From the NCBI GenBank assembly GCA_963756875.1, contig CAVWPA010000003.1:192001-256000 (forward strand): a DNA stretch of 64,000 nucleotides. Reading direction: 5' to 3'. Each line of letters opens with the position of its first letter. The stretch's first letter is position 1. The translations under genes and the position numbers were made by a program. This document shows positions 1 to 64,000 of this stretch, in pieces. This DNA is from an uncultured Verrucomicrobiae bacterium (GTDB lineage: Bacteria; Verrucomicrobiota; Verrucomicrobiia; Chthoniobacterales; UBA10450). The notes under the pieces were generated by a model, which had not been told where the DNA came from, searched no databases, and saw only the letters and a list, made by a program, of their open reading frames with translations.

Positions 1-2345
1 GTCGACAACGGAACCGTCTCCGCCCCGCGCCGCGGGATAAACGCGTTCACGAAAATCATCATCTGCGAAATCGCCGTATTGAATGAAAGAGACTCGATGT
101 CTTCGGTCACTTTCTTGATGGTCGCATGCGCGATTTTTTGCTGCGCATCTGTTGGAACGACATCCTGGACCGTGGATGATAATTCCCAGTCGCCGGCTTG
201 ATTTTCACTCATCAGCAAACGCCACACGCGCGCCAGAAAGCGCGAAACGCCTTCCACGCCGCGCATGCTCCACGGCTTCATCTGCTCCAGCGGCCCCATA
301 AACATTTCGTAGCAGCGAAACGCGTCGGCGCCGTATCGTTCGATCACGTCGTCGGGGCTCACGATGTTGCCGCGCGACTTCGACATTTTCTGATTGTCTT
401 CGCCAAGAATGATTCCCTGATTGACCAGCCGCTGAAACGGCTCCGGTTTCGACAAGTAGCCAAGATCGAAGAGCACCTTGTGCCAGAAACGCGCGTAAAG
501 CAGATGCAGGACGGCGTGCTCCGTACCGCCAACATAAAGATCGACACCGCCAGGAGCACGCCGAAATGACGAACTTCCTGATTCGGGCTTCGTCATTCGT
601 GCTTCGTCATTGTCTGCGCCCATCCAGTAGCGCTCAGCCTGTTCGCCGACGAAACGCTCCTCGTTATGCGGATCGCAGAAACGCAGGTAATACCAGCACG
701 AGCCCGCCCACTGCGGCATCACATTGGTCTCGCGCATCGCCTTTTCAGAATAGCGGACCCACTCTTTCGCCTTGGCCAGCGGCGGCTCGCCGGTGCCGGT
801 CGGTTTGTAATCTTCGAGCGGCGGGGGAACCACCGGGAGCTCAGACTCATCGAGCGCCCGATGACGGTGATTCTGCCCGTCCGGCTCGGACTCCCAGACA
901 ATCGGAAACGGTTCGCCCCAATAGCGCTGCCGGGAGAAAAGCCAGTCGCGCAGCTTGTAATTGATCGCGCCCTTGCCGAGACCGCGCTCTTCCAGCCATG
1001 CCGTGATCTTGCGGATGGCCTCCCGCGACGGCAGTCCGTCGATCACCGGCGAATTGATCGCGATGCCGTTGCCGACGAAACCGATGGGCTCCTCGCCGCC
1101 TAACGGCTGGACAACCTGGCGGACCGGCAAATCAAACCTGCGCGCGAATTCAAGGTCGCGCTCATCGTGCGCAGGCACGCCCATGATCGCGCCAGTGCCG
1201 TAACCGAGCAGGACGTAGTCCGCGATCCAGATCTGAATCTTCTCACCGTTAGCCGGGTTGATTGCATGAGCGCCGGTGAAGACGCCGGTTTTTTCCTTCG
1301 CCAGTTCGGTCCGTTCCAAATCGCTCTTGCGTGCGGCCTTTTCTCGATATTCGCGTACTGCCGGCCATTGCTCTTCGGTGACGATCAGATCGACGAGCGA
1401 GTGCTCGGGTGCGAGCACCATGTAGGTCGCACCGTAAAGCGTGTCCGGGCGCGTCGTGAAAACGCGAATGGTAGGGACATCGCGCTGCGATGTCCGGTCG
1501 TCGCAGCGCGACGACCCTACCTGTTCGGCGATCCCGGCCACGGCAAAATCGACTTCCGCGCCTTCGCTGCGGCCGATCCAATTGCGTTGGAGCAACCTAA
1601 TTCCTTCCGGCCAATCGAGTCCCTCCAGTTCGTCGAGCAATCGTTCGGCGTACGCCGTGATGCGCAGCATCCATTGCCGCATCGGCCGTCTTACGACAGG
1701 AAAGCCGCCAACTTCGCTTTTGCCATCGACCACTTCCTCGTTCGCCAAAACGGTGCCGAGTTCCTGGCACCAGTTCACCGGGACATCGGCGACGTAAGCG
1801 AGCCGGACCCTGTCCGGGTTATCTCCGCGATAAGTTGAAATCGGCTCGGCTTTGTTTGTCTTCGGATTGAACCAGGAATTATAAATCCGCAGAAAAATCC
1901 ACTGCGTCCATTTGTAGTAACGCGGGTCGGTCGTGTTGATTTCACGCTGCCAATCGTAGGAAAATCCGATGCGCTTGAGCTGTGATTTGAATTTCGCAAC
2001 GTTTTCACGCGTGGTGACAGCGGGATGCTGGCCGCTCCGGATGGCATATTGCTCCGCCGGCAAACCAAACGCGTCCCAGCCCATCGGATGCAGAACGTTA
2101 AAGCCGCGCAGCCGCTTGTAGCGCGCGATGATGTCTGTTGCAGTGTAGCCTTCCGGATGCCCCACGTGCAGGCCGGCCCCGCTCGGGTAGGGAAACATGT
2201 CCAGGATATAGGATTTCGGCTTCGCGGGATCGAAATTTTTTTCTCCCGGATTGGAAGCGCGAAAAATCTGCCCCTTGTCCCAGATCGCCTGCCATTTCGG
2301 CTCGATCCGGTCAAAAGGATAAGGTTTGCGACGCTCCGAACTCAT
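1..2345 (-). CDS. leuS: Leucine--tRNA ligase (3' end runs off the window; absent from the ORF track)
   Basis: Manual translation from ATG at 2345: [83 protein letters not shown]. Confidence 0.97.
1470..1521. repeat. GTAG-type double-hairpin REP-like element, in-frame inside leuS
   Basis: GGTAGGGACATCGCGCTGCGATGTCCGGTCGTCGCAGCGCGACGACCCTACC; same architecture at 17618-17669 and 57020-57071. Confidence 0.9.
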
Positions 2346-2408
2346 AAGGTAACGAATCAGGAAAGCAGGAATTCCGGAAAAGGAAATTCGGAGATTTAGT
2401 TTGTTCCC

Positions 2409-3023
2409 ATGCACTCGCTGCTTCTGGCCACTCGCAATCCAAATAAGACGCGAGAATTTCGAGAGTTACTGGGCCCCGAATTCGACGTGCGCGATCTCAG
2501 CGCGTTTGCCGACGCCGTACTTCTGGAGGAAGCAGGGAGCACATTTTCCGAGAACGCGATTTGCAAGGCGCTGGCCGTATCGCGCGATCCGCATCTTCTC
2601 GTGGCGGCCGACGATTCTGGCCTGGAAGTCGATTCGTTAAGCGGCGCGCCGGGAATTTACTCCGCCCGGTACGCAGGCAAAGACGCGACGGACGAACAAA
2701 ATACCGGCAAGTTGCTCGACGAACTGGCGCGCCGAAACGTGCCCGCGGACCGGCGCAGCGCGCGGTTTCGTTGCGTGATTGCCCTGGCGCGCGGTGGGCA
2801 ATTGATTGGCACATTCGAGGGTGTTGTCGAAGGAATGATTGTCGATCCGTCGCGTGGACGCAATGGTTTCGGTTACGATCCGGTTTTTCAACCAATCGGC
2901 TTCGATCAGACCTTCGGAGAAATGGAACCGGGGTTAAAAAACAGAATCAGCCACCGCGCGAAAGCGATCGCCGCGCTGCGTGAAGCTTTGTGCACAGGAA
3001 GAGCTCCTGGGGATCCATTTTAA
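2409..3023 (+). CDS. rdgB: Non-canonical purine NTP pyrophosphatase (RdgB/HAM1)
   Basis: [36 protein letters not shown] motifs. Confidence 0.95.
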
Positions 3024-3141
3024 AAACGGCAAAATGAGCAGCGATGTCATTCCGGGCGGAGGAAGAGCCTGCCCGCCGTGGCGGGAGGAGGCTCTTATCG
3101 TTGTCTGTTAAGCGCAGATTAGCGGTGAGAGATGTCTCGGC

Positions 3142-3442
3142 TCAAAACCGGGCTGGCATATTTACTCGGCGTGACAAAACCTCACGATGCAGCCGCGGGT
3201 CGCTAAATTCGGAATTGGAGACCGGTGGAGGCGATGAAGCAGGAAGTTCGACAGGCAGCGGCGGCGGGTCGGTCACTAGTTCGACGCCGACCGGCGTGAA
3301 TTCGGTCTCTGGAGGGACAGCCGCGGGTTGGCGATGAAGAAGCAGCGACAATCGCTGAGAAATGAATCATGCCAGCGGCGACAAACGCAGCCACGGTGCG
3401 CCACTTGTGGGTCGATCGATATAACAGCGCTTTGTTTGTCAT
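3142..3442 (-). pseudogene. Frameshifted, truncated TonB-like paralog
   Basis: N-terminus MTNKALLYRSTHKWRTVAAFVAAGMIHFSAIV resembles the intact tonB (KPLLYKPPPKWHVWAALGGAVGIHFVSV); the Pro-rich linker continues in another frame; no C-terminal TonB domain. Confidence 0.65.
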
Positions 3443-3514
3443 CACGGCTCCCTGTGAGAACAAACACCCAAGCAGGCAAAATATTATTGAGGCAGAGGCG
3501 GGGCGCTACGCCAA

Positions 3515-3922
3515 TCAATGGGCCGCTCGAATCTGATAGCCAATTTTGGTGATCCCCACCCGGCGCGCTTCGTCGAGCACCGCGATTACGTCGCCGTGCC
3601 GTGCCAACATGCTCGCGCTGATGGAGACCTTGATGCCGGGATTCGCCCGATGGAGCTTGTAGAGTCTCGGCATTACCTCATCCGGAGATACATATTGGTT
3701 ATCTATGTAAACTGAGTCGCCTTCCCGTACCGTGATTGAGACGTAATCCTTGACCCCTGGTGGCGCAGAGGCAGTTGAAGGCAAGGCCACACGGATGCCT
3801 TTCATGTGCGTCTGGCTCAGGCTCACCATCATGAAACTGGCGAGCAGAAAGAACATGATGTCGATCAACGGGATGATCTCGATACGAGCCCGTTTGTGAG
3901 GAATAGGTGAGGCGACACGCAT
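3515..3922 (-). CDS. exbD: Biopolymer transport protein ExbD/TolR
   Basis: IEIIPLIDIMFFLLASFMM transmembrane motif. Confidence 0.92.
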   Translation of the reverse strand: MRVASPIPHKRARIEIIPLIDIMFFLLASFMMVSLSQTHMKGIRVALPSTASAPPGVKDYVSITVREGDSVYIDNQYVSPDEVMPRLYKLHRANPGIKVSISASMLARHGDVIAVLDEARRVGITKIGYQIRAAH

Positions 3923-3925
3923 AAA

Positions 3926-4543
3926 TTAAAAGGAAGCGCCCGTCATGGTGTATGTGATTGGTACCTTAACTTTGGGCGCGACTTGACCAGGCCTGAATCT
4001 CCATCGTCGAAATGTGCTTGTGGTGGCTTCGTCCAGGATCGGGCTGCCCGTGCTTTGCGCCATTGACGCGCTCGTCACGTTGCCGCTGGACGTGTCGACC
4101 GTTAGAACACAGACCCCGCTGCCGGTGACGTGGCGGCTGCGCGCTTCGTACGGATAGGGCGGCTTGGGCGAATAAACCGCCGAGACTCTGGCGCTATTCA
4201 TCGACATTTGACGGGGCGCCCTGATCGGCGCGGCTTTCGCTTGGACCTGGGGCCGCGGTGGCGGCGATTCCTCGACGAACTCCGGCCTGACATCGGGCGG
4301 AGGCGGGGGTGGTGGAAGCGGGATATCTTCCGGTGGAGGCGTCGGCGCCTCCGTTGGCGCCTCAAGCGTAGCCACCACTTCTGCGGTTGGGATCTTACTA
4401 AGATCGATTGGCGGAGGCGCGTAATTGATTCCAGCGATCACGACCGAAACGAAATGGATTCCCACTGCGCCGCCGAGGGCCGCCCAGACATGCCATTTCG
4501 GCGGAGGTTTGTAGAGCAACGGCTTGGCCATAACCTGTTTCAT
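3926..4543 (-). CDS. tonB: Energy transducer TonB
   Basis: N-terminal TM helix with His, Pro-rich linker, C-terminal PxYPxxA..G..STGSPILD..WRFRP. Confidence 0.9.
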   Translation of the reverse strand: MKQVMAKPLLYKPPPKWHVWAALGGAVGIHFVSVVIAGINYAPPPIDLSKIPTAEVVATLEAPTEAPTPPPEDIPLPPPPPPPDVRPEFVEESPPPRPQVQAKAAPIRAPRQMSMNSARVSAVYSPKPPYPYEARSRHVTGSGVCVLTVDTSSGNVTSASMAQSTGSPILDEATTSTFRRWRFRPGQVAPKVKVPITYTMTGASF

Positions 4544-4980
4544 AACCCCTGTGGCCCGGGAAAGTTCTTTGCCGCCTCGCTCTTGATCTCGAATGCGACC
4601 TTGTAGTAACCGACCGATCTCAGGATATCGAGCACGCGGATGATATTGCCATGAACTGTGTCCGCATCACCGCGCACGAACACCTTGGCCTCCGGATTTT
4701 CATCATGAGTTTTTTTCAGGATGACCATCAGTTCATCGTAATTCATCTCCTTCTTGTCGAAGTAAGTGTTCCCGTTTTTATCGACCGATACGCTGATGTA
4801 CTCGCGCTTGGCCTGCGTTACGCCCGTCTGTCCCGTGGGCAGCGTCACCTTGATTCCTTTCATGTGCACCTGGCTGAGGCTCACCATCATAAAACTGGCG
4901 AGCAAAAAGAACATGATGTCGATCAACGGGATGATCTCGATCCGCCCTTTCTTGTGCGGAATTGGCGAGCTGATGTACAT
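4540..4980 (-). CDS. exbD: Biopolymer transport protein ExbD/TolR
   Basis: IEIIPLIDIMFFLL motif; VFVRGD..HG.II.VLD. Confidence 0.92.
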   Translation of the reverse strand: MYISSPIPHKKGRIEIIPLIDIMFFLLASFMMVSLSQVHMKGIKVTLPTGQTGVTQAKREYISVSVDKNGNTYFDKKEMNYDELMVILKKTHDENPEAKVFVRGDADTVHGNIIRVLDILRSVGYYKVAFEIKSEAAKNFPGPQGL

Positions 4981-4989
4981 TGGATCCCT

Positions 4990-6027
4990 TTAAATTGAAG
5001 CGCCTTTCCCAGAGGCTGGTGCTTTTGCGATCTCCATCTCGCGCGCTGCGGTTTGTCCTCCCAGCATCACCTCCAGGTTTGTCGCCGCTGTCTGTAATTC
5101 GAACTCTAAGTTAGACACCCGGGAAGTGAAAAAGTTAAATGGGATCAACGCGAAAATCGCAATGCCGAGACCGCACGCGGTAGCAATTAACGCCTCGGCA
5201 ATACCACCGGTGACCGCTGTCACGGCCAACTCTTCATTACCGAGGAAGCTGAAGGACCGAATCAAACCGGTGATCGTTCCCAACAAGCCGAGCAGAGGGG
5301 CCAGTGTGACCAGCGTGTCCATGACCACAAGAAAACGTCCCGCGCGCTTGATCTCGATACCTGCCGCGACCTGGAGCGCCCCTTGCAGTGAAGCGTGCTG
5401 GTGATTGAGGCCATTCCACATCATACGCAACACCGGATCTCGCGAATCCCTCGAGAGCCGTGAAGCTTCCGCCACATCGCCCATTTCAACCGCGGTGAAG
5501 ACTTTTTCGATCCGCTTCGGATCACGCCGAAACCAGCGCCCACCCCACCAGAAGATTCGTTCGATCACGACCGTCAGCGCGACGATCGATACAATCAGGA
5601 TGGGCCACATGATTGGGCCGCCCTTGTGAAACTTGTCGATAAGCCAGTTGCTACTGAAGACTCCGCCCGTTTCAGCAGGCGCTGCGGTCGGACTTGCGCT
5701 CGCCGCCGGGCTCAAGGTCGCGGTTACGCTGGCGCCAGGAGCGGTCGCACCTGGCGACATTCCCGGAACTGCGGGTGACATGCCGGCGGCTTCAGGCGAC
5801 ATCCCCGGAGCCGCGGGTGACATGCCGGCGGCAGGTGACATCCCCGGAGCTGCGGGTGACATGCCGGCGGCGGGTGATGCGACGGGCGCGCCTGGTTGCG
5901 CTGGCGCACCCGGTTGCGCCTGAGCGGCCGGCGCATTTGCAGACGGAGGTGGCGGCGCAGCCGGAGGCTGTTGCGCGACCGCAGTCGCCACGATCAAAGA
6001 GACACAGAGAGTAAGCAATGTTTTCAT
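4990..6027 (-). CDS. exbB: MotA/TolQ/ExbB proton channel with N-terminal signal peptide and low-complexity repeat extension
   Basis: GGPIMWPIL, APLLGLLGTITGLI, GIAEALIATACGL; start chosen at MKTLLTL (6027). Confidence 0.92.
   Translation of the reverse strand: MKTLLTLCVSLIVATAVAQQPPAAPPPPSANAPAAQAQPGAPAQPGAPVASPAAGMSPAAPGMSPAAGMSPAAPGMSPEAAGMSPAVPGMSPGATAPGASVTATLSPAASASPTAAPAETGGVFSSNWLIDKFHKGGPIMWPILIVSIVALTVVIERIFWWGGRWFRRDPKRIEKVFTAVEMGDVAEASRLSRDSRDPVLRMMWNGLNHQHASLQGALQVAAGIEIKRAGRFLVVMDTLVTLAPLLGLLGTITGLIRSFSFLGNEELAVTAVTGGIAEALIATACGLGIAIFALIPFNFFTSRVSNLEFELQTAATNLEVMLGGQTAAREMEIAKAPASGKGASI
5750..5880. repeat. Coding tandem repeat (about 18-21 bp units) encoding (GMSPAA[P]) x7 in ExbB
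   Basis: Repeated GGTGACATGCCGGCGGC / GACATCCCCGGAGC units. Confidence 0.85.
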
Positions 6028-6240
6028 ATTAACGACTTGGATTATTTTACCTGCTCGGTAGTGAGATTCCTTATCCCAAATCAATTAGCGAGAAGTCGAG
6101 GAAACTTTTCACTTTTTTTTATAATACTTCATTTGCATGTAAATTCGAATTATTCACCCGGAATGGACGTAGGCAAGACGATGTAATTGGTCGGGCCACA
6201 CAAATCCCCAAGACGGCCGCGCATCGTTATCCGCGCGGCT

Positions 6241-6996
6241 TCAGCGCACTTTGTTCCGTAATGGCGGCCAATCGCCGATCCTCGCTTCCAATTGGTCGCC
6301 GGGGCGGATCGGTCCCACGCCTGAGGGTGTCCCGCTTAATATAAGATCGCCGGGACGGAGCGTCATCGACTGGCTGGCGAAAGAAACGATGTCAGCCACC
6401 GGGTAAATCATATTGCTCGTCCGCGCTTGCTGTCGCACTTCGCCATTTTGTCGAAGCTCAATCGGTAGATTGCTTGCATCGACGTCGGCATAAACGAACG
6501 GCCCGACCGGCGTGTACGTATCGAACGACTTGCAACGGCCAAATTGCTTTTCCGATTTCTGTAAATCCCGATCGCTGACGTCGAGACCAACGGTGTAACC
6601 GAAAACGAATTCGGGCGCGCGCGCCGCGGAAACATTTTTTGCGGTGGCGCCGATGACCACAGCCAGTTCGACTTCGAAGTCGGTTTGATGCTTCGGAAAT
6701 GCGATCTTAATCTCGCCACCGTGCGGCAGAAGTGAGCTCGGCGCCTTGAACCAGATTAGCGGCGTTCCGATCACGACGCGCTTCATCTCCGCAATGTGGT
6801 CGGCGTAATTCAATCCTACCGCGATCAATTTTGAGGGCGCCACAGGAAGCCCGATCTTCACATCGCCAATTTTCCGCACTTCTCCGGTCGGCTGTACGTC
6901 GATCCAGTACGGCCGGGCAAGAACGTGAACATCGTCACCACGAACTTCACCGTAGAAAAAATCGCCGCCTGATTCGAAGCCGCCGAACGTTCTCAT
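6241..6996 (-). CDS. Fumarylacetoacetate hydrolase family protein
   Basis: SKLIAVGLNYADH, DFEVELAVVIG, DVSDRDLQ, KSFDT, GDLILSGTPSGVG; start at MRTFGG. Confidence 0.92.
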   Translation of the reverse strand: MRTFGGFESGGDFFYGEVRGDDVHVLARPYWIDVQPTGEVRKIGDVKIGLPVAPSKLIAVGLNYADHIAEMKRVVIGTPLIWFKAPSSLLPHGGEIKIAFPKHQTDFEVELAVVIGATAKNVSAARAPEFVFGYTVGLDVSDRDLQKSEKQFGRCKSFDTYTPVGPFVYADVDASNLPIELRQNGEVRQQARTSNMIYPVADIVSFASQSMTLRPGDLILSGTPSGVGPIRPGDQLEARIGDWPPLRNKVR

Positions 6997-7022
6997 AAAT
7001 CCAATAACGGGTCTCGATTGTA

Positions 7023-7110
7023 CCCGCGAATCACGCGAATCAACACCAATAGCAAAGCCAATTTGTGATGGCTGAAATTTTATTCGCGTCCATTCGTGTG
7101 ATTCGCGGGC
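7023..7110. repeat. Intergenic inverted repeat (CGCGAATCACGCGAAT family)
   Basis: CCCGCGAATCACGCGAAT ... ATTCGTGTGATTCGCGGG; related half copies near 27402-27428 and 50700-50726. Confidence 0.7.
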
Positions 7111-7120
7111 CGCTCCCAAT

Positions 7121-7885
7121 TCACTTCGGTACGATGACGACAAAATCGCGCACGCTTTTTTGTTCTCGAATAGAAAAGGCGGTTCCGTCCTCGCGCTTGA
7201 ACCAAAACCCGCTCGACGAGCCGCCATCGAGATTTAAGGCGCGCTGAATCTTGAAGTCGCTCGCAGGCGGCGTAACCAGAATTTTGGCGAGGTCCTCCAG
7301 CGTCACGTCGGAGCAAAAGCCAAGAGCGGCGCGGTCGCCGCTCCCGACCGCGGCAAAAGTCCTCCGCGCCGCGCGCGAGTCGTTCAAACCCCGAACGGGC
7401 TGACCCCGTTCCACGACCATCGGCCCACACTGCACCGCCGCGCTGATTCTTTTTGAGCGTGAAAATTCGCTCGCCCGCACAATTTGAATCTTTCCCGGCG
7501 ACCCGGCCAAAACCCCCGACAGCAAGCGCGCCCGCTTCAGCGGCGCAATTGTTTTCCCATCGACAATCAACAAGCCAATTGGACCGTAGTCCGGATCGAA
7601 ATAAGCGCCGTTTACGCCGGCCAGGCAGTTTTCCCGTTGCATTGCCTGATTCAGGCTGAGACGCGGTTCAGTGGGCTGATCGACAACACGGAGGCGAAGG
7701 GATTTCGTTGCGAAGAGCGCAAGCTCGATGGAAGCGCGCTCGCCGCTCTCGGAATTCTCCATTACCACATAGCGATGCTCCAGCGCCCGCACCGGCGATC
7801 GCTCGGTCTGCGTGGAGATTGTCTTCCAGTCCGCGCGCGCCGAGGTCGCGGCAATGAGAAGGAAAATTGTCGCGATGATCTGCAT
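7121..7885 (-). CDS. Secreted phosphodiester glycosidase (NAGPA/DUF2233-like) family protein
   Basis: Signal peptide MQIIATIFLLIAATSARA; GVNGAYF, QCGPMVV, ALNLDGGSSS. Confidence 0.85.
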   Translation of the reverse strand: MQIIATIFLLIAATSARADWKTISTQTERSPVRALEHRYVVMENSESGERASIELALFATKSLRLRVVDQPTEPRLSLNQAMQRENCLAGVNGAYFDPDYGPIGLLIVDGKTIAPLKRARLLSGVLAGSPGKIQIVRASEFSRSKRISAAVQCGPMVVERGQPVRGLNDSRAARRTFAAVGSGDRAALGFCSDVTLEDLAKILVTPPASDFKIQRALNLDGGSSSGFWFKREDGTAFSIREQKSVRDFVVIVPK

Positions 7886-7944
7886 GGGTCGTTGTCCCCG
7901 CTTACTCTGAAGAAGGCCGGCTTCTCGGTCGAACGGACTATCGA

Positions 7945-9972
7945 TTACCGGGACTGGGTCTTCGCACTGTGCTTGTCGATCAAAGCTTGAAAGCGCGGAT
8001 CGCTTCGTAACGGGTCCCAAACCGGATTCACTTTAAGACTTGCCACGGTGACGTTGCTTGGCCGGCTCAACAGTCCGTCGAGAATCTCGATGGCCTGAGC
8101 GGTATCACCGAGAGCGGTATGCACTTCGGCGACGCCCTGTGTGATCTCGGGTCCCCCAAAGGCGTCCTTGCTTTCGGGGAGCAGTTCGGTGGCGCGCTGC
8201 GCCGCCTCCAGCGCGGCATCTTTTTCGCCGAGATATGCCAGCACTTTAGCAAGCTGAATCTCGGCGTCCGCAGCATCGGGGTTTTGCTTTAATTGCTGCT
8301 CGACCGCGCTCTTTGCCTTTAAGAAAGCCTCGCGCGAACCGGCGTCGTCATGGAGCGCTTTTCGGGCAAAGCCGATAAGATAATATTTGGTGGACAGACC
8401 CCCGGGAAAAGCCATGACCTGATCGTCCGGCAGGCTCTCCACCTTTTGCAATCCCTCCTTGTATTTGCGCTCCAGGAGATAAACATTCGCCCGGCCACCG
8501 GCGATCTTGAGCTTCTGCTCGTCACTCAGCACTGGGATCTTCTTCACCACCTCAAATCCTTGCTCAGCGACGCTCAAATCGCCTTTCTCCGCGACGGCCA
8601 GCTGGGATTTGATCTCCCAAAGTCCCACGCCGTTTGGATTCACCTTGAGCGCGCGATCGATCGTCTTGTTGGCCGCGTCGAATTGCCGCTGCATCTGATA
8701 GTTAAAAGCGAGATTCTGCAGCGGCCAGCTGTCTTTGGGATTCAAACTGGCCGCCTTCTCCAGATTGGCAGTCGATTCCGCCCATTTGCCCTGCCGGCGT
8801 TGGATCGCTCCGATGGCAAGATACGCGCCGGACTCGTTAGGCAGACCGCGCTGCGCGATTTCGAATTCCTTCAGGGCTGCATCGTAATCGTTGTCGCCGT
8901 AGTAATAAGAGAATCCCATCGCCAGGTGCGCCTCCGGCAGATCGGGCTGCAATTGCAGCGCCTGCTCGGCTAGCTTGCGAGCCTTTTCCTTGCGCTCGGG
9001 AACGGGGTCGATCGCGTGGAAAATCCAACTTTCCAATTGCGAGTAGCCCGCGATGGCCAGCGCAAATTTAGGGTCCAACTCGATGGCGCGCGCATAGAGC
9101 TCGCCGCTCTGTTTCAGTTTCGCGGGGTCCTCCATGGAGGTGGTAGAGAGATTGTGGGCCTGGACAAAAGCGAAATATGCTTCGCCGTTCTGGGTCGGTT
9201 TGCGCTCCATTTCTGCCTTCTCGCTGGGCGAAAGCTTTGCCTGCAGTTCGTTGGCGATTTCCTGGGCCAGCTTCGTCTGGATGGCGAAAACATCGGTCAA
9301 ATCACCGTCGTAATCGTTGGCCCAAAGATGTTCGTCTGTGGTGGCATCGATAAGCTGCACGTTGACGCGAACCTTGTTCCCCTCGCGACGCACGCTGCCC
9401 TCGAGAATGGTCGACACCCCGAGAGCCTTGCCGATGTCGCGAACATTCGGCAAATGACCCCGATACGACATCACCGATGTGCGGGAAATTACCTTGAGGT
9501 CGCCGATCTTCGACAGGTTTGTAAGAATGTCGTCCTGGATGCCGTCGGCAAAATAGGCGTTCTCTTTGTTGTCGCTCAAGTTTTCAAACGGAAGCACGGC
9601 GATCGATTTGTCGATCCTGTGTGCGGCCGCGCGCGGCAAAACAAAAAATCCCGCTGCTACGGAAATGGCAATACCGGCCGTCGCCAGCAAAACGATGTTG
9701 CGGCGGCGATGTCCGACCGGAGCGGGCAGCGACTCCATTTTCGACGTCCGCTCGATGCCGCTCGGAGTGATATCAAAAATCCAGGCGAGAACGAGGGCGA
9801 GCGGAAAACCGATCAATAAGAGCACGATGACCACCCGGATCACCGAGTTTGAAATGTCGAAAACAGGAAGAACCTGCGCCAGCCCTTGTGCCAGAGCCCA
9901 GCTCGCAACCGCATACGCGATCGCGACCCGGTAGACTTTGCGACGTTTCAATTCTTGGAAGAAGCCGGTCAT
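7945..9972 (-). CDS. Membrane-anchored TolB-N-like/TPR protein (adenylate-cyclase-associated architecture, no cyclase domain)
   Basis: FFQELKRRKVYR N-terminus with 3 TM helices, SIAVLPFENLS..YFADGIQDDIL, TPR repeats, WDPLRSDPRF C-terminus. Confidence 0.88.
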   Translation of the reverse strand: MTGFFQELKRRKVYRVAIAYAVASWALAQGLAQVLPVFDISNSVIRVVIVLLLIGFPLALVLAWIFDITPSGIERTSKMESLPAPVGHRRRNIVLLATAGIAISVAAGFFVLPRAAAHRIDKSIAVLPFENLSDNKENAYFADGIQDDILTNLSKIGDLKVISRTSVMSYRGHLPNVRDIGKALGVSTILEGSVRREGNKVRVNVQLIDATTDEHLWANDYDGDLTDVFAIQTKLAQEIANELQAKLSPSEKAEMERKPTQNGEAYFAFVQAHNLSTTSMEDPAKLKQSGELYARAIELDPKFALAIAGYSQLESWIFHAIDPVPERKEKARKLAEQALQLQPDLPEAHLAMGFSYYYGDNDYDAALKEFEIAQRGLPNESGAYLAIGAIQRRQGKWAESTANLEKAASLNPKDSWPLQNLAFNYQMQRQFDAANKTIDRALKVNPNGVGLWEIKSQLAVAEKGDLSVAEQGFEVVKKIPVLSDEQKLKIAGGRANVYLLERKYKEGLQKVESLPDDQVMAFPGGLSTKYYLIGFARKALHDDAGSREAFLKAKSAVEQQLKQNPDAADAEIQLAKVLAYLGEKDAALEAAQRATELLPESKDAFGGPEITQGVAEVHTALGDTAQAIEILDGLLSRPSNVTVASLKVNPVWDPLRSDPRFQALIDKHSAKTQSR

Positions 9973-10075
9973 ACCAAAAGATTTGGATTCGCTTCGCGCA
10001 TCAGGGGAAGTTCCTTCTCAATCAGACAAACGGCAAGACCGAGCTGTTGAAGGAATCTGTTAAGGGTCGCGATCG

Positions 10076-10133
10076 TTGACATCGTATCAGCGCTCCGAGT
10101 ATCGTCTGAATTGCCTACTCAAACGAAAAGGAG
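10076..10133 (+). promoter_or_regulatory. Sigma70-like promoter and RBS of the peptide/SagB cassette
   Basis: TTGACA (10076-10081), 18-bp spacer, TATCGT (10100-10105); AAGGAG at 10128-10133, 5 nt before the ATG. Confidence 0.6.
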
Positions 10134-10138
10134 CAACA

Positions 10139-10306
10139 ATGACTAAAAAGGAATCGGCAAAAGCGAAACGCGATATGCAGCTGCGGAAAAAAAAGGCGGC
10201 GGCCCTGGTCAGAAGTCTCAAAAAGACCGAACAAAAATTGGAATTGGATTTAAAGAAGCTCAAGGAAGGTCTCTCCAGCCCGGTACTTTACTATCACCGC
10301 TTGTGA
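10139..10306 (+). CDS. 55-aa Lys-rich peptide, candidate RiPP precursor
   Basis: Strong SD; MTKKESAKAKRDMQLRKKKAAALVRSLKKTEQKLELDLKKLKEGLSSPVLYYHRL; the stop overlaps the next ATG (TGATG). Confidence 0.7.
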   Translation: MTKKESAKAKRDMQLRKKKAAALVRSLKKTEQKLELDLKKLKEGLSSPVLYYHRL

Positions 10307-11442
10307 TGCGGGAAGGGGCGGGCCCATTTCGACGGGCTAAAAGTTTGTCGGTCTGCTGGCGGGACGGTCGACTTCTTTTTCATAATTACGCCGCGCAATC
10401 GACCATTTCTGCCAGGCCCGTCACCTGCGAAGTTCTGAATTTCTTCAGCCACTGGCGCACTGTCAGAGCAGCTGTCACCCATTTTTCTGCTTACTCGAAG
10501 CAAAGCGTGGTGGCCGCTCTCGCCGACTTACTAAAGCGGGGGCTTCTCGTTGCGAAAGGTTCCCCGGAGGCGGCGCGCGACTCTTTGGTTGCAAGGGAGT
10601 GGTCCTCTTGGTTGCCCGAAGGGAGTTTTCATTTCTCGACGAAGGACGCGCCCTATGTGCGTGGCGATCGGAGCAACGCTCGTTTGGCGCCTTTTCTTTT
10701 GAAGACGCCGCAGCCTGCACATTTTAAGGTGATCAGCGAGGCGAGGAGAGTTGCGCTTCCACCGCGTATTTTTCCGGACTGCGAATTCATTCGAGTTCTG
10801 ATGGCGAGACGGACCCATCGACGGTTCTCATCCAAACCGCTTACCCTTGAAAGCGTATCTCAACTGCTCTCACTGGTTTGGGGCTTCACCGGTTATCTGC
10901 ACTCTCCTCTCTTTGGAAAGTTACCGGCCAAGACCAGCCCGTCGGGTGGCGCGCGGCATCCCGGGGAGGTGTACCTGATGGCCCTGCGTGTCCAAGGCCT
11001 GAGACCCGGTCTGTATCATTATCACCCCGCTCACCATCGCCTTGAGAGGATCCATTCCCACGCGACGCGTGGCGAAGCGTCACGCTACTGCGCGTACCAG
11101 GACTACGTAAAAAACGCCGGTGCTCTGTTCTTAATGACGGCCGTGTTTGGACGCACCATGTGGAAATACAGGCATGCTCGCGCCTACCGCGTCGTGTTGC
11201 TCGAAGCTGGCCACCTATGCCAGACATTTTGTCTGGCCGCGACTTGGCTGGGGCTCGCGCCGTTCTGCACCGCCGCGCTCAAGGACACGTTGATCGAGAA
11301 AGATCTCGGAATCGACGGAGTCCGCGAATCGATACTTTACGTAGCTGGCGTTGGCCTGCCCTCTACTTCGGAGCGAGTGAAGCGACAATTTTCTCGAACC
11401 GGGGATCACCGCGCAATGAATCCCAATAGGGGTGAAGCTTGA
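10306..11442 (+). CDS. SagB/ThcOx-family FMN-dependent dehydrogenase (nitroreductase fold) with N-terminal RRE-like winged-helix domain
   Basis: RRTHRRFS, TSPSGGARHP, GLYHY, WKY (Lys-Tyr motif), EAGHLCQTFCLAATWLGL; N-terminal beta-hairpins plus helices ending ALADLLKRGLL. Confidence 0.9.
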   Translation: MREGAGPFRRAKSLSVCWRDGRLLFHNYAAQSTISARPVTCEVLNFFSHWRTVRAAVTHFSAYSKQSVVAALADLLKRGLLVAKGSPEAARDSLVAREWSSWLPEGSFHFSTKDAPYVRGDRSNARLAPFLLKTPQPAHFKVISEARRVALPPRIFPDCEFIRVLMARRTHRRFSSKPLTLESVSQLLSLVWGFTGYLHSPLFGKLPAKTSPSGGARHPGEVYLMALRVQGLRPGLYHYHPAHHRLERIHSHATRGEASRYCAYQDYVKNAGALFLMTAVFGRTMWKYRHARAYRVVLLEAGHLCQTFCLAATWLGLAPFCTAALKDTLIEKDLGIDGVRESILYVAGVGLPSTSERVKRQFSRTGDHRAMNPNRGEA

Positions 11443-13810
11443 GAAGACCGTAGCTAAGCTCGTTAGGGACGCGCTCTACCTCGGCAATCTGTTCGATAGC
11501 CAGGTCTTTTTCGCCGGTCCAGGCGTAAATCTGCGCCAGGTCGACAGCGAGTGCGGCACCGTCGACCGCATCCTTTGATATTGGGAGTAGTTCCCAAGCA
11601 CGTCGGCCCTCACGCAGCGCATCTTCCTTGCGTCCGAGTCCAGCGTCGATCCTGCCCAATAGACTTACCGCCGGCGCAAAATCGGGCTGGTCGTCGATCT
11701 CTTTCTGCACCTCTTTGCGGGCGGCAGCAAAAGCAGCGCGGGCGTTAGCAATGTCCCCTTGGCAATAAGCAAACACTCCCTCCCAGTAAGCCACAGGAAT
11801 TCTGGCACCGTAGGGAGCCAAGCCACCGGGCGGGTAATCTTTAAACACACGGCTGGCAGCAGCCGCGCTTCGTTCACAAAGGCCGTAGTCTGGGTAGTCG
11901 ATATCTCTCGCGACGGCTGGATTTTCAATAATCAAAGCAGCCAGCGTCTTCTTATACGGTTCAATATCCGCCCGCCAATGGAGAGCAACCAGCGCTCGAT
12001 TGACACGGGTCAGCGGATCGCCAGGGGCAATATTCAGTACGCGGTCCCAAGTTTGCGCCTCATCAGCGTAGCGACGCTCCGAATGGTAGGTCAGTGCCAG
12101 TTGTTGAAGGATAAACCGATTGCGCGGGTCCAGCTCGAGGGCGTGCTCCAGATTGCGGGTGGCTTCCGTCCAATCGCCTTCACGACGATCGATCAGGCCG
12201 GTATATAGAAAAACCTCTGCGTTGTTCGGCAGCGTATGCCGCGCAGTTGCCAGATCAGCGCGCGCGCGCTGATAGTCGCGGAAGCCTTGGTAGTAATAAA
12301 TTCCGAGTGCGAGGTTTACTTCACCCCCTTGGGGTTGCAGCTGCGAGGCAGTTTGTAGCGCCGCCTTGGCCAGATCAAGACGTGACTTGGTATGGTCCTC
12401 GTGCGTATAGATGGCACCCTGCGTTCGCGACAGCAGGCACCAAGCCAAAAGAAAACGCGGGTCGCTCTGAACAGCCTCGTTAAGCAGGCGCGCAGCCTCA
12501 AACAAGTTCTCCCTGCCGTGCATTGGATCTGAAACGTTTCCCCAGTGCGCCTTAGCCTCCTGGTATAGCCTGAACGCGATGAGGTTGGTAGTTGGGGGCT
12601 TCTCGATCGCGGCCTTTTCGCTCGGAGAGATTTTTGCCTGGAGTTGGTCGGCGATCGCTTTCGCAATCTCGCTCTGGATCTTAAAGACGTCCGCCAGTTC
12701 GCGATCATACCCCTGCGCCCAGATATGCGTGTCTGTTCGGGCGTCGATCAACTGTGCGGTAACGCGGATCCGGTTCCCCTCACGCTGCACGCTCCCTTCC
12801 AACACATGGGCTACCCCGAGCTGCTTGGCAATCTCGCGCACATTGCGCTCCGCGCCGCCTTTGTACTGCATTACGCTGGTCCGGCTAATGACCTTTAGGT
12901 CAGCGATTTTCGCCAGGTCCATGAGAATTTCGTCCTGGACACCTTCAGTGAAGAATGCGTTTTCCGGTTGTGCGCTTAGGTTCTCGAAAGGAAGCACCGC
13001 GATGCTCTTTTCCGGAGCGATCACGCGAGCTGTTCGCCCTGAACGTCCGCGTTGGACGAAGATCCAAATGCTGGTCGCCAGCGCGATCGCCGAAAGAAAC
13101 ATGGTCAGCGCCAATAACGATTTTGACCAGCGTGGAGCCGCTGCCGACCGCATGAGACGCGCGTCGGCGTGCTTCCAGCGCTTGCCGCGACGGAATTTTT
13201 CCGGTGGCTGCGGATTACCCAGATCGCTCTTTGAAAAATTGAAGATGTGAAGCCTTAGTCCGTGCTTAACCTCGCACTCGCCAAGGTCGTGCAGATAGGG
13301 CCGCCAATGCCCGTATTGCGCCAAATCGTCGGCCACGTGCTTCGAGAGCAGAATGTGCCCGGCATCGCCGCATTCCATCACCCGCTGGGCGACATTTATG
13401 CCCGTTCCGGTAATGTTGGATCGGTCGTTCACATCGGTAACCTCATTCACCGGGCCGCTGTGAATTCCCATGCGCAACTGGATTTGAGGATGGCTGCGCA
13501 ATTCCTCGGCAATCTCTAGCGCACATTGCACCGGCTCCTCCGGACTATGGAAGAAAAGCAGCGCCATTCCATCGCCGGTAGGCAGACGAATCAGCTTTCG
13601 GCTGGCTTCAGCCCGCCGGAAACATTCGGTGTTTCGAACGATTTGATTAAGCTGCTGGAGCAGTTCGGCCTGTTCGTTGCCCAGCAGCTTGGAATAGCCG
13701 ACAACGTCCATTAACAAAATGTGCGCGATCTCGAATCCGAGATCCGGCTTCTGCCCAGCGGATATGTTTTGCTCGGGCACGGGCCTCCTTTGCAAGGCCG
13801 ATGATCTCAA
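11363..13810 (-). CDS. Class III adenylate/guanylate cyclase-like domain + TolB-N + TPR protein (start uncertain)
   Basis: ILLMDVVGYS, PTGDGMAL, LRMGIHSGPV, GINVAQRVM; SIAVLPFENLS; TPRs; WDSLRGDPRF. Confidence 0.88.
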   Translation of the reverse strand: MRSSALQRRPVPEQNISAGQKPDLGFEIAHILLMDVVGYSKLLGNEQAELLQQLNQIVRNTECFRRAEASRKLIRLPTGDGMALLFFHSPEEPVQCALEIAEELRSHPQIQLRMGIHSGPVNEVTDVNDRSNITGTGINVAQRVMECGDAGHILLSKHVADDLAQYGHWRPYLHDLGECEVKHGLRLHIFNFSKSDLGNPQPPEKFRRGKRWKHADARLMRSAAAPRWSKSLLALTMFLSAIALATSIWIFVQRGRSGRTARVIAPEKSIAVLPFENLSAQPENAFFTEGVQDEILMDLAKIADLKVISRTSVMQYKGGAERNVREIAKQLGVAHVLEGSVQREGNRIRVTAQLIDARTDTHIWAQGYDRELADVFKIQSEIAKAIADQLQAKISPSEKAAIEKPPTTNLIAFRLYQEAKAHWGNVSDPMHGRENLFEAARLLNEAVQSDPRFLLAWCLLSRTQGAIYTHEDHTKSRLDLAKAALQTASQLQPQGGEVNLALGIYYYQGFRDYQRARADLATARHTLPNNAEVFLYTGLIDRREGDWTEATRNLEHALELDPRNRFILQQLALTYHSERRYADEAQTWDRVLNIAPGDPLTRVNRALVALHWRADIEPYKKTLAALIIENPAVARDIDYPDYGLCERSAAAASRVFKDYPPGGLAPYGARIPVAYWEGVFAYCQGDIANARAAFAAARKEVQKEIDDQPDFAPAVSLLGRIDAGLGRKEDALREGRRAWELLPISKDAVDGAALAVDLAQIYAWTGEKDLAIEQIAEVERVPNELSYGLLKLHPYWDSLRGDPRFEKIVASLAPK

Positions 13811-13885
13811 TTCTTCCGGCCTGGGGTCGAGCTAAAACGACGAGCGAAGCGCGGGGCGCCGCCCGCGCGACCAGGAAGTAGGAGC

Positions 13886-14821
13886 CTACTTAACACCGGT
13901 GGCGAAGACTGTTTGAAAATGCGGGCTCTGTTTCTCCCGCGCCACCACGCTCACTTCGATCTCGTCAAACCCGGCCTTTTCCAAAAGTTCGTGCAGGATC
14001 ACTTCGCTAAAGCCGAGCCAGTGATCGGCATAGAGTTTTCGCGCCTTCTCGAAATTGTGGCTCAGCAGATCGAGCACAACGATGCGCCCCCCTTTTTTCA
14101 GAATGCGATGCGCCGACTCGATCGCGCGCTCCGGCTTGATGGCGTGATGCAACGCCTGGCTGAGAATGGCCAAATCAATACTGTTCTTCGCGATCGGCGG
14201 GGCCTCAATGTCGCCCAGCCGGTACTCGAGATTTTTCAACCCGTGCTGCTTTGCCAGCTTCGATCCGAACTCGACCATCTTCGGCGAGTTGTCGATGGCA
14301 ATGACTTTGCGCGCGCGTTTGGCGAGCAATTCGGAGAGCGTCCCTTCCCCGGCGCCCAGATCCGCCACCGTCAACGGCGGAAGCAAAGTAATGAGCGTGT
14401 GCGAAAGCGCTTTCCACGAGCGACCGGGGACGTAACTGCGTCCAAATCGGCCCGCCAGTTCGTCGAAATACTTTCGCGCCTTGTCCTGGCGTTTCCGTAA
14501 CGCAAGCTTCAATGCCGTGCGATCGTGCGCCGTTTCGGGAATTTCGCGCGCCAACGTTCGCAGCACTTCCTGCACGCGTCCGCGCGCCCCGTCGCGGCCG
14601 GCGGTTTTTGAGGCGCCGTAATAAACATTTTTGCCCGCCCGGCGATCTTCCACCACTCCGGCGCGCTTCAACTGGGCGAGATGACTGGAAATACGCGATT
14701 GCCCCATTTCCAGAATGTCCTGCAACTCCGCGACGGAAAGCTCCTCCTGTTCGAGCAACAGGAGAAGCCGCAGCCGTGTAGGATCGGCCAGGAGCCGGAG
14801 CAAATTAATCGTTGACGTCAT
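13886..14821 (-). CDS. sahR: ArsR/SmtB HTH fused to a SAM-methyltransferase-like domain (SahR-type regulator)
   Basis: LADPTRLRLL..SVAELQ..QSRISSHLAQLK; ADLGAGEG; divergent from metK-ahcY. Confidence 0.85.
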   Translation of the reverse strand: MTSTINLLRLLADPTRLRLLLLLEQEELSVAELQDILEMGQSRISSHLAQLKRAGVVEDRRAGKNVYYGASKTAGRDGARGRVQEVLRTLAREIPETAHDRTALKLALRKRQDKARKYFDELAGRFGRSYVPGRSWKALSHTLITLLPPLTVADLGAGEGTLSELLAKRARKVIAIDNSPKMVEFGSKLAKQHGLKNLEYRLGDIEAPPIAKNSIDLAILSQALHHAIKPERAIESAHRILKKGGRIVVLDLLSHNFEKARKLYADHWLGFSEVILHELLEKAGFDEIEVSVVAREKQSPHFQTVFATGVK

Positions 14822-14832
14822 GCAGCTGGACA

Positions 14833-14862
14833 ACGATATATCGACGTATCATGATTGGTCAA
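14833..14862 (-). promoter_or_regulatory. Putative sahR promoter overlapped by an imperfect palindrome (candidate operator)
   Basis: Minus strand TTGACC-18 bp-TATCGT; ATATCGACGTATCATGATTG at 14838-14857 lies in the spacer. Confidence 0.5.
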
Positions 14863-14979
14863 TATGTCATACGACAGCGTCCCGCCGTTCACGCGACGAA
14901 TCGTTGCAGCGGCTGAAGGCCTCGCCCGGCAAATTCCAGTCTAACGTTATAACTCTTCTAACGAATCACGTTCCACACC

Positions 14980-16158
14980 ATGTCCCGCCGTTACATCTTT
15001 TCCTCCGAGTCGGTCACCGAAGGTCATCCCGATAAAGTTTGCGACACCATCAGCGATTACGTACTCGATGCGTGCCTGGAGCAGGACCCGCTCAGCCGCG
15101 TCGCATGCGAGACGCTGGCAAAAGGCAATCTCGTCGTGCTCGCGGGCGAAATCACCAGCAATGCAAAATTTGACTTCGAGGAGCGCATCCGCGAAGCCGT
15201 GCGCAGCATCGGCTACGTAAACACCGATTGCATTTTTCACGCGGACACATGCCGCGTTGTTTGCGAAATCACGGAGCAATCCCGCGACATCAAACAGGGC
15301 GTCGATGAAGCCGCTGCAGAGGGGAAAAGCACTGCCGAACAGGGCGCCGGCGACCAGGGCCTGATGTTCGGCTTCGCGTGCAACGAAACGCCGGAGCTTA
15401 TGCCCGCGCCGATTTCCTTCGCGCACAAACTGGGGCGCGAATTGATGCGAATGCGCAAATCCGGCGAAATCCCGTGGCTGCGACCCGACGCCAAAACACA
15501 GGTCTCGATCGAGTATGACGGCTACAAACCGGTGCGCGCCTCTGCGGTCGTGGTTTCCACGCAACATGCGGCCGACGTAAAACAAAAGGAAATTCACGAG
15601 ACGCTCATCGAGTTGCTCATCAAGAAAGTGATGCCGCCCGAATGGCTCGACGAGAAGACGATCTACTTAATCAATCCGACCGGCCGCTTCGTTACCGGCG
15701 GCCCCGAAGGCGACGCTGGAATCACGGGACGCAAAATCATTGTGGATACGTACGGCGGAATGGGACGGCACGGGGGCGGCGCGTTTTCCGGAAAGGACCC
15801 CAGTAAAGTGGACCGCAGCGCGGCGTACATGGGCCGCTGGGTAGCGAAAAATGTGGTCGCTGCCGGCCTCGCCGACCGCTGCGAAGTGCAATTCGCCTAT
15901 GCCATCGGCCATCCCGATCCCGTCAGCGTGAGCATCGACACTTTCTGCACCGGCAAGGTTGACGACGAAAAAATCGAGCGCGCCGTCCGGGAAATCTTCA
16001 ATTTCAAACCGGCCGAAATCATCAAACAGCTCAACCTGCTCCGTCCGATTTATCGCAAGACCACCAACTACGGACACTTCGGCCGGATCGACGACCTCGA
16101 TGCCATCACGTGGGAAAAAACGGACAAGGCGGACGCAATCAGGAAGGCAGTGCAGTAA
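14980..16158 (+). CDS. metK: S-adenosylmethionine synthetase
   Basis: [44 protein letters not shown]. Confidence 0.98.
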
Positions 16159-16182
16159 TCGGAGCTCTATCAGTAAAAATTT

Positions 16183-17616
16183 ATGAGTACGACAACGACC
16201 GACTCGAAAACGAAACAAGATTTTAAAGTTCGCGACATCAATCTTGCGGACTTTGGACGAAAGGAAATTTCCATCGCGGAAAAGGAGATGCCCGGCCTGA
16301 TGGCCATCCGGGAGAAGTATGCACCGGAGAAACCGTTCGCCGGTGTCCGCATCACCGGTTCGCTCCACATGACGATCCAGACCGCCGTGTTGATCGAAAC
16401 ACTGGTCGATCTCGGCGCAAGCGTGCGCTGGGCCAGTTGCAACATTTTCTCGACCCAGGATCACGCCGCGGCGGCGATCGCGAAATCAGGCGTACCGGTT
16501 TTCGCGTGGAAAGGCGAATCGCTCGAAGAATATTGGTGGTGCACTTACCGGGCACTCTCGCATGCGGACGGCAAAGGACCGCAACTCATCGTCGATGACG
16601 GTGGCGACGCGACATTGCTCATCCACAAAGGGTACGAGATCGAAGAAGGCAGCGATTGGGCGAAAACGAAATCGGCGAACAGGGAAGAACAGGTCATCAA
16701 GGACCTGTTGCTCGAAATTCAGCGCGAAAATCCGTATCGCTGGCACGAAATCGTGAAGGGGTGGCGCGGTGTTTCCGAAGAAACAACCACCGGCGTGCAT
16801 CGTCTTTATAAGATGCACCTGGAAAACAAGCTGCTGGTTCCGGCGATCAATGTGAACGACTCGGTCACGAAGTCGAAGTTCGACAATCTTTACGGCTGCC
16901 GGCATTCGCTGGTCGATGGATTGAACCGCGCGCTCGACGTCATGATTGCCGGCAAGATCGCGGTGGTGTGCGGCTACGGCGACGTCGGCAAAGGTTGCGC
17001 GCAATCGCTGCGCGGCCAGGGGGCGCGCGTGGTCATTACCGAGATCGATCCGATCAACGCATTGCAAGCGGCGATGGAAGGCTACGAAGTCACGACCATT
17101 GAGGAAACACTCGGCCGAGGGGACATTTACATCAGCGCCACCGGCAACACCGACGTGATCACGTTCGATCACATGCAGCGGATGAAAGATCAGGCCATCG
17201 TTGCCAACATTGGCCACTTCGACAACGAGATCCAGGTGGATGCGCTCAGTTCCGCCAAGGGCGTAAAGCGCACCAACATCAAACCGCAGGTGGACAAGTA
17301 CACATTCCCGGATGGCCACGATATTTTTCTGCTCGCGGAAGGGCGTCTGGTAAATCTCGGCTGCGCCACCGGCCATCCGAGCTTCGTCATGTCGAACTCA
17401 TTTTCCAATCAGGTGCTCGCCCAGCTCGATCTTTGGAAGAATCGGGAGACGTACAAGCCCGGCGTTTACGTCCTTTCGAAGAAACTCGACGAAGAAGTTG
17501 CGCGCCTGCATCTGGGAAAAATCGGGGTCAAACTGAGCAAGCTCTCGCAAAAGCAGGCCGATTATCTCGGCGTGCCGGTCGAAGGCCCGTTCAAGTCGGA
17601 GCATTACCGCTATTAA
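16183..17616 (+). CDS. ahcY: Adenosylhomocysteinase
   Basis: [49 protein letters not shown]. Confidence 0.98.
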
Positions 17617-17816
17617 TGGTAGGGACGGCGCGCTGCGCCGTCCGGACATCGCGGCGGGATGTCCCTACCAAATAATAAGACGCGACTCCGAAAGCGTTCG
17701 CGAGCAGACGGAGCGCGTCCCTCCAACGCAATCCCCTTACAAATCGGCAGGCGATGCGCCCGCCCTACAATCTGTTCGCGTTCAGTTGAACGTTGGACGT
17801 TGAACGTCGAACGTTT
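17617..17816. repeat. Mosaic intergenic repeat cluster (GTAG double hairpin, GGAG-type arm, CCCTAC arm, heptamer tandem)
   Basis: 17618-17669 matches the leuS-internal element; 17679-17725 matches 23725-23772; GTTGAAC-like heptamer x4 at 17785-17812. Confidence 0.85.
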
Positions 17817-17819
17817 CGT

Positions 17820-18659
17820 ATGACCGAGACTTGCCGGCGCGCGCTTCTAATCGCCGGCCATGGGTCGACCGTAAACCCGGACTCGAGCGCGCCGACCCTC
17901 GCGCAGGCTGCCGAGATCCGGCGCAGGAGCATTTTTGCCGAGGTGGGATGCGCGTTTTGGAAAGAGGAACCGAGCTTGCGTGACGCGGTTTTCGCGTTCG
18001 ATCCCGGAGCGATCGACGAAGTTTACGTTGTGCCGAATTTCATCAGTGAAGGCTATTTCACGCAAACTGTGATCCCGCGCGAGCTGGAATTGAGCGGCCG
18101 GATCACCAGGCGCCCAGGCGGGCAGGTCTGGAAATATTGCGAGCCGGCAGGAAACCATTCGCTCGTGACCGAATTGCTGATGCAGAGAGCGCGCGAAGTT
18201 GCGCCGGGCGTCGATCCGCGCGAAGCCACGCTCCTGATTGTTGCCCATGGCACAGACTTGAACGAAAACAGCGCGGTGGCGGCCAAGCGGGAGGCGCAAA
18301 AGATCCGGGAGCTTCGCCGCTATGCGGACGTGCTCAACGTTTACATGGAAGAGCGGCCGCTGGTCGCAGACTGGAGACAATTGACCAGCACGCCAAACGT
18401 GGTGGTCGTGCCGTTCTTCATTTCAGATGGCCTGCACAGCTATGAAGATATTCCTGTGCTGCTCGGAATCGCCAGCGAAGGATCGGCAGCGGCAAATCGC
18501 AATGCGCGCGGCGAAATCTTCCGGCAGAACCCGTACAAAATCGATAATCGTTCGCTGTTTTACGCGGGCGCCATAGGGACCGATCCGCGGTTCGCCGATC
18601 TCCTGATCGAACAGGCGAGAGCCTTTGATTCCAAAGAGAAGGTTATCAAGAAAAGTTGA
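17820..18659 (+). CDS. CbiX/SirB-like chelatase-fold protein (two CbiX repeats)
   Basis: LLIAGHGS..AFWKEEPSL..VVPNFISEGYF; LLIVAHGT..VVVPFFISDGLH. Confidence 0.85.
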   Translation: MTETCRRALLIAGHGSTVNPDSSAPTLAQAAEIRRRSIFAEVGCAFWKEEPSLRDAVFAFDPGAIDEVYVVPNFISEGYFTQTVIPRELELSGRITRRPGGQVWKYCEPAGNHSLVTELLMQRAREVAPGVDPREATLLIVAHGTDLNENSAVAAKREAQKIRELRRYADVLNVYMEERPLVADWRQLTSTPNVVVVPFFISDGLHSYEDIPVLLGIASEGSAAANRNARGEIFRQNPYKIDNRSLFYAGAIGTDPRFADLLIEQARAFDSKEKVIKKS

Positions 18660-18705
18660 AATCGCGCTCGCGCTCGTTTTCTTTTCCACGACATTAGCAT
18701 CCCTG

Positions 18706-19164
18706 ATGAAAGCCGAGACCTGCAAGAAGCTGCAAGAAATCGGAGCTTTCGCTCTTGCCGGCGGGTGCGCAAAAAAAAGTATGAAGCAGGTCGCGGAACT
18801 GATCCGCGCGGCACGCGATTATCGGTGGGTCGGCATTTACAAAATCACGAAGAAAGAATTCGTTATTCTGGCCGGCACCGGCGACGAGCCGCCGACCTAC
18901 CCACGCTTCCCGATTACGCAAGGACTGTGCGGGGCGGTGCTGGAATCAGGCAAACCAATCGTAGTGGGCGACGTGCACAAGGATCCGCGCTATCTCCCGA
19001 CCTTTCACACCACCCGCTCCGAGATCATCGTTCCGATGAGAAACGAGCACCGCCATATCCTTGGAATGATTAACGCCGAGAGTGACAAGGTGAACGCGTT
19101 TGGCGACGAAGACCGGCAATTCCTCGAACGCGCGGCCGGCCTGATTGCGCATTGCCTGGCGTAG
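18706..19164 (+). CDS. Stand-alone GAF domain protein (free Met-R-sulfoxide reductase MsrC-like)
   Basis: WVGIY, GLCG, VGDVHKDPRYL, RSEIIVP, ESDKVNAF. Confidence 0.8.
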   Translation: MKAETCKKLQEIGAFALAGGCAKKSMKQVAELIRAARDYRWVGIYKITKKEFVILAGTGDEPPTYPRFPITQGLCGAVLESGKPIVVGDVHKDPRYLPTFHTTRSEIIVPMRNEHRHILGMINAESDKVNAFGDEDRQFLERAAGLIAHCLA

Positions 19165-19181
19165 TCGATCGCAACAGCGCG

Positions 19182-19883
19182 ATGCCCGATTCCATCGAGC
19201 GATGTCTCGAAACAGCCCTGGCTGATTCGCTGCGGTTCGGTCAAATCCAAATACGGAAAGCGAACGGCTCGTTCGTTCTTTGTCATCGCGGCGATGAAGG
19301 CCGCAGCGATTTGCAGATTTTTCGAACTCCGGAAGACGCCGTTGAAATTGCGCGCTACGACGATGAAGGAAATTACCGTCCATTAAAGACCGCGCCGAAT
19401 CTGCGGCATGGCTGGCGATTGGAGATTGTCGATTCGGCCGCTCTACGCCGCGCACTGGACTACTTTTATCCCGGCAGACTGGCCATGTTTGCGGCCTGGC
19501 AGGAAAATCGTCTGCCCGTAACGCCGCTTCGCCAGACTTTGGATCGGCAATCCGGGATGTACCGCGTCGCCGCCAGCATTTCTGACAAGCAAATCGACGA
19601 CGTCGTCGAAACATTCTGCCGGTCGAACGGCGGCTGTCTGCGCACGATCCTGTGGAGACGCGACGAACAGGGCACCATGGCATCGACGAAGTTGCCGCCG
19701 GAGAAATTCGACCCGGCGTTCGATCAAACCAAAGCCCTGCATGGACCGCGGGCAGCAACTCCGAAAGCCTTCGCGGGCGAGGCCGCGGCTACAGCGATCC
19801 CGCTGCTTTGCCAGGAAGCGTGCAATTTGCTCGTGGCGGAATGTCGCAAAGTGGTGAAGGGCGAAACCTCGTCCAGCCTGTAG
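19182..19883 (+). CDS. DR2241-like protein with four-Cys motif (putative Fe-S)
   Basis: YRPLKTAPNLRHGW, RQSGMYR, C..GGCLRTILW, CQEACN. Confidence 0.75.
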   Translation: MPDSIERCLETALADSLRFGQIQIRKANGSFVLCHRGDEGRSDLQIFRTPEDAVEIARYDDEGNYRPLKTAPNLRHGWRLEIVDSAALRRALDYFYPGRLAMFAAWQENRLPVTPLRQTLDRQSGMYRVAASISDKQIDDVVETFCRSNGGCLRTILWRRDEQGTMASTKLPPEKFDPAFDQTKALHGPRAATPKAFAGEAAATAIPLLCQEACNLLVAECRKVVKGETSSSL

Positions 19884-19981
19884 CGGCGCTCTGCCCGTCC
19901 GGCCGTAGCCATCGCGAAGGCGGATGAGCGTCGCATTCTTTGGTCCCAACAATTTGCGACGGTCATAGACCGCCGCTACAG
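19878..19981. repeat. GTAG-type REPIN-like element with nested insert
   Basis: Terminal IR CTGTAGCGGCG/CGCCGCTACAG; second copy at 31382-31552. Confidence 0.85.
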
Positions 19982-19988
19982 CAGGAAA

Positions 19989-21224
19989 ATGATTGTTCGC
20001 GCGCGCGTTGTGGTCACGATGGATGGGCCGCCGATTAAAAATGGCGCGGTGGCGATCTCGGGGAATCGAATTGTCAATGTTGGAACGTTCCCGGAAATCA
20101 AAGCGCGGCATTCCGGGGAAGAGATTCTCGATCTGGGCGAGCAGATGCTGCTGCCGGGATTGATCAACGCGCACTGTCATCTCGATTACACCTGTTTGCG
20201 CGGCAGGATCCCATTGCCAAAATCGTTCGCCGATTGGGTACGCGCCATCAATTCAGAGAAGGCGGGGCTTTCGGGAGAAGACTACGTCGCCTCGATCAAC
20301 GCAGGCTTTGCCGAGGCGAAACGCTTTGGAAGCACGACGGTGGCAAACCTGACGGCGTTTCCGGAACTGGCAGCAAAAGTTCGCGCGCCGATCCGGACCT
20401 GGTGGTTCGCAGAATTGATCGATGTGCGGAATCCCGAACGCCCAAATGAGATCGTCGATCTTGCACTCGAGTCTTTAAAAATCGCCGAGCGCCGGGGACT
20501 TGCGCCGCATGCGCTGTTCACCGCTTCGTCAAATCTGTTTCGGCGCTGCGAAGAAGTTGCCCGCGAGAAAAATGTTTTGCTGACCACGCACCTCGCGGAA
20601 TCACGCGAAGAGATGTCTATGTTTCGCGATGCAGCGGGACCGCTTTACGAATTCCTGAAGGGAATCGGGCGGGATATGAGCGACTGTGGTCATGGAACCC
20701 CACTCAAAGAATTCGTCGGACGCCTTCGCCACGGCGAATCTTTGATCGGAGAGACGTCCCTACCTGGTAATTGGATTGTCGCGCATCTAAACGAGCTTGC
20801 GGAAAGCGATTTCGATTTGCTGGCACGATCTTCGGCCAAATTTCACATCGTGCATTGCCCTCGCAGCCATGAATATTTCGGTCATTCCCGGTTTCAGTTC
20901 GAAGGATTGCGGCAGCTTGGATTCAACATTTGTCTGGGGACCGACAGCCTCGCGAGTAACGACGACCTGAGTTTGTTCGCCGAGATGCGCGCGTTCCAAC
21001 AAGCGTTTCCAGGCGTTTCACCCGAAGAGATTTTCAAAATGGTCACGGCAAACTCCGCGTATGCGCTGGGACAAGAAAATACGCTGGGCAAAATTCGCCC
21101 CGGATTTTGTGCCGACTTGATCGCGATCCCGTGCGCGGGAGCAGCCGCGCCGAATCACGTTTTTGAGGAAATCCTGGCATTCGACCGGCCCGTCGACTGG
21201 ATGCTCGCCGACGGGCACGAATGA
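19989..21224 (+). CDS. Metal-dependent amidohydrolase (deaminase-like)
   Basis: PGLINAHCH, APHALF, HLAES, LGTDS. Confidence 0.9.
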   Translation: MIVRARVVVTMDGPPIKNGAVAISGNRIVNVGTFPEIKARHSGEEILDLGEQMLLPGLINAHCHLDYTCLRGRIPLPKSFADWVRAINSEKAGLSGEDYVASINAGFAEAKRFGSTTVANLTAFPELAAKVRAPIRTWWFAELIDVRNPERPNEIVDLALESLKIAERRGLAPHALFTASSNLFRRCEEVAREKNVLLTTHLAESREEMSMFRDAAGPLYEFLKGIGRDMSDCGHGTPLKEFVGRLRHGESLIGETSLPGNWIVAHLNELAESDFDLLARSSAKFHIVHCPRSHEYFGHSRFQFEGLRQLGFNICLGTDSLASNDDLSLFAEMRAFQQAFPGVSPEEIFKMVTANSAYALGQENTLGKIRPGFCADLIAIPCAGAAAPNHVFEEILAFDRPVDWMLADGHE

Positions 21225-21369
21225 TTCGCACCAAAGAGAACCTGCCAAAAGACGCCAGAAACGCGAAAGATTCAGGGCCGGAAGTCAGGAGGGCAAAACG
21301 GCCATTTGAGAATTTCTCATTTCCGCTTTCTTTTTCTCAAAAGTGAAATATTCTCCGCGCTGAGATTTC

Positions 21370-22737
21370 ATGGCGAAAATAGTAATTATCGATGACGAGC
21401 CGGCCATGGTGGAGGTGATCGTGACGCTTTGTCGCGAGAAGGGACACCAGGTTTTTCCTTTCAATTCCGCGCCGAAAGCAGTCGAGCAGCTCGATGGCAT
21501 CGCGCCACAAGTAGTAGTCGCCGATATCAAGATGGAGACGATGACCGGGTTCGATGTTTTGCGGCACGTGCGGGAGCATCACCGGCAGACAGCGGTGATT
21601 TTGATCACGGCCTACGGCTCGGTGGAGACGGCGGTCGAGGCGATGAAGATGGGCGCCTACGATTATGTGACCAAGCCGTTCAAGATCGACGAGCTGCAAC
21701 TGACGATACAGCGCGCGCTCGATTATCAGGCAGCGCTGCGTGAGAACGTTTATCTCCGCAAGGAACTCAAGAACCGCTACCGCTTCGAGAATATCATCGG
21801 GACGAGCGCGACCATGCAGAACGTTTACAATTTGATCAACAAGGTCGCGGACACGGATAGCACCGTGCTTATCGTCGGCGAAAGCGGCACAGGCAAGGAG
21901 CTCGTCGCGCGCGGCCTGCATTTCAACAGCAACCGCCAGCATCATCCGTTCGTCGCCATCAATTGCAGCGCGTTGCCCGAGAATTTGCTCGAGTCGGAGT
22001 TATTCGGTCACAAAAAAGGCGCCTTCACTGGAGCGGTCGCGGACAAGCGCGGTCTGTTCGAGGAAGCAAATCTCGGAACGATCTTTCTCGACGAAGTCAA
22101 TTCGATGGCGCCGCCGTTGCAGACCAAGCTGCTGCGCGTTCTCCAGGAGCGCGAGGTGCGGCGCGTGGGTGACAACAAAAGTTCGCCCGTGAACGTGCGG
22201 GTCGTGGGCGCGACGAACGAGCCCCTGGTGCCCAAACTCAAGGATGGCACGTTTCGCGAAGACCTTTATTACCGGCTCGCGGTCATCCCGATTGAGATCC
22301 CGCCGTTGCGCGAGCGTCTCGAAGACGTGCCGCTGCTGGTAAATCACTTCCTGCAAAAACAAGCCAGTGCGAGTGGGGGGGAGCCAAAAAAGATCGATCC
22401 GCAGGGGGTGGATATTCTGTGTCACTACGATTATCCCGGAAATGTGCGAGAGCTCGAGAACGCGATCGAGCGCGCATGTGCCTTGTGCGAAGACAACATG
22501 ATTTTGCCGAGCGATTTGCCGCCGCACATCGTGGCCGCAGCGAAGGGCGAGAAGGCCGATCATGTGAAAGCGGCGATGCCGGTGGGAGAGACACTCGATG
22601 ACTTCATCCAGCAACAGGAACGCAGCTACATCGAGGCGACTCTCAAGCAATGCGGTGGCTCGCGCGAAAAAGCGGCGAGCATGCTCGGTATCAGCATGGC
22701 CACGCTTTATCGCAAAGTAGAGCCAAAGAAGAAGTAA
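21370..22737 (+). CDS. Sigma54-dependent response regulator (NtrC family)
   Basis: REC domain, GESGTGKE, ESELFGH, GAFTGA, FREDLYYRL, Fis-type HTH. Confidence 0.95.
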   Translation: MAKIVIIDDEPAMVEVIVTLCREKGHQVFPFNSAPKAVEQLDGIAPQVVVADIKMETMTGFDVLRHVREHHRQTAVILITAYGSVETAVEAMKMGAYDYVTKPFKIDELQLTIQRALDYQAALRENVYLRKELKNRYRFENIIGTSATMQNVYNLINKVADTDSTVLIVGESGTGKELVARGLHFNSNRQHHPFVAINCSALPENLLESELFGHKKGAFTGAVADKRGLFEEANLGTIFLDEVNSMAPPLQTKLLRVLQEREVRRVGDNKSSPVNVRVVGATNEPLVPKLKDGTFREDLYYRLAVIPIEIPPLRERLEDVPLLVNHFLQKQASASGGEPKKIDPQGVDILCHYDYPGNVRELENAIERACALCEDNMILPSDLPPHIVAAAKGEKADHVKAAMPVGETLDDFIQQQERSYIEATLKQCGGSREKAASMLGISMATLYRKVEPKKK

Positions 22738-22760
22738 CGCCTGCGGCGAGCGCCGCCGGA

Positions 22761-22818
22761 AGTTCCAAATCCCAAACTCCAAGCACCAGGGAATATTCGA
22801 TCACGAGATTCCAAAACC
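22761..22818. repeat. Half copy of the TCCAAA/TTGGA heptamer-arm repeat family
   Basis: AGTTCCAAATCCCAAACTCCAAGCACCAGGGAA; full copies at 44554-44678 and 55793-55930. Confidence 0.65.
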
Positions 22819-22879
22819 GGTGGGAACTCTCAACTAAAGGCGGCTTGCTGGCCGTTCTAAGAACTCTCAACTTATCGGA

Positions 22880-23653
22880 ATGAAGCCCTCGCACAAAAAG
22901 TCTCCCAGCACGCGCGAAATGGAGCGGATCAACTGGCTGGAGTTTCGCGAATGGGTGCCGGCAAAAATTGATACCGTTCTCCTGCCGCTGGGAACACTGG
23001 AGGCCCACGGCGTGACCGCGAATGGCACCGACATCATCGCTCCCGTCGCCATGGCGCGCGAAATCGCGCCGCGCGTGAACGCGATGATCGCGCCGGTCAT
23101 TCCCTACGGCTTCACCGGTATCCTGGATGCGTATCCCGGCGGGTTCACCATTCCCGAAGCGACTTATCGTGCTTATACGCGAGCGGTTTTGGCCGGTCTC
23201 GCGAAGAACAAGTTCAAAAACATCATCATGTTAAACGGACACGGCGGCGGCCAAACAGCGATCCTGAGCGCGCTGGCGCAGGAAGTGGGACGCGAAACCG
23301 GAACGCGCGTTCTTGCCGTAAACTGGTGGTCGTATTGCAGCGATATCTGCCAGGAAGTTTTCGATGAGGATGGCGGCCACGCCGGCAACACCGAGACCGC
23401 GTACATGCTGGCAGTCGATCCGGCGCTCGTGAATGAAAAACGGTACACCGGGCCGGAAATGGCCACCGCGATTCCGGCGCCAAATACCTGGAACGCCTAT
23501 CCGTTTCCGTCGAGCATCATCCTTTACAAGGAGGGCCAGGGATATCCGAAGTTCGATCTCGCCAAAGCGAAGGTCTATTTCAAGAAAGTAAACGACAAGA
23601 TGGCGCGCCTGATTGGTGACACCATCGAGAAATGGGACCTGGCAGAATTGTGA
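22880..23653 (+). CDS. Creatininase family protein
   Basis: LPLGTLEAHG, GTD, NGHGG, GHAGNTET. Confidence 0.9.
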   Translation: MKPSHKKSPSTREMERINWLEFREWVPAKIDTVLLPLGTLEAHGVTANGTDIIAPVAMAREIAPRVNAMIAPVIPYGFTGILDAYPGGFTIPEATYRAYTRAVLAGLAKNKFKNIIMLNGHGGGQTAILSALAQEVGRETGTRVLAVNWWSYCSDICQEVFDEDGGHAGNTETAYMLAVDPALVNEKRYTGPEMATAIPAPNTWNAYPFPSSIILYKEGQGYPKFDLAKAKVYFKKVNDKMARLIGDTIEKWDLAEL

Positions 23654-23656
23654 AAA

Positions 23657-23772
23657 TGGAGGGACGACCTCCGCCTGCCGAGCCGTAGCCTTGGCGAAGG
23701 CTGGTGTCGTCCCAAGAATTAATGGGACGCGACTCCGAAAGCGTTCGCGAGCGGGCGGCGCGCATCCCTCCA
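23657..23772. repeat. GGAG-type palindromic element carrying two nested inserts
   Basis: TGGAGGG...CCCTCCA termini; insert-free relative at 37693-37752. Confidence 0.85.
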
Positions 23773-23782
23773 ATAAAATCTT

Positions 23783-24082
23783 TTAACCGCGCTTGCTGAA
23801 GATCTTCAGCTGCTCGGCCGCCTGCCTCAGCTCGTCGAGCTGTTGCAAAGTTGCTTCCTGTTTTTTCAACAGCTCTGCATTGGCCGCTTTCATTTGCTCG
23901 AGCAACTCAATGGCGGCCTGAAGGGAAGTCGGATCTTGTGCCGGTGATGGGGTAGCCTTTTCCGCAACCGGCGCGCTGGAAGCAGCCTCAACCACGACCG
24001 GAGCCGGCGATTGTGCACGACCCACGTTAGGCGCAAGGAACAACGCCATGGCAAGTAAAAGAAATTTCGACGCGCGCATCAT
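23783..24082 (-). CDS. Small exported coiled-coil protein ending KIFSKRG
   Basis: Signal-peptide-like N-terminus, heptad L/Q pattern, AGGAG SD, ATGA overlap with the upstream gene. Confidence 0.7.
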   Translation of the reverse strand: MMRASKFLLLAMALFLAPNVGRAQSPAPVVVEAASSAPVAEKATPSPAQDPTSLQAAIELLEQMKAANAELLKKQEATLQQLDELRQAAEQLKIFSKRG

Positions 24083-24309
24083 CGGCTCCTTTTCGAAAAG
24101 ATTCGCGCCTCATTAATGGTTCCCGCCAGGTCGGCGAGTTTGCTGTCGATCTTGGCCTGGTTGGCAATGAGTTGCGCTTGTTGCGTCTGCACTTCCTTCA
24201 GGAGCGCGAGCAGTTGCTGTTGGTCCCCCGCGGCCGGCGTCTGGGCGACACTGGAAGAGACAACAAGCAGGGTCACGGACAGCAGAATCGAAAAGGCAAT
24301 TCGTCTCAT
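24079..24309 (-). CDS. Small exported coiled-coil protein ending RIFSKRSR
   Basis: MRRIAFSILLSVTLLVVSSSVAQ signal peptide; coiled coil. Confidence 0.7.
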   Translation of the reverse strand: MRRIAFSILLSVTLLVVSSSVAQTPAAGDQQQLLALLKEVQTQQAQLIANQAKIDSKLADLAGTINEARIFSKRSR

Positions 24310-24477
24310 TTGCGGATGGATCAATCGGTAGCAAGTCGCGTTCCGCCATCGCCTGCTAAGCCTGGTTACTCTCGCGGGGAAGGGAACCGATTCTTGATGG
24401 CTTCCAAAACAAATCTCTCCCTTATCCGCCTGACGAGCTTGAAATCCGTGTCGGATCGCGGTTCATCGACGACTGAC

Positions 24478-24562
24478 AGGGCACGCGGCTGCACACGCGG
24501 CGCTGTGCGCCGTCCGAGACGTCTCCAGGTGATGCGAACGCCCCACAGGGACGTGGCTACAA
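24478..24562. repeat. GTAGCCACG-type REP-like element
   Basis: ..GAACGCCCCACAGGGACGTGGCTACA; related arm CACGGCGACAGAGCGCCGTGGCTACAG at 44099-44125. Confidence 0.65.
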
Positions 24563-24634
24563 TATCCTTGTTCCCGCTTGAGCATTAAGCGTTTAGCGCT
24601 TTCAGTGCTTTATCGGCCGCCTGGTCGATAATTG

Positions 24635-25345
24635 ATGCTCTCATTCATCGTTCCAGCTTATAATGAAGAGTTGGAGCTCCCAGCAACGATCGCCGCCGTT
24701 CACGCTGCCGCTGAAAGCGCACACCGCCCCTACGAGATCCTCGTGGTAGATGACGCTTCCACGGATGCCACCGCCGAAGTTGCGACAGATTGCGGCGCGC
24801 AGGTGGTATCGATCAATCGCCGGCAAATTGCCGCGTCGCGTAACGCCGGCGCGCGCGTTGCCCGCGGCGACGTTCTCTTCTTCGTCGATGCCGACACGCG
24901 CATCGCGCCGAGCCATGTTGCTGGCGCAATCGCATTGTTGAAAGGAGGCTGCGCAGGTGGTGGCGCGCGGGTCGCCGTTGGCGGCACAATCCCACTCTGG
25001 GCGCGAATATTCACCAAGGTGTTCTGCACGATTTATTTCGGCCTGAACCTCGGGGCCGGCGCCTTTCTTTTCACGACCCGCGAAAACTTCGAGGCGATCG
25101 GCGGATTCGATGAGACGCTTTTTATCGGGGAAGAAATTTACTTCAGTCGAGCGTTGAAAACGCTTGGACGATTCAAAATTTTACGCGAACCGATCGTTAC
25201 CTCCGGCCGGAAACTGCGAATGTATTCGGCGCGAGAGATCCTTTCGCGCTCCTTTGCCATTATTATTCGCGGAACACGCGGCGCCCGCTCGCGTGATAAC
25301 CTCGATCTTTGGTACAACGGCAAACGCGAGGACCGGGCCGTCTGA
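24635..25345 (+). CDS. Glycosyltransferase family 2
   Basis: SFIVPAYNEE, VVDDASTD, RNAGA, FFVDAD, GGFDE. Confidence 0.92.
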   Translation: MLSFIVPAYNEELELPATIAAVHAAAESAHRPYEILVVDDASTDATAEVATDCGAQVVSINRRQIAASRNAGARVARGDVLFFVDADTRIAPSHVAGAIALLKGGCAGGGARVAVGGTIPLWARIFTKVFCTIYFGLNLGAGAFLFTTRENFEAIGGFDETLFIGEEIYFSRALKTLGRFKILREPIVTSGRKLRMYSAREILSRSFAIIIRGTRGARSRDNLDLWYNGKREDRAV

Positions 25346-25375
25346 ATCTGAATTGAGGTTGAAGCCCGACATCCG

Positions 25376-25810
25376 GTGATCCGTATTGCGATCAAGAAGT
25401 TTTGCGCGGGAGTCGCTCACGGCTTGTCGTGCTGCGCGCGAGACGTCTGGAACATGCTTCGGCCGGTCGCCGGGGTCTTTCTCTGGTCGCGCGCCGCAAT
25501 CTGGGCGGTAGCGCCGTTCGCCCTGCTCGCGTTTGAGCCGAACCGATCGCTCTCGCCGGTTGCTCTTCGCTCGATAAATCCGGCGCTGACGCACGACCTG
25601 GGGTACTGGACGGATGTCTGGGCCCACTGGGACAGTGTCTGGTTCCTCCAGATCGCGCACAGTGGATAACGCTGGCGTCGTTCGCGCTGCTCTACCGAAT
25701 CGCAGAGGAACTGATCGGCCAGGAAGGTGCGCACCGGGCCGTCGTCTGCCTGGCCATTTCCCCCATGGCAGAGTTTTTTTGCGGCGCTTTTGCTTCAGTG
25801 AGCTAGCCTG
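25376..25810 (+). pseudogene. Internally deleted remnant of a PIG-V-like GT-C mannosyltransferase
   Basis: ..VWAHWDSVWFLQIAHSG then stop; another frame continues LASFALLYRIAEELIGQEGAHRAVVCLAISPMA. Confidence 0.65.
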
Positions 25811-25817
25811 ACTTCGT

Positions 25818-26714
25818 GTGAACCTCTTCGTCCAGGGAATGCGCCGGTCAGGAACGACGATTCTCTACAACGCTCTGCAGGCCGACCCACGTCTCAATTG
25901 CTTCTACGAACCGCTGCGGGAAGAGAACGTGTCTGAGGGTGGTGGAAGCGGGGCCCGCGAGGGCGATGCGTTCGCCGAGACGCGCGCGCTGCGAACCGCG
26001 TTTCGCGACGCGCATTACCCGGACCTCCCGATCGAGGAGTTCAATTGGGGCGGCCCTCGCAATCCACCGCTCGAACTGGAGGCCAGGCTGCCGGCTCACT
26101 GTCGCGAGTTCCTCGCCTCACTGTTGGAACGGTCGCCGACAGCAATCAAGGAAACACGCCTCTGGTCGAAGGTGCCCGTTCTGGCCGGGCTCGATCCTCA
26201 GACAGCGTTTATCCACGTGGTACGCGACCCGCGCGCCGTCGTTGCCTCGATCATCCTCGGGCGCGGCCAGCGCCGCCGCGAAGAGTTCCCCACCGCCGAT
26301 AGCTTCTTCGCGGATCGAAAGAATCGTAAGCTTTGGTCCAGCCGCTCGATCTCAAGCGAGCTGATCCGCACCGAGGGCCTCGACGTGAAGGACCCATCCA
26401 ATGTCGAGCGCGTCCTGATCGTCTGGCGGGCAACCTTCGAGCGGACGCGGCGCGACGGCCTGGCCCACTTCCATAACCGTTACGTGCTGGTTCGCAACGA
26501 GGACTTGCGCGCCGATCCGGCCGCCGCGCTCGGCGCCGTCTATGCGGTGCTTGGGCGCGAGGTCCCGGACGAGGTAAATGTGTGGGCCGCGGCGAACGTG
26601 AACCCTCCCTCGGAACCCTATGAGGCGAACGACCCCCGCTGGCTTAAGGCACTCGAAACCGCGCGCGCCGTCCACGCGGTAAAGGATGCCGGCTACATGG
26701 ATCGTTATCTATAG
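25818..26714 (+). CDS. PAPS-dependent sulfotransferase family protein
   Basis: 5'-PSB loop GMRRSGTT, YEP, 3'-PB VRDPRAVVAS, RNEDL. Confidence 0.88.
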   Translation: MNLFVQGMRRSGTTILYNALQADPRLNCFYEPLREENVSEGGGSGAREGDAFAETRALRTAFRDAHYPDLPIEEFNWGGPRNPPLELEARLPAHCREFLASLLERSPTAIKETRLWSKVPVLAGLDPQTAFIHVVRDPRAVVASIILGRGQRRREEFPTADSFFADRKNRKLWSSRSISSELIRTEGLDVKDPSNVERVLIVWRATFERTRRDGLAHFHNRYVLVRNEDLRADPAAALGAVYAVLGREVPDEVNVWAAANVNPPSEPYEANDPRWLKALETARAVHAVKDAGYMDRYL

Positions 26715-26716
26715 CC

Positions 26717-26805
26717 GGTAAGGGACATCTCTCCGATCAAAGATTCGCCGTCGCGAAGATGTCCGACGAATGCCAAATCCGCACCGACAGGCGTCTCGCC
26801 CACAC
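26717..26805. repeat. GTAGGGAC-type element with 21-bp nested insert
   Basis: Near-identical to the reverse complement of 20712-20764; insert-free version at 45931-45962. Confidence 0.85.
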
Positions 26806-26934
26806 TATCTTCCCGCTTGAGCCCGATGCGTTTCGCGTTTTCAGTGCGTCGCCGGCTGTGTGAGCCTCGCTTGATCGGGTCCTTCAACTGATGCCGATCT
26901 CTTGTTATAATGGTAATCGCGAGACAAAATCGAC

Positions 26935-27364
26935 ATGAGCGCGCCACAGATTGCCATCGCCACCACGCCTGAGGAAATTCGGCGTTGTCATCCGGTCATG
27001 CGCGAATTGCGCTCCCATCTCTCCGACCCGGAAAGATTTGTCGAGCGTGTTCAACGGCAACAAAAGGAAGGGTACTTGCTCGCCTTTCTGGAAACTGATG
27101 ACGAAATCCGCGCGGTAGCGGGTTATCGGTTTCTTGAATCGCTCTTTTCCGGAAAGTTTCTTTACGTGGACGATCTGGTCACGCGCGAAAGCGACCGCTC
27201 ACGAGGCTTTGGCGCCCAATTGTTCGATTGGCTGGTGGAACAGGGGCGAAAACAGGGCTGCGAAAATCTCGAGCTGGATTCCGGCGTGCAGCGATTCGGC
27301 GCGCACCGTTTTATCTCGTCAAGCGCATGAAAATTTCCTCCTATCATTTCGGATTAAATTGTGA
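26935..27364 (+). CDS. GNAT N-acetyltransferase with apparent C-terminal frameshifts
   Basis: LYVDDLVT..RSRGFG..LELDSGVQRFGAHRF; the expected YLVKRMKISSYHF lies in another frame. Confidence 0.85.
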
Positions 27365-27442
27365 GGGCCGTCTGAGCCGATCCGAAAAGATTGGCAAACG
27401 TATCCGTGAAATCCGCGTAATCCGCGGTTATGGAAAGAGCTT

Positions 27443-27784
27443 ATGAAAAACGAAAATCCCTGGATTGAAATTTGCCCCGGCATCAAACGCCGAACGATGG
27501 CCAACGGGCGCACCATGTATCAAATGGTGGCCGAGTTGGACGCCGGCAGCAAAATGCCGGAGCACCAGCATCCGCAGGAACAAATCGTCCACATTCTCAA
27601 GGGCCGGATGAAGTTAATCGTCAATGGCAAGCCGCACGAGCTTGCGACCGGCGATTCGTTTTACCTGGACAGCCACGTCCCGCACGGCGTGGAGACGCTC
27701 GAAGAAACACGCGTCCTGGACACATTCAGTCCGCCGCGCAACGAATATCTCGCCATCGACGAAGCCAATCGCCAGCGGAAATGA
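27443..27784 (+). CDS. Cupin domain protein
   Basis: PEHQHPQEQ, HVPHGV, DTFSPPR. Confidence 0.9.
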   Translation: MKNENPWIEICPGIKRRTMANGRTMYQMVAELDAGSKMPEHQHPQEQIVHILKGRMKLIVNGKPHELATGDSFYLDSHVPHGVETLEETRVLDTFSPPRNEYLAIDEANRQRK

Positions 27785-27926
27785 TAATCATGACGACAGG
27801 CGCGGGCCGGCTTTCCAGCTTGTAACTGGCAATTGACCAACACTACCCTGCCGGAAAATCGCCTTATAAAACGCTCGCTTTCCAATTCGCGCCAATGTTA
27901 GGCTCCGCGCCTAACCCAAACACAAC

Positions 27927-28178
27927 ATGTTACACATTATCTGGTCGATCATCATCGGTTTCATCGTCGGTTGGCTTGCTAAAACCATCATGGGCTTTCA
28001 TATGGCCCTCTGGCTGACAGCGGTCCTGGGCATCGGTGGCTCAATCGTCGGCGGTTTGATTGCACGGTTGTTTTCCAAGCCCGCACCCGGTTCGGCTTTT
28101 CATCCGGCTGGGTTGATCCTGTCGATCATCGGCGCGATCATTCTGCTCTGGGTTTGGGGGACGTTTGTGCACGTCTAA
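27927..28178 (+). CDS. GlsB/YeaQ/YmgE family membrane protein
   Basis: IIGFIVGWLA..LGIGGSIVGG..SIIGAIILL. Confidence 0.88.
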   Translation: MLHIIWSIIIGFIVGWLAKTIMGFHMALWLTAVLGIGGSIVGGLIARLFSKPAPGSAFHPAGLILSIIGAIILLWVWGTFVHV

Positions 28179-28181
28179 CCG

Positions 28182-28616
28182 GTGAAAACGCGCGACTTCT
28201 GCAGCGATTCGGAAGTCGCCGCATTGGTCGAGGCATTCGAGGCGGCGATGATTCCCGCCGCCGAGTTCACCCACGCCGCGCACGTTGCCGTGGCGCTGGC
28301 ATATCTGGAAGAACTGCCGCTGAGTCACGCGCTCGAACGAATGCGTGAAAAGATTCGCGCGTTCGCCGCTCACCACGGCGCCAATGGGCTTTATCACGAA
28401 ACCCTCACCACGTTCTGGATGCGGCTCCTCGATCACATCGCGGCCACTTATCGGGATGATTCATTGCGCCTTCCACTGTGGCGCCGGATCAATCTGATTG
28501 TTGGAAACTGGGGCAACCGGCGCCCGGTCGAGCAACACTATTCACCCGGACTGATTGCCTCTCAGGCTGCGCGCGAGACGTGGGTCTCCCCGGACCGTTT
28601 GCCGATTCCATTTTAA
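28182..28616 (+). CDS. Conserved hypothetical protein
   Basis: His-rich pattern [23 protein letters not shown]; fills the gap in the co-oriented run. Confidence 0.7.
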
Positions 28617-28725
28617 CAGCAGCCTGGCATCGCTGATGCCGGCCTCGCCATTCCAGACGAGATCGGGGCCGCACCTTCCCGGCACTTGCGAACACCGGTT
28701 ATTCGTCTACACTAGCGGCCTCGAA

Positions 28726-28989
28726 ATGGCAGAGAACACGGAAACGCTGGACATCAAGCAGTTCCAGTTGCATGCAAAGGACACCGGCAGTGCCGACGTT
28801 CAAGTCGCCCTGCTGACGCGCCGGATCGCGCAGCTGACCGAACACTTGAAGAGCCACGCCAAAGACCACTCCTCGCGCCGCGGCCTTCTTAAAATGGTCG
28901 CTCAGCGCCGGAGCTTGCTCGATTATTTGAGCCGGTCGCAAGCCGATCGCTATAAAAAGCTGATCGACAAGTTGAGCCTGCGGAAGTAA
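28726..28989 (+). CDS. rpsO: 30S ribosomal protein S15
   Basis: [26 protein letters not shown]. Confidence 0.97.
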
Positions 28990-29022
28990 CGCAGCGGTCC
29001 CCCGACTGCGGGATTTTTGTTT
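28990..29022 (+). terminator. Possible intrinsic terminator after rpsO
   Basis: Imperfect stem CGCAGCGG/CCGACTGCG followed by TTTTTGTTT. Confidence 0.35.
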
Positions 29023-29077
29023 GGCTCCGCGTTTTGGTCCTAAGCCAGATCGAAAAACAACAAGAATAACGCGAAGG

Positions 29078-29182
29078 CCAGGCCGACCAAGCCACCTTGG
29101 ATTTTAGGTTTTAGCATCGTCCCTCGATCTCAGGTCGAGCGAAGCGGGATTAAAACCTACAGTCAGGGTGACCGCGGCCTGG
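29078..29182 (+). promoter_or_regulatory. Long stem-loop in the pnp leader
   Basis: CCAGGCC/GGCCTGG, CACCTTG/CAGGGTG, TAGGTTTTA/TAAAACCTA, CTCGA/TCGAG nested pairings. Confidence 0.6.
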
Positions 29183-29206
29183 AACTCGCAAATCCAGGAA
29201 AAACAT

Positions 29207-31372
29207 ATGCAAAAGAAGGTCACGGCCCAAATTGGGGCCCATCAAATCTCGATCGAAACAGGCAAACTCGCCAAGCTCGCGGACGGCGCGGTTGTTGTTC
29301 AATGCGGCGACACCATGATACTGGCGAGCGCAGTCTCCGCCACCGCCATCAAGGAAGGTCAGAATTATTTCCCGCTCATGGTCGATTACCGCGAAAAGGC
29401 GGCGGCGGCCGGAAAATTTCCCGGCGGCTATTTCAAACGCGAAGGCCGTCCCACCGAAAAAGAAACGCTCACGTCGCGAATGATCGATCGGCCACTGCGG
29501 CCGCTTTTCCCGCACGGATATTTCTACGACACACAGATCATTTCCATTCTGCTGAGCGCGGACGGCCAGAACGATCCGGACATCCTCGCGATCAACGGCG
29601 CGTCGGCCGCTCTTTGCGTGTCGGACATTCCGTTCGCCGGCCCGATCGGCGCGGTGCGCGTTGGCCGCGTCAACGGCCAGTTTATCGCAAACCCGACTCA
29701 CGCCGAGCGTCAGGAGAGCGATCTCGATCTGATTTACGTGGGGTTGGAAAACGACGTCATCATGATCGAAGGCGCCGCCAACGAAATTCCGGAAGCGGAG
29801 TTCGTGAAGGCGCTTGAGTTCGCCCATGAGCACGCGCGCGAGATGATTCGAATTCAAAAGGAACTCGCCGCGCAGATTGGCAAACCGAAAAGAGAGATGC
29901 CGTTGCTGCAGGTAAGGCCGGAGTTGCTCGAGATCGCCTATGAAGTTGCCGGCAACCGGATAGAAAGCGCGCTCTACACGGATGGCAAGGTTGCCCGCGC
30001 CAAGATGGTGGCGGCGCTGCGCGAAGACGTAAAGACCGCCATTCTGGATAAACAACCGGAGACCGACGCGTTTTCGATATCGCAGGCATTCGATTACGTG
30101 CAGAAAAAGGCGTTCCGGGTCAGCATTTTGGAGAAGCAAAAACGTGTCGACGGCCGAGGTTATCAGGATTTGCGATCGATCGGTTGCGAAGTCAGCGTGC
30201 TGCCGCGCGCCCATGGCTCGGCCATCTTTCAACGCGGCGAAACGCAGGCGCTTGCATTGGCGACGCTCGCGCCGATCGAAGAAGCGCAAATGCTCGACGC
30301 ATACGGTGGCGGCGAACAATCGAAGCGTTTCATTTTACACTATAACTTTCCGCCATTCAGCGTGGGCGAAACCGGCCGAACAGGCGGGCCCGGGCGGCGC
30401 GAGATCGGGCATGGCGCATTGGCCGAGCGCTCGCTCGCGCCGATCGTGCCCAACGAGAACGATTTCCGTTACGCCATTCGCATATCCAGCGAGATCATGG
30501 AATCGAACGGATCGACCTCGATGGCGAGCGTATGCGGCGGAATGCTTTCGCTCATGGACGCCGGCGTGCCGGTTAAGGGAATTGTGGCGGGAATTTCCGT
30601 GGGACTCGTCACCGAGCATGGCGACGATCAGCAATTGAAGCGTTACGAGCTTCTCACCGACATCATCGGCTCGGAAGACCATTTCGGCGACATGGATTTC
30701 AAACTGTGCGGGACCGACAACGGTGTCACCGGTTATCAGCTCGACCTGAAACTGCCCGGCATCAGTCACAAAATCATGTCCGAGGCAATTTACCGCGCGA
30801 AGGAAGCGCGCACGAAGATCCTCGGGATCATGCGCAGCGCTCTCGACAAACCGCGAGCGGAGTTGTCGAAGTACGCGCCGCGCATCGAAACGATCAAGAT
30901 CAATCCGGAGAAAATCGGTGCACTCATCGGCCCGGGTGGCAAGACCATCAAGGGAATTGTCGCGGAAACCGGTGCCGAAATTAACATCGAGGACGACGGC
31001 TCGGTCCACATTTACGCGACCAGCGGTGAATCGATGGCGCGCGCGAAAGAGATCATCGGCGGCATGGCCAAGGAGATCGAGATCGGCGTGATGTATCAAG
31101 GCCGCGTCGTTTCGACGAAGGAGTTCGGCGCGTTTGTTGAAGTCCTTCCCGGAAAGGACGGTCTCGTCCACATCTCCGAGCTCGCCGACTTCAGGGTAAA
31201 GCGCACCGAGGACGTCGTGAAAGCCGGCGACATCGTCTGGGTGAAATGCATCGGGATCGACGATAAAGGCCGGGTGAAACTTTCGCGCAAAGCCGCGCTA
31301 AAGGAACGCGCCGAAGCGGAGACCGGCCAGCCGGCGCCCGCTTCCGACGATTACGAGCCCGCGCGACATTAA
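29207..31372 (+). CDS. pnp: Polyribonucleotide nucleotidyltransferase
   Basis: [36 protein letters not shown] and S1 domains. Confidence 0.98.
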
Positions 31373-31381
31373 GCTTCTGTT

Positions 31382-31552
31382 TGTGGCGGCGCTCTATCCG
31401 TCGCTTCGTAGCTGCGCGAAGGCGGATGAGCGTCGGACTAATGAATGCGACGGTCACAGATTGATTCGCGCTCGCCCGAGACGCTCACCCGATTCCCATC
31501 GGGCTATGCAGTCCACCCGGCGGCTTCCCAGCACGCCGTGTTGCCGCTACAG
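31382..31552. repeat. Second copy of the 19878 element with two nested inserts
   Basis: TGTGGCGGCGCTCT..GAAGGCGGATGAGCGTCG..GCGACGGTCACAGA [80 bp between TTG duplicates] CCGCTACAG. Confidence 0.8.
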
Positions 31553-31566
31553 TTTCCGGTCCTGCG

Positions 31567-32817
31567 ATGAAATCCGGATTTCTCGAAAAACTGATTGGCC
31601 GCCTCGGCAAAATCGGACCCGAGGAGGTGCAGAATTATTTTCTGCGGCTGGCGCAGGAGAAAGGGTTCTTCGAAACGGTCTTCAACGCCATCCAGGAAGG
31701 GATCATCGTGACCGATGCCAACGGGCGCATTACTTATCTCAACGAAGCTGCGTGCGAACTGTTCGGGCTCAATCCCGAACAATCGGCTGGAAAACGGCTG
31801 GATGAACAAGTGCGCGGTCTCGACTGGGGCGCGCTTGTCCAGAGCGGCGGGCCGGTTAGCCGTGATATGGAGATTTTTTATCCGACAAACCGGTTCATCA
31901 ATTTTTACATTGTACCGCTGACCATTGAGAGAGAGGACGAGGGCGGAGATGCCGCTCCTGCTTCACCGCGGTCGGCGATCACGGCTACAGCCGGAGCCCA
32001 GCAAGTGGGTCACGCAATGATTTTACGCGATATCACCCAGAGCCGGCGCACCGCGCAACAAACGCTGGAATCAGAGCGCCTCAATGCACTCACATTGCTC
32101 GCCGCCGGTGTGGCGCACGAAATCGGCAACCCGCTTAATTCGCTCAATATTCATTTGCAGTTAATGGAGCGGCAGGCCCGAAAACTCGACGGCCCGGCCC
32201 GCAAGGAGTTGCAGGAATCGATCAAAGTGGCGCGCGCCGAAATTAACCGGCTCGATTCCATCGTAACGCAATTCTTGCGCGCGATCCGGCCGACCAGACC
32301 GCAGCTGCGGCCGGGAAACATTAATCAAGTTGTCGAAGAAGCCGTGCATTTTTTTGCACCGGAGATCAAGGACAGAGATGTCGTGGTCGAGCAGGAATTG
32401 CGTCCGGATCTGCCGATGATCGAAATCGATCGCGACCAGATGAAGCAGGCGTTTTACAACGTGATTAAGAACAGTTTTGAAGCGATGAAGAAACGCGGCA
32501 TTCTGCGCATCCGCACCGATCGGGACGACACGCATATTATTGTAAGTTTCACCGACACCGGCGGCGGCATCTCTGTGGAAAACCTGAGTCGCGTTTTCGA
32601 GCCCTATTTCACCACCAAAAGTTCCGGCACCGGGCTGGGTCTGCTGATCGTCCGCCGGATCGTGCGCGAGCATGGCGGCGAGCTTTCAATCGAAAGCAAG
32701 GAAGGCAAGGGACTCACGCTGACCATTCGCCTGCCTTACACCAATAACCGCGTGCGAATGCTCGAAGCGGGAAGCTTGGAGCGAAACGACGAAGACCGTT
32801 CAGGGTCGCCAGTTTAG
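31567..32817 (+). CDS. PAS-domain sensor histidine kinase
   Basis: PAS (EGIIVTD..NEAA), H-box AHEIGNPL, N/G boxes, GTGLGL. Confidence 0.93.
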   Translation: MKSGFLEKLIGRLGKIGPEEVQNYFLRLAQEKGFFETVFNAIQEGIIVTDANGRITYLNEAACELFGLNPEQSAGKRLDEQVRGLDWGALVQSGGPVSRDMEIFYPTNRFINFYIVPLTIEREDEGGDAAPASPRSAITATAGAQQVGHAMILRDITQSRRTAQQTLESERLNALTLLAAGVAHEIGNPLNSLNIHLQLMERQARKLDGPARKELQESIKVARAEINRLDSIVTQFLRAIRPTRPQLRPGNINQVVEEAVHFFAPEIKDRDVVVEQELRPDLPMIEIDRDQMKQAFYNVIKNSFEAMKKRGILRIRTDRDDTHIIVSFTDTGGGISVENLSRVFEPYFTTKSSGTGLGLLIVRRIVREHGGELSIESKEGKGLTLTIRLPYTNNRVRMLEAGSLERNDEDRSGSPV

Positions 32818-32890
32818 CAGACTTACCGATTGAGAGATCGCGCGATTGAGTGAGAATAAATGGCGCACTGCCAGCTCGATATTTCGCTCA

Positions 32891-34327
32891 ATGGATTCCA
32901 TTCAACCAACGATTCTGATCGTCGATGATGAAAAACCGACGCGCGACGGGTTACGGAGCTTGCTCGAAGACGATTACGACGTCTATGTCGCAGGCGATAT
33001 TGCAGGGGCAGTCAATGTGCTCGAGCGGGAGCACATCGATCTTTTGCTGACCGATCTCCGCCTCGGCGCTGACGATGGAATGCAACTCATTGAGCGCGCC
33101 CTGAAAATGCCGCGCCCGCCGATTTGCATCATGATGACCGCCTATGGCTCCGTGGATACCGCGGTCGACGCGATGAAACGCGGCGCCTACGATTTCGTTA
33201 CCAAGCCGCTCAATCTCGACAAAGTGGAAATTCTGATCGCGCGCGCGCTGAAAGGCCGCAAGCTCGAACAGGAAAACCGGACACTGCGCCAGCAGGTGAA
33301 CGAACGCTACGGATTGGAAAACATCATCGGCGAATCGGGAGTGCTTCACGAAGTCATCGACACCATCCGGCAGGTCGCGCCTTCCTCCGCCAATGTTTTG
33401 ATCGAAGGCGAAAGTGGCACAGGCAAGGAACTCGCCGCGCACGCCATTCATAATCTGAGCCGGCGCAGCCAGGCCAAATTTGTGACCGTTCACTGCGCGG
33501 CGCTGTCGCCGCAATTACTCGAAAGCGAATTGTTCGGTCACGAAAGGGGCGCATTCACCGGCGCGCACGAGCGGCGGATCGGGCGATTCGAGCAGGCGAA
33601 GGGGGGGACGATCTTTCTCGATGAGGTGGCTGAGATCGATCCGAGCACACAGGTGAAATTGCTGCGGGTCGTGAGCGAAGAACGTGCATTCGAGCGAGTG
33701 GGCGGCAATCAAACATTGCGCGCGGACGTGCGCCTCATCGCCGCCACGAACAAGGATCTCGGGAAACTTGTGGCCGAGGGAAAATTTCGCGACGATTTGT
33801 ATTTTCGCCTAAACGTCGTGCGCATCACCATGCCGCCGCTGCGCGATCGCAAGGAAGACATTCCTATTTTAGTGAGCCGGTTCGTGCAGCATTTCGCCAA
33901 GGCGAACGACAAGCAAGTAGGAGAGCTTACCACCGACGCGATGAACGCCCTGCTAATTTACAATTGGCCCGGCAACGTGCGCGAGCTGCGCACCGCGATC
34001 GAGCACGGAGTCGTCATGGCGACCGGGCGCAAGATCACGCTGCGCGATCTCCCCACAGCGATGCGTGAAGCCACCGGCGCCGCGTTGCCGCGCGGTATTT
34101 CGCCCAGCCAGGCTTTCGGCGAGAAAAGAAATCCGCTCAATATTCACGAAACGGAACGGAAACTGATTCTGCAGGCCCTGGCGACCACTAAAGGCAATGT
34201 AACAGCGGCGGCAAAAAGGCTCGGCATCAGCCGGCGCACTTTGCACCGCAAAATCAACGAGATGAATGCAAATGAGTCGACCGGCCCTGCAGCCGGCGCC
34301 GGGGAAAAAGCAGCGAATGCCAAGTAG
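32891..34327 (+). CDS. Sigma54-dependent response regulator (NtrC family)
   Basis: REC, GESGTGKE, GAFTGA, WPGNVREL, HTH. Confidence 0.95.
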   Translation: MDSIQPTILIVDDEKPTRDGLRSLLEDDYDVYVAGDIAGAVNVLEREHIDLLLTDLRLGADDGMQLIERALKMPRPPICIMMTAYGSVDTAVDAMKRGAYDFVTKPLNLDKVEILIARALKGRKLEQENRTLRQQVNERYGLENIIGESGVLHEVIDTIRQVAPSSANVLIEGESGTGKELAAHAIHNLSRRSQAKFVTVHCAALSPQLLESELFGHERGAFTGAHERRIGRFEQAKGGTIFLDEVAEIDPSTQVKLLRVVSEERAFERVGGNQTLRADVRLIAATNKDLGKLVAEGKFRDDLYFRLNVVRITMPPLRDRKEDIPILVSRFVQHFAKANDKQVGELTTDAMNALLIYNWPGNVRELRTAIEHGVVMATGRKITLRDLPTAMREATGAALPRGISPSQAFGEKRNPLNIHETERKLILQALATTKGNVTAAAKRLGISRRTLHRKINEMNANESTGPAAGAGEKAANAK

Positions 34328-36053
34328 CGAGGAATTTGTCCAGCGCGCGGTGCACGCACTGGAAGCCGGAGTTCTGGCTATCTGGATCCGTCGCGCGCTG
34401 GTCGCCATCGCCATCGCGGCGATCGCGGTACTATATTTGTACCATTTCCGCGGACTGGCGACTTCGCAGGCAATGGACCAGGCACAAATCGGACGTGCCA
34501 TTGCCACCGGACACGGATGGCGCACAAACTTTGTCCGGCCCCGGGCGATTGGACAACTGCTGGCCCATCACAAGAGCGTCCCGCAAAAAATATGGCGCGA
34601 CACCTACAACGCTCCGCTACCGCCGCTCGTGGATGCGATCGCGCTCTGGCCGGTAAGAGGACACCTGAAGCTGTCACCGCGCGATCTTGTCGGCACCGGC
34701 GACAAAGTCATTGCCATCATGTCGATGTTTCTCTTCGCGTTATCGGTGGTGGTCCTCTTTTTTACGGCACGCCGGCTGTTCGACCGCCGGCTGGCCCTTC
34801 TCGCCTGCGGTCTCGTTTTACTCTGCGACGCCATGTGGCAGTACTCGCTCTCCGGTCTGCCGCAGATGTTGTTGCTGCTTCTTTTCAACGCAACCGTCTA
34901 CGCACTCGTGCGGGCTGTTGAAGCGCGCTACGGCGGAGAACCCAACACGATCTGGCTCGCTGCTGTTGGGGCCGGCTTCGGATTATTGGCGCTTACTCAT
35001 GCGCTCACTTTGTGGATCTTTTTGGGCGCTTTCGTTTTTATCGTTTTCTTCTTCAAACCGCGCCTCCGCACGGCGGCGATCGTGCTGGGTGTCTTTGCAC
35101 TCCTTTACCTGCCGTGGCTGGTCCGGAATTATATCGTCTGCGGCAATCCGGGCGGGGTCGCAATTTATAGCGTTTTGGACGGCCTCGGTCACAGCGAGGC
35201 CGGCTGGATGCGCGGGTTAGGCTTAAACCTGACGGGAATTGGCCCGGCCGCCCTGGCCAACAAGATCATGACGAATCTGGTCGCGCAGTTCGGACTCCTT
35301 TTTCAATATTTCGGATGGAGCATCGTGGCGGTGATGTTTTTTCCCGCGCTACTTTATTCGTTCAAGCGACGGGAAACTGCCGTGTTGCGCTGGATGATCC
35401 TCGCCATGTGGGGCGGCGCGGTTCTGGGTATGGCCGTTTATGGAATCAATGAAGAACAGGGCGTTGCTGCGAATCAATTGCATTTGATTTTCGTGCCGCT
35501 GATGACCTGCTACGGCCTGGCTTATCTGCTCGTGCAATGGAACCGCCTTGGAATAAACATCCGCCTGGCGCGGATGGCGTTCATCGCGTTGCTCTACTTC
35601 CTGTGCGCGCTGCCGATGCTTTTCGCGCCGCCATTTCTCGGACCGGCAAAACCGCGCATCTACTGGCCGCCTTACATGCCGCCGTACATTGCCATTTTAA
35701 ACGACTGGATGAAACCGGACGAGATTACGGCGTCGGACATGCCCTGGGCGATCGCCTGGTATGCGAACAGACGCAGCATCTGGCTGCCTGAAACGGTGAA
35801 GAATTTCACCGACTTGAGCGATTACCTGGTCCTCGGCGCTCCAATTAACGGCGTGTATCTCACGCCCATCAGCGGCACCGAGAACAAACTGGGCGACATC
35901 GTCAGGGGTGATTACCACGAGTGGACGGCCTTGATTCTACGAACGCAGGCCCTAGGAAAATTCCCGCTCAAATGGTCGACTGTGGAACTCGGGCTGGAAA
36001 ATGAGTGCCTTTTTCTGAGCGACCACGATCGACGAAACCCGGGAACGCCCTAA
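34317..36053 (+). CDS. Polytopic GT-C (ArnT/PMT-like) glycosyltransferase
   Basis: Many TM helices; early MDQAQIGR, YNAPLPP, PWLVRNY. Confidence 0.7.
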   Translation: MPSSEEFVQRAVHALEAGVLAIWIRRALVAIAIAAIAVLYLYHFRGLATSQAMDQAQIGRAIATGHGWRTNFVRPRAIGQLLAHHKSVPQKIWRDTYNAPLPPLVDAIALWPVRGHLKLSPRDLVGTGDKVIAIMSMFLFALSVVVLFFTARRLFDRRLALLACGLVLLCDAMWQYSLSGLPQMLLLLLFNATVYALVRAVEARYGGEPNTIWLAAVGAGFGLLALTHALTLWIFLGAFVFIVFFFKPRLRTAAIVLGVFALLYLPWLVRNYIVCGNPGGVAIYSVLDGLGHSEAGWMRGLGLNLTGIGPAALANKIMTNLVAQFGLLFQYFGWSIVAVMFFPALLYSFKRRETAVLRWMILAMWGGAVLGMAVYGINEEQGVAANQLHLIFVPLMTCYGLAYLLVQWNRLGINIRLARMAFIALLYFLCALPMLFAPPFLGPAKPRIYWPPYMPPYIAILNDWMKPDEITASDMPWAIAWYANRRSIWLPETVKNFTDLSDYLVLGAPINGVYLTPISGTENKLGDIVRGDYHEWTALILRTQALGKFPLKWSTVELGLENECLFLSDHDRRNPGTP

Positions 36054-36124
36054 ATGAGCATGCCTGCGATCTTCCGTGCGAAAGAAGCAGTAATCGCTGA
36101 TTGTCAGTTGGAAGGAAACTACCG

Positions 36125-36188
36125 CCCTCACCTGGTCCGGCGGCTGCCGAATCCTCCTCTCCCCGAGGGACAGGATTGAGGTGAGGGC
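36125..36188. repeat. CCCTCACC/GGTGAGGG palindromic element
   Basis: GCCCTCACCT..TCCTCCTCTCCCC..AGGATTGAGGTGAGGGC; second copy at 54615-54697 with an extra insert. Confidence 0.8.
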
Positions 36189-36276
36189 AAGTCGTGCAAC
36201 TGACCCGCACTATCCTCGAAACGTGAGCACTTGATTTTCCCGTTTACGAACTGCCCTTCGAGCGTTTCAATATCGC

Positions 36277-37662
36277 GTGGCCAGCGAGAAAAAAATCTTC
36301 GGGACGGACGGCGTGCGTGGCGTGGCCAACGTCGAGCCGGTTACCGCGGAAACCGCTCTGAAGCTCGGGCGTGCTGCGGCGCACGTTTTCACCCAGTTGA
36401 ATCCGCGGACGATTCCCGAAGGCACGCGACCGAAAATTGTGCTCGGCAAGGACACGCGTCTTTCCGGGTACATGCTCGAGAACGCGCTCGTTGCGGGAAT
36501 CACCTCACTCGGCGTCGATGTCCTCATTATCGGGCCGCTGCCTACTCCGGGCGTAGCTTATATCACGCGCTCACTCCGAGCCGACGCCGGCATCGTCCTC
36601 TCTGCGTCACATAATCCTTACGAAGATAACGGCATCAAATTTTTCCGGCACGACGGCTACAAACTGGACGACCAGGTCGAAGACAAGATCGAGCGGCTGG
36701 TTTTCGGGGGTGAAGTCGATTCCATCCGGCCGACTGCCGGAAAAATCGGACGCGCAGCGCGAATTGACGATGCGCTTGGTCGTTACGTCGAATTCGCCAA
36801 GGCGAGTTTCCCGAGAAAAATGTCGCTCGAAGAGATGCGCATCGCCGTCGACGTCGCGAACGGCGCCGGGTACAAATCGACGCCGTGCATTCTGCGCGAA
36901 CTCGGCGCGGAGGTGATTGTCGCGCACAACGAGCCGAATGGAATGAACATCAACGATGGATGCGGCAGCATTTATCCGCAGGAAATCCAGCGCGTCGTGA
37001 AAGAAAGCGGCGCGCACGTCGGCATCACGCATGACGGCGACGCCGATCGCGTCCTGCTTTGCGATGAGAACGGCGAGATTGTCGACGGCGACGAAATTCT
37101 TGCCATCGCGGCAATCGATCTTTTGCGAAACAAACAGCTCCAGGAGAATACGCTGGTTGCGACCGTAATGAGCAACTTCGGGCTGGATGAAGCGCTGGCC
37201 GCGAATGGCGGCAAGGTTCTCCGCACGAAAGTGGGCGATCGTTACGTCATTGAGGAAATGGTGGCGCGCAATCTGAATCTCGGCGGCGAACAGAGCGGCC
37301 ACATTATTTTTCGTGATTTTAGCACCACCGGAGACGGCATCATCAGCGCGCTGCAAATCTTACGGATCATGCACGCAACCGGTCAGCCGCTCAGCAAATT
37401 GAAAGCGTGTCTAAAAAAATACCCGCAGGCCCAGCGCAACTTGAAAGTTAAGGCAAAACCGCCTATCGAAGAATTGCGCGAGGTTGTAAAGCTGCGCGAC
37501 GAAGTGGAACGCGAGCTCGGCGGCAAAGGCCGCGTCCTTTTACGCTATTCCGGCACCGAGCCCAAAATTCGACTGCTCATCGAAGGTCGCGAACTGGACA
37601 AAATCGATAGGCAGGCCAACCGCATTGCCGATGCAATCCAAAGCGCAATCGGCGCAAACTGA
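36277..37662 (+). CDS. glmM: Phosphoglucosamine mutase
   Basis: FGTDGVRG, GKDTRLSGYMLE, SASHNP, DGDADR, GGEQSGH, RYSGTEP. Confidence 0.97.
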   Translation: MASEKKIFGTDGVRGVANVEPVTAETALKLGRAAAHVFTQLNPRTIPEGTRPKIVLGKDTRLSGYMLENALVAGITSLGVDVLIIGPLPTPGVAYITRSLRADAGIVLSASHNPYEDNGIKFFRHDGYKLDDQVEDKIERLVFGGEVDSIRPTAGKIGRAARIDDALGRYVEFAKASFPRKMSLEEMRIAVDVANGAGYKSTPCILRELGAEVIVAHNEPNGMNINDGCGSIYPQEIQRVVKESGAHVGITHDGDADRVLLCDENGEIVDGDEILAIAAIDLLRNKQLQENTLVATVMSNFGLDEALAANGGKVLRTKVGDRYVIEEMVARNLNLGGEQSGHIIFRDFSTTGDGIISALQILRIMHATGQPLSKLKACLKKYPQAQRNLKVKAKPPIEELREVVKLRDEVERELGGKGRVLLRYSGTEPKIRLLIEGRELDKIDRQANRIADAIQSAIGAN

Positions 37663-37692
37663 ACCCGATGACGCGCGATCGATTTTTGAGAC

Positions 37693-37752
37693 TGGAGGGC
37701 GCGGCGGTGTCAGCGCCTATGAATTTGGGACACGACGGCGCGTGTCCCTCCA
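37693..37752. repeat. GGAG-type palindromic element (insert-free form)
   Basis: TGGAGGGCGCG..GAATT..GGGACACGACGGCGCGTGTCCCTCCA. Confidence 0.8.
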
Positions 37753-37759
37753 TTAGCTC

Positions 37760-38374
37760 ATGACGCTGACCAAAGTCATCGAGGCGCTTCTTTGCAGCGC
37801 GCGGAAGCCGCTCCCGGCAAAGGAGATTGTCGAAGTCTTGAAACGCGCAGGCGAGGCGGACTCGTTGTCGCCCAACGAATTTTCCAGAGTGCGCGAACCG
37901 GAAGTGGCCGCGGCGCTTCAGCAATTGAAGATCGAATACGTCGAACAACAGCGCGGGTTTCAACTTGTGGAGAAAGCCGAAGGCTGGCAGCTGGCGACCG
38001 ATCCCCAATATGCGCCGTGGGTGCGCGAGCTTTTTCCCGAACCGAAGGCGGCTCGACTGACTTCACCCGCGCTGGAGACGCTGGCAATTATTGCCTACCG
38101 CCAGCCGATTACGCGCGCCGATGTCGAGGCGGTCCGCGGTGTCACCATAGACAGTGTCCTGCAGACGTTGATGGAACGCGGCCTTGTCAAAATTGCGGGC
38201 CGCGCTGAGATCCCCGGCAGACCCCTGCTTTACGAGACGACGCAATTCTTTCTCGATCACTTCGGTCTGCGTAATCTGGATGAATTGCCAAACGTCGAGG
38301 AATTGAGAAGACGCTATCTCCCGGTAGCTTCGCGGGTCGAAGCATCTAAGGCCCCGGAGCCGCCCCCTGAGTAG
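37760..38374 (+). CDS. scpB: SMC-Scp complex subunit ScpB
   Basis: ALETLAIIAYRQPITRADVEAVRGV, PGRPLLYETT. Confidence 0.95.
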   Translation: MTLTKVIEALLCSARKPLPAKEIVEVLKRAGEADSLSPNEFSRVREPEVAAALQQLKIEYVEQQRGFQLVEKAEGWQLATDPQYAPWVRELFPEPKAARLTSPALETLAIIAYRQPITRADVEAVRGVTIDSVLQTLMERGLVKIAGRAEIPGRPLLYETTQFFLDHFGLRNLDELPNVEELRRRYLPVASRVEASKAPEPPPE

Positions 38375-38497
38375 CGCACGTGTCTCGCGTGTTGGCGAAA
38401 GCGTCCCGTTTTCGCAGGCTTTCATTGTGTTTACCATCAACCAAAAGGTTGTTTCGGCGAGACGCCGGAACCAGCGCGCGAGACGCGTCCGCTACCC
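38369..38497. repeat. About 130-bp terminal-IR element spanning the scpB stop and the next gene's start
   Basis: GAGTAGCGCACGTGTCTCGCGTG ... CGCGCGAGACGCGTCCGCTACCC; relative at 40765-40918. Confidence 0.8.
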
Positions 38498-39518
38498 AAT
38501 TCGTTTCCTTGCCGCGCTCCTTCTCCTAACCGGCACTACGGCGTTTGGAGAAATCTCTTCGGCCGATTGCGCGCGCGCCGCAAAATATTCGGAAAAGGAG
38601 CGCGGCATCTCGATGCTCGCCATGCAAAACGGTCGCACCGTTTTCGAGCATTACGCGAATGGCGGCGCGGCTAATGGCCGGTGGCCGATCTTCAGCGGCA
38701 CGAAGAGCTTTTGGGGAATTGCCGCTCTCTGCGCGGTCAAAGAAGGTCTGTTCAGGTTTGATGATCGCGTGGCCGACACGATCATCGAGTGGAGAAACGA
38801 TCCGCTCCGATCGCAGATCACAATTCGCGAGCTTCTGCATTTCACCGACGGGATCGAAGCCGCATCGCACTTGCAGAGCTCGTCGGTCCGCGACCGCAAT
38901 GGCATGGCAATCCGGCTGCGAATCGTAGCCAGACCCGGCTCGGCTTTTATTTACGGCCCGAGCCATCTCCAGATTTTTTTGGAATTGCTCCGGCGAAAAT
39001 TACATGACCGCACAACGACTTCGTATCTTGAAGAGCATGTCCTCAACCCGCTTGGATTATATAATCTCAACTATAAAAAGGACTCTCGCGGTCATCCGCT
39101 TGCCGCCAGCGGTTTCGAACTGACCGCGCGCGAGTGGGCCCGCTTCGGCGAAATGGTCCTCGGTCACGGAAGCTACAATGGCCACCAGGTGGTCTCCGCA
39201 GGTTTACTCCGCGAGGCGTTTGTCGGGTCGCCGGCAAATCCATCTTACGGAATGACATTCTGGCTAAATCGCGAGGCAGGCACCTTCGCCCATGAAGCGA
39301 ACATCGAAAAAATGCTCGACTTGCCATGGAAACGCGCGAACTGGAGAAACATTTGCATTGGCCGAAGCGCGCCTGCCGACATGGTGGTCGCTCTGGGCTC
39401 CGATTATCAGCGTCTTTTTATTATTCCATCGATGAACGCCCTGATTGTGCGCCAGGGATCGAATGCGAAATTCTCCGACGCACATTTCCTGCGGCTCGCC
39501 CTGGAGCACAGCCGGTAG
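38427..39518 (+). CDS. Secreted serine hydrolase (beta-lactamase class C-like fold)
   Basis: SxxK motif FSGTKS, ITIRELL, FIYGP, AREWARFG; start uncertain. Confidence 0.85.
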   Translation: MFTINQKVVSARRRNQRARRVRYPIRFLAALLLLTGTTAFGEISSADCARAAKYSEKERGISMLAMQNGRTVFEHYANGGAANGRWPIFSGTKSFWGIAALCAVKEGLFRFDDRVADTIIEWRNDPLRSQITIRELLHFTDGIEAASHLQSSSVRDRNGMAIRLRIVARPGSAFIYGPSHLQIFLELLRRKLHDRTTTSYLEEHVLNPLGLYNLNYKKDSRGHPLAASGFELTAREWARFGEMVLGHGSYNGHQVVSAGLLREAFVGSPANPSYGMTFWLNREAGTFAHEANIEKMLDLPWKRANWRNICIGRSAPADMVVALGSDYQRLFIIPSMNALIVRQGSNAKFSDAHFLRLALEHSR

Positions 39519-39581
39519 CCCGAGACCGGGCCGCGCCGGAGTTGACTTGACTGCGCATTTCTTGAACGATGCCAGGAGTCG

Positions 39582-40067
39582 ATGAAGACCAGGACCTTTC
39601 TCGCGCTTGCCGGGGCCGTTGCGCTTGCCCAATTACCGGCTTATGCGGCCACCACGGATCGCACCGCTGACGAGCAGCAAATCCGAAAGATCGAGCAAGA
39701 TTGGGTCAACGCCATGGTGAAACGCGACGGCGCGTTTTTAAAAAAGCTCGAGGCCGACGATTACACCCTGACGGGACCGGATGGAAAGGTGCTCACCAAG
39801 GAGGAGGACATCAAAAATACGACCGAGGGCGACACAATTTTCGACGACATCAAGATCGAGAATCTGGAGGTGCGTTTTTACGGCGATACCGCAGTGGTCA
39901 ATGGAATGAACATGATCAAGGCGCACAGTAAAAGCGGCGACATGGAAGAAGATTTGAGCGGTCCGTATTCGTGGACCGATGTTTTTGTGAAACAGAACGG
40001 CCAATGGAAAGTGGTTGCGACGCACATCACGGCATTGGCTTCAGAAACCAAAGAGGACCAGGATTAA
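39582..40067 (+). CDS. Secreted NTF2-like (DUF4440/SnoaL-like) protein
   Basis: Signal peptide; LEADDY..GPDG, VRFYGDTAVV, TDVFVKQNGQWKVVATH. Confidence 0.85.
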   Translation: MKTRTFLALAGAVALAQLPAYAATTDRTADEQQIRKIEQDWVNAMVKRDGAFLKKLEADDYTLTGPDGKVLTKEEDIKNTTEGDTIFDDIKIENLEVRFYGDTAVVNGMNMIKAHSKSGDMEEDLSGPYSWTDVFVKQNGQWKVVATHITALASETKEDQD

Positions 40068-40073
40068 GAACCT

Positions 40074-40727
40074 ATGAATAAGTTTGCGCTCGGCTGCGGC
40101 GGCGTGTTGGTCATCATTCTTGTTATTGCTTTCATTGTGGGCCTGTTTTTTTGGGGGACCTACAATCGGCTGGTCACGTTGCAACAAAACGTGAACAAGA
40201 AATGGGCCGACGTGCAAAGCGTCTATCAGCGGCGCGCGGATTTGATTCCGAACCTGGTGAATACGGTGCAGGGGGCGGCCAATTTCGAGAAGTCCACTCT
40301 GATCGCGGTGACCGACGCGCGGGCCAGCGTGGGCCGCGTTCAATTGGACCCCAACAAGGCGCCCACCGATGCCGCTCAGCTCGCGCAGTTTCAGGCCGCG
40401 CAGGGGCAGTTGGGCAACGCTCTTTCGCGATTGCTCGTCGTGGTCGAGCGGTATCCGGAGTTGAAATCCAACCAAAACTTCATGGGGTTGCAGGCCCAGT
40501 TGGAGGGCACTGAAAACAGGATTGCGGTGGAACGGAACAACTTCAACGGCGCGGTGCAGGATTACAATACCGCTTTACTACGATTCCCGACGAACGTGGT
40601 GGCGGGGATATTCGGGTTTCAGTCGCGCCCGTTTTTCAACGCGCAACCGGGTGCGGAAAAAGTGCCGGCCGTGAATTTCAATTTTGGCACGCCCGTTCCG
40701 GCGCCGGCGGCGACCGCCTCGCCCTAG
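40074..40727 (+). CDS. lemA: LemA family protein
   Basis: YQRRADLIPNLV, ERYPELKSNQNF, LEGTENRIAVER. Confidence 0.95.
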   Translation: MNKFALGCGGVLVIILVIAFIVGLFFWGTYNRLVTLQQNVNKKWADVQSVYQRRADLIPNLVNTVQGAANFEKSTLIAVTDARASVGRVQLDPNKAPTDAAQLAQFQAAQGQLGNALSRLLVVVERYPELKSNQNFMGLQAQLEGTENRIAVERNNFNGAVQDYNTALLRFPTNVVAGIFGFQSRPFFNAQPGAEKVPAVNFNFGTPVPAPAATASP

Positions 40728-40746
40728 CTGCAACGTCACTGGCGCG

Positions 40747-41667
40747 ATGCAGCGCGAATTAAATCCGGGGAGCGCACGCGCCCTCGCGTGCACTGTTCGG
40801 CGCTTCGCCGAACAGACTCCGCGCCACCCGCCTTTGAAACCTGTTTTAGATTTAAATCATGTGCAGAGGTTGCGGCGAGGGCGCCGCAACCAGCACGCGA
40901 GGCGCGTGTGCTCCCCGGCGTTCTGCGTCGCGTTCCTCGTCGCCGCAGCGGCATTTGCCCACGGGAGAGCCTTCGCCGCAGAAGTCATCCCGCCGAAGCC
41001 GGACCACTACTTCAATGATTACGCCGCCGTCGTTTCAAAAGAAGCGGCCGATCGCTTCAACCAGCAGCTCGAGCAATTTGAGCGAGAAACATCAGACCAG
41101 GTTGTCGTCGCCGTTTACCCAAAAATGCAGAGCGATTCTTCGATCGCCGATTACACACAGCGTGTCGCCCAGGCCTGGGGTGTCGGACAAAAAGAGCAAC
41201 GCAACGGAGTTGTTCTTTTCGTTTTCATCCAGGATCGCAAGATGTTTATCCAGGTCGGATACGGATTGGAGGGCGCGTTGCCCGATGTCACGGCTTTCGA
41301 CATTACCGAATACAGAATCAAGCCGCGTTTTCGTGAAAACGATTACGAAGGAGGCCTGGCAGCAGGGATTGATTCCATCTGCAAGGCGATCCGCGGTGAA
41401 TACAAAGGCACGGGAAAGACGGTTGCGGAACAACACGGTGGATCCGCTGCCCCCAGCTTCTTGTTTTTCATCGTCTTCATCATTGTGTTGATCGCGATCT
41501 CAGGGCTGATGCGACAATTTGGCGGTTATGGTTATTCGGCCCGGGGAGGTGGCCCAATATTCTTTCCAATGGGCGGGGGCGGCGGCGGCGGCTGGTCCTC
41601 TGGCGGCGGCGGTTTTAGTGGAGGGGGCGGAAGTTTTGGCGGCGGTGGAGCGGGATCCAGCTGGTAA
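40747..41667 (+). CDS. TPM-domain protein (YgcG-like) with Gly-rich tail
   Basis: WGVG..NGVV..IQVGYGLEGALPD; GGGSFGGGGAGSSW. Confidence 0.9.
   Translation: MQRELNPGSARALACTVRRFAEQTPRHPPLKPVLDLNHVQRLRRGRRNQHARRVCSPAFCVAFLVAAAAFAHGRAFAAEVIPPKPDHYFNDYAAVVSKEAADRFNQQLEQFERETSDQVVVAVYPKMQSDSSIADYTQRVAQAWGVGQKEQRNGVVLFVFIQDRKMFIQVGYGLEGALPDVTAFDITEYRIKPRFRENDYEGGLAAGIDSICKAIRGEYKGTGKTVAEQHGGSAAPSFLFFIVFIIVLIAISGLMRQFGGYGYSARGGGPIFFPMGGGGGGGWSSGGGGFSGGGGSFGGGGAGSSW
40765..40918. repeat. 150-bp in-frame palindromic insertion between CCGG duplicates
   Basis: CCGGGGAGCGCACGCG ... CGCGTGTGCTCCCCGG; CCGG at 40765 and 40915. Confidence 0.85.
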
Positions 41668-42105
41668 ATGAGAACCAAGGAATTTCTCAGCAAACTCGAC
41701 CACGACCGGATCATCCGGGCGATCCGGGACGCAGAATCGAAAACCTCCGGACAGATCCGCGTTTTTATTCAGCGCGGAGAACTGGATGACGATCCGCTCC
41801 CCATAGCACAAAGGAAATTTCAACGGCTCGGTATGCACAAAACTCGCCAGCGTAACGCCGTTCTCATCTTTGTGGCGCCGCGCGCCCACAAATTTGCCGT
41901 GGTGGGCGACCAACGGATCCACGAAAAATGCGGCGACCCATTCTGGAAACGCCTCGTCGAGTCGATGGGTGCCCACTTCCGGGGCGAACAATTCAGCTCC
42001 GCGATCGTTGAAGCGATCGAGGAAACCGGCAGGGTATTGGCGGCCCATTTTCCAAAAGATCCGACATCGTCCAACGAGTTGCCGGATGAGATTATCGAGC
42101 AATAA
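41668..42105 (+). CDS. TPM-domain protein (short)
   Basis: AESKTSGQIRV, TRQRNAVLIFV, GDQRIH, NELPD. Confidence 0.9.
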   Translation: MRTKEFLSKLDHDRIIRAIRDAESKTSGQIRVFIQRGELDDDPLPIAQRKFQRLGMHKTRQRNAVLIFVAPRAHKFAVVGDQRIHEKCGDPFWKRLVESMGAHFRGEQFSSAIVEAIEETGRVLAAHFPKDPTSSNELPDEIIEQ

Positions 42106-42325
42106 CGCGGCATGCGCTTCCAGCGCATGTCCTATCGGCAGCCGCCTTCGTCTCAAGGCTTCGGCGTGCCATGGGATGCCGACGCGACGAAATCCGGCTT
42201 GCGTTTCCGGCCAACTACTGTTTATTTCCGCTTCGCAGCGAGTTTTTGAAGTTGCGCCGTTGGTCCCTGGGTTTCCGTCGCTGGACGTGAAGCCGCACTC
42301 GCCAGGGGGAACCCGGTGAAGAGAA

Positions 42326-42408
42326 ATGGAGTAGTAGAGTAATGGAGCAATGAGGTAGACGTGCTGTCTTTACAGCACTCCGATTCTCCAGCACTCCGTC
42401 ACTCCAGG
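42326..42408. repeat. GGAGTAAT/ATTACTCC octamer-arm inverted repeat
   Basis: ATGGAGTAGTAGAGTAATGGAGCAATG..CAGCACTCCG..CAGCACTCCGTCACTCCA; second copy at 60412-60472. Confidence 0.75.
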
Positions 42409-42421
42409 AAAGAAAGCAGTT

Positions 42422-43468
42422 ATGCCAATTCGTTACGGTCGTTTTGAAATGCCGAAAACCCTCACCAAGGATGAGGACACGGTCACAGAAACCTATGCCA
42501 AGTTCGTTGCCGAGCCGTTTGAAGCCGGATACGGCCACACCGTTGGCAATTCGCTCCGGCGCGTTCTGCTGTCGTCGCTGGAAGGCGCCGCCATCACCGC
42601 GGTAAAGATCACCGGCGCTCAGCACGAGTTCGCCACCCTGCCTGCGGTGGTCGAGGATGTGACCGACATCGTGTTGAACCTCAAGAAAGTGAAGTTCAAG
42701 GCCGATGACCACGAACCGAAAAAGCTTTCGATCAGCGTCAACAAGGAGGGGGAAGTAACCGCCGGCGACATTCAGACCGTGCAAGGCTACGAAGTGCTCA
42801 ACCCGAAGCAGCTGATCTGCACCCTCGACAAGAAACACAAATTCGACGCCGAGCTCGAAGTGCGCGTCGGCCGCGGCTTCGCCACCGGCGAGGAAAACAA
42901 ACGGACAGACCAGCCGATCGGGCTGATTCCAATCGATTCCATTTTTTCACCGGTGACGCGCGTCAAGTACGCCGTCGAGAATACACGAGTGGGTCAGCGC
43001 ACCGACTACGACAAGCTCATCCTTGAAGTCTGGACGGATGGCCGGTTGACGCCCGATGACGCTCTTCTCCAGGCGTCCGCCATCCTTCGCCATCACCTCG
43101 ATGTCTTCGTTAATTTCAACGAGGAGGTGATCGAGTTCGACGAGACGCCCGCCGGCGTGAGCGAAGAGAACATGAAGCTGAAGAAGCTGCTCAACATGAG
43201 TGTCAACGAGATCGAGCTGAGCGTGCGCGCTGCCAATTGCTTGAACAACGCGAACATCACAACCGTCGGCCAACTGGCGCAAAAGACCGAAGCCGAAATG
43301 CTCAAATACCGCAACTTTGGCAAGAAATCGCTCAACGAAATCAAGGACAAGCTGCAGCAGCTTGGGCTTGGCCTTGGCATGAAGTTCGAGGCTGGCCTGG
43401 TCGAAACTCCGGCCGGGGTCGACGGCGCAACCGCGAACGGTGCGGCGGCGAGTCCGGAAAGAAAGTAA
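42422..43468 (+). CDS. rpoA: RNA polymerase alpha subunit
   Basis: EPFEAGYGHTVGNSLRRVLLSS, RVGQRTDYDKL, ELSVRAANCL, NFGKKSL. Confidence 0.98.
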   Translation: MPIRYGRFEMPKTLTKDEDTVTETYAKFVAEPFEAGYGHTVGNSLRRVLLSSLEGAAITAVKITGAQHEFATLPAVVEDVTDIVLNLKKVKFKADDHEPKKLSISVNKEGEVTAGDIQTVQGYEVLNPKQLICTLDKKHKFDAELEVRVGRGFATGEENKRTDQPIGLIPIDSIFSPVTRVKYAVENTRVGQRTDYDKLILEVWTDGRLTPDDALLQASAILRHHLDVFVNFNEEVIEFDETPAGVSEENMKLKKLLNMSVNEIELSVRAANCLNNANITTVGQLAQKTEAEMLKYRNFGKKSLNEIKDKLQQLGLGLGMKFEAGLVETPAGVDGATANGAAASPERK

Positions 43469-43506
43469 CAATTCGTTAGCTAATTCGCTTCGCAACCGCG
43501 TTACCC

Positions 43507-44064
43507 ATGAGACACCAAAAGAAGACGGTGAAGCTTGGCCGCAAAGCTGAGCACCGCAAAGCCCTGCTTGCGAACCAGGTTTGCAGTCTGATCGCACATC
43601 AGCGCATCAAAACCACTCTGGCCAAGGCGAAAGCCGTTCGCCCGCTCGCGGAGCGAATGGTGACGCTCGGGAAAAACGGCTCGATCCATGCGCGCCGTAA
43701 CGCCTTATCGGTCTTGCGCCACAAAGATGCCGTTAAAAAATTGTTCGACGAGATCGCGCCAAGATCGACCGACAGAAATGGCGGGTACACGCGAATCGTG
43801 AAGCTCGGCCAGCGCAAAAGCGACTCCGCCTCGATGGCGTTTCTCGAATGGGTCGATGCTGCCCATGTGGTTGAAGAAAAACCGGCCGAAGAAAAGAAGG
43901 CGAAGCGTAAAGAGTCCGAGCCAAAACCGAAACAGCAGAAAGAGCCTGCTGCTCCCGAAAGGGAATCCAAGCCCGCAGCCGAAGAAGCTGCGCCGGCTCC
44001 GAAGGAAGAACCGAAGCCCAAAAAGCGGGGATGGTTCGGCAGAAAATCACGCGGCGAGAAATAA
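43507..44064 (+). CDS. rplQ: 50S ribosomal protein L17 with charged C-terminal extension
   Basis: MRHQK..KLGR, IKTTLAKAK, RNGGYTRIVK. Confidence 0.97.
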   Translation: MRHQKKTVKLGRKAEHRKALLANQVCSLIAHQRIKTTLAKAKAVRPLAERMVTLGKNGSIHARRNALSVLRHKDAVKKLFDEIAPRSTDRNGGYTRIVKLGQRKSDSASMAFLEWVDAAHVVEEKPAEEKKAKRKESEPKPKQQKEPAAPERESKPAAEEAAPAPKEEPKPKKRGWFGRKSRGEK

Positions 44065-44119
44065 TTGCAGGCGCCTCGCTCGGTCGAGACGTGCCGGTCA
44101 CGGCGACAGAGCGCCGTGG

Positions 44120-44554
44120 CTACAGGTCGACCAACCGCCAGTTTATTTTGCCATCGACAATTTCCAGCCACGCGACGCTCGCCGGCGCTCCGCGATTTGG
44201 GCGCGTCACGCAGCCGGGATTCAGAAACAAAACGCCCCTGCGTCGCTCATTCCGTGGAACGTGCGTATGACCATGCAAGACAACGCCAACATCCTCCGGC
44301 GGATTCTCCGGCGGAACATGTTGCAGCCGAAATCTGATTTCCGCGCGGACAAGATCGACGACAAGCGGCCACTCGAAATTGCTGTCGCAATTTCCACGCA
44401 CGACCACGACCGGTGGACCGATTGCGCGCAGTTCGTCCAAAATCCTTTCGGCACAGACATCCCCGAGGTGCCAGATTTCATCCGCCTCTTTCGCCATCGA
44501 TTCAATCCACTCAGGAAAGCGATCATGCGTATCGGCGATAACAAGAATTCTCAA
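44120..44554 (-). CDS. YfcE/MJ0936-family metallophosphoesterase
   Basis: ADTH, HLGD, VRGNCD, HGHTH, NPG; start taken at TTG 44554. Confidence 0.9.
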   Translation of the reverse strand: MRILVIADTHDRFPEWIESMAKEADEIWHLGDVCAERILDELRAIGPPVVVVRGNCDSNFEWPLVVDLVRAEIRFRLQHVPPENPPEDVGVVLHGHTHVPRNERRRGVLFLNPGCVTRPNRGAPASVAWLEIVDGKINWRLVDL

Positions 44555-44678
44555 AGCACCAAGCACCAAACCCAAACCCCAGGGAAACTTCAAGCTTCAA
44601 GCGCCCGGAGGCTCGTGCTTATTTGGTCATTGATGCTTGGAGCTTCCCTGGGATTTGGTGCTTGGAACTTGGAGCTTA
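44554..44678. repeat. TCCAAG/CTTGGA heptamer-arm inverted repeat
   Basis: AAGCACCAAGCACCAAA..CCAGGGAA ... TTCCCTGGGATTTGGTGCTTGGAACTTGGAGCTT. Confidence 0.8.
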
Positions 44679-44717
44679 CCGCGTTGCGCACATTAACTCC
44701 CATCGTAAACTTCAGCC

Positions 44718-45935
44718 GTGTCATTTAATAATTTCGATCTTTCGCCGGAAGTCGTGCGCGGAACTCAGGCGATGGGGTTCATCGAACCGACCCCCATTCA
44801 ATTACGGGCGTTCCCAATCATTCTAGAAGGGAAGGATTTAATCGGCACGGCGCAGACCGGTACCGGCAAGACCGCGGCGTTCGCGCTACCCATTCTCACA
44901 TTGCTGTCGCGTCACGGAAAATTTCGCTGTCTTGTTCTTGAACCTACTCGCGAGCTGGCGGCGCAAGTGGAAACCGCGTTTCGCGATTACGGGCGTTTCA
45001 CGGATTTGCGAGTGACGGTCGTGCATGGCGGTGTCGGTTACGGGAAACAGCGCGAAGATCTCAAAAATGGCGTCGACATTGTTGCCGCGACACCAGGCCG
45101 GCTTCTCGATCATCTTCAGCAGCGCACGCTTCATTTTCGAGACGTAAATATTCTCGTGCTCGATGAAGTCGATCGGATGCTGGACATGGGATTTTTGCCG
45201 GACGTGCGCCGCATCGTCGAACAAATCTCGACGGACCGGCAAACGCTCCTTTTCTCCGCAACGTTGCCGCCGGAAATCGAACGGCTCGCCGCCTGGGTCC
45301 TGCGCGATCCGGTCACGGTCGAGATCGGGGTGCGGCGTTCCCCGGCAGACACCGTTACCCACGCGGTTTACCCGGTGGCGGCAGAACAAAAGTTCGATCT
45401 CCTGATTGCTTTACTGGAGCGGACAAACTTCGACAGCGTCCTGATTTTTTGCCGCACCAAACAAAATGCCGATCGTGTCGCGCACTCTCTAAAAAACGCG
45501 AAACATTCCGTCGCGGTGCTCCATTCGAACCGCACGCAGCGCGAGCGCATCGAGGCACTCGAAGGGTTCAAGTCCGGAAAATACGAAGTGATGGTCGCAA
45601 CGGACATCGCATCGCGCGGGCTCGATATCGCCGGCGTGAGTCACGTCATCAACTATGACGTCCCGGAACATCCGGAGGATTATGTGCATCGTATCGGCCG
45701 TACAGGTCGAGCCCAGAATGTGGGCGACGCTTTTACCCTCATGAACGGGGAGGAAGTCGCGGCGTTGCAGGCAATCGAACATTTTATCGGCCAGAAAATC
45801 CCCCGCCTTAAACTCGAAAATTTTCCGTATCTTTACACGGTCCTCTTCGAACCGGAATCCGCGACCGGAGGCAGACGCGCAATTGGCGGCGGCCGCTCGC
45901 ATCGCGGCTATTCCTACGGCCGAAGACGCAGGTAG
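44718..45935 (+). CDS. DEAD-box RNA helicase (RhlE-like)
   Basis: PTPIQ, AQTGTGKT, PTRELA, TPGR, DEVD, SAT, HRIGRTGR. Confidence 0.95.
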   Translation: MSFNNFDLSPEVVRGTQAMGFIEPTPIQLRAFPIILEGKDLIGTAQTGTGKTAAFALPILTLLSRHGKFRCLVLEPTRELAAQVETAFRDYGRFTDLRVTVVHGGVGYGKQREDLKNGVDIVAATPGRLLDHLQQRTLHFRDVNILVLDEVDRMLDMGFLPDVRRIVEQISTDRQTLLFSATLPPEIERLAAWVLRDPVTVEIGVRRSPADTVTHAVYPVAAEQKFDLLIALLERTNFDSVLIFCRTKQNADRVAHSLKNAKHSVAVLHSNRTQRERIEALEGFKSGKYEVMVATDIASRGLDIAGVSHVINYDVPEHPEDYVHRIGRTGRAQNVGDAFTLMNGEEVAALQAIEHFIGQKIPRLKLENFPYLYTVLFEPESATGGRRAIGGGRSHRGYSYGRRRR

Positions 45936-46001
45936 GGACGTTTCTCCGAAACGTCCGACGAATTGCGGGTGGATGGGCTTCGCCGAAGACGATCCACCGC
46001 C
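45931..46001. repeat. GTAGGGAC-type element (insert-free) supplying the helicase stop codon
   Basis: GGTAGGGACGTTTCTCCGAAACGTCCGACGAA; second hairpin GGTGGAT..ATCCACC. Confidence 0.75.
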
Positions 46002-46037
46002 TTGTCATTCCTACAAAAGTCGAGCAACCTCGTGACG

Positions 46038-47441
46038 ATGAAATTCAGAATTGTCCTTTGTCTTCTTTCCATCTTCGCACTCACCGCTCGCGGGGAAAAA
46101 ATCGCGCTGGTCGGCGCGACCGTGATCAATCCGGCCGACGGCAAAGTCATGCCGAACGCGACCGTAGTAATCAATGGCCATACAATTGAAAGCGTTAGCA
46201 TGGGCAAGCAGAGCGCGGCAGCCTTGGGCCAGAAACAAATCGATTGTTCGGGCAAGTTCATCCTGCCCGGTTACATCGATACACACGTTCACTTCTTTCA
46301 ATCGGGCGATCTTTTCACGCGGCCGGATGTTGTCGATCTGACGAAAGTGCGTCCGTATGCGGATGAGGTCGGGTGGATCAAGTCGCACCTCAACGACACG
46401 TTCGCGCGTTATCTACGCAGCGGAATTACCTCCGTGGTCGATGTTGGCGGGCCGTTTTGGAATTTCGAGGTGCGGAAGCGCGCGAACTCAACCGCCAAAG
46501 CGCCGCGGGTCGCTGTCGCCGGGCCTTTGATCTCAAGCGTCTCGCGGCCGCAACTTGACCTCGGTGATCCGCCGATCGTCCAAATCGACACGCCCGACCA
46601 GGCGCGGGCTTTTGTGCGCAGACTGGCGGCTCAAAAACCCGATCTCGTTAAGATCTGGTATATCGTCAACAAAGACCACCCGGTTGACAGCTTTCGTCCA
46701 ATCGTGCGGGCGACGGTCGAGGAGAGCCATGCGCACAAATTGCGAGTGGCAGTGCATGCGACTGAGTTGGAAACGGCGCGCGCCGCGGTCGAAGAAGGCG
46801 CGGACATTCTCGTGCACAGCGTAGTCGACAAACCGGTCGACGAAGCATTCGTGAGGTTATTGAAAGATCGACACATCATTTTGTGTCCGACGCTGGTCGT
46901 CTTCGAGCGCTATGGCCGCACCTTTGCGAACAAGTTGAATCTGACCCCGGAAGAAAAGGCATGGGGCAATCCAGAAGTCATCGCGACGCTCGACGTGACC
47001 AAGCTCCCGCAGGACCAGGTGCCCGATCGAATCAAAACCGCGCTCGCCGACCCGAACGCCGTCCTCGACCACATCAAACAAACGTACGATGTCGCGCTCA
47101 AAAATCTGAAGGCGCTCGAAGATGCCGGCGTCACCATCGCAGCCGGCACCGACGCCGGAAACATCGGGACAATTCACGGCCCGGCGTTGTTTCGTGAGTT
47201 TCAATTGATGCGCGAAGCCGGCCTGACACCGATGCAGATTCTTCAGTGCACAACAGCGAACGCCGCGAAGCTCTTCGGCGGCGATACCGGAGCGCATATT
47301 GGCAAAATTGAAAAGGGCGACTTCGCCGATCTCGTAATCCTTAATTCGAACCCGCTCGACGACATCGCGCACGCCTCAGACATCGACAGTGTCGTAAAGA
47401 ACGGCGTGGTTTACGCTGCAAAATCGATTGTGCAGCCCTAG
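46038..47441 (+). CDS. Secreted amidohydrolase family protein
   Basis: Signal peptide; PGYIDTHVH, AVHA, LVH, AGTDAG. Confidence 0.9.
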   Translation: MKFRIVLCLLSIFALTARGEKIALVGATVINPADGKVMPNATVVINGHTIESVSMGKQSAAALGQKQIDCSGKFILPGYIDTHVHFFQSGDLFTRPDVVDLTKVRPYADEVGWIKSHLNDTFARYLRSGITSVVDVGGPFWNFEVRKRANSTAKAPRVAVAGPLISSVSRPQLDLGDPPIVQIDTPDQARAFVRRLAAQKPDLVKIWYIVNKDHPVDSFRPIVRATVEESHAHKLRVAVHATELETARAAVEEGADILVHSVVDKPVDEAFVRLLKDRHIILCPTLVVFERYGRTFANKLNLTPEEKAWGNPEVIATLDVTKLPQDQVPDRIKTALADPNAVLDHIKQTYDVALKNLKALEDAGVTIAAGTDAGNIGTIHGPALFREFQLMREAGLTPMQILQCTTANAAKLFGGDTGAHIGKIEKGDFADLVILNSNPLDDIAHASDIDSVVKNGVVYAAKSIVQP

Positions 47442-47497
47442 GCACACGCTGCAAAAAGAGTTGAACAGATGGCCGACCTACACGTCCATAAACTCCT

Positions 47498-49648
47498 ATG
47501 ACCATGAATCCTGTACCGTTTTCATTCATTGCGGCTTTCGCGCTTTGTTCCATCACTCTTGCCGGTTCCAAACCGGCCCCACAAACTCCGAAAAAACCGG
47601 TGATAAATGAATACCATGGAGTAAAAGTCGAGGACGATTACCAGTGGCTCGAGAACGATAACGATCCACACGTCAAAGCGTGGTCGAATGCGCAAAATCA
47701 GCGCACCCGCGCTTACCTGGACACAGTGCCGGACCGGCAAAGGATCGAGAAACAATTGACGGAGTGGTATGCCAAAACCTCGCCCAGCTACTTCAGCCTG
47801 GTCTCACGGCCGGGCATGCTGTTCGCGCTGAAATTTCAGCCGCCCAAGCAGCAGCCGATGCTGGTCACGCTGGCGTCGGCCAACGATTTGAAATCGGAAA
47901 GGATGGTGCTGGATCCTAACGCACTCGACACCAAAGGCACGACGGCGATCGATTGGTTTATGCCGTCGCGCGATGGCAAATACGTGGCCGTCTCGCTGTC
48001 AAAGGGCGGGAGCGAGGACGGGACGCTGCATATCTATGAAACCGCCACCGGCAAAGCGCTCCCAGACACGATCGCCCACGTGCAATTTCCGACCGCGGGC
48101 GGAAGTGCGGCCTGGAACGCGGATGGCACCGGCCTTTATTACACGCGCTTCCCTCGAAAAGGCGAGCGGCCGGACGCCGACTTGAATTTTTATCAGCAGA
48201 TCTATTTTCACAAACTCGGCGCGCCCGATACCAAAGACACCTACGCCATCGGCAAGGATTTTCCCCGCATTGCCGAGATCCAGTTGGCGGCGTCGCGCGA
48301 TGGAAAATACATTCTGGCGACCGTTGCCAACGGCGACGGCGGCGACTTTGCGCATTATCTGCTCGGCCCGGACGGAACCTGGAAGCAGATCACTCAATTC
48401 AGCGACCAAGTCAAAGTCGTGAGACTGGGGCGCGACAACGCTCTTTACCTCCTTTCCCGCGCTGACGCGTCACGCGGCAAGGTTTTGCGGCTGCCGATCG
48501 AGACACCGGAATTGGCAAACGCGACGGTGATCGTCCCGGCAGGCGACGCGGTCATCCAACAACTGGAACCGACCGGCGACGCGCTTTACGTCGAAGATCT
48601 GCTGGGCGGACCCTCACAGATCCGCCGGTTCGGTCTGGATGGCAAAGGTGAAACGATCATTCCCATCCCGAAGATTTCCGAAGTGTCGGAGATGGAATCT
48701 TTGGAAGACAATTCCTTGCTCTTCCGCAACGTCAGTTACACCGAGCCGGCGGCCTGGTTCCATTTGACCGCGGGAAAAACGGCGGCGGTCAAGACGGCGC
48801 TGGTCAACACGTCGCCCGTGTCGTTTGCGGACATTGAGGTCACGCGCGAGTTCGCGACTTCGAAGGACGGCACAAAAATTCCGCTCAACATCATCCGGAA
48901 AAAAGGAACCCGCCTTGACAGCAACAATCCCACGCTGCTTTACGGCTACGGCGGTTACGGCATTAGCATGCAGCCAAATTTCGATTTCACGAGACGACTC
49001 TGGTTCGACCGCGGGGGCGTCTATGTTGTGGCGAACATCCGCGGAGGGGGCGAGTTCGGCGAAGAGTGGCACAAGGCCGGCAACCTGACGCACAAGCAAA
49101 ACGTGTTCGATGATTTCGCCGCCGCCGCCGAGTATCTGATCAAACAAAAATGGACGAGTTCGAACAAGCTGGCCATCGTGGGCGGCAGCAATGGCGGTCT
49201 GCTCATGGGCGCGATGATCACGCAGCACCCTGACCTCATGCGCGCGGTCGTCTCGTTCGTTGGAATTTACGATATGCTGCGGGTTGAGCTCGCGCCCAAT
49301 GGTGCATTCAACACAACGGAGTTCGGGACGGTGAAAAATCCCGAGCAGTTCAAGGCGCTCTACGCGTACTCGCCTTATCATCACGTCGTCGATGGAACAA
49401 AATATCCTTCCATCCTGATGATGACTGGAGCGAACGACGGCCGCGTCGCGCCATACCATTCCCGCAAAATGGTCGCCCGACTCGACGAAGCTAACAAATC
49501 GAGCAACCCGACTTTGCTGCGGACCAGCACGAGCGCCGGGCACGGCATCGGCACCGCCTTGAGCGAGCGAATCAAACAGCAGGCAGACATGTACGCGTTT
49601 CTCTTCGCCCAATTAGGCACGTCCTCGAATCCGAAAGCCGGCGGCTAG
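47498..49648 (+). CDS. Secreted prolyl oligopeptidase (S9A)
   Basis: DDYQWLE, YGYGGY, GGSNGG, DGRV, GHG. Confidence 0.95.
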   Translation: MTMNPVPFSFIAAFALCSITLAGSKPAPQTPKKPVINEYHGVKVEDDYQWLENDNDPHVKAWSNAQNQRTRAYLDTVPDRQRIEKQLTEWYAKTSPSYFSLVSRPGMLFALKFQPPKQQPMLVTLASANDLKSERMVLDPNALDTKGTTAIDWFMPSRDGKYVAVSLSKGGSEDGTLHIYETATGKALPDTIAHVQFPTAGGSAAWNADGTGLYYTRFPRKGERPDADLNFYQQIYFHKLGAPDTKDTYAIGKDFPRIAEIQLAASRDGKYILATVANGDGGDFAHYLLGPDGTWKQITQFSDQVKVVRLGRDNALYLLSRADASRGKVLRLPIETPELANATVIVPAGDAVIQQLEPTGDALYVEDLLGGPSQIRRFGLDGKGETIIPIPKISEVSEMESLEDNSLLFRNVSYTEPAAWFHLTAGKTAAVKTALVNTSPVSFADIEVTREFATSKDGTKIPLNIIRKKGTRLDSNNPTLLYGYGGYGISMQPNFDFTRRLWFDRGGVYVVANIRGGGEFGEEWHKAGNLTHKQNVFDDFAAAAEYLIKQKWTSSNKLAIVGGSNGGLLMGAMITQHPDLMRAVVSFVGIYDMLRVELAPNGAFNTTEFGTVKNPEQFKALYAYSPYHHVVDGTKYPSILMMTGANDGRVAPYHSRKMVARLDEANKSSNPTLLRTSTSAGHGIGTALSERIKQQADMYAFLFAQLGTSSNPKAGG

Positions 49649-49726
49649 CCGGGCTTGATTCAGCAGGGGGGGCGCTGCGCTCTCGCGATTACTTGCAACA
49701 AGCGGGGCGTGCGGCCATCCTTTGGT

Positions 49727-50593
49727 ATGGCTAAGAAGCCCACAGAGTACGCGCATCCGGAGGCGCTGGTTGAGACGGATTGGCTCGAGAAGCATCTCAA
49801 GGACGAAGGCATCCGCATCGTGGAATCGAACGAAGATGTGCTGCTTTACGACACCGGGCACATCCCCAGGGCGGTGCATATCGATTGGCGGGCCGATCTG
49901 CAGGACCCAGTTATTCGCGATTATATTTCGCCGGGAAAATTTGCGCGGCTTTGCAGCCGGCACGGCATCACCCCTGAGACTACCTGCATCTTTTACGGTG
50001 ACAAAGCGAACTGGTGGGCCTGTTATGCGCTTTGGGCGTTTCGGCTTTTCGGACACGAGAAGGTCAAAATTTTGAACGGTGGCCGGGATAAATGGAAAGC
50101 AGATGGCCGCCCGATGACCCGCGACGTGTTCAAATATCAAAAGGCTAATTATCCGGTGCCGCGCAAACGCCACGACGAAAAGATTCGCGCCTTCGCCGAG
50201 CATGCGCTGGCCCAAAGCAAGAGCGGCAAGCCGCTGATCGACGTGCGTTCGCCAGGCGAATACAGGGGGGAGATTACGCACATGCCGGAGTATCCGCAGG
50301 AGGGGGTCCTGCGCGGCGGCCACATCCCGGGCGCCAAAAGCATGCCGTGGAAGATGGCCACGAACGATGACAGCACATTTAAACCGGCCGAAGAACTGGC
50401 AAAGATCTATATGGATTGCTGCGGGGTCAGCCGCGACAAAGACACGATCGTGTATTGCCGGATCGGCGAGCGGTCGAGCCATACCTGGTTCGTGCTCACC
50501 TATCTCCTCGGAGTCGACAATGTGCGTAACTATGACGGTTCATGGACCGAATGGGGCAACAAGGTCGGCGCCCCGATCGAAAAGAGCACGTGA
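49727..50593 (+). CDS. sseA: Tandem-rhodanese sulfurtransferase (SseA-like)
   Basis: [38 protein letters not shown]. Confidence 0.92.
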
Positions 50594-50611
50594 GCCTGGT
50601 TGGGAGGCTGT

Positions 50612-50672
50612 TGTAGAGCGGCTGTGTCAGCCGCCGAACTGATAGCCGGCGCTTGACGCAAGCGCCCTGCAA
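50612..50672. repeat. GTAG-type double-hairpin element
   Basis: TGTAGAGCGGCTGTGTCAGCCGC..GGCGCTTGACGCAAGCGCCCTGCA. Confidence 0.65.
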
Positions 50673-50744
50673 TTTGTTGGACCACAAGAATTAACGTAAT
50701 CCGTTTAAATCCGCGTGATTCGCGGTAAATTCCGATCACTGTCG

Positions 50745-51206
50745 ATGTACCCCAATAAGCTCAATAAGATCATTAGCCTCTTCGAGTCGCTCCCGGAAGA
50801 CGAGCGCCGCGAGACCCTCGTTTCCTACGCGGACAACGCAAAGAAACAAGAGCCGCGCGAGGACGAAAAATTCGATCTGGTCGATGTCCGTAAAGACGAA
50901 GATTGCATGGACACGGTCGGCGTCTATTTGCACGTCGATGAAAAAGGCAAGGCGCACATCCGCATGACCCTCGGCCCGGAAGTGCAGACGCTGACCCGCT
51001 CGATGACGGCAATTCTTTGCAAGGGGCTCGACGGCTGCACGCCTCGTGAGATTCTCGATCTCCCCAGCGATTTCGTGAACCGCATCGTGGGCGCGGAATT
51101 GGTGCGGATCCGCAGCCAGACGATTTTCTACGTGCTCACCCGGATCAAGGGCGTCTGCAAGGTGTGGCTCGATCGGCAGCGCATGGCTCAGGCACAGGTG
51201 GCGTAA
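50745..51206 (+). CDS. sufE: SufE-family sulfur acceptor
   Basis: Follows sseA; DCMDTV Cys, GLDGCTPREIL. Confidence 0.78.
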   Translation: MYPNKLNKIISLFESLPEDERRETLVSYADNAKKQEPREDEKFDLVDVRKDEDCMDTVGVYLHVDEKGKAHIRMTLGPEVQTLTRSMTAILCKGLDGCTPREILDLPSDFVNRIVGAELVRIRSQTIFYVLTRIKGVCKVWLDRQRMAQAQVA

Positions 51207-51320
51207 ATTCTTCAGCCACGGGAGACCCTTCTCCCGCAAAAGCCGGCTCAGGATGATCGCGCAAGAATTCGCGATTCGCGCGTGAAGTTCCTCTGATTTG
51301 ATTTATCATCCCGCGCGCAG

Positions 51321-54300
51321 ATGCCGCGGAATAACCAGCTCAAGAAAATCCTGCTGATCGGGTCCGGTCCAATCGTGATCGGGCAGGGCTGTGAATTTGA
51401 TTATTCCGGTGTGCAGGCTTGCAAGGCATTGAGGGAAGAGGGTTACCAGGTCGTGCTGGTGAACTCGAATCCGGCCACGATCATGACCGACCCCGAGTTC
51501 GCCGATCGCACGTATATCGAGCCGATCACGGCAGAAGTGATCGAAGCGATCGTCCAGCGTGAAAAACCGGATGCGATTTTACCGACGATGGGCGGGCAAA
51601 CCGCCCTCAACGCCGCAATGGAACTTTACCGCAACGGCGCGCTCGTCCGGCACGGCGTGAAATTAATCGGAGCCAATGCGCAGGCGATTGCGAAGGGCGA
51701 AGACCGGCAGCTGTTCAAGGAAGCGATGTTGCGCATCGGCCTGGATGTCCCGCGCTCAGGCGTGGCGCGTTCGCTCGCGGATGCAGCCCGGATCGCCACG
51801 GAGATCGGCACTTTTCCGCTCATCATTCGCCCCGCATTTAGCCTTGGCGGGATGGGCGGCGGAATCGCATACAACGGCGACGAACTGGACGACATCACCG
51901 CGCGCGGTCTTGATGTGTCCCCGGTCACCGAAGTTTTGATCGAAGAGTCGCTGGTCGGCTGGAAGGAATTCGAGATGGAAGTGATGCGCGACCATATGGA
52001 CAACTGTGTGGTCGTTTGTTCCATCGAAAACTTCGATCCGATGGGCGTTCACACCGGCGACTCGATCACTGTGGCGCCGGTGCAGACGCTCACCGACAAG
52101 GAATACCAAATGATGCGCGACGCCTCATTCGCGGTCATCCGCGAGATCGGCGTGGAAACGGGCGGCTCAAACATCCAGTTTGCCATTCACCCGGACAATG
52201 GCCGCATGATGATAATCGAAATGAATCCCCGCGTGTCGCGTTCCAGCGCGCTCGCCTCCAAGGCGACCGGCTTTCCGATTGCAAAGATCGCAGCCAAACT
52301 CGCAGTCGGGTACACGCTCGACGAAATCAAAAACGATATCACGCGCGAAACACCGGCATGTTTCGAACCGACGATCGATTACTGCGTGGTGAAAGTGCCG
52401 CGGTTCACGTTTGAAAAATTTCCGCAGGCCGATCCCACGTTGACGACGCAAATGAAAAGCGTCGGTGAAGCGATGGCCATCGGTCGCACATTCAAGGAGG
52501 CGTTGCAAAAAGCCTTGCGCAGTCTGGAAATCAAACGCTTCGGCTTGTGCGGTGACGGGGCTGACAAACCTGCTCTCGATCCCGAGTCGTTGCGGTTGAA
52601 GCTTTCAATTCCAAATGCGGAGCGAATTTTTTACCTGGCACAGGCATTCCAAAATGGAATGTCCATTGACGAGGTTTTTGAACTCACAAAAATCGACAGG
52701 TGGTTTTTGCGAAATGTGGCTGAGATCGTAACGGAAGCGACCGCGCTGCGCAGTACAACGGGTAAAACACCGGCGGAGCGTCTGCTGCGCTCCAAGAAGC
52801 TGGGTTTCTCGGATCGGCAACTTGCGATCGCGAACGGCTCGTCGGAAGAGAAAATACGGGCGGCTCGGATTGCGGAAGGAATCACGCCAACTTACCGGCT
52901 CGTGGATACTTGCGCGGCCGAATTCGAAGCTTACACGCCCTACTATTACTCGACGTATGGCGATGAGAACGAGCGGCGCGAGAGCGGCAAACGCAAAGTG
53001 ATGATCCTCGGCGGCGGACCCAACCGCATCGGCCAGGGCATCGAATTCGATTATTGCTGCGTGCACGCGGCCTTCGCGCTGCGCGAGCTCGGGTTCGAAA
53101 CGATCATGGTCAACTCGAATCCGGAAACCGTTTCCACCGATTACGACACCAGCGACAAACTTTATTTCGAGCCTCTTACGCTCGAAGACGTGCTGAACAT
53201 TTACGATCAGGAAAAGCCCGAAGGCGTGATGGTTCAGTTCGGCGGTCAAACGCCGCTCAATCTCGCGAATGGCCTGAAAGCAGCCAAAGTCCCCATCCTC
53301 GGCACGCAGCCGGAGAGCATCGAGACTGCTGAAGACCGAAAACTCTTTGCCGCGATGCTCGACAAGCTCGGGTTGCGACAGACGCCCAGCGGTTCCGCCG
53401 TTACCGAAGACGACGCGGTCGCAATCGCGGAGCGAATTGGCTATCCCGTGCTCGTCAGGCCGAGCTTTGTTCTCGGGGGCCGCGCCATGGAGCTCGTTTA
53501 TAACGAACAGGATTTGCGCCGTTACATGACAAGCGCAATCGAGGCAAGCCCGGAACGGCCAATCCTGGTGGACCGCTTTCTTGAAGACGCCATCGAGGTG
53601 GACGTCGATTGCATTTCCGACGGCGAGACAACGGTGCTCGGCGCGATCATGGAACATATCGAAGAAGCTGGCATTCATAGCGGAGACAGCGCCTGCGTAA
53701 TTCCAACGTTTTCGCTGCCGAAAAAGGTTCTCGATGAGATCGCGTCGGCAACGAAGGCGATGGCGCGCGAATTGAACGTGCGCGGCCTCATGAATGTGCA
53801 ATTCGCGGTCAAAGGCGAAGTCGTCTACGTGCTGGAGGTGAATCCTCGCGCGTCGCGGACGGTGCCATTTGTCAGCAAGGCGATCGGCGTGCCCCTGGCG
53901 AAACTGGCTGCAAAAGTGATGACCGGAAAAACTTTGCGCGAACTCGGGTTCACAAAAGAAGTCGTGCCCGCGCACTTCTCCGTCAAAGAGGCGGTCTTCC
54001 CTTTCCTGCGTTACCAGGGAACGGATATTTCACTGGGCCCGGAAATGAAATCGACCGGCGAAGTAATGGGCATGGACGTCGATCTGGGCCTGGCCTACGC
54101 GAAATCGCAGATGGCTGCGCCGCCGCCGCTGCCGAAACGCGGAAACGTCTTCATCAGCGTGAAAAACACCGACAAGGAAGCCGTGATCCCGGTCGCCCGG
54201 GAATTTGTGAAGCTTGGATTTGGAGTTTTTTCGACCAGCGGCACGGCGGCCGCCCTGGCGAAGGCAAAAATCAAGGTGAAAAAAGTCTTCAAGCTCCATG

Positions 54301-54569
54301 AAGGCCGCCCGAACGTGCTCGACCGCGTCAAAAATGGCGACATTAACTTCATCATCAACACGCCCAGCGGCAAAATCCCCCGCGAACACGAGGTCATGAT
54401 CCGAAATGCGGCGCTCGCGCAAAAGATCCCGATCATGACCACTGTCCGGGCAGCGCAGGCAAGCGCCAACGGCATTCGGTCACTGCAGAAGAGCAAAGTG
54501 CAGGTGCGCAGTTTGCAGGAATATCACGCCGGCGCCGCGGCGGCCACCGACGCCAAACGCTACCCCTAA
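51321..54569 (+). CDS. carB: Carbamoyl-phosphate synthase large subunit
   Basis: [52 protein letters not shown] domain. Confidence 0.98.
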
Positions 54570-54614
54570 ATAGCATAAGTTGGTCGTCAACTTTCGAGAC
54601 ATCGGTCTGAACCT

Positions 54615-54697
54615 GCCCTCATCAGGCGCTTCGCGTCCTCCTCTCCCCCGGAGAGAGGATTGCCTGCCGCAGCCCAACGGAGGCGGGAGGTGAGGGC
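54615..54697. repeat. CCCTCA/TGAGGG element with 25-bp nested insert
   Basis: Matches 36125-36188 with CCTGCCGCAGCCCAACGGAGGCGGG inserted after AGGATTG. Confidence 0.75.
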
Positions 54698-54838
54698 CAA
54701 CTCTCCAGCCTCGAGCTACCATTGGCTGTCGCTACCCTCGCTTTCGGTGTTCAATAAAACTCTGGTCACGGCAGGTGAAGTCGCTCGCCACGCGGAAGCT
54801 TTATGCGAAGGTCGGGAGACATCTCTTACCGCCCGATA

Positions 54839-55780
54839 ATGAAAAATTCTTCCCGCCGTTCATCCCGTAAGCGTGCAACCGCCTCGCGGCAGCCGACCAG
54901 GCCTGGGATGACAAAAGTGGCCCTCGTCCAGATGCGTTGCGGCCGCGATCCAGAAAAAAATTTCGCGCATGCTATCGAGTTCGTTCGCGACGCCGCTAAA
55001 CAAGGGGCGCAGATCGTCTGCTTGCCGGAGCTTTTTCGCTCCCAGTACTTCTGCCAATCGGAAGAGCACAAAAACTTCGAGCTGGCTGAAGAAGTGCCTG
55101 GGAAATCGACATCTGCTCTCGGCAAAATTGCGCGGGAGCTCGGGGTGGTCATCGTGGCGTCGCTCTTCGAAAAGCGCAGCGCCGGCATTTACCACAACAC
55201 AGCAGCGATCATCGACGCCGACGGAAAGTTCCTCGGCAAGTACCGCAAAATGCACATTCCGGACGACCCGCTTTATCATGAGAAATTCTATTTCGCTCCT
55301 GGAGATCTCGGCTTTCGGTCCTGGAAAACCCAACGTGGAAAGATCGGCGTGTGCGTTTGCTGGGACCAATGGTATCCGGAAGCGGCTCGGCTGACTGCGT
55401 TGCGCGGCGCTGAGATTATTTTTTATCCCACCGCCATCGGCTGGCATCCATCGGAGAAAAAAGAGTTCGGCGCGGCACAATATTCCGCCTGGGAAACGGT
55501 GCAGCGCGGCCACGCGATCGCCAACGGTTGCTACGTTGCCGCGGCCAATCGCGTCGGTCATGAGGCGCCGGCCGGCGGCCACGGAATCGAGTTTTGGGGC
55601 CAAAGCTTTATTGTCGATCCAGCCGGCGAGATCATTGCAAAAGGCTCGGTGAACCGCGAAGAAATCGTGATCGCCGACGTGAATTGGGCCCGCGTAAACG
55701 AACATCGTACCCATTGGCCGTTTCTGCGCGATCGCCGGGTGGACGCCTATAGCGGAATCAATCAGCGGATGATCGATTAA
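54839..55780 (+). CDS. Carbon-nitrogen hydrolase (N-carbamoylputrescine amidase-like)
   Basis: LPELF, YRKMHIPDDP, CWDQWYPE, YPTAIG; start may be 54908. Confidence 0.92.
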   Translation: MKNSSRRSSRKRATASRQPTRPGMTKVALVQMRCGRDPEKNFAHAIEFVRDAAKQGAQIVCLPELFRSQYFCQSEEHKNFELAEEVPGKSTSALGKIARELGVVIVASLFEKRSAGIYHNTAAIIDADGKFLGKYRKMHIPDDPLYHEKFYFAPGDLGFRSWKTQRGKIGVCVCWDQWYPEAARLTALRGAEIIFYPTAIGWHPSEKKEFGAAQYSAWETVQRGHAIANGCYVAAANRVGHEAPAGGHGIEFWGQSFIVDPAGEIIAKGSVNREEIVIADVNWARVNEHRTHWPFLRDRRVDAYSGINQRMID

Positions 55781-55792
55781 CCACGCCGGCCA

Positions 55793-55930
55793 AAAGCTCC
55801 AAATCCCAACATCTCCGCCACAGGACGGATTCGTCCGACTGGCGAACAGGCTCCAAAAATCGCTACGCCTCCTATTGGATTTTGAAGCTTGGGATTTCTC
55901 TGGATGTTGGTGCCTGGAGCTTGGAACTTT
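55793..55930. repeat. Heptamer-arm inverted repeat with nested insert
   Basis: AAAGCTCCAAATCCCAACATC ... GATGTTGGTGCCTGGAGCTTGGAACTTT. Confidence 0.75.
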
Positions 55931-55936
55931 AGATAG

Positions 55937-56998
55937 ATGGACCTGATGACCCTTATCAAAATTCGGCGCGCCGCTCAAAAAGGCGCGGTCTCCGCGCGCG
56001 CGCACGTTCAGGTAGAGAGCGTTATGGCAAAGTTGACTCGTGAGCAACAGCCCTACTGCGAGTTGAGCCTCGCCGACGCGTGCGATCGAATGACGCTGCG
56101 GGTCTGGAGCGATCATCCCGCTTACAAAAGCTGCAGCGAACTTAAGGAACAGGACTTCATCGAGCTCAGCGCCGAGTTTCATCGGCATTCCCAGTACGGA
56201 CTTGAAGCACGCAAGTGGACGGTGCGCCCGCTAACGACACAGGAAAGGAACGAACTTTTACAGGGCCCCGCAGAGTTACGTGCGCGGCAAAGGACAGATT
56301 GGGACTTCATCGTGCAGACAGTCGCTTCGATTTCGGATCCTCGGCTGCGCGGCCTGTGCGAGGCGTTTCTTCAGGAATGGGGCGACCGTTTTCGGCGCAC
56401 GGCCGCGGCTCGTAATTATCACCACGCCCGGCGCGGCGGACTGGTCGAGCACACTGCTCAGATGATGCGGGTGGCGAAGGGAATCGCGCCGCTCTATCCA
56501 CAGTTGAACTTCGACCTCTTGCTCGCCGGCGTTCTGTTTCACGATTGCGGCAAGCTTTGGGAAAACTCTCTGCCCGAGAACGGATTCGTCATGACCTACG
56601 ACGAACGGGGCGAATTGATGGGCCACATTTCCATCGGTCTCGAGTTGGTGAATTCCATCTGGCGCAAATTGATCTCGGAGAACGGCGAAACGTGGAAAGA
56701 CTTCACTCCGGCGTCGGAAGATGTCCGCCTGCATCTGCTGCATTTGATCGGCGCGCACCACGGCGAGCTCCAATTCGGTTCGCCGGTCAGCCCGAAAACA
56801 CCGGAGGCGATGGCGCTTCATTACATCGACAACCTCGATGCGCGCCTGGAGATGTTCGCCGCCGGTTACACGACGGCGAAGCCACTCGCCGCGCGCATTT
56901 TCGATCGGGTTCGGCCGTTGCCGGGCAATCTGGTGAAATCTTTGGGGAAATTCCAAAGCGACTCCGACACACAGCCGAAAGAGGGCGAATTGCTTTAG
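55937..56998 (+). CDS. OB-fold + HD-domain 3'-5' exoribonuclease (YhaM/Cbf1-like)
   Basis: AARNYHHA..GGLVEHT, HDCGK, GHI, HHG..GSP..PKTPEA..DNLDA. Confidence 0.9.
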   Translation: MDLMTLIKIRRAAQKGAVSARAHVQVESVMAKLTREQQPYCELSLADACDRMTLRVWSDHPAYKSCSELKEQDFIELSAEFHRHSQYGLEARKWTVRPLTTQERNELLQGPAELRARQRTDWDFIVQTVASISDPRLRGLCEAFLQEWGDRFRRTAAARNYHHARRGGLVEHTAQMMRVAKGIAPLYPQLNFDLLLAGVLFHDCGKLWENSLPENGFVMTYDERGELMGHISIGLELVNSIWRKLISENGETWKDFTPASEDVRLHLLHLIGAHHGELQFGSPVSPKTPEAMALHYIDNLDARLEMFAAGYTTAKPLAARIFDRVRPLPGNLVKSLGKFQSDSDTQPKEGELL

Positions 56999-57019
56999 CG
57001 ATATCGCGCATCGGCCGTG

Positions 57020-57071
57020 GGCAGGGACGCCGCGCTGCGGCGTCCGGTCGGCGCAGCGCGCCGACCCTACC
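57020..57071. repeat. GTAG-type double-hairpin element between convergent genes
   Basis: GGCAGGGACGCCGCGCTGCGGCGTCCGGTCGGCGCAGCGCGCCGACCCTACC. Confidence 0.9.
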
Positions 57072-57885
57072 AATTTGACCTGGCAGAGCGTTTCTGCGCG
57101 ATCCGGCGCCTCGCTTCTGCGAGATAGGTTTCGTCAATTTCGAAGCCTATGAACTTTTTGACGCCGCGTCTCTGCGCGGCGAGGGCGGAGTTCCCGATCC
57201 CCAAAAACGGATCGAGCATTGTTTGAACACGCGAGACGCCGTGCAGTTTGATGCACCATTCGGCAAGTTGCACCGGAAAAGTGGCAGGATGCGGACGTTC
57301 TTTCGCGCGGCTCTGGATCGTTTCGTACGGAATGAACCAGGTGTTCCCGCGGCAGCGAAGGTCGCTTCCGCGCGTATGCCGCCAGCGCGCGATGTTGCTC
57401 TTGTCCTGATACGGAACACCAAGCGCAAGCCGGTCGATCTCAACGCGCCCGGTCTTTGTGAAATGGAAAATGTATTCGTGACAATCGTTCAGGAAGCGCT
57501 TCGAGCTGATCGGCTTGAAGTGGCCACACGAGCGAATCTCGCCTTCGCGATCCTCGATGGTGATCGACTTGATCCAGTGAATCGTGTTCTGCAGAACAAA
57601 GTGGTCGCGCAATTCGATCGCGATTTCGTGCGGCAGCATCGGATTGGATGGCGCAGCGCCAACATTGAGAAAAAACGAACCCGTGGACTTCAGGAGCCGG
57701 GATATTTGCGCTCCCCATTCCCCGCACCAAATCAAATACGATCGTCGATCCTGCCGGTCCGAATATTTTCGGTAGCGAATACCGAGATTGTAAGGCGGGG
57801 ATGTGACAACAAGATCGACATGCTCACCGGGCAGCCTTGCCATTCCCTTTACGCAATCTTCCAGACAAAGCTCGAATCGGGTCAT
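57067..57885 (-). CDS. Orphan N4/N6 DNA methyltransferase (beta class)
   Basis: TSPPYN precedes HPATFP and DPFLGIG; start at MTRFEL. Confidence 0.92.
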   Translation of the reverse strand: MTRFELCLEDCVKGMARLPGEHVDLVVTSPPYNLGIRYRKYSDRQDRRSYLIWCGEWGAQISRLLKSTGSFFLNVGAAPSNPMLPHEIAIELRDHFVLQNTIHWIKSITIEDREGEIRSCGHFKPISSKRFLNDCHEYIFHFTKTGRVEIDRLALGVPYQDKSNIARWRHTRGSDLRCRGNTWFIPYETIQSRAKERPHPATFPVQLAEWCIKLHGVSRVQTMLDPFLGIGNSALAAQRRGVKKFIGFEIDETYLAEARRRIAQKRSARSNW

Positions 57886-58037
57886 GCGAGTAATCTGAAT
57901 CGCCGCCAGCAATTCGTACAGCGAAAAAATCGCAATGCGCGTGTTCTGTTTCCGAGGAGCACGGGCTGCTAGCCTGTGCTCCCCGGACGGGCACGAAATT
58001 CGCACGCTTGGGCAAATTCGTTTATTGTTTTTCGCAC

Positions 58038-58835
58038 ATGTCGGATAAGCCTTCCAAACTGAAGATCGCGGACCGCGAGTTTACTTCGCGGCTGCTCGTC
58101 GGCACAGGTAAGTTTGCCTCCAACGAGCTGATGCGCGACGCGCTCATTGCGAGCGGAACGGAGATTGTCACCGTCGCCCTCCGCCGCGCCGATCTCTCCG
58201 GCAAAGGCGATCCCTACGCGAACATTCTGGAGTTCATCGATCCGAAGCGTTTTCTTCTTTTGCCAAACACGAGCGGAGCCCGCAACGCGCAAGAGGCAGT
58301 GCGGCTTGCGCGACTGGCCGCAAGTGCAGGCTTGCCAACCTGGGTGAAGCTGGAGATCCATCCGGACCCGCGCTATCTCCTCCCCGACCCCGTCGAAACA
58401 CTCGCGGCGGCGGAAATTTTGGTGAAGGAAGGGTTCACGGTGCTGCCTTACATCAACGCCGACCCCGTGCTGGCAAAGCGGCTGCAGGATATTGGCACCG
58501 CCACGGTCATGCCGCTCGGTTCGCCGATCGGCAGCAATCGCGGGATCGAAACGCGGCCGCAGATTGAGATCATCATTGAGCAGGCGACTGTCCCGGTGGT
58601 GGTCGACGCCGGTTTGGGCGCCCCAAGCCAGGCAGCCGAAGCGATGGAAATGGGCGCGGATGCGGTGCTGGTAAACACGGCCATTGCCATTGCGTCCGAT
58701 CCCGTCCGCATGGCGCAGGCGTTTCGCAAGGCGATCGAAGCCGGGCGCGAAGCGCGAGAAATCGGACTTGGCGAAAAGCTAGCCACCGCCGCCGCGACGA
58801 GCCCGCTCACTGGATTTCTGTCCGGCGCGAAATAA
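58038..58835 (+). CDS. thiG: Thiazole synthase
   Basis: [33 protein letters not shown]. Confidence 0.96.
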
Positions 58836-58856
58836 TCCGCTCGATGTAAAGGGCGG

Positions 58857-59078
58857 CTACCGATTCACTCCAGCGTCGTTATAGAACTCAATCTGCCGTC
58901 CGCCCACGCGACGCACAATGCGCCAGCCGCGTTTAGCTGCGAATTTCCGCAACTGACCATCTGTCATTGACTGCAAAACACGAAGTTCGGCAGGATGACT
59001 GATGAAAATCTCCGGCCTCACCGCAAGCGCGGCCGAAATTTTTGTGGCTAGCCCGGCAAGCCGTTCATCTCTGGCCAT
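58857..59078 (-). CDS. Hypothetical protein (73 aa)
   Basis: ORF with globular-looking composition (GWRIVRRVGGRQIEFYND); no family recognised. Confidence 0.5.
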   Translation of the reverse strand: MARDERLAGLATKISAALAVRPEIFISHPAELRVLQSMTDGQLRKFAAKRGWRIVRRVGGRQIEFYNDAGVNR

Positions 59079-59312
59079 AAATCGATTTCGCGCCAGGGGC
59101 TGAACGCTGGTTGTTCCCGGATTTTGTGGCGGGCGGCAACGGTGGAGGCGGTTTAAACCTGCGATTGAGCCTGTTTCTCAACACGAGATGTGCCTTTCGG
59201 CTCGGCGACGGGCCCCTTACATTTGGCTTCTTCATAGCGATCTCTTAAGATATCGGTCTGCCAATCGATTTGCGCAATTGGCGTACGCCATGTTCATCGG
59301 TTAATTTTACTG

Positions 59313-59594
59313 ATGGTTTCAGAGACAATCGAACTTCGCGGCCACATCATTGATTCGCTTACTTTGCCCAAGGTGCTCGACCAGATTCTGGGCGCGGGCG
59401 CCAATTTCAAGATTAACGAGATCAAGATCGGTCAGCGGCGCGCCGACCAAAGCTGTGCGCGCATCGAAATTTCGGGGCCGACAATCGAGGCGCTCGACGA
59501 GCTTGTGGAGCGTTTGCAGCAACAGGGGGCTGAAGTGATAAGACGGATCGATGTGCAAGGCGACCCGTCCAAGGAAGGCGCTCCGGAAAACTAA
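59313..59594 (+). CDS. Stand-alone LOR/SDH N-terminal conserved domain (as in ArgZ/AgrE and TIGR00300-type proteins)
   Basis: IELRGHIIDSL.LPKVLD.I...G..F.I....IG pattern. Confidence 0.75.
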   Translation: MVSETIELRGHIIDSLTLPKVLDQILGAGANFKINEIKIGQRRADQSCARIEISGPTIEALDELVERLQQQGAEVIRRIDVQGDPSKEGAPEN

Positions 59595-59605
59595 ATCTAA
59601 ATCTC

Positions 59606-60418
59606 ATGCGCGAGCTGCTCCTTTGCCCGCCGGACCATTACGGCATCGAATACGAGATCAATCCCTGGATGAGCCGGGCCCGCGGAGCGGATGCGCCTGT
59701 CGCGCAACAGCAATGGAAGAATCTCCGTGCCACGTTGTCGAAGCTGGATTGCAACATTCACCTGGTGAAGCCGCAGCCGAAGCTGCCCGACATGGTCTTC
59801 ACCGCTAATGCCGGGCTCGCCGTCGGCAGGAAATTCATTCCAAGCAATTTTCGTCACAAAGAACGCGCCGGCGAGGCGCCGCACTTTGCGCGATGGATGG
59901 AAGAACACGGATACCGAATCGCGTGGCTGCCCAAGGACCTGTACTTTGAAGGCGAAGGCGACGCGCTTTTTAGCGGCGACATGCTTTTCTGCGGCTACAA
60001 ATTCCGATCGGATATCCAATCGCACCGGGCCATCGCGGACATGCTCGCTTGCCTGGTCATCTCCGTCGAGCTGGTCGATCCGCGCTTTTACCATCTCGAT
60101 ACCTGCTTCTGTCCGTTGCCCGATGGCGGGGCTGTCTGGTTCCCGGCTGCGTTCGACGAATACGGGCAACGCGCCATTCGCGAGCACGTGCGCGAGTTAA
60201 TCGACGTCGTGCCTGAAGAAGCGATGCATTTTTCCTGCAATGCGGTCGTGCTTAAGCACGATGTCGTTTTACCTGAAGGCGCGCCGAAGCTGGTCGGGGC
60301 CCTTCAGAAACGAGGATACACGTGTCATCAGTTGCCGATGACGGAGTTCATCAAGGCGGGCGGCGCCTGCAAATGTCTCACCATGTTCATGCCGCAACGG
60401 GACGGCGCAAAGGAGTAG
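59606..60418 (+). CDS. Amidinotransferase/pentein enzyme, arginine dihydrolase (ArgZ N-domain)-like
   Basis: YEINPWM, DMVFTANAG, FEGEGD, YHLDTCF, GGACKCL. Confidence 0.88.
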   Translation: MRELLLCPPDHYGIEYEINPWMSRARGADAPVAQQQWKNLRATLSKLDCNIHLVKPQPKLPDMVFTANAGLAVGRKFIPSNFRHKERAGEAPHFARWMEEHGYRIAWLPKDLYFEGEGDALFSGDMLFCGYKFRSDIQSHRAIADMLACLVISVELVDPRFYHLDTCFCPLPDGGAVWFPAAFDEYGQRAIREHVRELIDVVPEEAMHFSCNAVVLKHDVVLPEGAPKLVGALQKRGYTCHQLPMTEFIKAGGACKCLTMFMPQRDGAKE

Positions 60419-60472
60419 TGGAGTAATGGGGATTCGTTTTCCCTTCCTCCACTGCTCCAATACTCCATTACT
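60412..60472. repeat. GGAGTAAT/ATTACTCC element between convergent genes
   Basis: GGAGTAGTGGAGTAATGG..CCACTGCTCCAATACTCCATTACT; contains both flanking stop codons. Confidence 0.75.
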
Positions 60473-62270
60473 TCCGCTCGCGTTTGCGCTTCAACTCGAT
60501 CTCGATTTTTGTGAGCGGAAGACAATTCACCACGTCGGCTTTCGTAAGCCAGCCTTTGCGCGCAATGCCGATGCCAAACCAAAGGTCCTGCAGACGCTCG
60601 GTTCGGTGCGCGTCCGGGTTGATCACGCATTTGACTCCTTTCTTCTTCGCCAGCGGCCACCAGCGCCAGTCGAGATCGAGGCGCTTGGGCGCGGCGTTCA
60701 GCTCAATCCACGTTCCATTCGCCGCCGCCGCGTCCAGGACGGCAGGAATATCGACAACATAAGGCTCGCGCTGCAGAAGAAGTCGCCCCGTCGGGTGCGC
60801 GAGAATGGTAACGAAACGATTGCTAATCGCGCGGATCACGCGGCGCGTCATTTCCGCTTCGCTCAAATTAAAAACCGAATGGATCGAGGCGACAACGAAA
60901 TCCAGTTCGGATAAGAGATCATCCGAAAAGTCGAGGGTGCCGTCGCGGAGGATATCGCATTCCACACCGGCAAAAAGCCGGAAGCCGTCGAATTTTTTGT
61001 TCAATTTTCGAATCGCCGCAATTTGTGCGCGGAGTTTCTTTTCATCGAGCCCGTGCGCCTGAACGGAGCTGCGGCTGTGCTCCGCGATCCCCAGATATTC
61101 CAGGCCGAGCGCCTGCGCTGCATCGGCCATTTCCTCCAGCGTATTATGGCCGTCGCTCGCGACCGTATGACAATGAAATGTGCCGCGTAAATTTTCCTTT
61201 TCGATCAAGTGCGGCAACACATGTTTTTCCGAAGCCTCGAATTCGCCGCAATTTTCACGCAGCTCCGGCGGGATAAAATCGAGATCGAGCGCGTGATAAA
61301 GGCCGGCTTCATCGTTAATTTTCTCGTTCTTCTGCGGCGATCGTTTAACCGTCTGTCCAGTCGAAGACTCGCCGTGGCGAGCTCGGACCTTTTTTGCTTT
61401 GGGATCCGGCGGCAACGGCCCGAGCCGATACTCGTTCAACGTCCAGCCGCGTTTAAGCGCCCGGTTACGCATCTCGATATTATGCTCCCTGTTGCCTGTA
61501 AAATAATTCAACGCGAAAGGATATTCGCTCGAGCTTACCACTCGCAGGTCGCATTGGATCCCGGAACGCAGCCGCACACTCGATTTCGTCGGTCCGTGTG
61601 CAACGATCGACTCAACCAGCGGGTGCTCGACGAAAAATTTCGTGATTACGTCCGGCTTTTTTGTCGCCACCACAAAATCGATATCGTGCACGATCTCCCG
61701 GCGTCGCCGGTAACTCCCTGCGACATCGACATGCAAGGCGTCACGATGCGCCGTCAGATCCGCGCGCAGCGACTCCGCTTCGGCTGCGATCCGGCCGAAT
61801 TGAAAATAGCCGGCATGCTTTGTCCGCTGCTCAATGGCGGCGCAAATTTTTGCCTGTGTCGTTTCGCCAAAGCCAGGCAACTGCGCGACTCGCCCGGACT
61901 CACACGCTTTTCGCAGCTGTTCAATTGAGCTGATCTGCAGGTTCTCGTACAGCGCCTTGATCTTTTTCGCGCCAAGACCCGAGATCGAGAATAACTCCAG
62001 AATCGCCGCCGGGAAGTTGGCCCGGAGTTCTTCCAGATATTTCAATGATCCCGTGGCGGCCAGCTCTTTGATTTTCTCCGCGATGCTTTTGCCGATTCCC
62101 GGAATTTTCGCCAGCGCCTGTTCGTCCTGCAGATCGGGCAGGTTACCGCCCCAGGTTTCGAGGGAGCGCGCGGCATTGGCATAAGCCCGGATCTTGAATG
62201 GATTCTCCTCCTTCAATTCGAGAAGAGTGGCGATCTCTTCCAGGACTTCGACGATCTGGGTCTTTGTCAT
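60468..62270 (-). CDS. polX: DNA polymerase X / PHP 3'-5' exonuclease
   Basis: ENPFKIRAY, AGSYRR..DID, YFTG, PHP HCHT..SDG, HPTGR, NPDAH. Confidence 0.94.
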   Translation of the reverse strand: MTKTQIVEVLEEIATLLELKEENPFKIRAYANAARSLETWGGNLPDLQDEQALAKIPGIGKSIAEKIKELAATGSLKYLEELRANFPAAILELFSISGLGAKKIKALYENLQISSIEQLRKACESGRVAQLPGFGETTQAKICAAIEQRTKHAGYFQFGRIAAEAESLRADLTAHRDALHVDVAGSYRRRREIVHDIDFVVATKKPDVITKFFVEHPLVESIVAHGPTKSSVRLRSGIQCDLRVVSSSEYPFALNYFTGNREHNIEMRNRALKRGWTLNEYRLGPLPPDPKAKKVRARHGESSTGQTVKRSPQKNEKINDEAGLYHALDLDFIPPELRENCGEFEASEKHVLPHLIEKENLRGTFHCHTVASDGHNTLEEMADAAQALGLEYLGIAEHSRSSVQAHGLDEKKLRAQIAAIRKLNKKFDGFRLFAGVECDILRDGTLDFSDDLLSELDFVVASIHSVFNLSEAEMTRRVIRAISNRFVTILAHPTGRLLLQREPYVVDIPAVLDAAAANGTWIELNAAPKRLDLDWRWWPLAKKKGVKCVINPDAHRTERLQDLWFGIGIARKGWLTKADVVNCLPLTKIEIELKRKRERK

Positions 62271-62348
62271 TATTTTAACGGTTAGCCTAGAATCGCTGAG
62301 CGTCGAATGCGACAGGAGACCGGGCGTTGTGCTAATCTGGGTGTGTTC

Positions 62349-63539
62349 GTGAAGAAGATCGTTTTACCTGTCACGCTCAGCGTTTTCGCAACCGCAACCG
62401 CTTGCGCGGTCATTCTTTTCAGTACGGCCGATCCGTCAGTCAACACGACCCCGCCGACTGGCGATCTGTCCGGCAGCGGATGGCAGTACCAAGGATTTTG
62501 GGGCGGATACCTTGGGACGCCCATCGCGCCGAACTTTTTCGTTTCCGCGCACCACATCGGCCGGGCTGGATCGGTGTTCACGTTTCAAGGTGTCGACTAC
62601 CATTTAGTGGCGACCGGCAATCCGAACGATCCTTACAAGCACTTCGACGATCCATACAGCGATCTGATGATCTGGCAGGTAATGGAAACCTTCCCGACCT
62701 TCGCGCCGCTTTACTCCGCCGGCGACGAGGTTGGCAAACATCTGGTCGTGATCGGACGCGGTACGCAGCGCGGCAGCGAAATTATCATCAACGGCGCTTT
62801 GCACGGCTGGAACTGGGGGACCGGCGACGGGGTCGAACGATGGGGCGAAAACATCGTCACCTCAATTGTTCCGGACCCTGGCCTGCGCGAACTTATCCAA
62901 GCCACCTTTGATGAAAACGGTTTGCCCAGCGAAGCGCATCTCTCCAGCGGCGACTCGGGCGGCGCGGTCTTTCTTCAAGACAACGGTGTCTGGAAACTGG
63001 CGGCGATTAATTACGGCGTCGATACCGGATATTACACGGACGCAAACGGAACGAACGAGCTTTCGGCTGCCGCGCTCTTCGATACGCGCGAGTTGTATTA
63101 CGAAGACCAAACGAATCCGCCGCATTACACTCTCATCAGCGGCCCGGATCCGGCGCCAACCGCATTTTACTCAACGCGAATCGTGGCGTGTCTCGGTTGG
63201 ATCCGTAGCGTGATCGATCCAAATGGCGATGCGGATGGGGACGGAATCCCAAATCTGCTTCAGTATGCGCTCGTTCTTAATGCCCCCGGGGAACGGGGAT
63301 ACGGCGCGACGCAAGCGTCGCTAAGCTCCGGGTTGCTTTCGCTTACCTATCGGAAGATCACCACGGCAATGCAGCTCCAATATGACGTGAGAGAATCCAC
63401 CGATCTCGTTTCGTGGACAACAGTGACTCCCCAGGAGCAGATCGTGGAGACGCGGGGAAACGTGCAGACGATCAAAGCCAGCGTGCCCGTCGGCTCGAAC
63501 ACGCCGCTGTTTTTACGTCTTCGCATCACCCAGCAGTAG
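62349..63539 (+). CDS. Secreted trypsin-like serine protease with C-terminal Ca-binding-like motif and beta domain
   Basis: Signal peptide; SAHH, DL, GDSGGA triad motifs; DADGDGIPNLLQYAL; C-terminal FLRLRIT. Confidence 0.72.
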   Translation: MKKIVLPVTLSVFATATACAVILFSTADPSVNTTPPTGDLSGSGWQYQGFWGGYLGTPIAPNFFVSAHHIGRAGSVFTFQGVDYHLVATGNPNDPYKHFDDPYSDLMIWQVMETFPTFAPLYSAGDEVGKHLVVIGRGTQRGSEIIINGALHGWNWGTGDGVERWGENIVTSIVPDPGLRELIQATFDENGLPSEAHLSSGDSGGAVFLQDNGVWKLAAINYGVDTGYYTDANGTNELSAAALFDTRELYYEDQTNPPHYTLISGPDPAPTAFYSTRIVACLGWIRSVIDPNGDADGDGIPNLLQYALVLNAPGERGYGATQASLSSGLLSLTYRKITTAMQLQYDVRESTDLVSWTTVTPQEQIVETRGNVQTIKASVPVGSNTPLFLRLRITQQ

Positions 63540-63544
63540 GCCCG

Positions 63545-64000
63545 TCACATCCGCCCCCGGCGCTTGTAGAATTTGTAGCGGGCAATGATTGAATCGACGT
63601 AATTCCGGGTCCCCGGAAACTGGATCTTCCGGCGAAACTCTTCCCCCGAAGCGGCCGGATCGTTGCCGTCGGCCCAGCGCTGTGCCCGACTGGCCCCGGC
63701 ATTGTACTCAGCCAGCGCAAAGGAAAGCGGCTCGGCCTGGTTCTCCCAGTGCTCGAGAGCGCGTTGCAAATACCAGGTTCCGGCTTCCAGATTTGTTCTG
63801 GGATCGTAAAGCTGCTCCGGCCGGAAATTGGCAATCCTGTTTTCCTGCGCCCATTCATTGGCGGCTTTCTCGCTCACCTGCATGAGACCGCGCTCGCCTG
63901 CGCTGCCACGCTTGTGCGGATCGAGCCGGCTTTCGCGCCACACCACCGCTTTAACCAGCATGGGGTCGAGATGATGCTCGGCCGCAACCGACCGGATCAA
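63545..64000 (-). CDS. Soluble lytic transglycosylase (SLT domain; 5' end outside the window)
   Basis: AVVWRES, GLMQV, NLEAGTWYL, AEYNAG, TRNYV. Confidence 0.92.
   Translation of the reverse strand: MIRSVAAEHHLDPMLVKAVVWRESRLDPHKRGSAGERGLMQVSEKAANEWAQENRIANFRPEQLYDPRTNLEAGTWYLQRALEHWENQAEPLSFALAEYNAGASRAQRWADGNDPAASGEEFRRKIQFPGTRNYVDSIIARYKFYKRRGRM

Follow-up and report, generated by a model that had tools for sequence, protein, structure and literature searches.

An in-frame REPIN-type palindrome in the leucyl-tRNA synthetase gene of a Chthoniobacterales bacterium

The leuS locus and its double hairpin

The window, by which we mean the whole 64-kb stretch of DNA analysed here, comes from a soil verrucomicrobium of the Chthoniobacterales/Udaeobacter type and opens inside a leucyl-tRNA synthetase gene (leuS) that runs on the minus strand and whose C-terminus lies past the window start. 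The features of this gene that are needed first are as follows.

3..2345, minus strand: leuS coding sequence, first 781 codons
1470..1521, minus strand: REPIN-like element, two inverted GTAG-headed REP hairpins with a GGTAG/CTACC outer stem
1471-1495: hairpin 1 of the element, GTAG head on the plus strand
1496-1520: hairpin 2 of the element, GTAG head on the minus strand
1470..1520, minus strand: 17 inserted codons (51 nt), aa 276-292, absent in relatives and in solved LeuRS
1440..1457, minus strand: TTRPDT, aa 297-302, threonine-rich motif of the CP1 editing site

The open reading frame matches at 100% a full-length protein of 888 aa (P0002) that has the Pfam domains of a tRNA synthetase, and it aligns with the LeuRS of T. 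thermophilus (1h3n) at E = 6.6e-195, with the HVGH, KMSKS, TTRPDT and AHDERD motifs all kept. A first-pass annotation had described a 52-bp palindrome that leaves the leuS frame unbroken, a 17-residue peptide between two named flanks, and TTRPDT as the Thr-rich motif of the CP1 editing domain, and all three descriptions hold: the palindrome was located at 1470-1521 inside the minus-strand ORF, which stays open through it for 781 codons, the translation agrees with the peptide at aa 276-292, and TTRPDT, which begins five residues past the insert, aligns with T247-T252 of 1h3n (numbering counted from the alignment), the role of T252 being given in PMC3664829. The insert amounts to whole codons although the palindrome has 52 nt, since base 52, at position 1521, completes the preceding Gln codon as its third base. 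On each strand of the element two reading frames out of three are open, the remaining one being closed by the TAG of a GTAG head.

Each half of the element consists of GTAGGG followed by a perfect 9-bp stem and a 3-nt loop, the REP heads facing outward and the hairpin feet meeting with no spacer between them. As RNA the element folds at -45.2 kcal/mol (z = -6.6; none of 200 shuffles as stable) and as DNA at -24 kcal/mol (z = -7.3), and no other 72-nt stretch of the leuS mRNA is as stable (-45.4, where 379 windows average -21.3, sd 5.7). Folding by minimum free energy proposed a single long hairpin, which covariation rejected as the conserved form: in an alignment of nine rows that represent five elements only (four on both strands, that of L036 on one), the two hairpins with their outer stem pair in 97.1% of cells, with six pairs changed on both sides, a result reached by none of 500 shuffles and compared with 30-51% in slid controls, while the long hairpin pairs in 83.3% of cells with zero compensatory changes. 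The compensatory changes preserve each REP stem among the copies, and "double hairpin" is therefore the correct description.

Copies of the same family lie elsewhere in the window.

17619..17670: intergenic REPIN copy, starting 2 nt past the stop of the S-adenosylhomocysteine hydrolase gene (16183-17616)
57020..57071: REPIN copy whose head TAG (57067-57069) is the stop of a DNA methylase gene (57067-58005, minus strand)
45932..45956, plus strand: single GTAGGGAC-headed REP hairpin whose TAG (45933-45935) is the stop of a DEAD-box helicase gene (44718-45935)

The two further doublets had been noted earlier at 17618 and 57020; they do belong to one repeat family with the leuS copy, to which each is 82% identical, and the first coordinate needs correction by one base. 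All three rank among the longest inverted repeats of the window, one of their six heads reads GCAG, and the 64 kb contain in total three doublets and one singlet of the GTAGGGAC type. Under a covariance model built using the window's own copies, the leuS copy scores 82 bits (E ~1e-14), equal to the best intergenic ones, and the same model finds family members in L037, L036, L008 and L014 (E < 1e-8) and, more weakly, in L004 and at another place in L008. Four or five related genomes thus have intergenic copies, and in all related genomes that hold them elsewhere the leuS loop is short and uninserted.

The earlier assignment to the GTAG-type REPs is borne out by the GTAG head, 9-bp stem and 3-nt loop of each half and by the intergenic copies in the window and in relatives: GTAG is conserved at the foot of the stem, the unit is repeated near gene 3' ends and its stems are compensated. 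The inverted pair behaves as one unit, with filled and empty sites among relatives, as is characteristic of a REPIN. Characters of a MITE were not found, the element being only 52 nt long, with no direct repeats at the ends of the three copies and with differing flanks. Rfam gave no matches at the gathering score in the whole window; two sub-threshold matches to microRNA precursors (23.5 and 17.7 bits, where the cut-offs are 79 and 86) arise because the element is a hairpin.

Empty, filled and nested states of the loop

The segment from NWIGRS to FTTRPDT measures 48 aa in the window; it is 31 aa long in 43 of 66 leuS sequences, 17 aa shorter than here, and 29-32 aa long in 51 of them. The loop DNA of these base-length relatives is not palindromic, z <= -2 being reached in only one of the 51 (L026), and among 182 LeuRS proteins 89 show the base state, with no insert. 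The orthologue gap of about 17 aa that the annotation had predicted was thus found. Alignment with the T. thermophilus enzyme leaves a gap exactly at the insert site, isolated editing-domain constructs begin to align directly past it, and solved LeuRS (T. thermophilus, a 5ah5 chain and a 6q89 chain) vary in length at this loop. The insertion point would accordingly be expected, from these alignments, at the turn of a variable hairpin loop on the N-terminal edge of the CP1 editing domain, where it is probably surface-exposed.

Directly beside the element lies the remnant of an older one.

1521..1544, minus strand: older GTAGCCGGG-type REP, now a relic whose head has mutated to GTGG; aa 268-275 (AVAGIAEQ)

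By hand count, the first 16 nt of this relic agree at 14 of 16 positions with the intact leuS hairpin of L019, and the relic agrees at only 8 of 24 with the base-state loop of L037, while the nearest relatives, P0004 and P0005, have AVAGVxDPGY(K/N) at the site. The window's REPIN therefore lies within what is left of a GTAGCCGGG-type REP that had arrived before it, and not in a pristine loop. Neither a target-site duplication nor a clean junction can be read at the leuS element, because it replaced part of the older REP.

Inserts of REP families are recurrent at this loop and belong to several unrelated families. A GTAGCGGCGGTC REPIN occupies it in L058, L064, L060 and L055, GTAGCC-type hairpins are found in L019, L063 and L021, the loop segment of L050 reaches 67 aa (fold -90 kcal/mol) and L031 has a shortened copy of the window's own family. 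Peptides related to that of the window occur at the site in independent datasets (P0003, ending SRRDVPT, and L031, VASSRCVPT). In all, at least four palindrome families can be recognised in the loop, one element is nested in another, and inserts have been gained and lost many times; on the 182-protein tree at least 23 changes between base and insert states are required, at least 16 of them forced by well-supported branches. In 1.4 Mb there are 45 GTAG hairpins with perfect stems; 14 of them are placed well within stop-free frames of >= 250 aa, and six of the 14 are at this one leuS site. An empty site, a repeat family and an open frame agree, in this way, with the earlier proposal that a REP family has added a new peptide loop to an essential gene.

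One simple insertion followed by vertical descent cannot explain the pattern, since the window and P0003, both with the family peptide, are not sisters: P0005, which has the older hairpin intact, groups with P0003 (support 100/98), and a tree in which the window and P0003 are forced together is rejected (AU p = 0.006). A pre-existing GTAG or CTAC as the target was considered and discarded for the first hit, for which the scarcity of these words in base-state loops (GTAG in only 2 of 51, CTAC in 0 of 51) leaves no such explanation.

The same gene has a second insert of this kind.

558..611, minus strand: second palindromic in-frame insert, aa 579-596, with ATGACGAA/TTCGTCAT units of a different family

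Its hairpin is visible in the fold, the T. thermophilus LeuRS shows a 24-residue gap at the place, and longer versions (folds of -36 to -66 kcal/mol) are present in 9 of 68 loci. Both leuS hot spots lie at the edges of structural units, the second just before a strand. A third leuS indel, PDGQNHRH (aa 487-494), was set aside as non-palindromic, its 66 nt folding at -22 kcal/mol, about the background of the gene. Neither the palindromes at 7023-7109, 38510-38607, 44572-44658 and 60405-60489 nor a GTAGGGAC-like word at 20758 proved to be a clean in-frame REP, the grounds for rejecting palindromes being an N-terminal extension, an ORF with no family support, intergenic position or weakness.

Origin and persistence of the insert

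REP doublets of this form are moved in other bacteria as single-stranded DNA by the RAYT (TnpAREP) tyrosine transposase. The leuS element is best explained as a non-autonomous GTAG-headed REP doublet (REPIN/BIME-type) that became inserted in leuS, by analogy probably moved by a RAYT, with the loop turn described above as its target. It would then be read in one of the two stop-free frames available on each strand, and the insertion would have survived because it added whole codons (51 nt) in a stop-free frame to a loop of variable length. The open frame suggests that the insert is translated, its 17 hydrophilic residues most likely forming a neutral passenger loop on a working LeuRS. Across the Chthoniobacterales, inserts in this loop and in the second one have been gained, lost and renewed many times. 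We consider it probable that this account as a whole is right, i.e., that a REPIN-type insertion nested in an older REP is tolerated in leuS as a passenger loop, in loops that are hit repeatedly.

No RAYT was found by Pfam among the 64 ORFs of the window, among 12 REP-flanked ORFs of related loci, or in a tblastn search of 1.4 Mb for which two RAYT parts embedded in CarB served as queries, and no cognate transposase is therefore assigned to this genome, of which 64 kb are covered, or to this REP family.

RAYT is present in the order in another setting, inside CarB. CarB proteins of the Chthoniobacterales have, in a great many cases (more than a thousand protein clusters), a conserved in-frame RAYT transposase, these embedded domains matching NF047646 at E ~1e-18. 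The window's own CarB has no RAYT domain. A literature search gave no paper linking RAYT with carbamoyl phosphate synthetase, with only chemistry among the matches listed.

The non-sister position of the window and P0003, with P0005 and its older hairpin between them, could also be explained if the element had arrived by homologous recombination, as short-patch gene conversion from a REP-bearing allele, the patchiness of the inserts then reflecting allele exchange. Flanking leuS sequences are 80-93% identical among the lineages of the window, P0003 and P0005, which is sufficient for recombination. However, the first inserted allele still needs a transposition-like event, because copies of the same family sit at unrelated intergenic places, and as an explanation of the insert we regard recombination as unlikely.

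A further possibility, which we rate as quite improbable, is that the hairpin is kept for a role in the RNA or the protein, as a translational pause at the border between the core and CP1, a site for an RNase or regulator, or a loop that modulates editing or the tRNA. The leuS copy is indeed undecayed, with both 9-bp stems perfect and a score like that of the best intergenic copies, and is the strongest local structure of its mRNA, though a recent insertion predicts an intact hairpin equally well. Both hot spots border structural units, the insert ends shortly before the editing motif, and the order has inserts in this loop very often, 93 of 182 proteins departing from the base state; on the other hand, about half of the relatives have none, decayed and non-palindromic versions persist in L021, L048, L052 and L067, and the inserts are unrelated in sequence and length and often gained or lost, a pattern that fits tolerance better than conserved function. 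That the palindrome is misassembled, or that this leuS is a pseudogene with a working copy elsewhere, is very improbable: the assembly is of metagenome type (a single 1.78-Mb contig for P0002) and in L055, a long-read MAG of a relative, the frame is broken within the REPIN at the site, but in the window 781 codons read without a stop, every motif is kept, the LeuRS is ~91% identical to its nearest relatives, independent datasets (P0003, L031) have related peptides at the site and exactly 17 in-frame codons would hardly result from misassembly.

Returning to a tolerated REPIN-type insertion as the preferred explanation, a bolder extension of it may be proposed, one that we think doubtful: both LeuRS loops might be preferred landing pads for REPs in the Chthoniobacterales, a GTAG/CTAC relic recruiting the transposase and later families integrating there. 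This would explain the nesting, the at least 16 to 23 changes of state and the same family in non-sister lineages. If true, the loops would offer a natural series of independent integrations from which the chemistry of REPIN integration could be read, and, taken with the carB-embedded RAYT, would imply that the REP-RAYT systems of this abundant soil lineage persist by embedding in essential genes.

In conclusion, the leuS element on its own adds a further case to the REPs that are read as protein, which were reported in 2013 and, in Rickettsia, already in 2000. The spread of REPs is termed "poorly understood" in the available part of PMC8266576; a locus that was hit independently many times, and for which clean empty alleles exist, could reveal the place and manner of their integration. 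Here, one loop of an essential enzyme displays empty, filled, nested, shortened and decayed states within one abundant uncultured soil order. For annotators and phylogeneticists this means that length variation of LeuRS and CarB in this lineage is to be read as mobile-element noise and not as lineage-specific domain evolution.

Comparison with known systems

Palindromic repeats that lie in frame within genes still apparently functional were reportedly described in Rickettsia (RPEs) by Ogata and colleagues in 2000. The leuS element resembles RPEs in behaviour only, as a palindrome inserted in frame that adds a peptide; it differs in lineage and probably in family. RPEs had been named as the precedent by the first-pass annotation, and the likeness in behaviour stands, but they are not the closest one, because in-frame GTAG REPs have already been published (Di Nocera, De Gregorio and Rocco 2013, BMC Genomics, PMC3733652). 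In the available parts of that paper, the intragenic repeats of R. conorii, at the top of its CGTC count, are equated with RPE-4 and RPE-6, RPE-1 being longer.

According to the same parts, in-frame GTAG and CGTC REPs, both single and dimeric, are found in many genes, GlyRS-beta and IleRS among them, and the verrucomicrobium Opitutus terrae has the largest number (70 rows in supplement 3); the partners of a dimer are 1-2 bp apart, the peptide encoded by a dimer or a group of repeats is 20 to 30 residues long, and the authors suggest that such REPs sit in flexible linkers or loops. The leuS element shares with them the short palindrome, the inverted dimer and the position wholly within an ORF and in frame, and heads that give a neighbouring gene's TAG stop, often seen there, recur here at 45933-45935 and 57067-57069. 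Peptides of the O. terrae GTAG-17 repeats listed in it (VAGVADPG..., ...DPGY) are of the type of the window's relic and of the commonest loop insert. In contrast, LeuRS is absent from the list as available ("leucyl" occurs 0 times in its supplements), as are the DVPT and SSRC peptides, and different REPs at about the same site are reported there in one case only, recB of two Xanthomonas, whereas the LeuRS loop shows at least four families, one nested insertion and frequent gain and loss. Our literature search returned no report of an in-frame palindromic insertion in leucyl-tRNA synthetase and, for Udaeobacter repeats, only ecology papers among the matches listed.

With the REPIN-RAYT system, as presented in the available text of Bertels and Rainey 2011 (PMC3116915), the element shares an inverted REP pair of ~50 nt, several near-identical copies and occurrence among relatives. 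It differs in that those REPINs are extragenic and defined by a single-copy RAYT that they flank, which is not seen here, and are drawn as a single long hairpin, whereas covariation favours two separate REP hairpins for the window's element.

To the REP/BIME elements of E. coli the likeness, on the available portions of Ton-Hoang et al. 2012 (PMC3333891), lies in a GTAG 5' of the hairpin foot and in the pairing of a REP with an inverted REP. E. coli TnpAREP requires GTAG and cleaves at C|T, also inside the CTAC of the inverted REP, which would offer a plausible way in which the relic of one REP could draw in later events. The stems of E. coli REPs are imperfect, with a required mismatch; those of the window are perfect, like those of the "second group" in the available part of Corneloup et al. 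2021 (PMC8266576).

A double hairpin of a repeat family within leuS

The palindrome is located in the gene for leucyl-tRNA synthetase (LeuRS), the product of which matches P0002, a database protein of 888 aa carrying Pfam domains of tRNA synthetases, at 100%, aligns with T. thermophilus LeuRS at E = 6.6e-195 and keeps all of the motifs HVGH, KMSKS, TTRPDT and AHDERD. By the names given to the closest database proteins and to the related loci, the genome belongs to Chthoniobacterales/'Candidatus Udaeobacter' (Verrucomicrobiota). The 52nd base of the palindrome forms the third position of the Gln275 codon, and the remainder is predicted to be translated:

From 2345 to the window's start, minus strand: leuS open reading frame containing 1470-1521
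1470-1520, minus strand: 17 inserted codons (aa 276-292), the frame being open through the element

Read on the coding strand, 1470-1521 consists of a GGTAG outer arm, two hairpins standing foot to foot, each with a perfect 9-bp stem and a 3-nt loop, and a CTACC outer arm. Its RNA fold (-45.2 kcal/mol, z = -6.6) was reached by 0/200 shuffles, its DNA fold amounts to -24 kcal/mol (z = -7.3), and it forms the most stable 72-nt stretch of the leuS mRNA (-45.4 versus a mean of -21.3, sd 5.7, in 379 windows). The first-pass annotation had described a double hairpin with family copies near 17618 and 57020, and both points were borne out. The repeat search placed 1467-1521, 17615-17669 and 57017-57071 in one family within the window, each of the other two copies being 82% identical to that in leuS, and in a structure alignment whose nine rows come from five elements, four of them entered on both strands, the outer stem with two hairpins had 97.1% of cells paired and six pairs changed on both sides, a value matched by 0/500 shuffles, with slid controls at 30-51%. 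The single long hairpin chosen by minimum free energy was rejected, as it had 83.3% of cells paired, no compensatory changes and was reached by 500/500 shuffles. Because covariation supports two hairpins and not the single long one, the individual REP hairpin is the conserved unit.

A covariance model built from the nine alignment rows, which the training copies match by construction, found further copies in four loci of related MAGs (L037, L036, L008 and L014; E < 1e-8) and weaker matches in L004 (3.9e-4) and again elsewhere in L008 (1.3e-5). Rfam contained no family matching the element. The leuS palindrome thus belongs to a repeat family and is not a product of chance.

The empty site and an older repeat relic

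We gathered 76 related loci from related MAGs, and the regular expression NWIGRS...FTTRPDT recovered the segment from 65 of them, giving 66 sequences with the window. The gap of about 17 aa that had been expected in orthologues was found: the commonest segment is 31 aa long (43/66) against 48 aa in the window, which is one of 15/66 exceeding 32 aa, the others measuring 29 aa (2/66), 30 aa (2/66) and 32 aa (4/66). The 11 loci missed by the expression were inspected separately: L030, L003, L001, L047 and L061 have short loops that differ slightly in sequence, L053 exceeds the base form by about 4 aa, L054 has a long insert, L055 has a REPIN with a broken frame, L009 has no loop region, and the sequences of L015 and L034 end short of the site. 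The frame shift in leuS of L055, which is a long-read MAG, lies inside its REPIN (10790-10880) and may be either a hairpin indel error or a real disruption; L009 (1308-1552) lacks everything from the DF strand to TTRPDT, with a change of the leuS frame.

Palindromic DNA with z <= -2 was present in only 1/51 base-state loops (L026), i.e., short loops without an insert just before TTRPDT of the CP1 editing domain. In solved LeuRS the alignment gap falls at exactly the insert point, where loop length varies among the enzymes, T. thermophilus LeuRS having about four residues between strand end G238 and I243 (numbering counted from the alignment); with isolated editing-domain constructs the alignment begins directly after the insert.

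The eight residues preceding the insert, AVAGIAEQ, differ from the base loop KIDxxDxK, and the nearest relatives (database proteins P0004 and P0005) read AVAGVxDPGY(K/N) at the loop. By hand count, the first 16 nt of the AVAGIAEQ-coding DNA agree at 14/16 positions with the GTAGCCGGGATC hairpin that is intact in L019, against only 8/24 matches between the coding DNA and the L037 base loop. As AVAGIAEQ resembles the former and not the latter, the REPIN is nested in an older REP relic, the right arm of which it replaced, and that the net gain over the base state is 17 aa is in part due to lengths that happen to agree.

A tree of 25 near relatives unites the window with P0003 plus P0005 (support 96/93 and 100/98), of which the latter two are sisters (100/98), and the two window-type LeuRS (window and P0003) are thus non-sisters. 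P0003 has the loop peptide ...LAGASRRDVPT and P0005 the intact older hairpin; a forced grouping of the window with P0003 was rejected (AU p = 0.006). This pattern could have arisen by two insertions, by a single insertion with subsequent replacement, or by recombination.

Recurrent insertion in two loops of LeuRS

The CP1-edge loop of LeuRS is a recurrent REP target. At the site of the window element, longer alleles have other GTAG...CTAC palindromes in their DNA: L058 and L064 (48 aa; -48 and -46 kcal/mol), L060 (shortened) and L055 have a GTAGCGGCGGTC doublet, L019, L063 and L021 have hairpins of the GTAGCC type, L050 has a 67-aa segment with a fold of -90 kcal/mol, and L031 has a window-family copy with an internal deletion (peptide VASSRCVPT).

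Loop states among 182 LeuRS proteins, assigned by peptide regular expressions made for this analysis (approximate for the GTAGCCGGG type and for other)
Base: 89/182
GTAGCCGGG type (AVAGVxDPG...DPGYK): 47/182
...LESCPT type, also 17 aa: 13/182
...DRRY type: 3/182
Window's type: 2/182
Other: 28/182

On a FastTree tree of these 182 LeuRS, with gappy columns dropped, base and insert states require at least 23 changes, and at least 16 state changes are forced by well-supported branches. The 1.4 Mb examined contain 45 GTAG hairpins with a perfect stem; 14 of them are located well within stop-free frames of >= 250 aa, and 6/14 of these are at the leuS loop; several of the other eight are in opposite-strand or N-terminal-extension frames. 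No repeated hits were found in any leuS-neighbouring gene of these loci, a sample centred on leuS in which neighbour genes are represented nearly as often.

A second palindromic insert was found further along the same gene:

558-611, minus strand: in-frame palindrome (aa 579-596) of ATGACGAA/TTCGTCAT units, peptide NDEARMTK...SSFRR

Its family differs from that of the 1470-1521 element, and no further copies of it were found in the 64-kb window. In P0116 and P0059 an element of this type occupies the first loop. The spacing from ...YW to VDLY is 2-12 residues in 59/69 sequences and 26-53 in the other ten, including the window; nine loci (of 68) with the long loop have folds of -36 to -66 kcal/mol, and T. 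thermophilus LeuRS shows a 24-residue gap at the site. The aa 579-596 loop is a second hot spot of LeuRS.

Other repeats, mobility and published precedent

Further repeats of the window are listed together with the two other copies of the leuS element's family; stop codons are supplied at two places:

45932-45956: GTAG REP, the head TAG of which is the stop of a DEAD-box helicase gene (44718-45935)
57067-57069: TAG of the GTAG head of the family copy near 57020, the stop of a DNA methylase gene (57067-58005, minus strand)
17619-17670: copy of the leuS REPIN in the S-adenosylhomocysteine hydrolase/CbiX spacer
Same spacer: 64-nt element, with a second copy at 23717-23780 and part of one at 19750-19779 (families D7/D10)
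17746-17768, minus strand: GTAGGGCGGGC hairpin in the same spacer
19878-19981: GTAGCGGCG-type inverted pair (CTGTAGCGGCG...CGCCGCTACAG) between two genes
7023-7109, 38510-38607, 44572-44658 and 60405-60489: four long inverted repeats, arms 20-29 nt, 72-90% complementary
5753-5871: tandem 21/39-nt repeats in an ExbB-like gene (4990-6084, minus strand)

The spacer consists almost entirely of repeats (17616-17793), and the pair at 19878-19981 belongs to the family of the REPIN inside leuS of L058, L064, L060 and L055. The long inverted repeats are unrelated to the GTAG families and lie at gene ends or in open reading frames without family support, and the tandem repeats encode a Pro/Ala/Met/Ser-rich N-terminal stretch (…AAPGMSPAAGMSPAAPGMSP…) before the MotA/ExbB domain.

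On each strand the leuS element has two open frames, and the head's TAG closes the third, so that an insertion adding a multiple of three bases would remain open in about two cases out of three; leuS uses the hydrophilic frame. Loop-length freedom and the intact motifs suggest that the insert is a passenger loop tolerated by a working LeuRS, and tolerance at flexible sites has been proposed for intragenic REPs in general by Di Nocera et al. (PMC3733652). Judging by its family type, the element may have been moved by a REP-associated tyrosine transposase (RAYT), a gene for which was found neither in the 64-kb window nor in related loci. According to PMC3333891, E. coli TnpAREP needs GTAG and cleaves between C and T, also where these bases lie in the CTAC of an inverted REP, and a REP relic would therefore be able to attract later events. 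Since GTAG or CTAC is nearly absent from base-state loops (2/51), the first insertion is better explained by tolerance than by targeting.

CarB relatives, searched as a control with the window's CarB as query, included among the best 120 two proteins of about 1335 aa each with a RAYT domain (about 260 aa) in frame inside the oligomerisation domain. The RAYT insert alone, used as query, matched 1376 protein clusters at E <= 1e-3 (3726 candidates, 736-2344 aa). Among the 120 matches listed, with identity down to 51%, CarB domains occur in 120/120, MPNH[VIL]H is kept in 119/120, Y[IVL]xxNP in 118/120, and the HUH-like and YxxxNP motifs together in 117/120. Four of four CarB-RAYT proteins scanned match NF047646 'REP-associated tyrosine transposase' (E ~1e-18), at 65-68 bits and hence below the 80-bit cut-off. 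Judged from these protein sequences (P0219, P0231 and P0242-P0359), many of which have the JGI name 'carbamoylphosphate synthase large subunit/REP element-mobilizing transposase RayT', a RAYT appears to lie in frame within CarB of very many Chthoniobacterales; the window's own CarB is without it (corresponding carB site ~52740-52790). A literature search on RAYT within CarB found nothing.

A search for LeuRS-specific or Udaeobacter-specific reports likewise returned nothing relevant. Di Nocera et al. (PMC3733652) have already reported GTAG and CGTC REPs wholly inside open reading frames, most numerously in Opitutus terrae, with 20 to 30 residues encoded by intragenic dimers or grouped REPs, two hits within one gene, tRNA synthetases among the targets, and TAG stops supplied by GTAG heads in other genomes. 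The O. terrae GTAG-17 peptides described there belong to the type most often inserted at the LeuRS loop. LeuRS and the peptides of the window family are absent from their table of intragenic REPs. In-frame REPs are therefore already known; what exceeds the published account is that a single loop has been used recurrently, with nesting, and by several families.

Follow-up and report, generated by a model that had tools for sequence, protein, structure and literature searches.

SagB-type dehydrogenases are the textbook partners of YcaO proteins, and the known enzymes of this type oxidise azolines made by YcaO. Work on McbC and BcerB reportedly attributes a functional role to a Lys-Tyr motif beside the flavin. 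The cyanobactin oxidase ThcOx acts on thiazolines from a YcaO heterocyclase, and its structure paper is said to describe two N-terminal RRE-like domains preceding the oxidase. As for the cyclodipeptide oxidase AlbA, it acts directly on C-alpha/C-beta bonds, has no RRE and uses a different class of substrate; the small albB gene lies downstream of albA. To our knowledge, AlbA with its diketopiperazine substrates is the only case in which the nitroreductase fold has been shown to oxidise a peptide directly, with no prior activation.

A further system is defined in NCBIfam by three models: an NHLP-related RiPP peptide (TIGR04509), a putative peptide modification system cyclase (TIGR04510) and a putative peptide maturation dehydrogenase (TIGR04511). 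Its function is, as far as we know, predicted only, and a literature search on TIGR04509-04511, with subscription journals outside its scope, found no paper.

The tiarins (trifolitoxin-like peptides) are defined by TfxB and TfxC encoded side by side and by a Gln conserved in the core, both proteins being RRE-fused SagB-type FMN dehydrogenases, with the precursor gene directly upstream behind a strong Shine-Dalgarno site (bioRxiv 10.64898/2025.12.02.691738). According to the same preprint, YcaO is accessory rather than universal in these clusters, so that a YcaO-independent role of TfxB/TfxC is proposed (bioRxiv 10.64898/2025.12.02.691738). For TfxB and TfxC, as far as we know, direct oxidation of the AlbA kind is a proposal only. 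In the window (the whole 64,000-nucleotide stretch of DNA analysed here), a peptide gene, a SagB-type enzyme gene and a membrane protein gene form a trio whose product is probably a modified peptide, made in the absence of the ring-forming enzyme that normally accompanies SagB-type proteins. The trio shares with the tiarins the RRE-fused SagB-type enzyme, the upstream (here putative) precursor gene behind a Shine-Dalgarno site and an occurrence without YcaO, but its genome has one SagB-type enzyme instead of an adjacent pair, two alignments of the window-family peptides contain no conserved Gln column, and the module has neither an aminoacyl-tRNA synthetase nor an export pump.

The peptide gene and the enzyme

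The features of the locus, in window positions, are as follows.

7945..9972, minus strand: 675-aa headless paralogue of the membrane protein, with two hydrophobic segments, a TolB_N-like domain, TPRs and a TPR end domain
10076..10105, plus strand: promoter-like site TTGACA-18-TATCGT, matching 10/12 consensus positions
10127..10132, plus strand: Shine-Dalgarno AAGGAG, 6 nt ahead of the ATG at 10139
10139..10306, plus strand: small ORF of 55 aa, putative precursor peptide (from the sequence and from homologues at related loci)
10306..11442, plus strand: complete gene of the 378-aa enzyme, which overlaps the convergent neighbour by 80 nt at the 3' end
10306..10560, plus strand: RRE-like domain, enzyme residues 1 to ~85 (AlphaFold models, VIA-align structural matches)
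10753..11364, plus strand: SagB/ThcOx-type FMN dehydrogenase domain of nitroreductase fold, residues ~150-353 (PF00881, TIGR03605, Foldseek, PDB profile search)
11164..11169, plus strand: Lys287-Tyr288 motif (AAA TAC), from alignment with ThcOx FWKY and McbC FKYR
11363..13810, minus strand: 815-aa membrane protein with a cyclase-like head, one TM helix (~232-250), a TolB_N-like domain, TPRs and a TPR end domain

The promoter, the Shine-Dalgarno site, the 55-aa ORF, the 378-aa ORF and the 1-nt overlap between them, all listed in the initial annotation, were found in the sequence, the peptide TGA (10304-10306) sharing one base with the enzyme ATG (10306). The promoter-like site is weak evidence, since one such site was counted in 9800-11700 and shuffled sequence already gives a mean of 0.6. 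A longer frame of 76 aa, starting at the TTG of position 10076, was dropped, because homologues begin where the ATG at 10139 sits and this TTG is part of the -35 hexamer. The peptide, whose gene is present in one copy in the source genome, has a Lys-rich N-terminus, a conserved amphipathic helix KLELDLKKLKEGL and the tail SSPVLYYHRL; its C-terminal sequence is ...GLSSPVLYYHRL. There is no Cys anywhere in the peptide, and its tail has only two Ser. No family was matched by the peptide in Pfam and NCBIfam, and a look-up in the ESM Atlas gave no usable match.

Concerning the enzyme, the nitroreductase-fold domain first recognised from its RRTHRRFS, PSGGARHP and WKY motifs (residues 168, 212 and 286) is borne out by Pfam PF00881 (Nitroreductase; residues 166-350, E 2.8e-17) and by the SagB-type model TIGR03605 (residues 180-350; 120.6 bits, above the cut-off of 78.4). 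The SagB-type enzyme occurs at a single place in the source genome, and its homologues number 657 cluster representatives at E <= 1e-30. The catalytic and flavin-binding residues, including the flavin-binding arginines, are invariant among the homologues examined, and Lys287-Tyr288 is aligned with the KY of ThcOx and McbC; among 77 homologues, Tyr288 is present in all 77, while position 287 is Lys in 50 and Arg in 24. The domain family, the KY motif and these arginines are common to SagB, McbC and BcerB of the TOMM/LAP systems, from which the window differs by having neither a YcaO partner nor a Cys/Ser/Thr-rich core. The best matches are the peptide/NRPS azoline oxidases ThcOx, BmdC and McbC, not NfsA/NfsB types.

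In a Foldseek search with the enzyme model, ThcOx was the top match (E 1e-22, TMq 0.75) over 372 alignment columns for 378 residues. ThcOx/CyaGox (PDB 5lq4 and 8pz5) likewise joins RRE-like and SagB-type FMN domains in one chain and matches nearly the whole window enzyme, at a sequence identity of 19-20%. Its chains of 458-465 residues are ~80-90 residues longer; the window enzyme has one N-domain, matching ThcOx residues 108-212 only, and comes from a genome without YcaO.

By fold, the first ~85 residues are a RiPP recognition element, as judged from AlphaFold models (pLDDT 91-92). These place strands at residues 8-10, 14-19, 22-27 and 32-36 and helices at 39-46, 53-59 and 65-77, which predicts a three-stranded sheet followed by three helices, of winged-helix type, with 8-10 as an extra strand. 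When the isolated N-domain model was compared with 48,161 chains, RiPP/PQQ enzymes or RRE domains made up 15 of the top 23 matches. The VIA-align Z scores were 11.4 for MibB, 8.5 for ThcOx residues 108-212, 8.0 for NisB with its leader, 7.5 for the PbtF RRE, 6.9 for TbiB1 with its leader, 6.8 for lasso B1 and 5.5 for PqqD, with a range of 5.5-11.8 over NisB, MibB, TbtB, MccB, ThcOx, PbtF RRE, TbiB1, lasso B1, LynD and PqqD. The scores to plain RREs are thus middling, yet RRE matches crowd the top of the structural list. The model topology and the matches to leader-binding domains agree with the RRE that had been suspected in the three-strand/three-helix segment carrying LLKRGLL (residue 75). 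A sequence search with 27 N-domains at E <= 1 gave weak winged-helix hits, and PqqD was not among the matches listed (25 of 27 families); RREs are frequently too divergent for sequence models.

Related loci and the membrane partner

Among 30 related loci, drawn from several phyla, 27 have a small ORF upstream of the enzyme, so that the proposed conservation of this ORF among homologues stands. By class, the 30 loci comprise 23 with a clear family member, 3 with a short Lys-rich ORF, 1 doubtful case, 2 with an interrupted but recognisable peptide frame (L020 and L022, the latter with the enzyme frame interrupted too) and 1 with none. A purine-rich, Shine-Dalgarno-like stretch precedes the small ORF in most of them and is lacking in L018, L021 and L039. 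Its recurrence, with a ribosome-binding site, ahead of homologues in other phyla shows that the ORF did not arise as a frame by chance. A peptide-profile search returned 63 small proteins, none carrying a name.

The aromatic tail, by contrast, did not prove to be a shared trait: in most relatives the C-terminus reads D-x-H-H-L (D-[PNH]-H-H-L), and the window tail is the outlier. This end and an N-terminal Cys are present in many of them; the window peptide has neither and may therefore be a degenerate copy. Among 27 aligned peptides, the start Met alone is invariant. The dN/dS ratio of the peptide is 0.3-1.5, indicating weak purifying selection and noisy over ~55 codons, vs. 0.12-0.25 for the enzyme; between L003 and L005, the enzymes are 91% identical and the peptides have a pN of 0.52.

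The third conserved partner, absent from the initial annotation, is a single-pass membrane protein with TolB_N and TPR domains, which adjoins the peptide-enzyme pair at 28 of the 30 loci. In the window, it is the 815-aa protein, identified by Pfam Guanylate_cyc and TPR matches, by NCBIfam hits and, for the TM helix, by a transmembrane scan. Its inner head varies, being a cyclase in the window and a Ser/Thr kinase or a winged-helix DNA-binding domain elsewhere, and the order of the three genes varies between phyla. The source genome holds only ~8 TolB_N/TPR genes in 2.69 Mb. The gene of the 675-aa paralogue is oriented away from the peptide operon, and L007, L008, L010 and L013 likewise have a second copy beside the pair. 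The outer domain of the neighbour tracks enzyme identity: most Verrucomicrobia loci are 63-70% identical to the window in this domain, L011 is 50% and L016 37% identical. The idea that peptide and receptor diversify together, in the manner of pherotypes, found no support, as the outer domain follows the enzyme while the peptides diverge far faster. In the flanks of loci outside Verrucomicrobia, no common exporter or leader protease was found. Genes for an EamA transporter (L025, L026 and L033) and for DUF2911 (L026 and L033) recur only in these loci, which have other shared synteny.

As for YcaO (PF02624), none was found in the whole 2.69-Mb source assembly (87.6% complete). Of 23 other genomes with close enzyme homologues, 22 also gave no match, in a search that was positive in 4/4 actinomycete control genomes. 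In the single positive genome, YcaO sits on a contig other than that of the enzyme and has no SagB gene next to it. The expectation that the family would occur apart from YcaO has thus held in 22 of 23 genomes.

The three-part layout of the trio is also that of the TIGR04509/04510/04511 triad, a true example of which was found as adjacent genes in a gammaproteobacterial genome (998, 94.7 and 454 bits for TIGR04510, TIGR04509 and TIGR04511, respectively). TIGR04511 is the best full-length family for the window enzyme, with 185.1 bits, below the cut-off of 240 and over profile positions 71-370 only, vs. 454-548 bits for true members; the RRE part (residues 1-64) lies outside the alignment. The 815-aa and 675-aa proteins score 37.2 and 45.8 bits with TIGR04510, both below its cut-off of 400. 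The true TIGR04510 protein is nonetheless collinear with the 815-aa protein (BLASTP, 26% over 417 aa, E 2e-9), both having a cyclase head, one TM helix, a TolB_N-like domain and TPRs in this order, whereas window-family relatives often have a Ser/Thr kinase or a winged helix in place of the cyclase. Seven peptides of the window family gave no match to TIGR04509 at E <= 0.5, and the hhalign probability was 0.4%, which makes the peptides an unrelated family. We read the trio as a new variant, a divergent relative of this predicted peptide-maturation system. Of the new RiPP system put forward in the initial annotation, the composition (a putative precursor and an RRE-fused SagB without YcaO) stands, while the idea of a wholly new system gives way to this relationship and to the precedent of the tiarin enzymes.

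Proposed maturation of the peptide and competing readings

Our main reading, with a probability of roughly 0.55, is that the trio is a YcaO-free module maturing a ribosomal peptide. The ORF of the fast-evolving 55-aa peptide is translationally coupled to the enzyme gene. In the enzyme, an N-terminal RRE precedes a SagB/ThcOx-type FMN dehydrogenase in which the flavin-binding arginines and the Lys-Tyr motif are intact. The RRE may dock the peptide through its conserved helix, and the flavin domain may dehydrogenate the His/aromatic C-terminal tail at one residue or several. This could give an alpha,beta-dehydro residue, or else an oxidised intermediate could form and later cyclise or cross-link. 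Alpha,beta-dehydrogenation or cross-linking, as suggested in the initial annotation, is a purely speculative assignment. The reading draws on the SagB-type domain with its ThcOx-like fold, the RRE matches, the conserved upstream ORF and membrane partner, the lack of YcaO and the layout of the triad. Speaking against it are the YcaO-made azoline substrates of known SagB-type enzymes, the weak purifying selection on the peptide, in which the start Met alone is invariant, the atypical window peptide, the want of a conserved exporter or leader protease and the failure of sequence searches to recognise the N-domain as PqqD. The adjacent single-pass membrane protein would be a sensor or regulator of the module and not a modifying enzyme, because its outer domain is orthologous between loci while the inner head is exchanged for another (a cyclase, a Ser/Thr kinase or a winged-helix DNA-binding domain). 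A complex prediction with two enzyme copies and the peptide (score 0.00, mark 0.32) was neutral as to binding.

A large SagB-type family that retains its catalytic motif and a leader-docking domain in YcaO-free genomes suggests that flavin enzymes act on ribosomal peptides in ways yet to be explored. The swappable signalling heads of the partner raise the question whether the predicted RiPP 'cyclase' family is in fact a receptor, which would tie peptide maturation to signal transduction. The peptide-enzyme pair is small (55 + 378 aa) and is therefore directly testable by co-expression.

A bolder proposal, which we offer tentatively and regard as improbable, makes the trio a self-contained signalling circuit of Ca. 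Udaeobacter and other abundant, uncultured soil bacteria, in which RRE-guided direct oxidation of His/aromatic residues gives a product sensed by the TolB_N/TPR outer domain. The signal would be either the mature peptide itself or a small molecule released from the conserved D-x-H-H-L end, and the inner head of the receptor (cyclase, kinase or DNA-binding) would set the output. If so, the TIGR04510 'peptide modification system cyclase' would be a receptor, and azoline-free direct oxidation would be new chemistry for this fold.

Alternatively, the small protein could serve the flavoenzyme as AlbB serves AlbA, in the role of a subunit or regulator, the substrate being something else, such as a small molecule or another peptide. 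Both systems have a nitroreductase fold and a small overlapping partner gene, translational coupling suits stoichiometric partners, and the AlbAB filament is among the fold matches, weakly (rank 38, E 3.3e-6). Moreover, the main Udaeobacter clade keeps the C-terminal D-[PNH]-H-H-L, often with the N-terminal Cys, and these resemble a fixed functional or metal-binding site more than a hypervariable core. We nevertheless consider this arrangement unlikely: the top structural matches of the enzyme N-domain are leader-peptide-binding RREs, the rate at which the peptide evolves is far above that of the enzyme, which is unusual for an obligate subunit, and the small gene is upstream here vs. downstream in albA-albB.

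An ordinary nitroreductase or flavin reductase of xenobiotic or redox metabolism, with the ORF and the neighbours incidental, would agree with the general Nitroreductase family of the Pfam match and with the many nitroreductase structures that match the C-terminal domain. It is very unlikely, given that the SagB-specific model was passed, that azoline oxidases outrank NfsA/NfsB, and that, across phyla and in varying gene order, the enzyme keeps its RRE and has both the small ORF and the membrane protein with it. A decayed TOMM cluster that has lost YcaO, with the small ORF as a chance frame, fits the atypical window peptide and the interrupted frames of L020 and L022, but was already disfavoured and is hardly credible for a family of such size and YcaO-free distribution, with an enzyme under purifying selection whose catalytic and flavin-binding residues are invariant, and with the ORF start, ribosome site and length class kept in most loci.

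Hosts and distribution

The hosts of the family include Ca. Udaeobacter, which is among the most abundant soil lineages. A search for sequencing runs listed DNA runs from one soil study and no RNA runs. We know of no cultured representative of this taxon and of little work on its specialised metabolism; a literature search joining Udaeobacter with RiPPs, with subscription journals outside its scope, found no paper. Within the order of the source genome, the enzyme was present in 2 of 120 other genomes sampled, a patchy distribution that fits an accessory function.

Gene arrangement in the window

The module, composed of a 55-aa small ORF (the putative precursor peptide), a 378-aa flavin enzyme and an 815-aa membrane protein, is real and conserved, and is a new version of a system so far only predicted; its fold, motifs, gene linkage and lack of YcaO are directly observed. 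The promoter-like site, AAGGAG, 55-aa ORF, 1-base overlap and 378-aa ORF described in the initial annotation are all present among the features of this region.

Features of the module and its surroundings (window positions)
3-2414, minus: leucyl-tRNA synthetase
2409-3023: Ham1 NTP pyrophosphatase
3926-4543, minus: TonB C-terminal domain protein
4990-6084, minus: ExbB/TolQ-like protein with a long Pro/Ala-rich N-terminus
6241-7227, minus: fumarylacetoacetate hydrolase family protein
7121-8020, minus: NAGPA phosphodiester glycosidase
7945-9972, minus, divergent: 675-aa related membrane protein without the head domain
10076-10105: promoter-like TTGACA-18-TATCGT, 10/12 consensus positions matching
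10127-10132: AAGGAG, then ATG at 10139
10139 (ATG): 55-aa small ORF, MTKKES...KLELDLKKLKEGLSSPVLYYHRL, its TGA sharing 1 base with the enzyme ATG at 10306
10306 (ATG) to 11442: enzyme, 378 aa, overlapped at its 3' end by the convergent 815-aa gene
11363-13810, minus, convergent: 815-aa membrane protein, with an 80-nt overlap with the enzyme 3' end (11363-11442)
13886-14833, minus: ArsR/SmtB-type HTH fused to a class I SAM methyltransferase, 315 aa
14980-16158: metK
16183-17616: S-adenosylhomocysteine hydrolase gene

The promoter-like sequence is the sole site of its type in 9800-11700, where 0.6 would be expected, and is therefore weak evidence. As first described, the peptide contains no Cys; no Pfam family was found for it, and its gene is single-copy in the window's own genome. 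Positions 3-8020 form a housekeeping context. Sitting just upstream of metK and of the gene for S-adenosylhomocysteine hydrolase, the HTH-methyltransferase gene may encode a methyl-cycle regulator.

Flavin enzyme, N-terminal domain and YcaO

The nitroreductase-fold domain proposed at the outset was recovered as Pfam Nitroreductase at residues 166-350 (E 2.8e-17), the only Pfam family in the enzyme, MarR_2 (residues 63-91) being below threshold. As for NCBIfam, the enzyme scored 120.6 bits against TIGR03605 (SagB family peptide dehydrogenase domain; cut-off 78.4), and its best full-length family was TIGR04511 ('putative peptide maturation dehydrogenase'), with 185.1 bits, under the cut-off of 240 and over profile positions 71-370 only. 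The AlphaFold model (77 homologues) has a mean pLDDT of 91.4 and its top Foldseek PDB match is ThcOx (8pz5, 5lq4; E 1e-22, TMq 0.75, 372 alignment columns), followed by BmdC, the tandem SagB-like protein 3eo7 and McbC, in agreement with a profile search of PDB sequences. Residues 286-288 (WKY) align with FWKY of ThcOx and FKYR of McbC; in McbC and BcerB, the Lys-Tyr pair is required for azoline oxidation. Y288, R168 and R172 do not vary in the 77 homologues, the PSGGA(R)H motif is retained, and position 287 is occupied by K in 50 and by R in 24. Model confidence falls to a pLDDT of about 50 over the final ~25 residues, which are disordered.

The N-terminal domain is a predicted RRE, as had been claimed. 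Modelled on their own with 27 sequences (pLDDT 92.2), residues 1-97 form strands 8-10, 14-19, 22-27 and 32-35, then helices 38-46, 53-59 and 65-77. In a VIA-align comparison with 48,161 representative chains, RiPP/PQQ enzymes or their leader-binding domains account for 15 of the top 23 matches: TigE (Z 11.8), MibB (11.4), TbtB (8.7), MccB (8.6), ThcOx 108-212 (8.5), MadB (8.4), NisB with NisA leader (8.0), PbtF RRE with peptide (7.5), BmdC (7.1), TbiB1 with leader (6.9), lasso B1 with leader (6.8), sactisynthase 5wgg (6.6), LynD (6.3), a McbBCD chain (6.0) and PqqD (5.5); since Z < 8 may merely mean a common arrangement, the weight lies on one functional class crowding the list. A leader-binding role is stated in the entry titles for NisB, PbtF, TbiB1, lasso B1 and PqqD, and the part aligned in the remaining RiPP/PQQ matches is presumably the RRE. 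PqqD was not among the first 25 of 27 sequence-model families listed for 27 N-domains (E <= 1), which gave weak winged-helix matches only; RREs are often too divergent for such models.

PF02624 (YcaO) gave no match in the assembly that contains the window (2.69 Mb, 3 contigs, 87.6% complete). The search was extended to 27 further genomes reached through related loci, 23 with close enzyme homologues and four actinomycete controls with distant SagB matches. YcaO was not found in 22 of the 23, in line with the enzyme's proposed independence of it, and was present in all four controls, in G026 within the span of locus L040. MAG incompleteness weakens single negatives, not the overall pattern. In the one exception, genome G010, YcaO lies on a separate 10-kb contig with no adjoining SagB-like gene; this contig (L055:8917-10086) and the enzyme locus (L016:8990-10156) have a common 1.2-kb stretch, 80% identical and paralogous.

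According to a December 2025 preprint on trifolitoxin-like 'tiarins' (bioRxiv 10.64898/2025.12.02.691738), TfxB and TfxC are RRE-fused FMN dehydrogenases proposed to convert a conserved Gln into a fluorophore. In these clusters YcaO is no more than accessory, which provides a precedent for a YcaO-independent role. Unlike the tiarin clusters as presented there, the window module has one dehydrogenase, no conserved Gln, no synthetase and no pump.

Membrane partner, related triad and distribution

A pattern scan with one genome per species gave 45 loci, of which 30 were analysed (L002-L022, L024-L028, L030, L031, L033 and L039). L023 and L029 were left out because a contig end cuts the enzyme, leaving no upstream DNA, as were L032, L034-L038 and L040-L046 (27-37% identity, mostly in the dehydrogenase domain only; mostly actinomycetes). 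L004 and L005 are near-identical loci of a single MAG.

The 815-aa protein has a Guanylate_cyc head (26.7 bits, cut-off 21.9), then one transmembrane helix near residue 232, a TolB_N-like stretch, TPRs and a 'TPR end-of-group' domain. As the latter occurs in about 8 genes (10 matches) of the 2.69-Mb genome, two such genes flanking the pair are unlikely by chance. A relative adjoins the enzyme in 26 of the 30 loci (tblastn, residues 255-815), or 28 when NCBIfam adds L021 and L039; none was found in L030 or in L024, whose sequence ends 73 nt after the enzyme. The partner is convergent with the enzyme in Verrucomicrobia and Gemmatimonadales loci, with a 3'-end overlap of about 74-83 nt also in L002, L005, L012, L013, L014, L017 and L021, and is upstream on the same strand in L018, L025-L027, L031, L033 and L039.

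Of 21 neighbour proteins scanned, 13 have a Ser/Thr kinase as the inner head, the L018 protein has a CadC-like winged helix (Trans_reg_C) and seven have neither; four of these seven (L009, L012, L013, L017) align with the window's cyclase-headed protein over nearly the full length of the latter. Residues 265-815 of the 815-aa protein share 65-68% identity with their kinase-headed counterparts in L014 and L015, the enzymes there being 63-66% identical. The orthologous TolB_N/TPR outer domains of L014, L015 and L005 are 63-68% identical to that of the 815-aa protein, with Ser/Thr kinase vs. cyclase heads, a case of domain swapping within one lineage. With signalling heads swapped on a fixed outer domain, the partner would behave as a receptor, not as a modifying enzyme. 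In L025, L026 and L033, the gene immediately upstream of the kinase-TPR gene encodes an EamA-family transporter. L026 and L033 also share a DUF2911 gene downstream of their enzyme genes; since PNPase comes next in both, this recurrence may be plain synteny.

TIGR04511 was presumably defined jointly with TIGR04509 (peptide) and TIGR04510 ('putative peptide modification system cyclase'), and its cut-off was passed in 2 of 301 sampled genomes (the class of genome G012). In one of the two comparison loci, L054, the three families are adjacent (TIGR04510 998 bits, TIGR04509 94.7, TIGR04511 454); in the other, L053, the TIGR04510 gene (1111 bits) is beside the dehydrogenase gene, with no TIGR04509-like ORF between them. 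True TIGR04510 proteins share with the window's partner a single transmembrane helix that follows the cyclase head, and the partner is collinear with the L054 protein (26% over 417 residues, E 2e-9). Identity between the dehydrogenase domains is 34% (E 4e-34), but no alignment was obtained for the N-domains. The peptides belong to unrelated families (hhalign probability 0.4%), and the window module is below all three curated cut-offs. The module is therefore a sister of the triad, from which it differs in peptide and RRE. Full-text literature searches found no paper naming TIGR04509-04511, none joining Udaeobacter and RiPPs, and nothing on SagB, NHLP and cyclase jointly beyond a graspetide survey.

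The enzyme family is large, with 11,598 cluster representatives matching at E <= 0.001 and 657 still doing so at E <= 1e-30. A word-indexed search scored 8,000 candidates and passed 4,470; apart from the window's own protein, the 119 best ones listed have 65-73% identity and lie mostly on short metagenome contigs. Within its own order the enzyme is patchy, being present in 2 of 120 other sampled genomes, both from the same family (2/11 there). Named hosts in the pattern scan include Ca. Udaeobacter and other Chthoniobacterales, as well as Acidobacteriota, Gemmatimonadales, Limnocylindrales, Vicinamibacterales and one gammaproteobacterial MAG.

The small ORF as substrate or partner

The anticipated upstream small ORF has a clear relative in 23 of the 30 loci, on the enzyme strand, with 52-87 aa and an ATG start; it ends 18-104 nt before the enzyme or overlaps it, and a purine-rich ribosome site precedes most copies (not L018, L021). 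Three loci (L016, L019, L027) have a shorter Lys-rich ORF of 38-43 aa, L039 a doubtful one of 79 aa, L020 and L022 an interrupted but recognisable copy, and L030 (Hoeflea; enzyme only 35% identical) none. In L020:5700-7200 and L022:5650-7154, the peptide frame is broken by a stop or frameshifts, the L022 enzyme being also in three ORFs; these are either pseudogenes or assembly indel errors.

In the peptide-maturation reading, the RRE would dock the 55-aa peptide, the flavin domain would oxidise its tail and the membrane protein would be a sensor or regulator. Several observations count against it: a nitroreductase fold is not known to act on a linear peptide that is unactivated, no shared exporter or protease was found in the flanks of the loci outside the Verrucomicrobia, the peptide is weakly constrained and the window's copy is atypical of the family. 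Compared with the enzyme, the peptide is evolving much more rapidly, although the estimates are noisy at ~55 codons (pairwise dN/dS 0.3-1.5 vs. 0.12-0.25; peptide pN 0.52 between L003 and L005, whose enzymes are 91% identical).

In the main rival explanation, the small protein would be not a substrate but a partner or regulator. A profile of 18 peptides matched 63 small proteins in a 5.8-billion-protein collection, none with a functional name. In the 39 sequences analysed, the main Udaeobacter clade is not hypervariable at the C-terminal end, its tails being mostly D-[PNH]-H-H-(H)-L (others DPHRL, DPHTAD, DNHKAQ), and many members have a Cys near the N-terminus; the D-x-H-H-L end and this Cys would fit a fixed site. 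The aromatic tail initially singled out thus holds for the window's Lys-rich subgroup, where it is variable (e.g. PFQPPPPYGPSCRLRK, MPFGMPFGMMPHGDR, EEWYFGI, MFFIP, EEHSWFKCD), but not for the main clade. Limnocylindrales- and Acidobacteriota-labelled loci have longer peptides with Cys in the tail. The most widely kept element is an amphipathic L-x-L-x-L-x-x-[VL]-K, with L38 90% conserved in the peptide alignment.

In most Udaeobacter loci (L002-L013, L017), a conserved spacer of ~45 nt, TTTTGATGCTGTCC..GCGTCAAC..AGATG, separates the peptide stop from the enzyme ATG and folds as a 9-pair hairpin with compensatory changes at 4 pairs, which may tune the enzyme:peptide translation ratio. The window lacks this spacer (absent at 10304-10306), peptide and enzyme being coupled via TGATG instead. 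As MAFFT aligned the last codons of the window peptide against the Udaeobacter spacer, its tail may be former spacer sequence.
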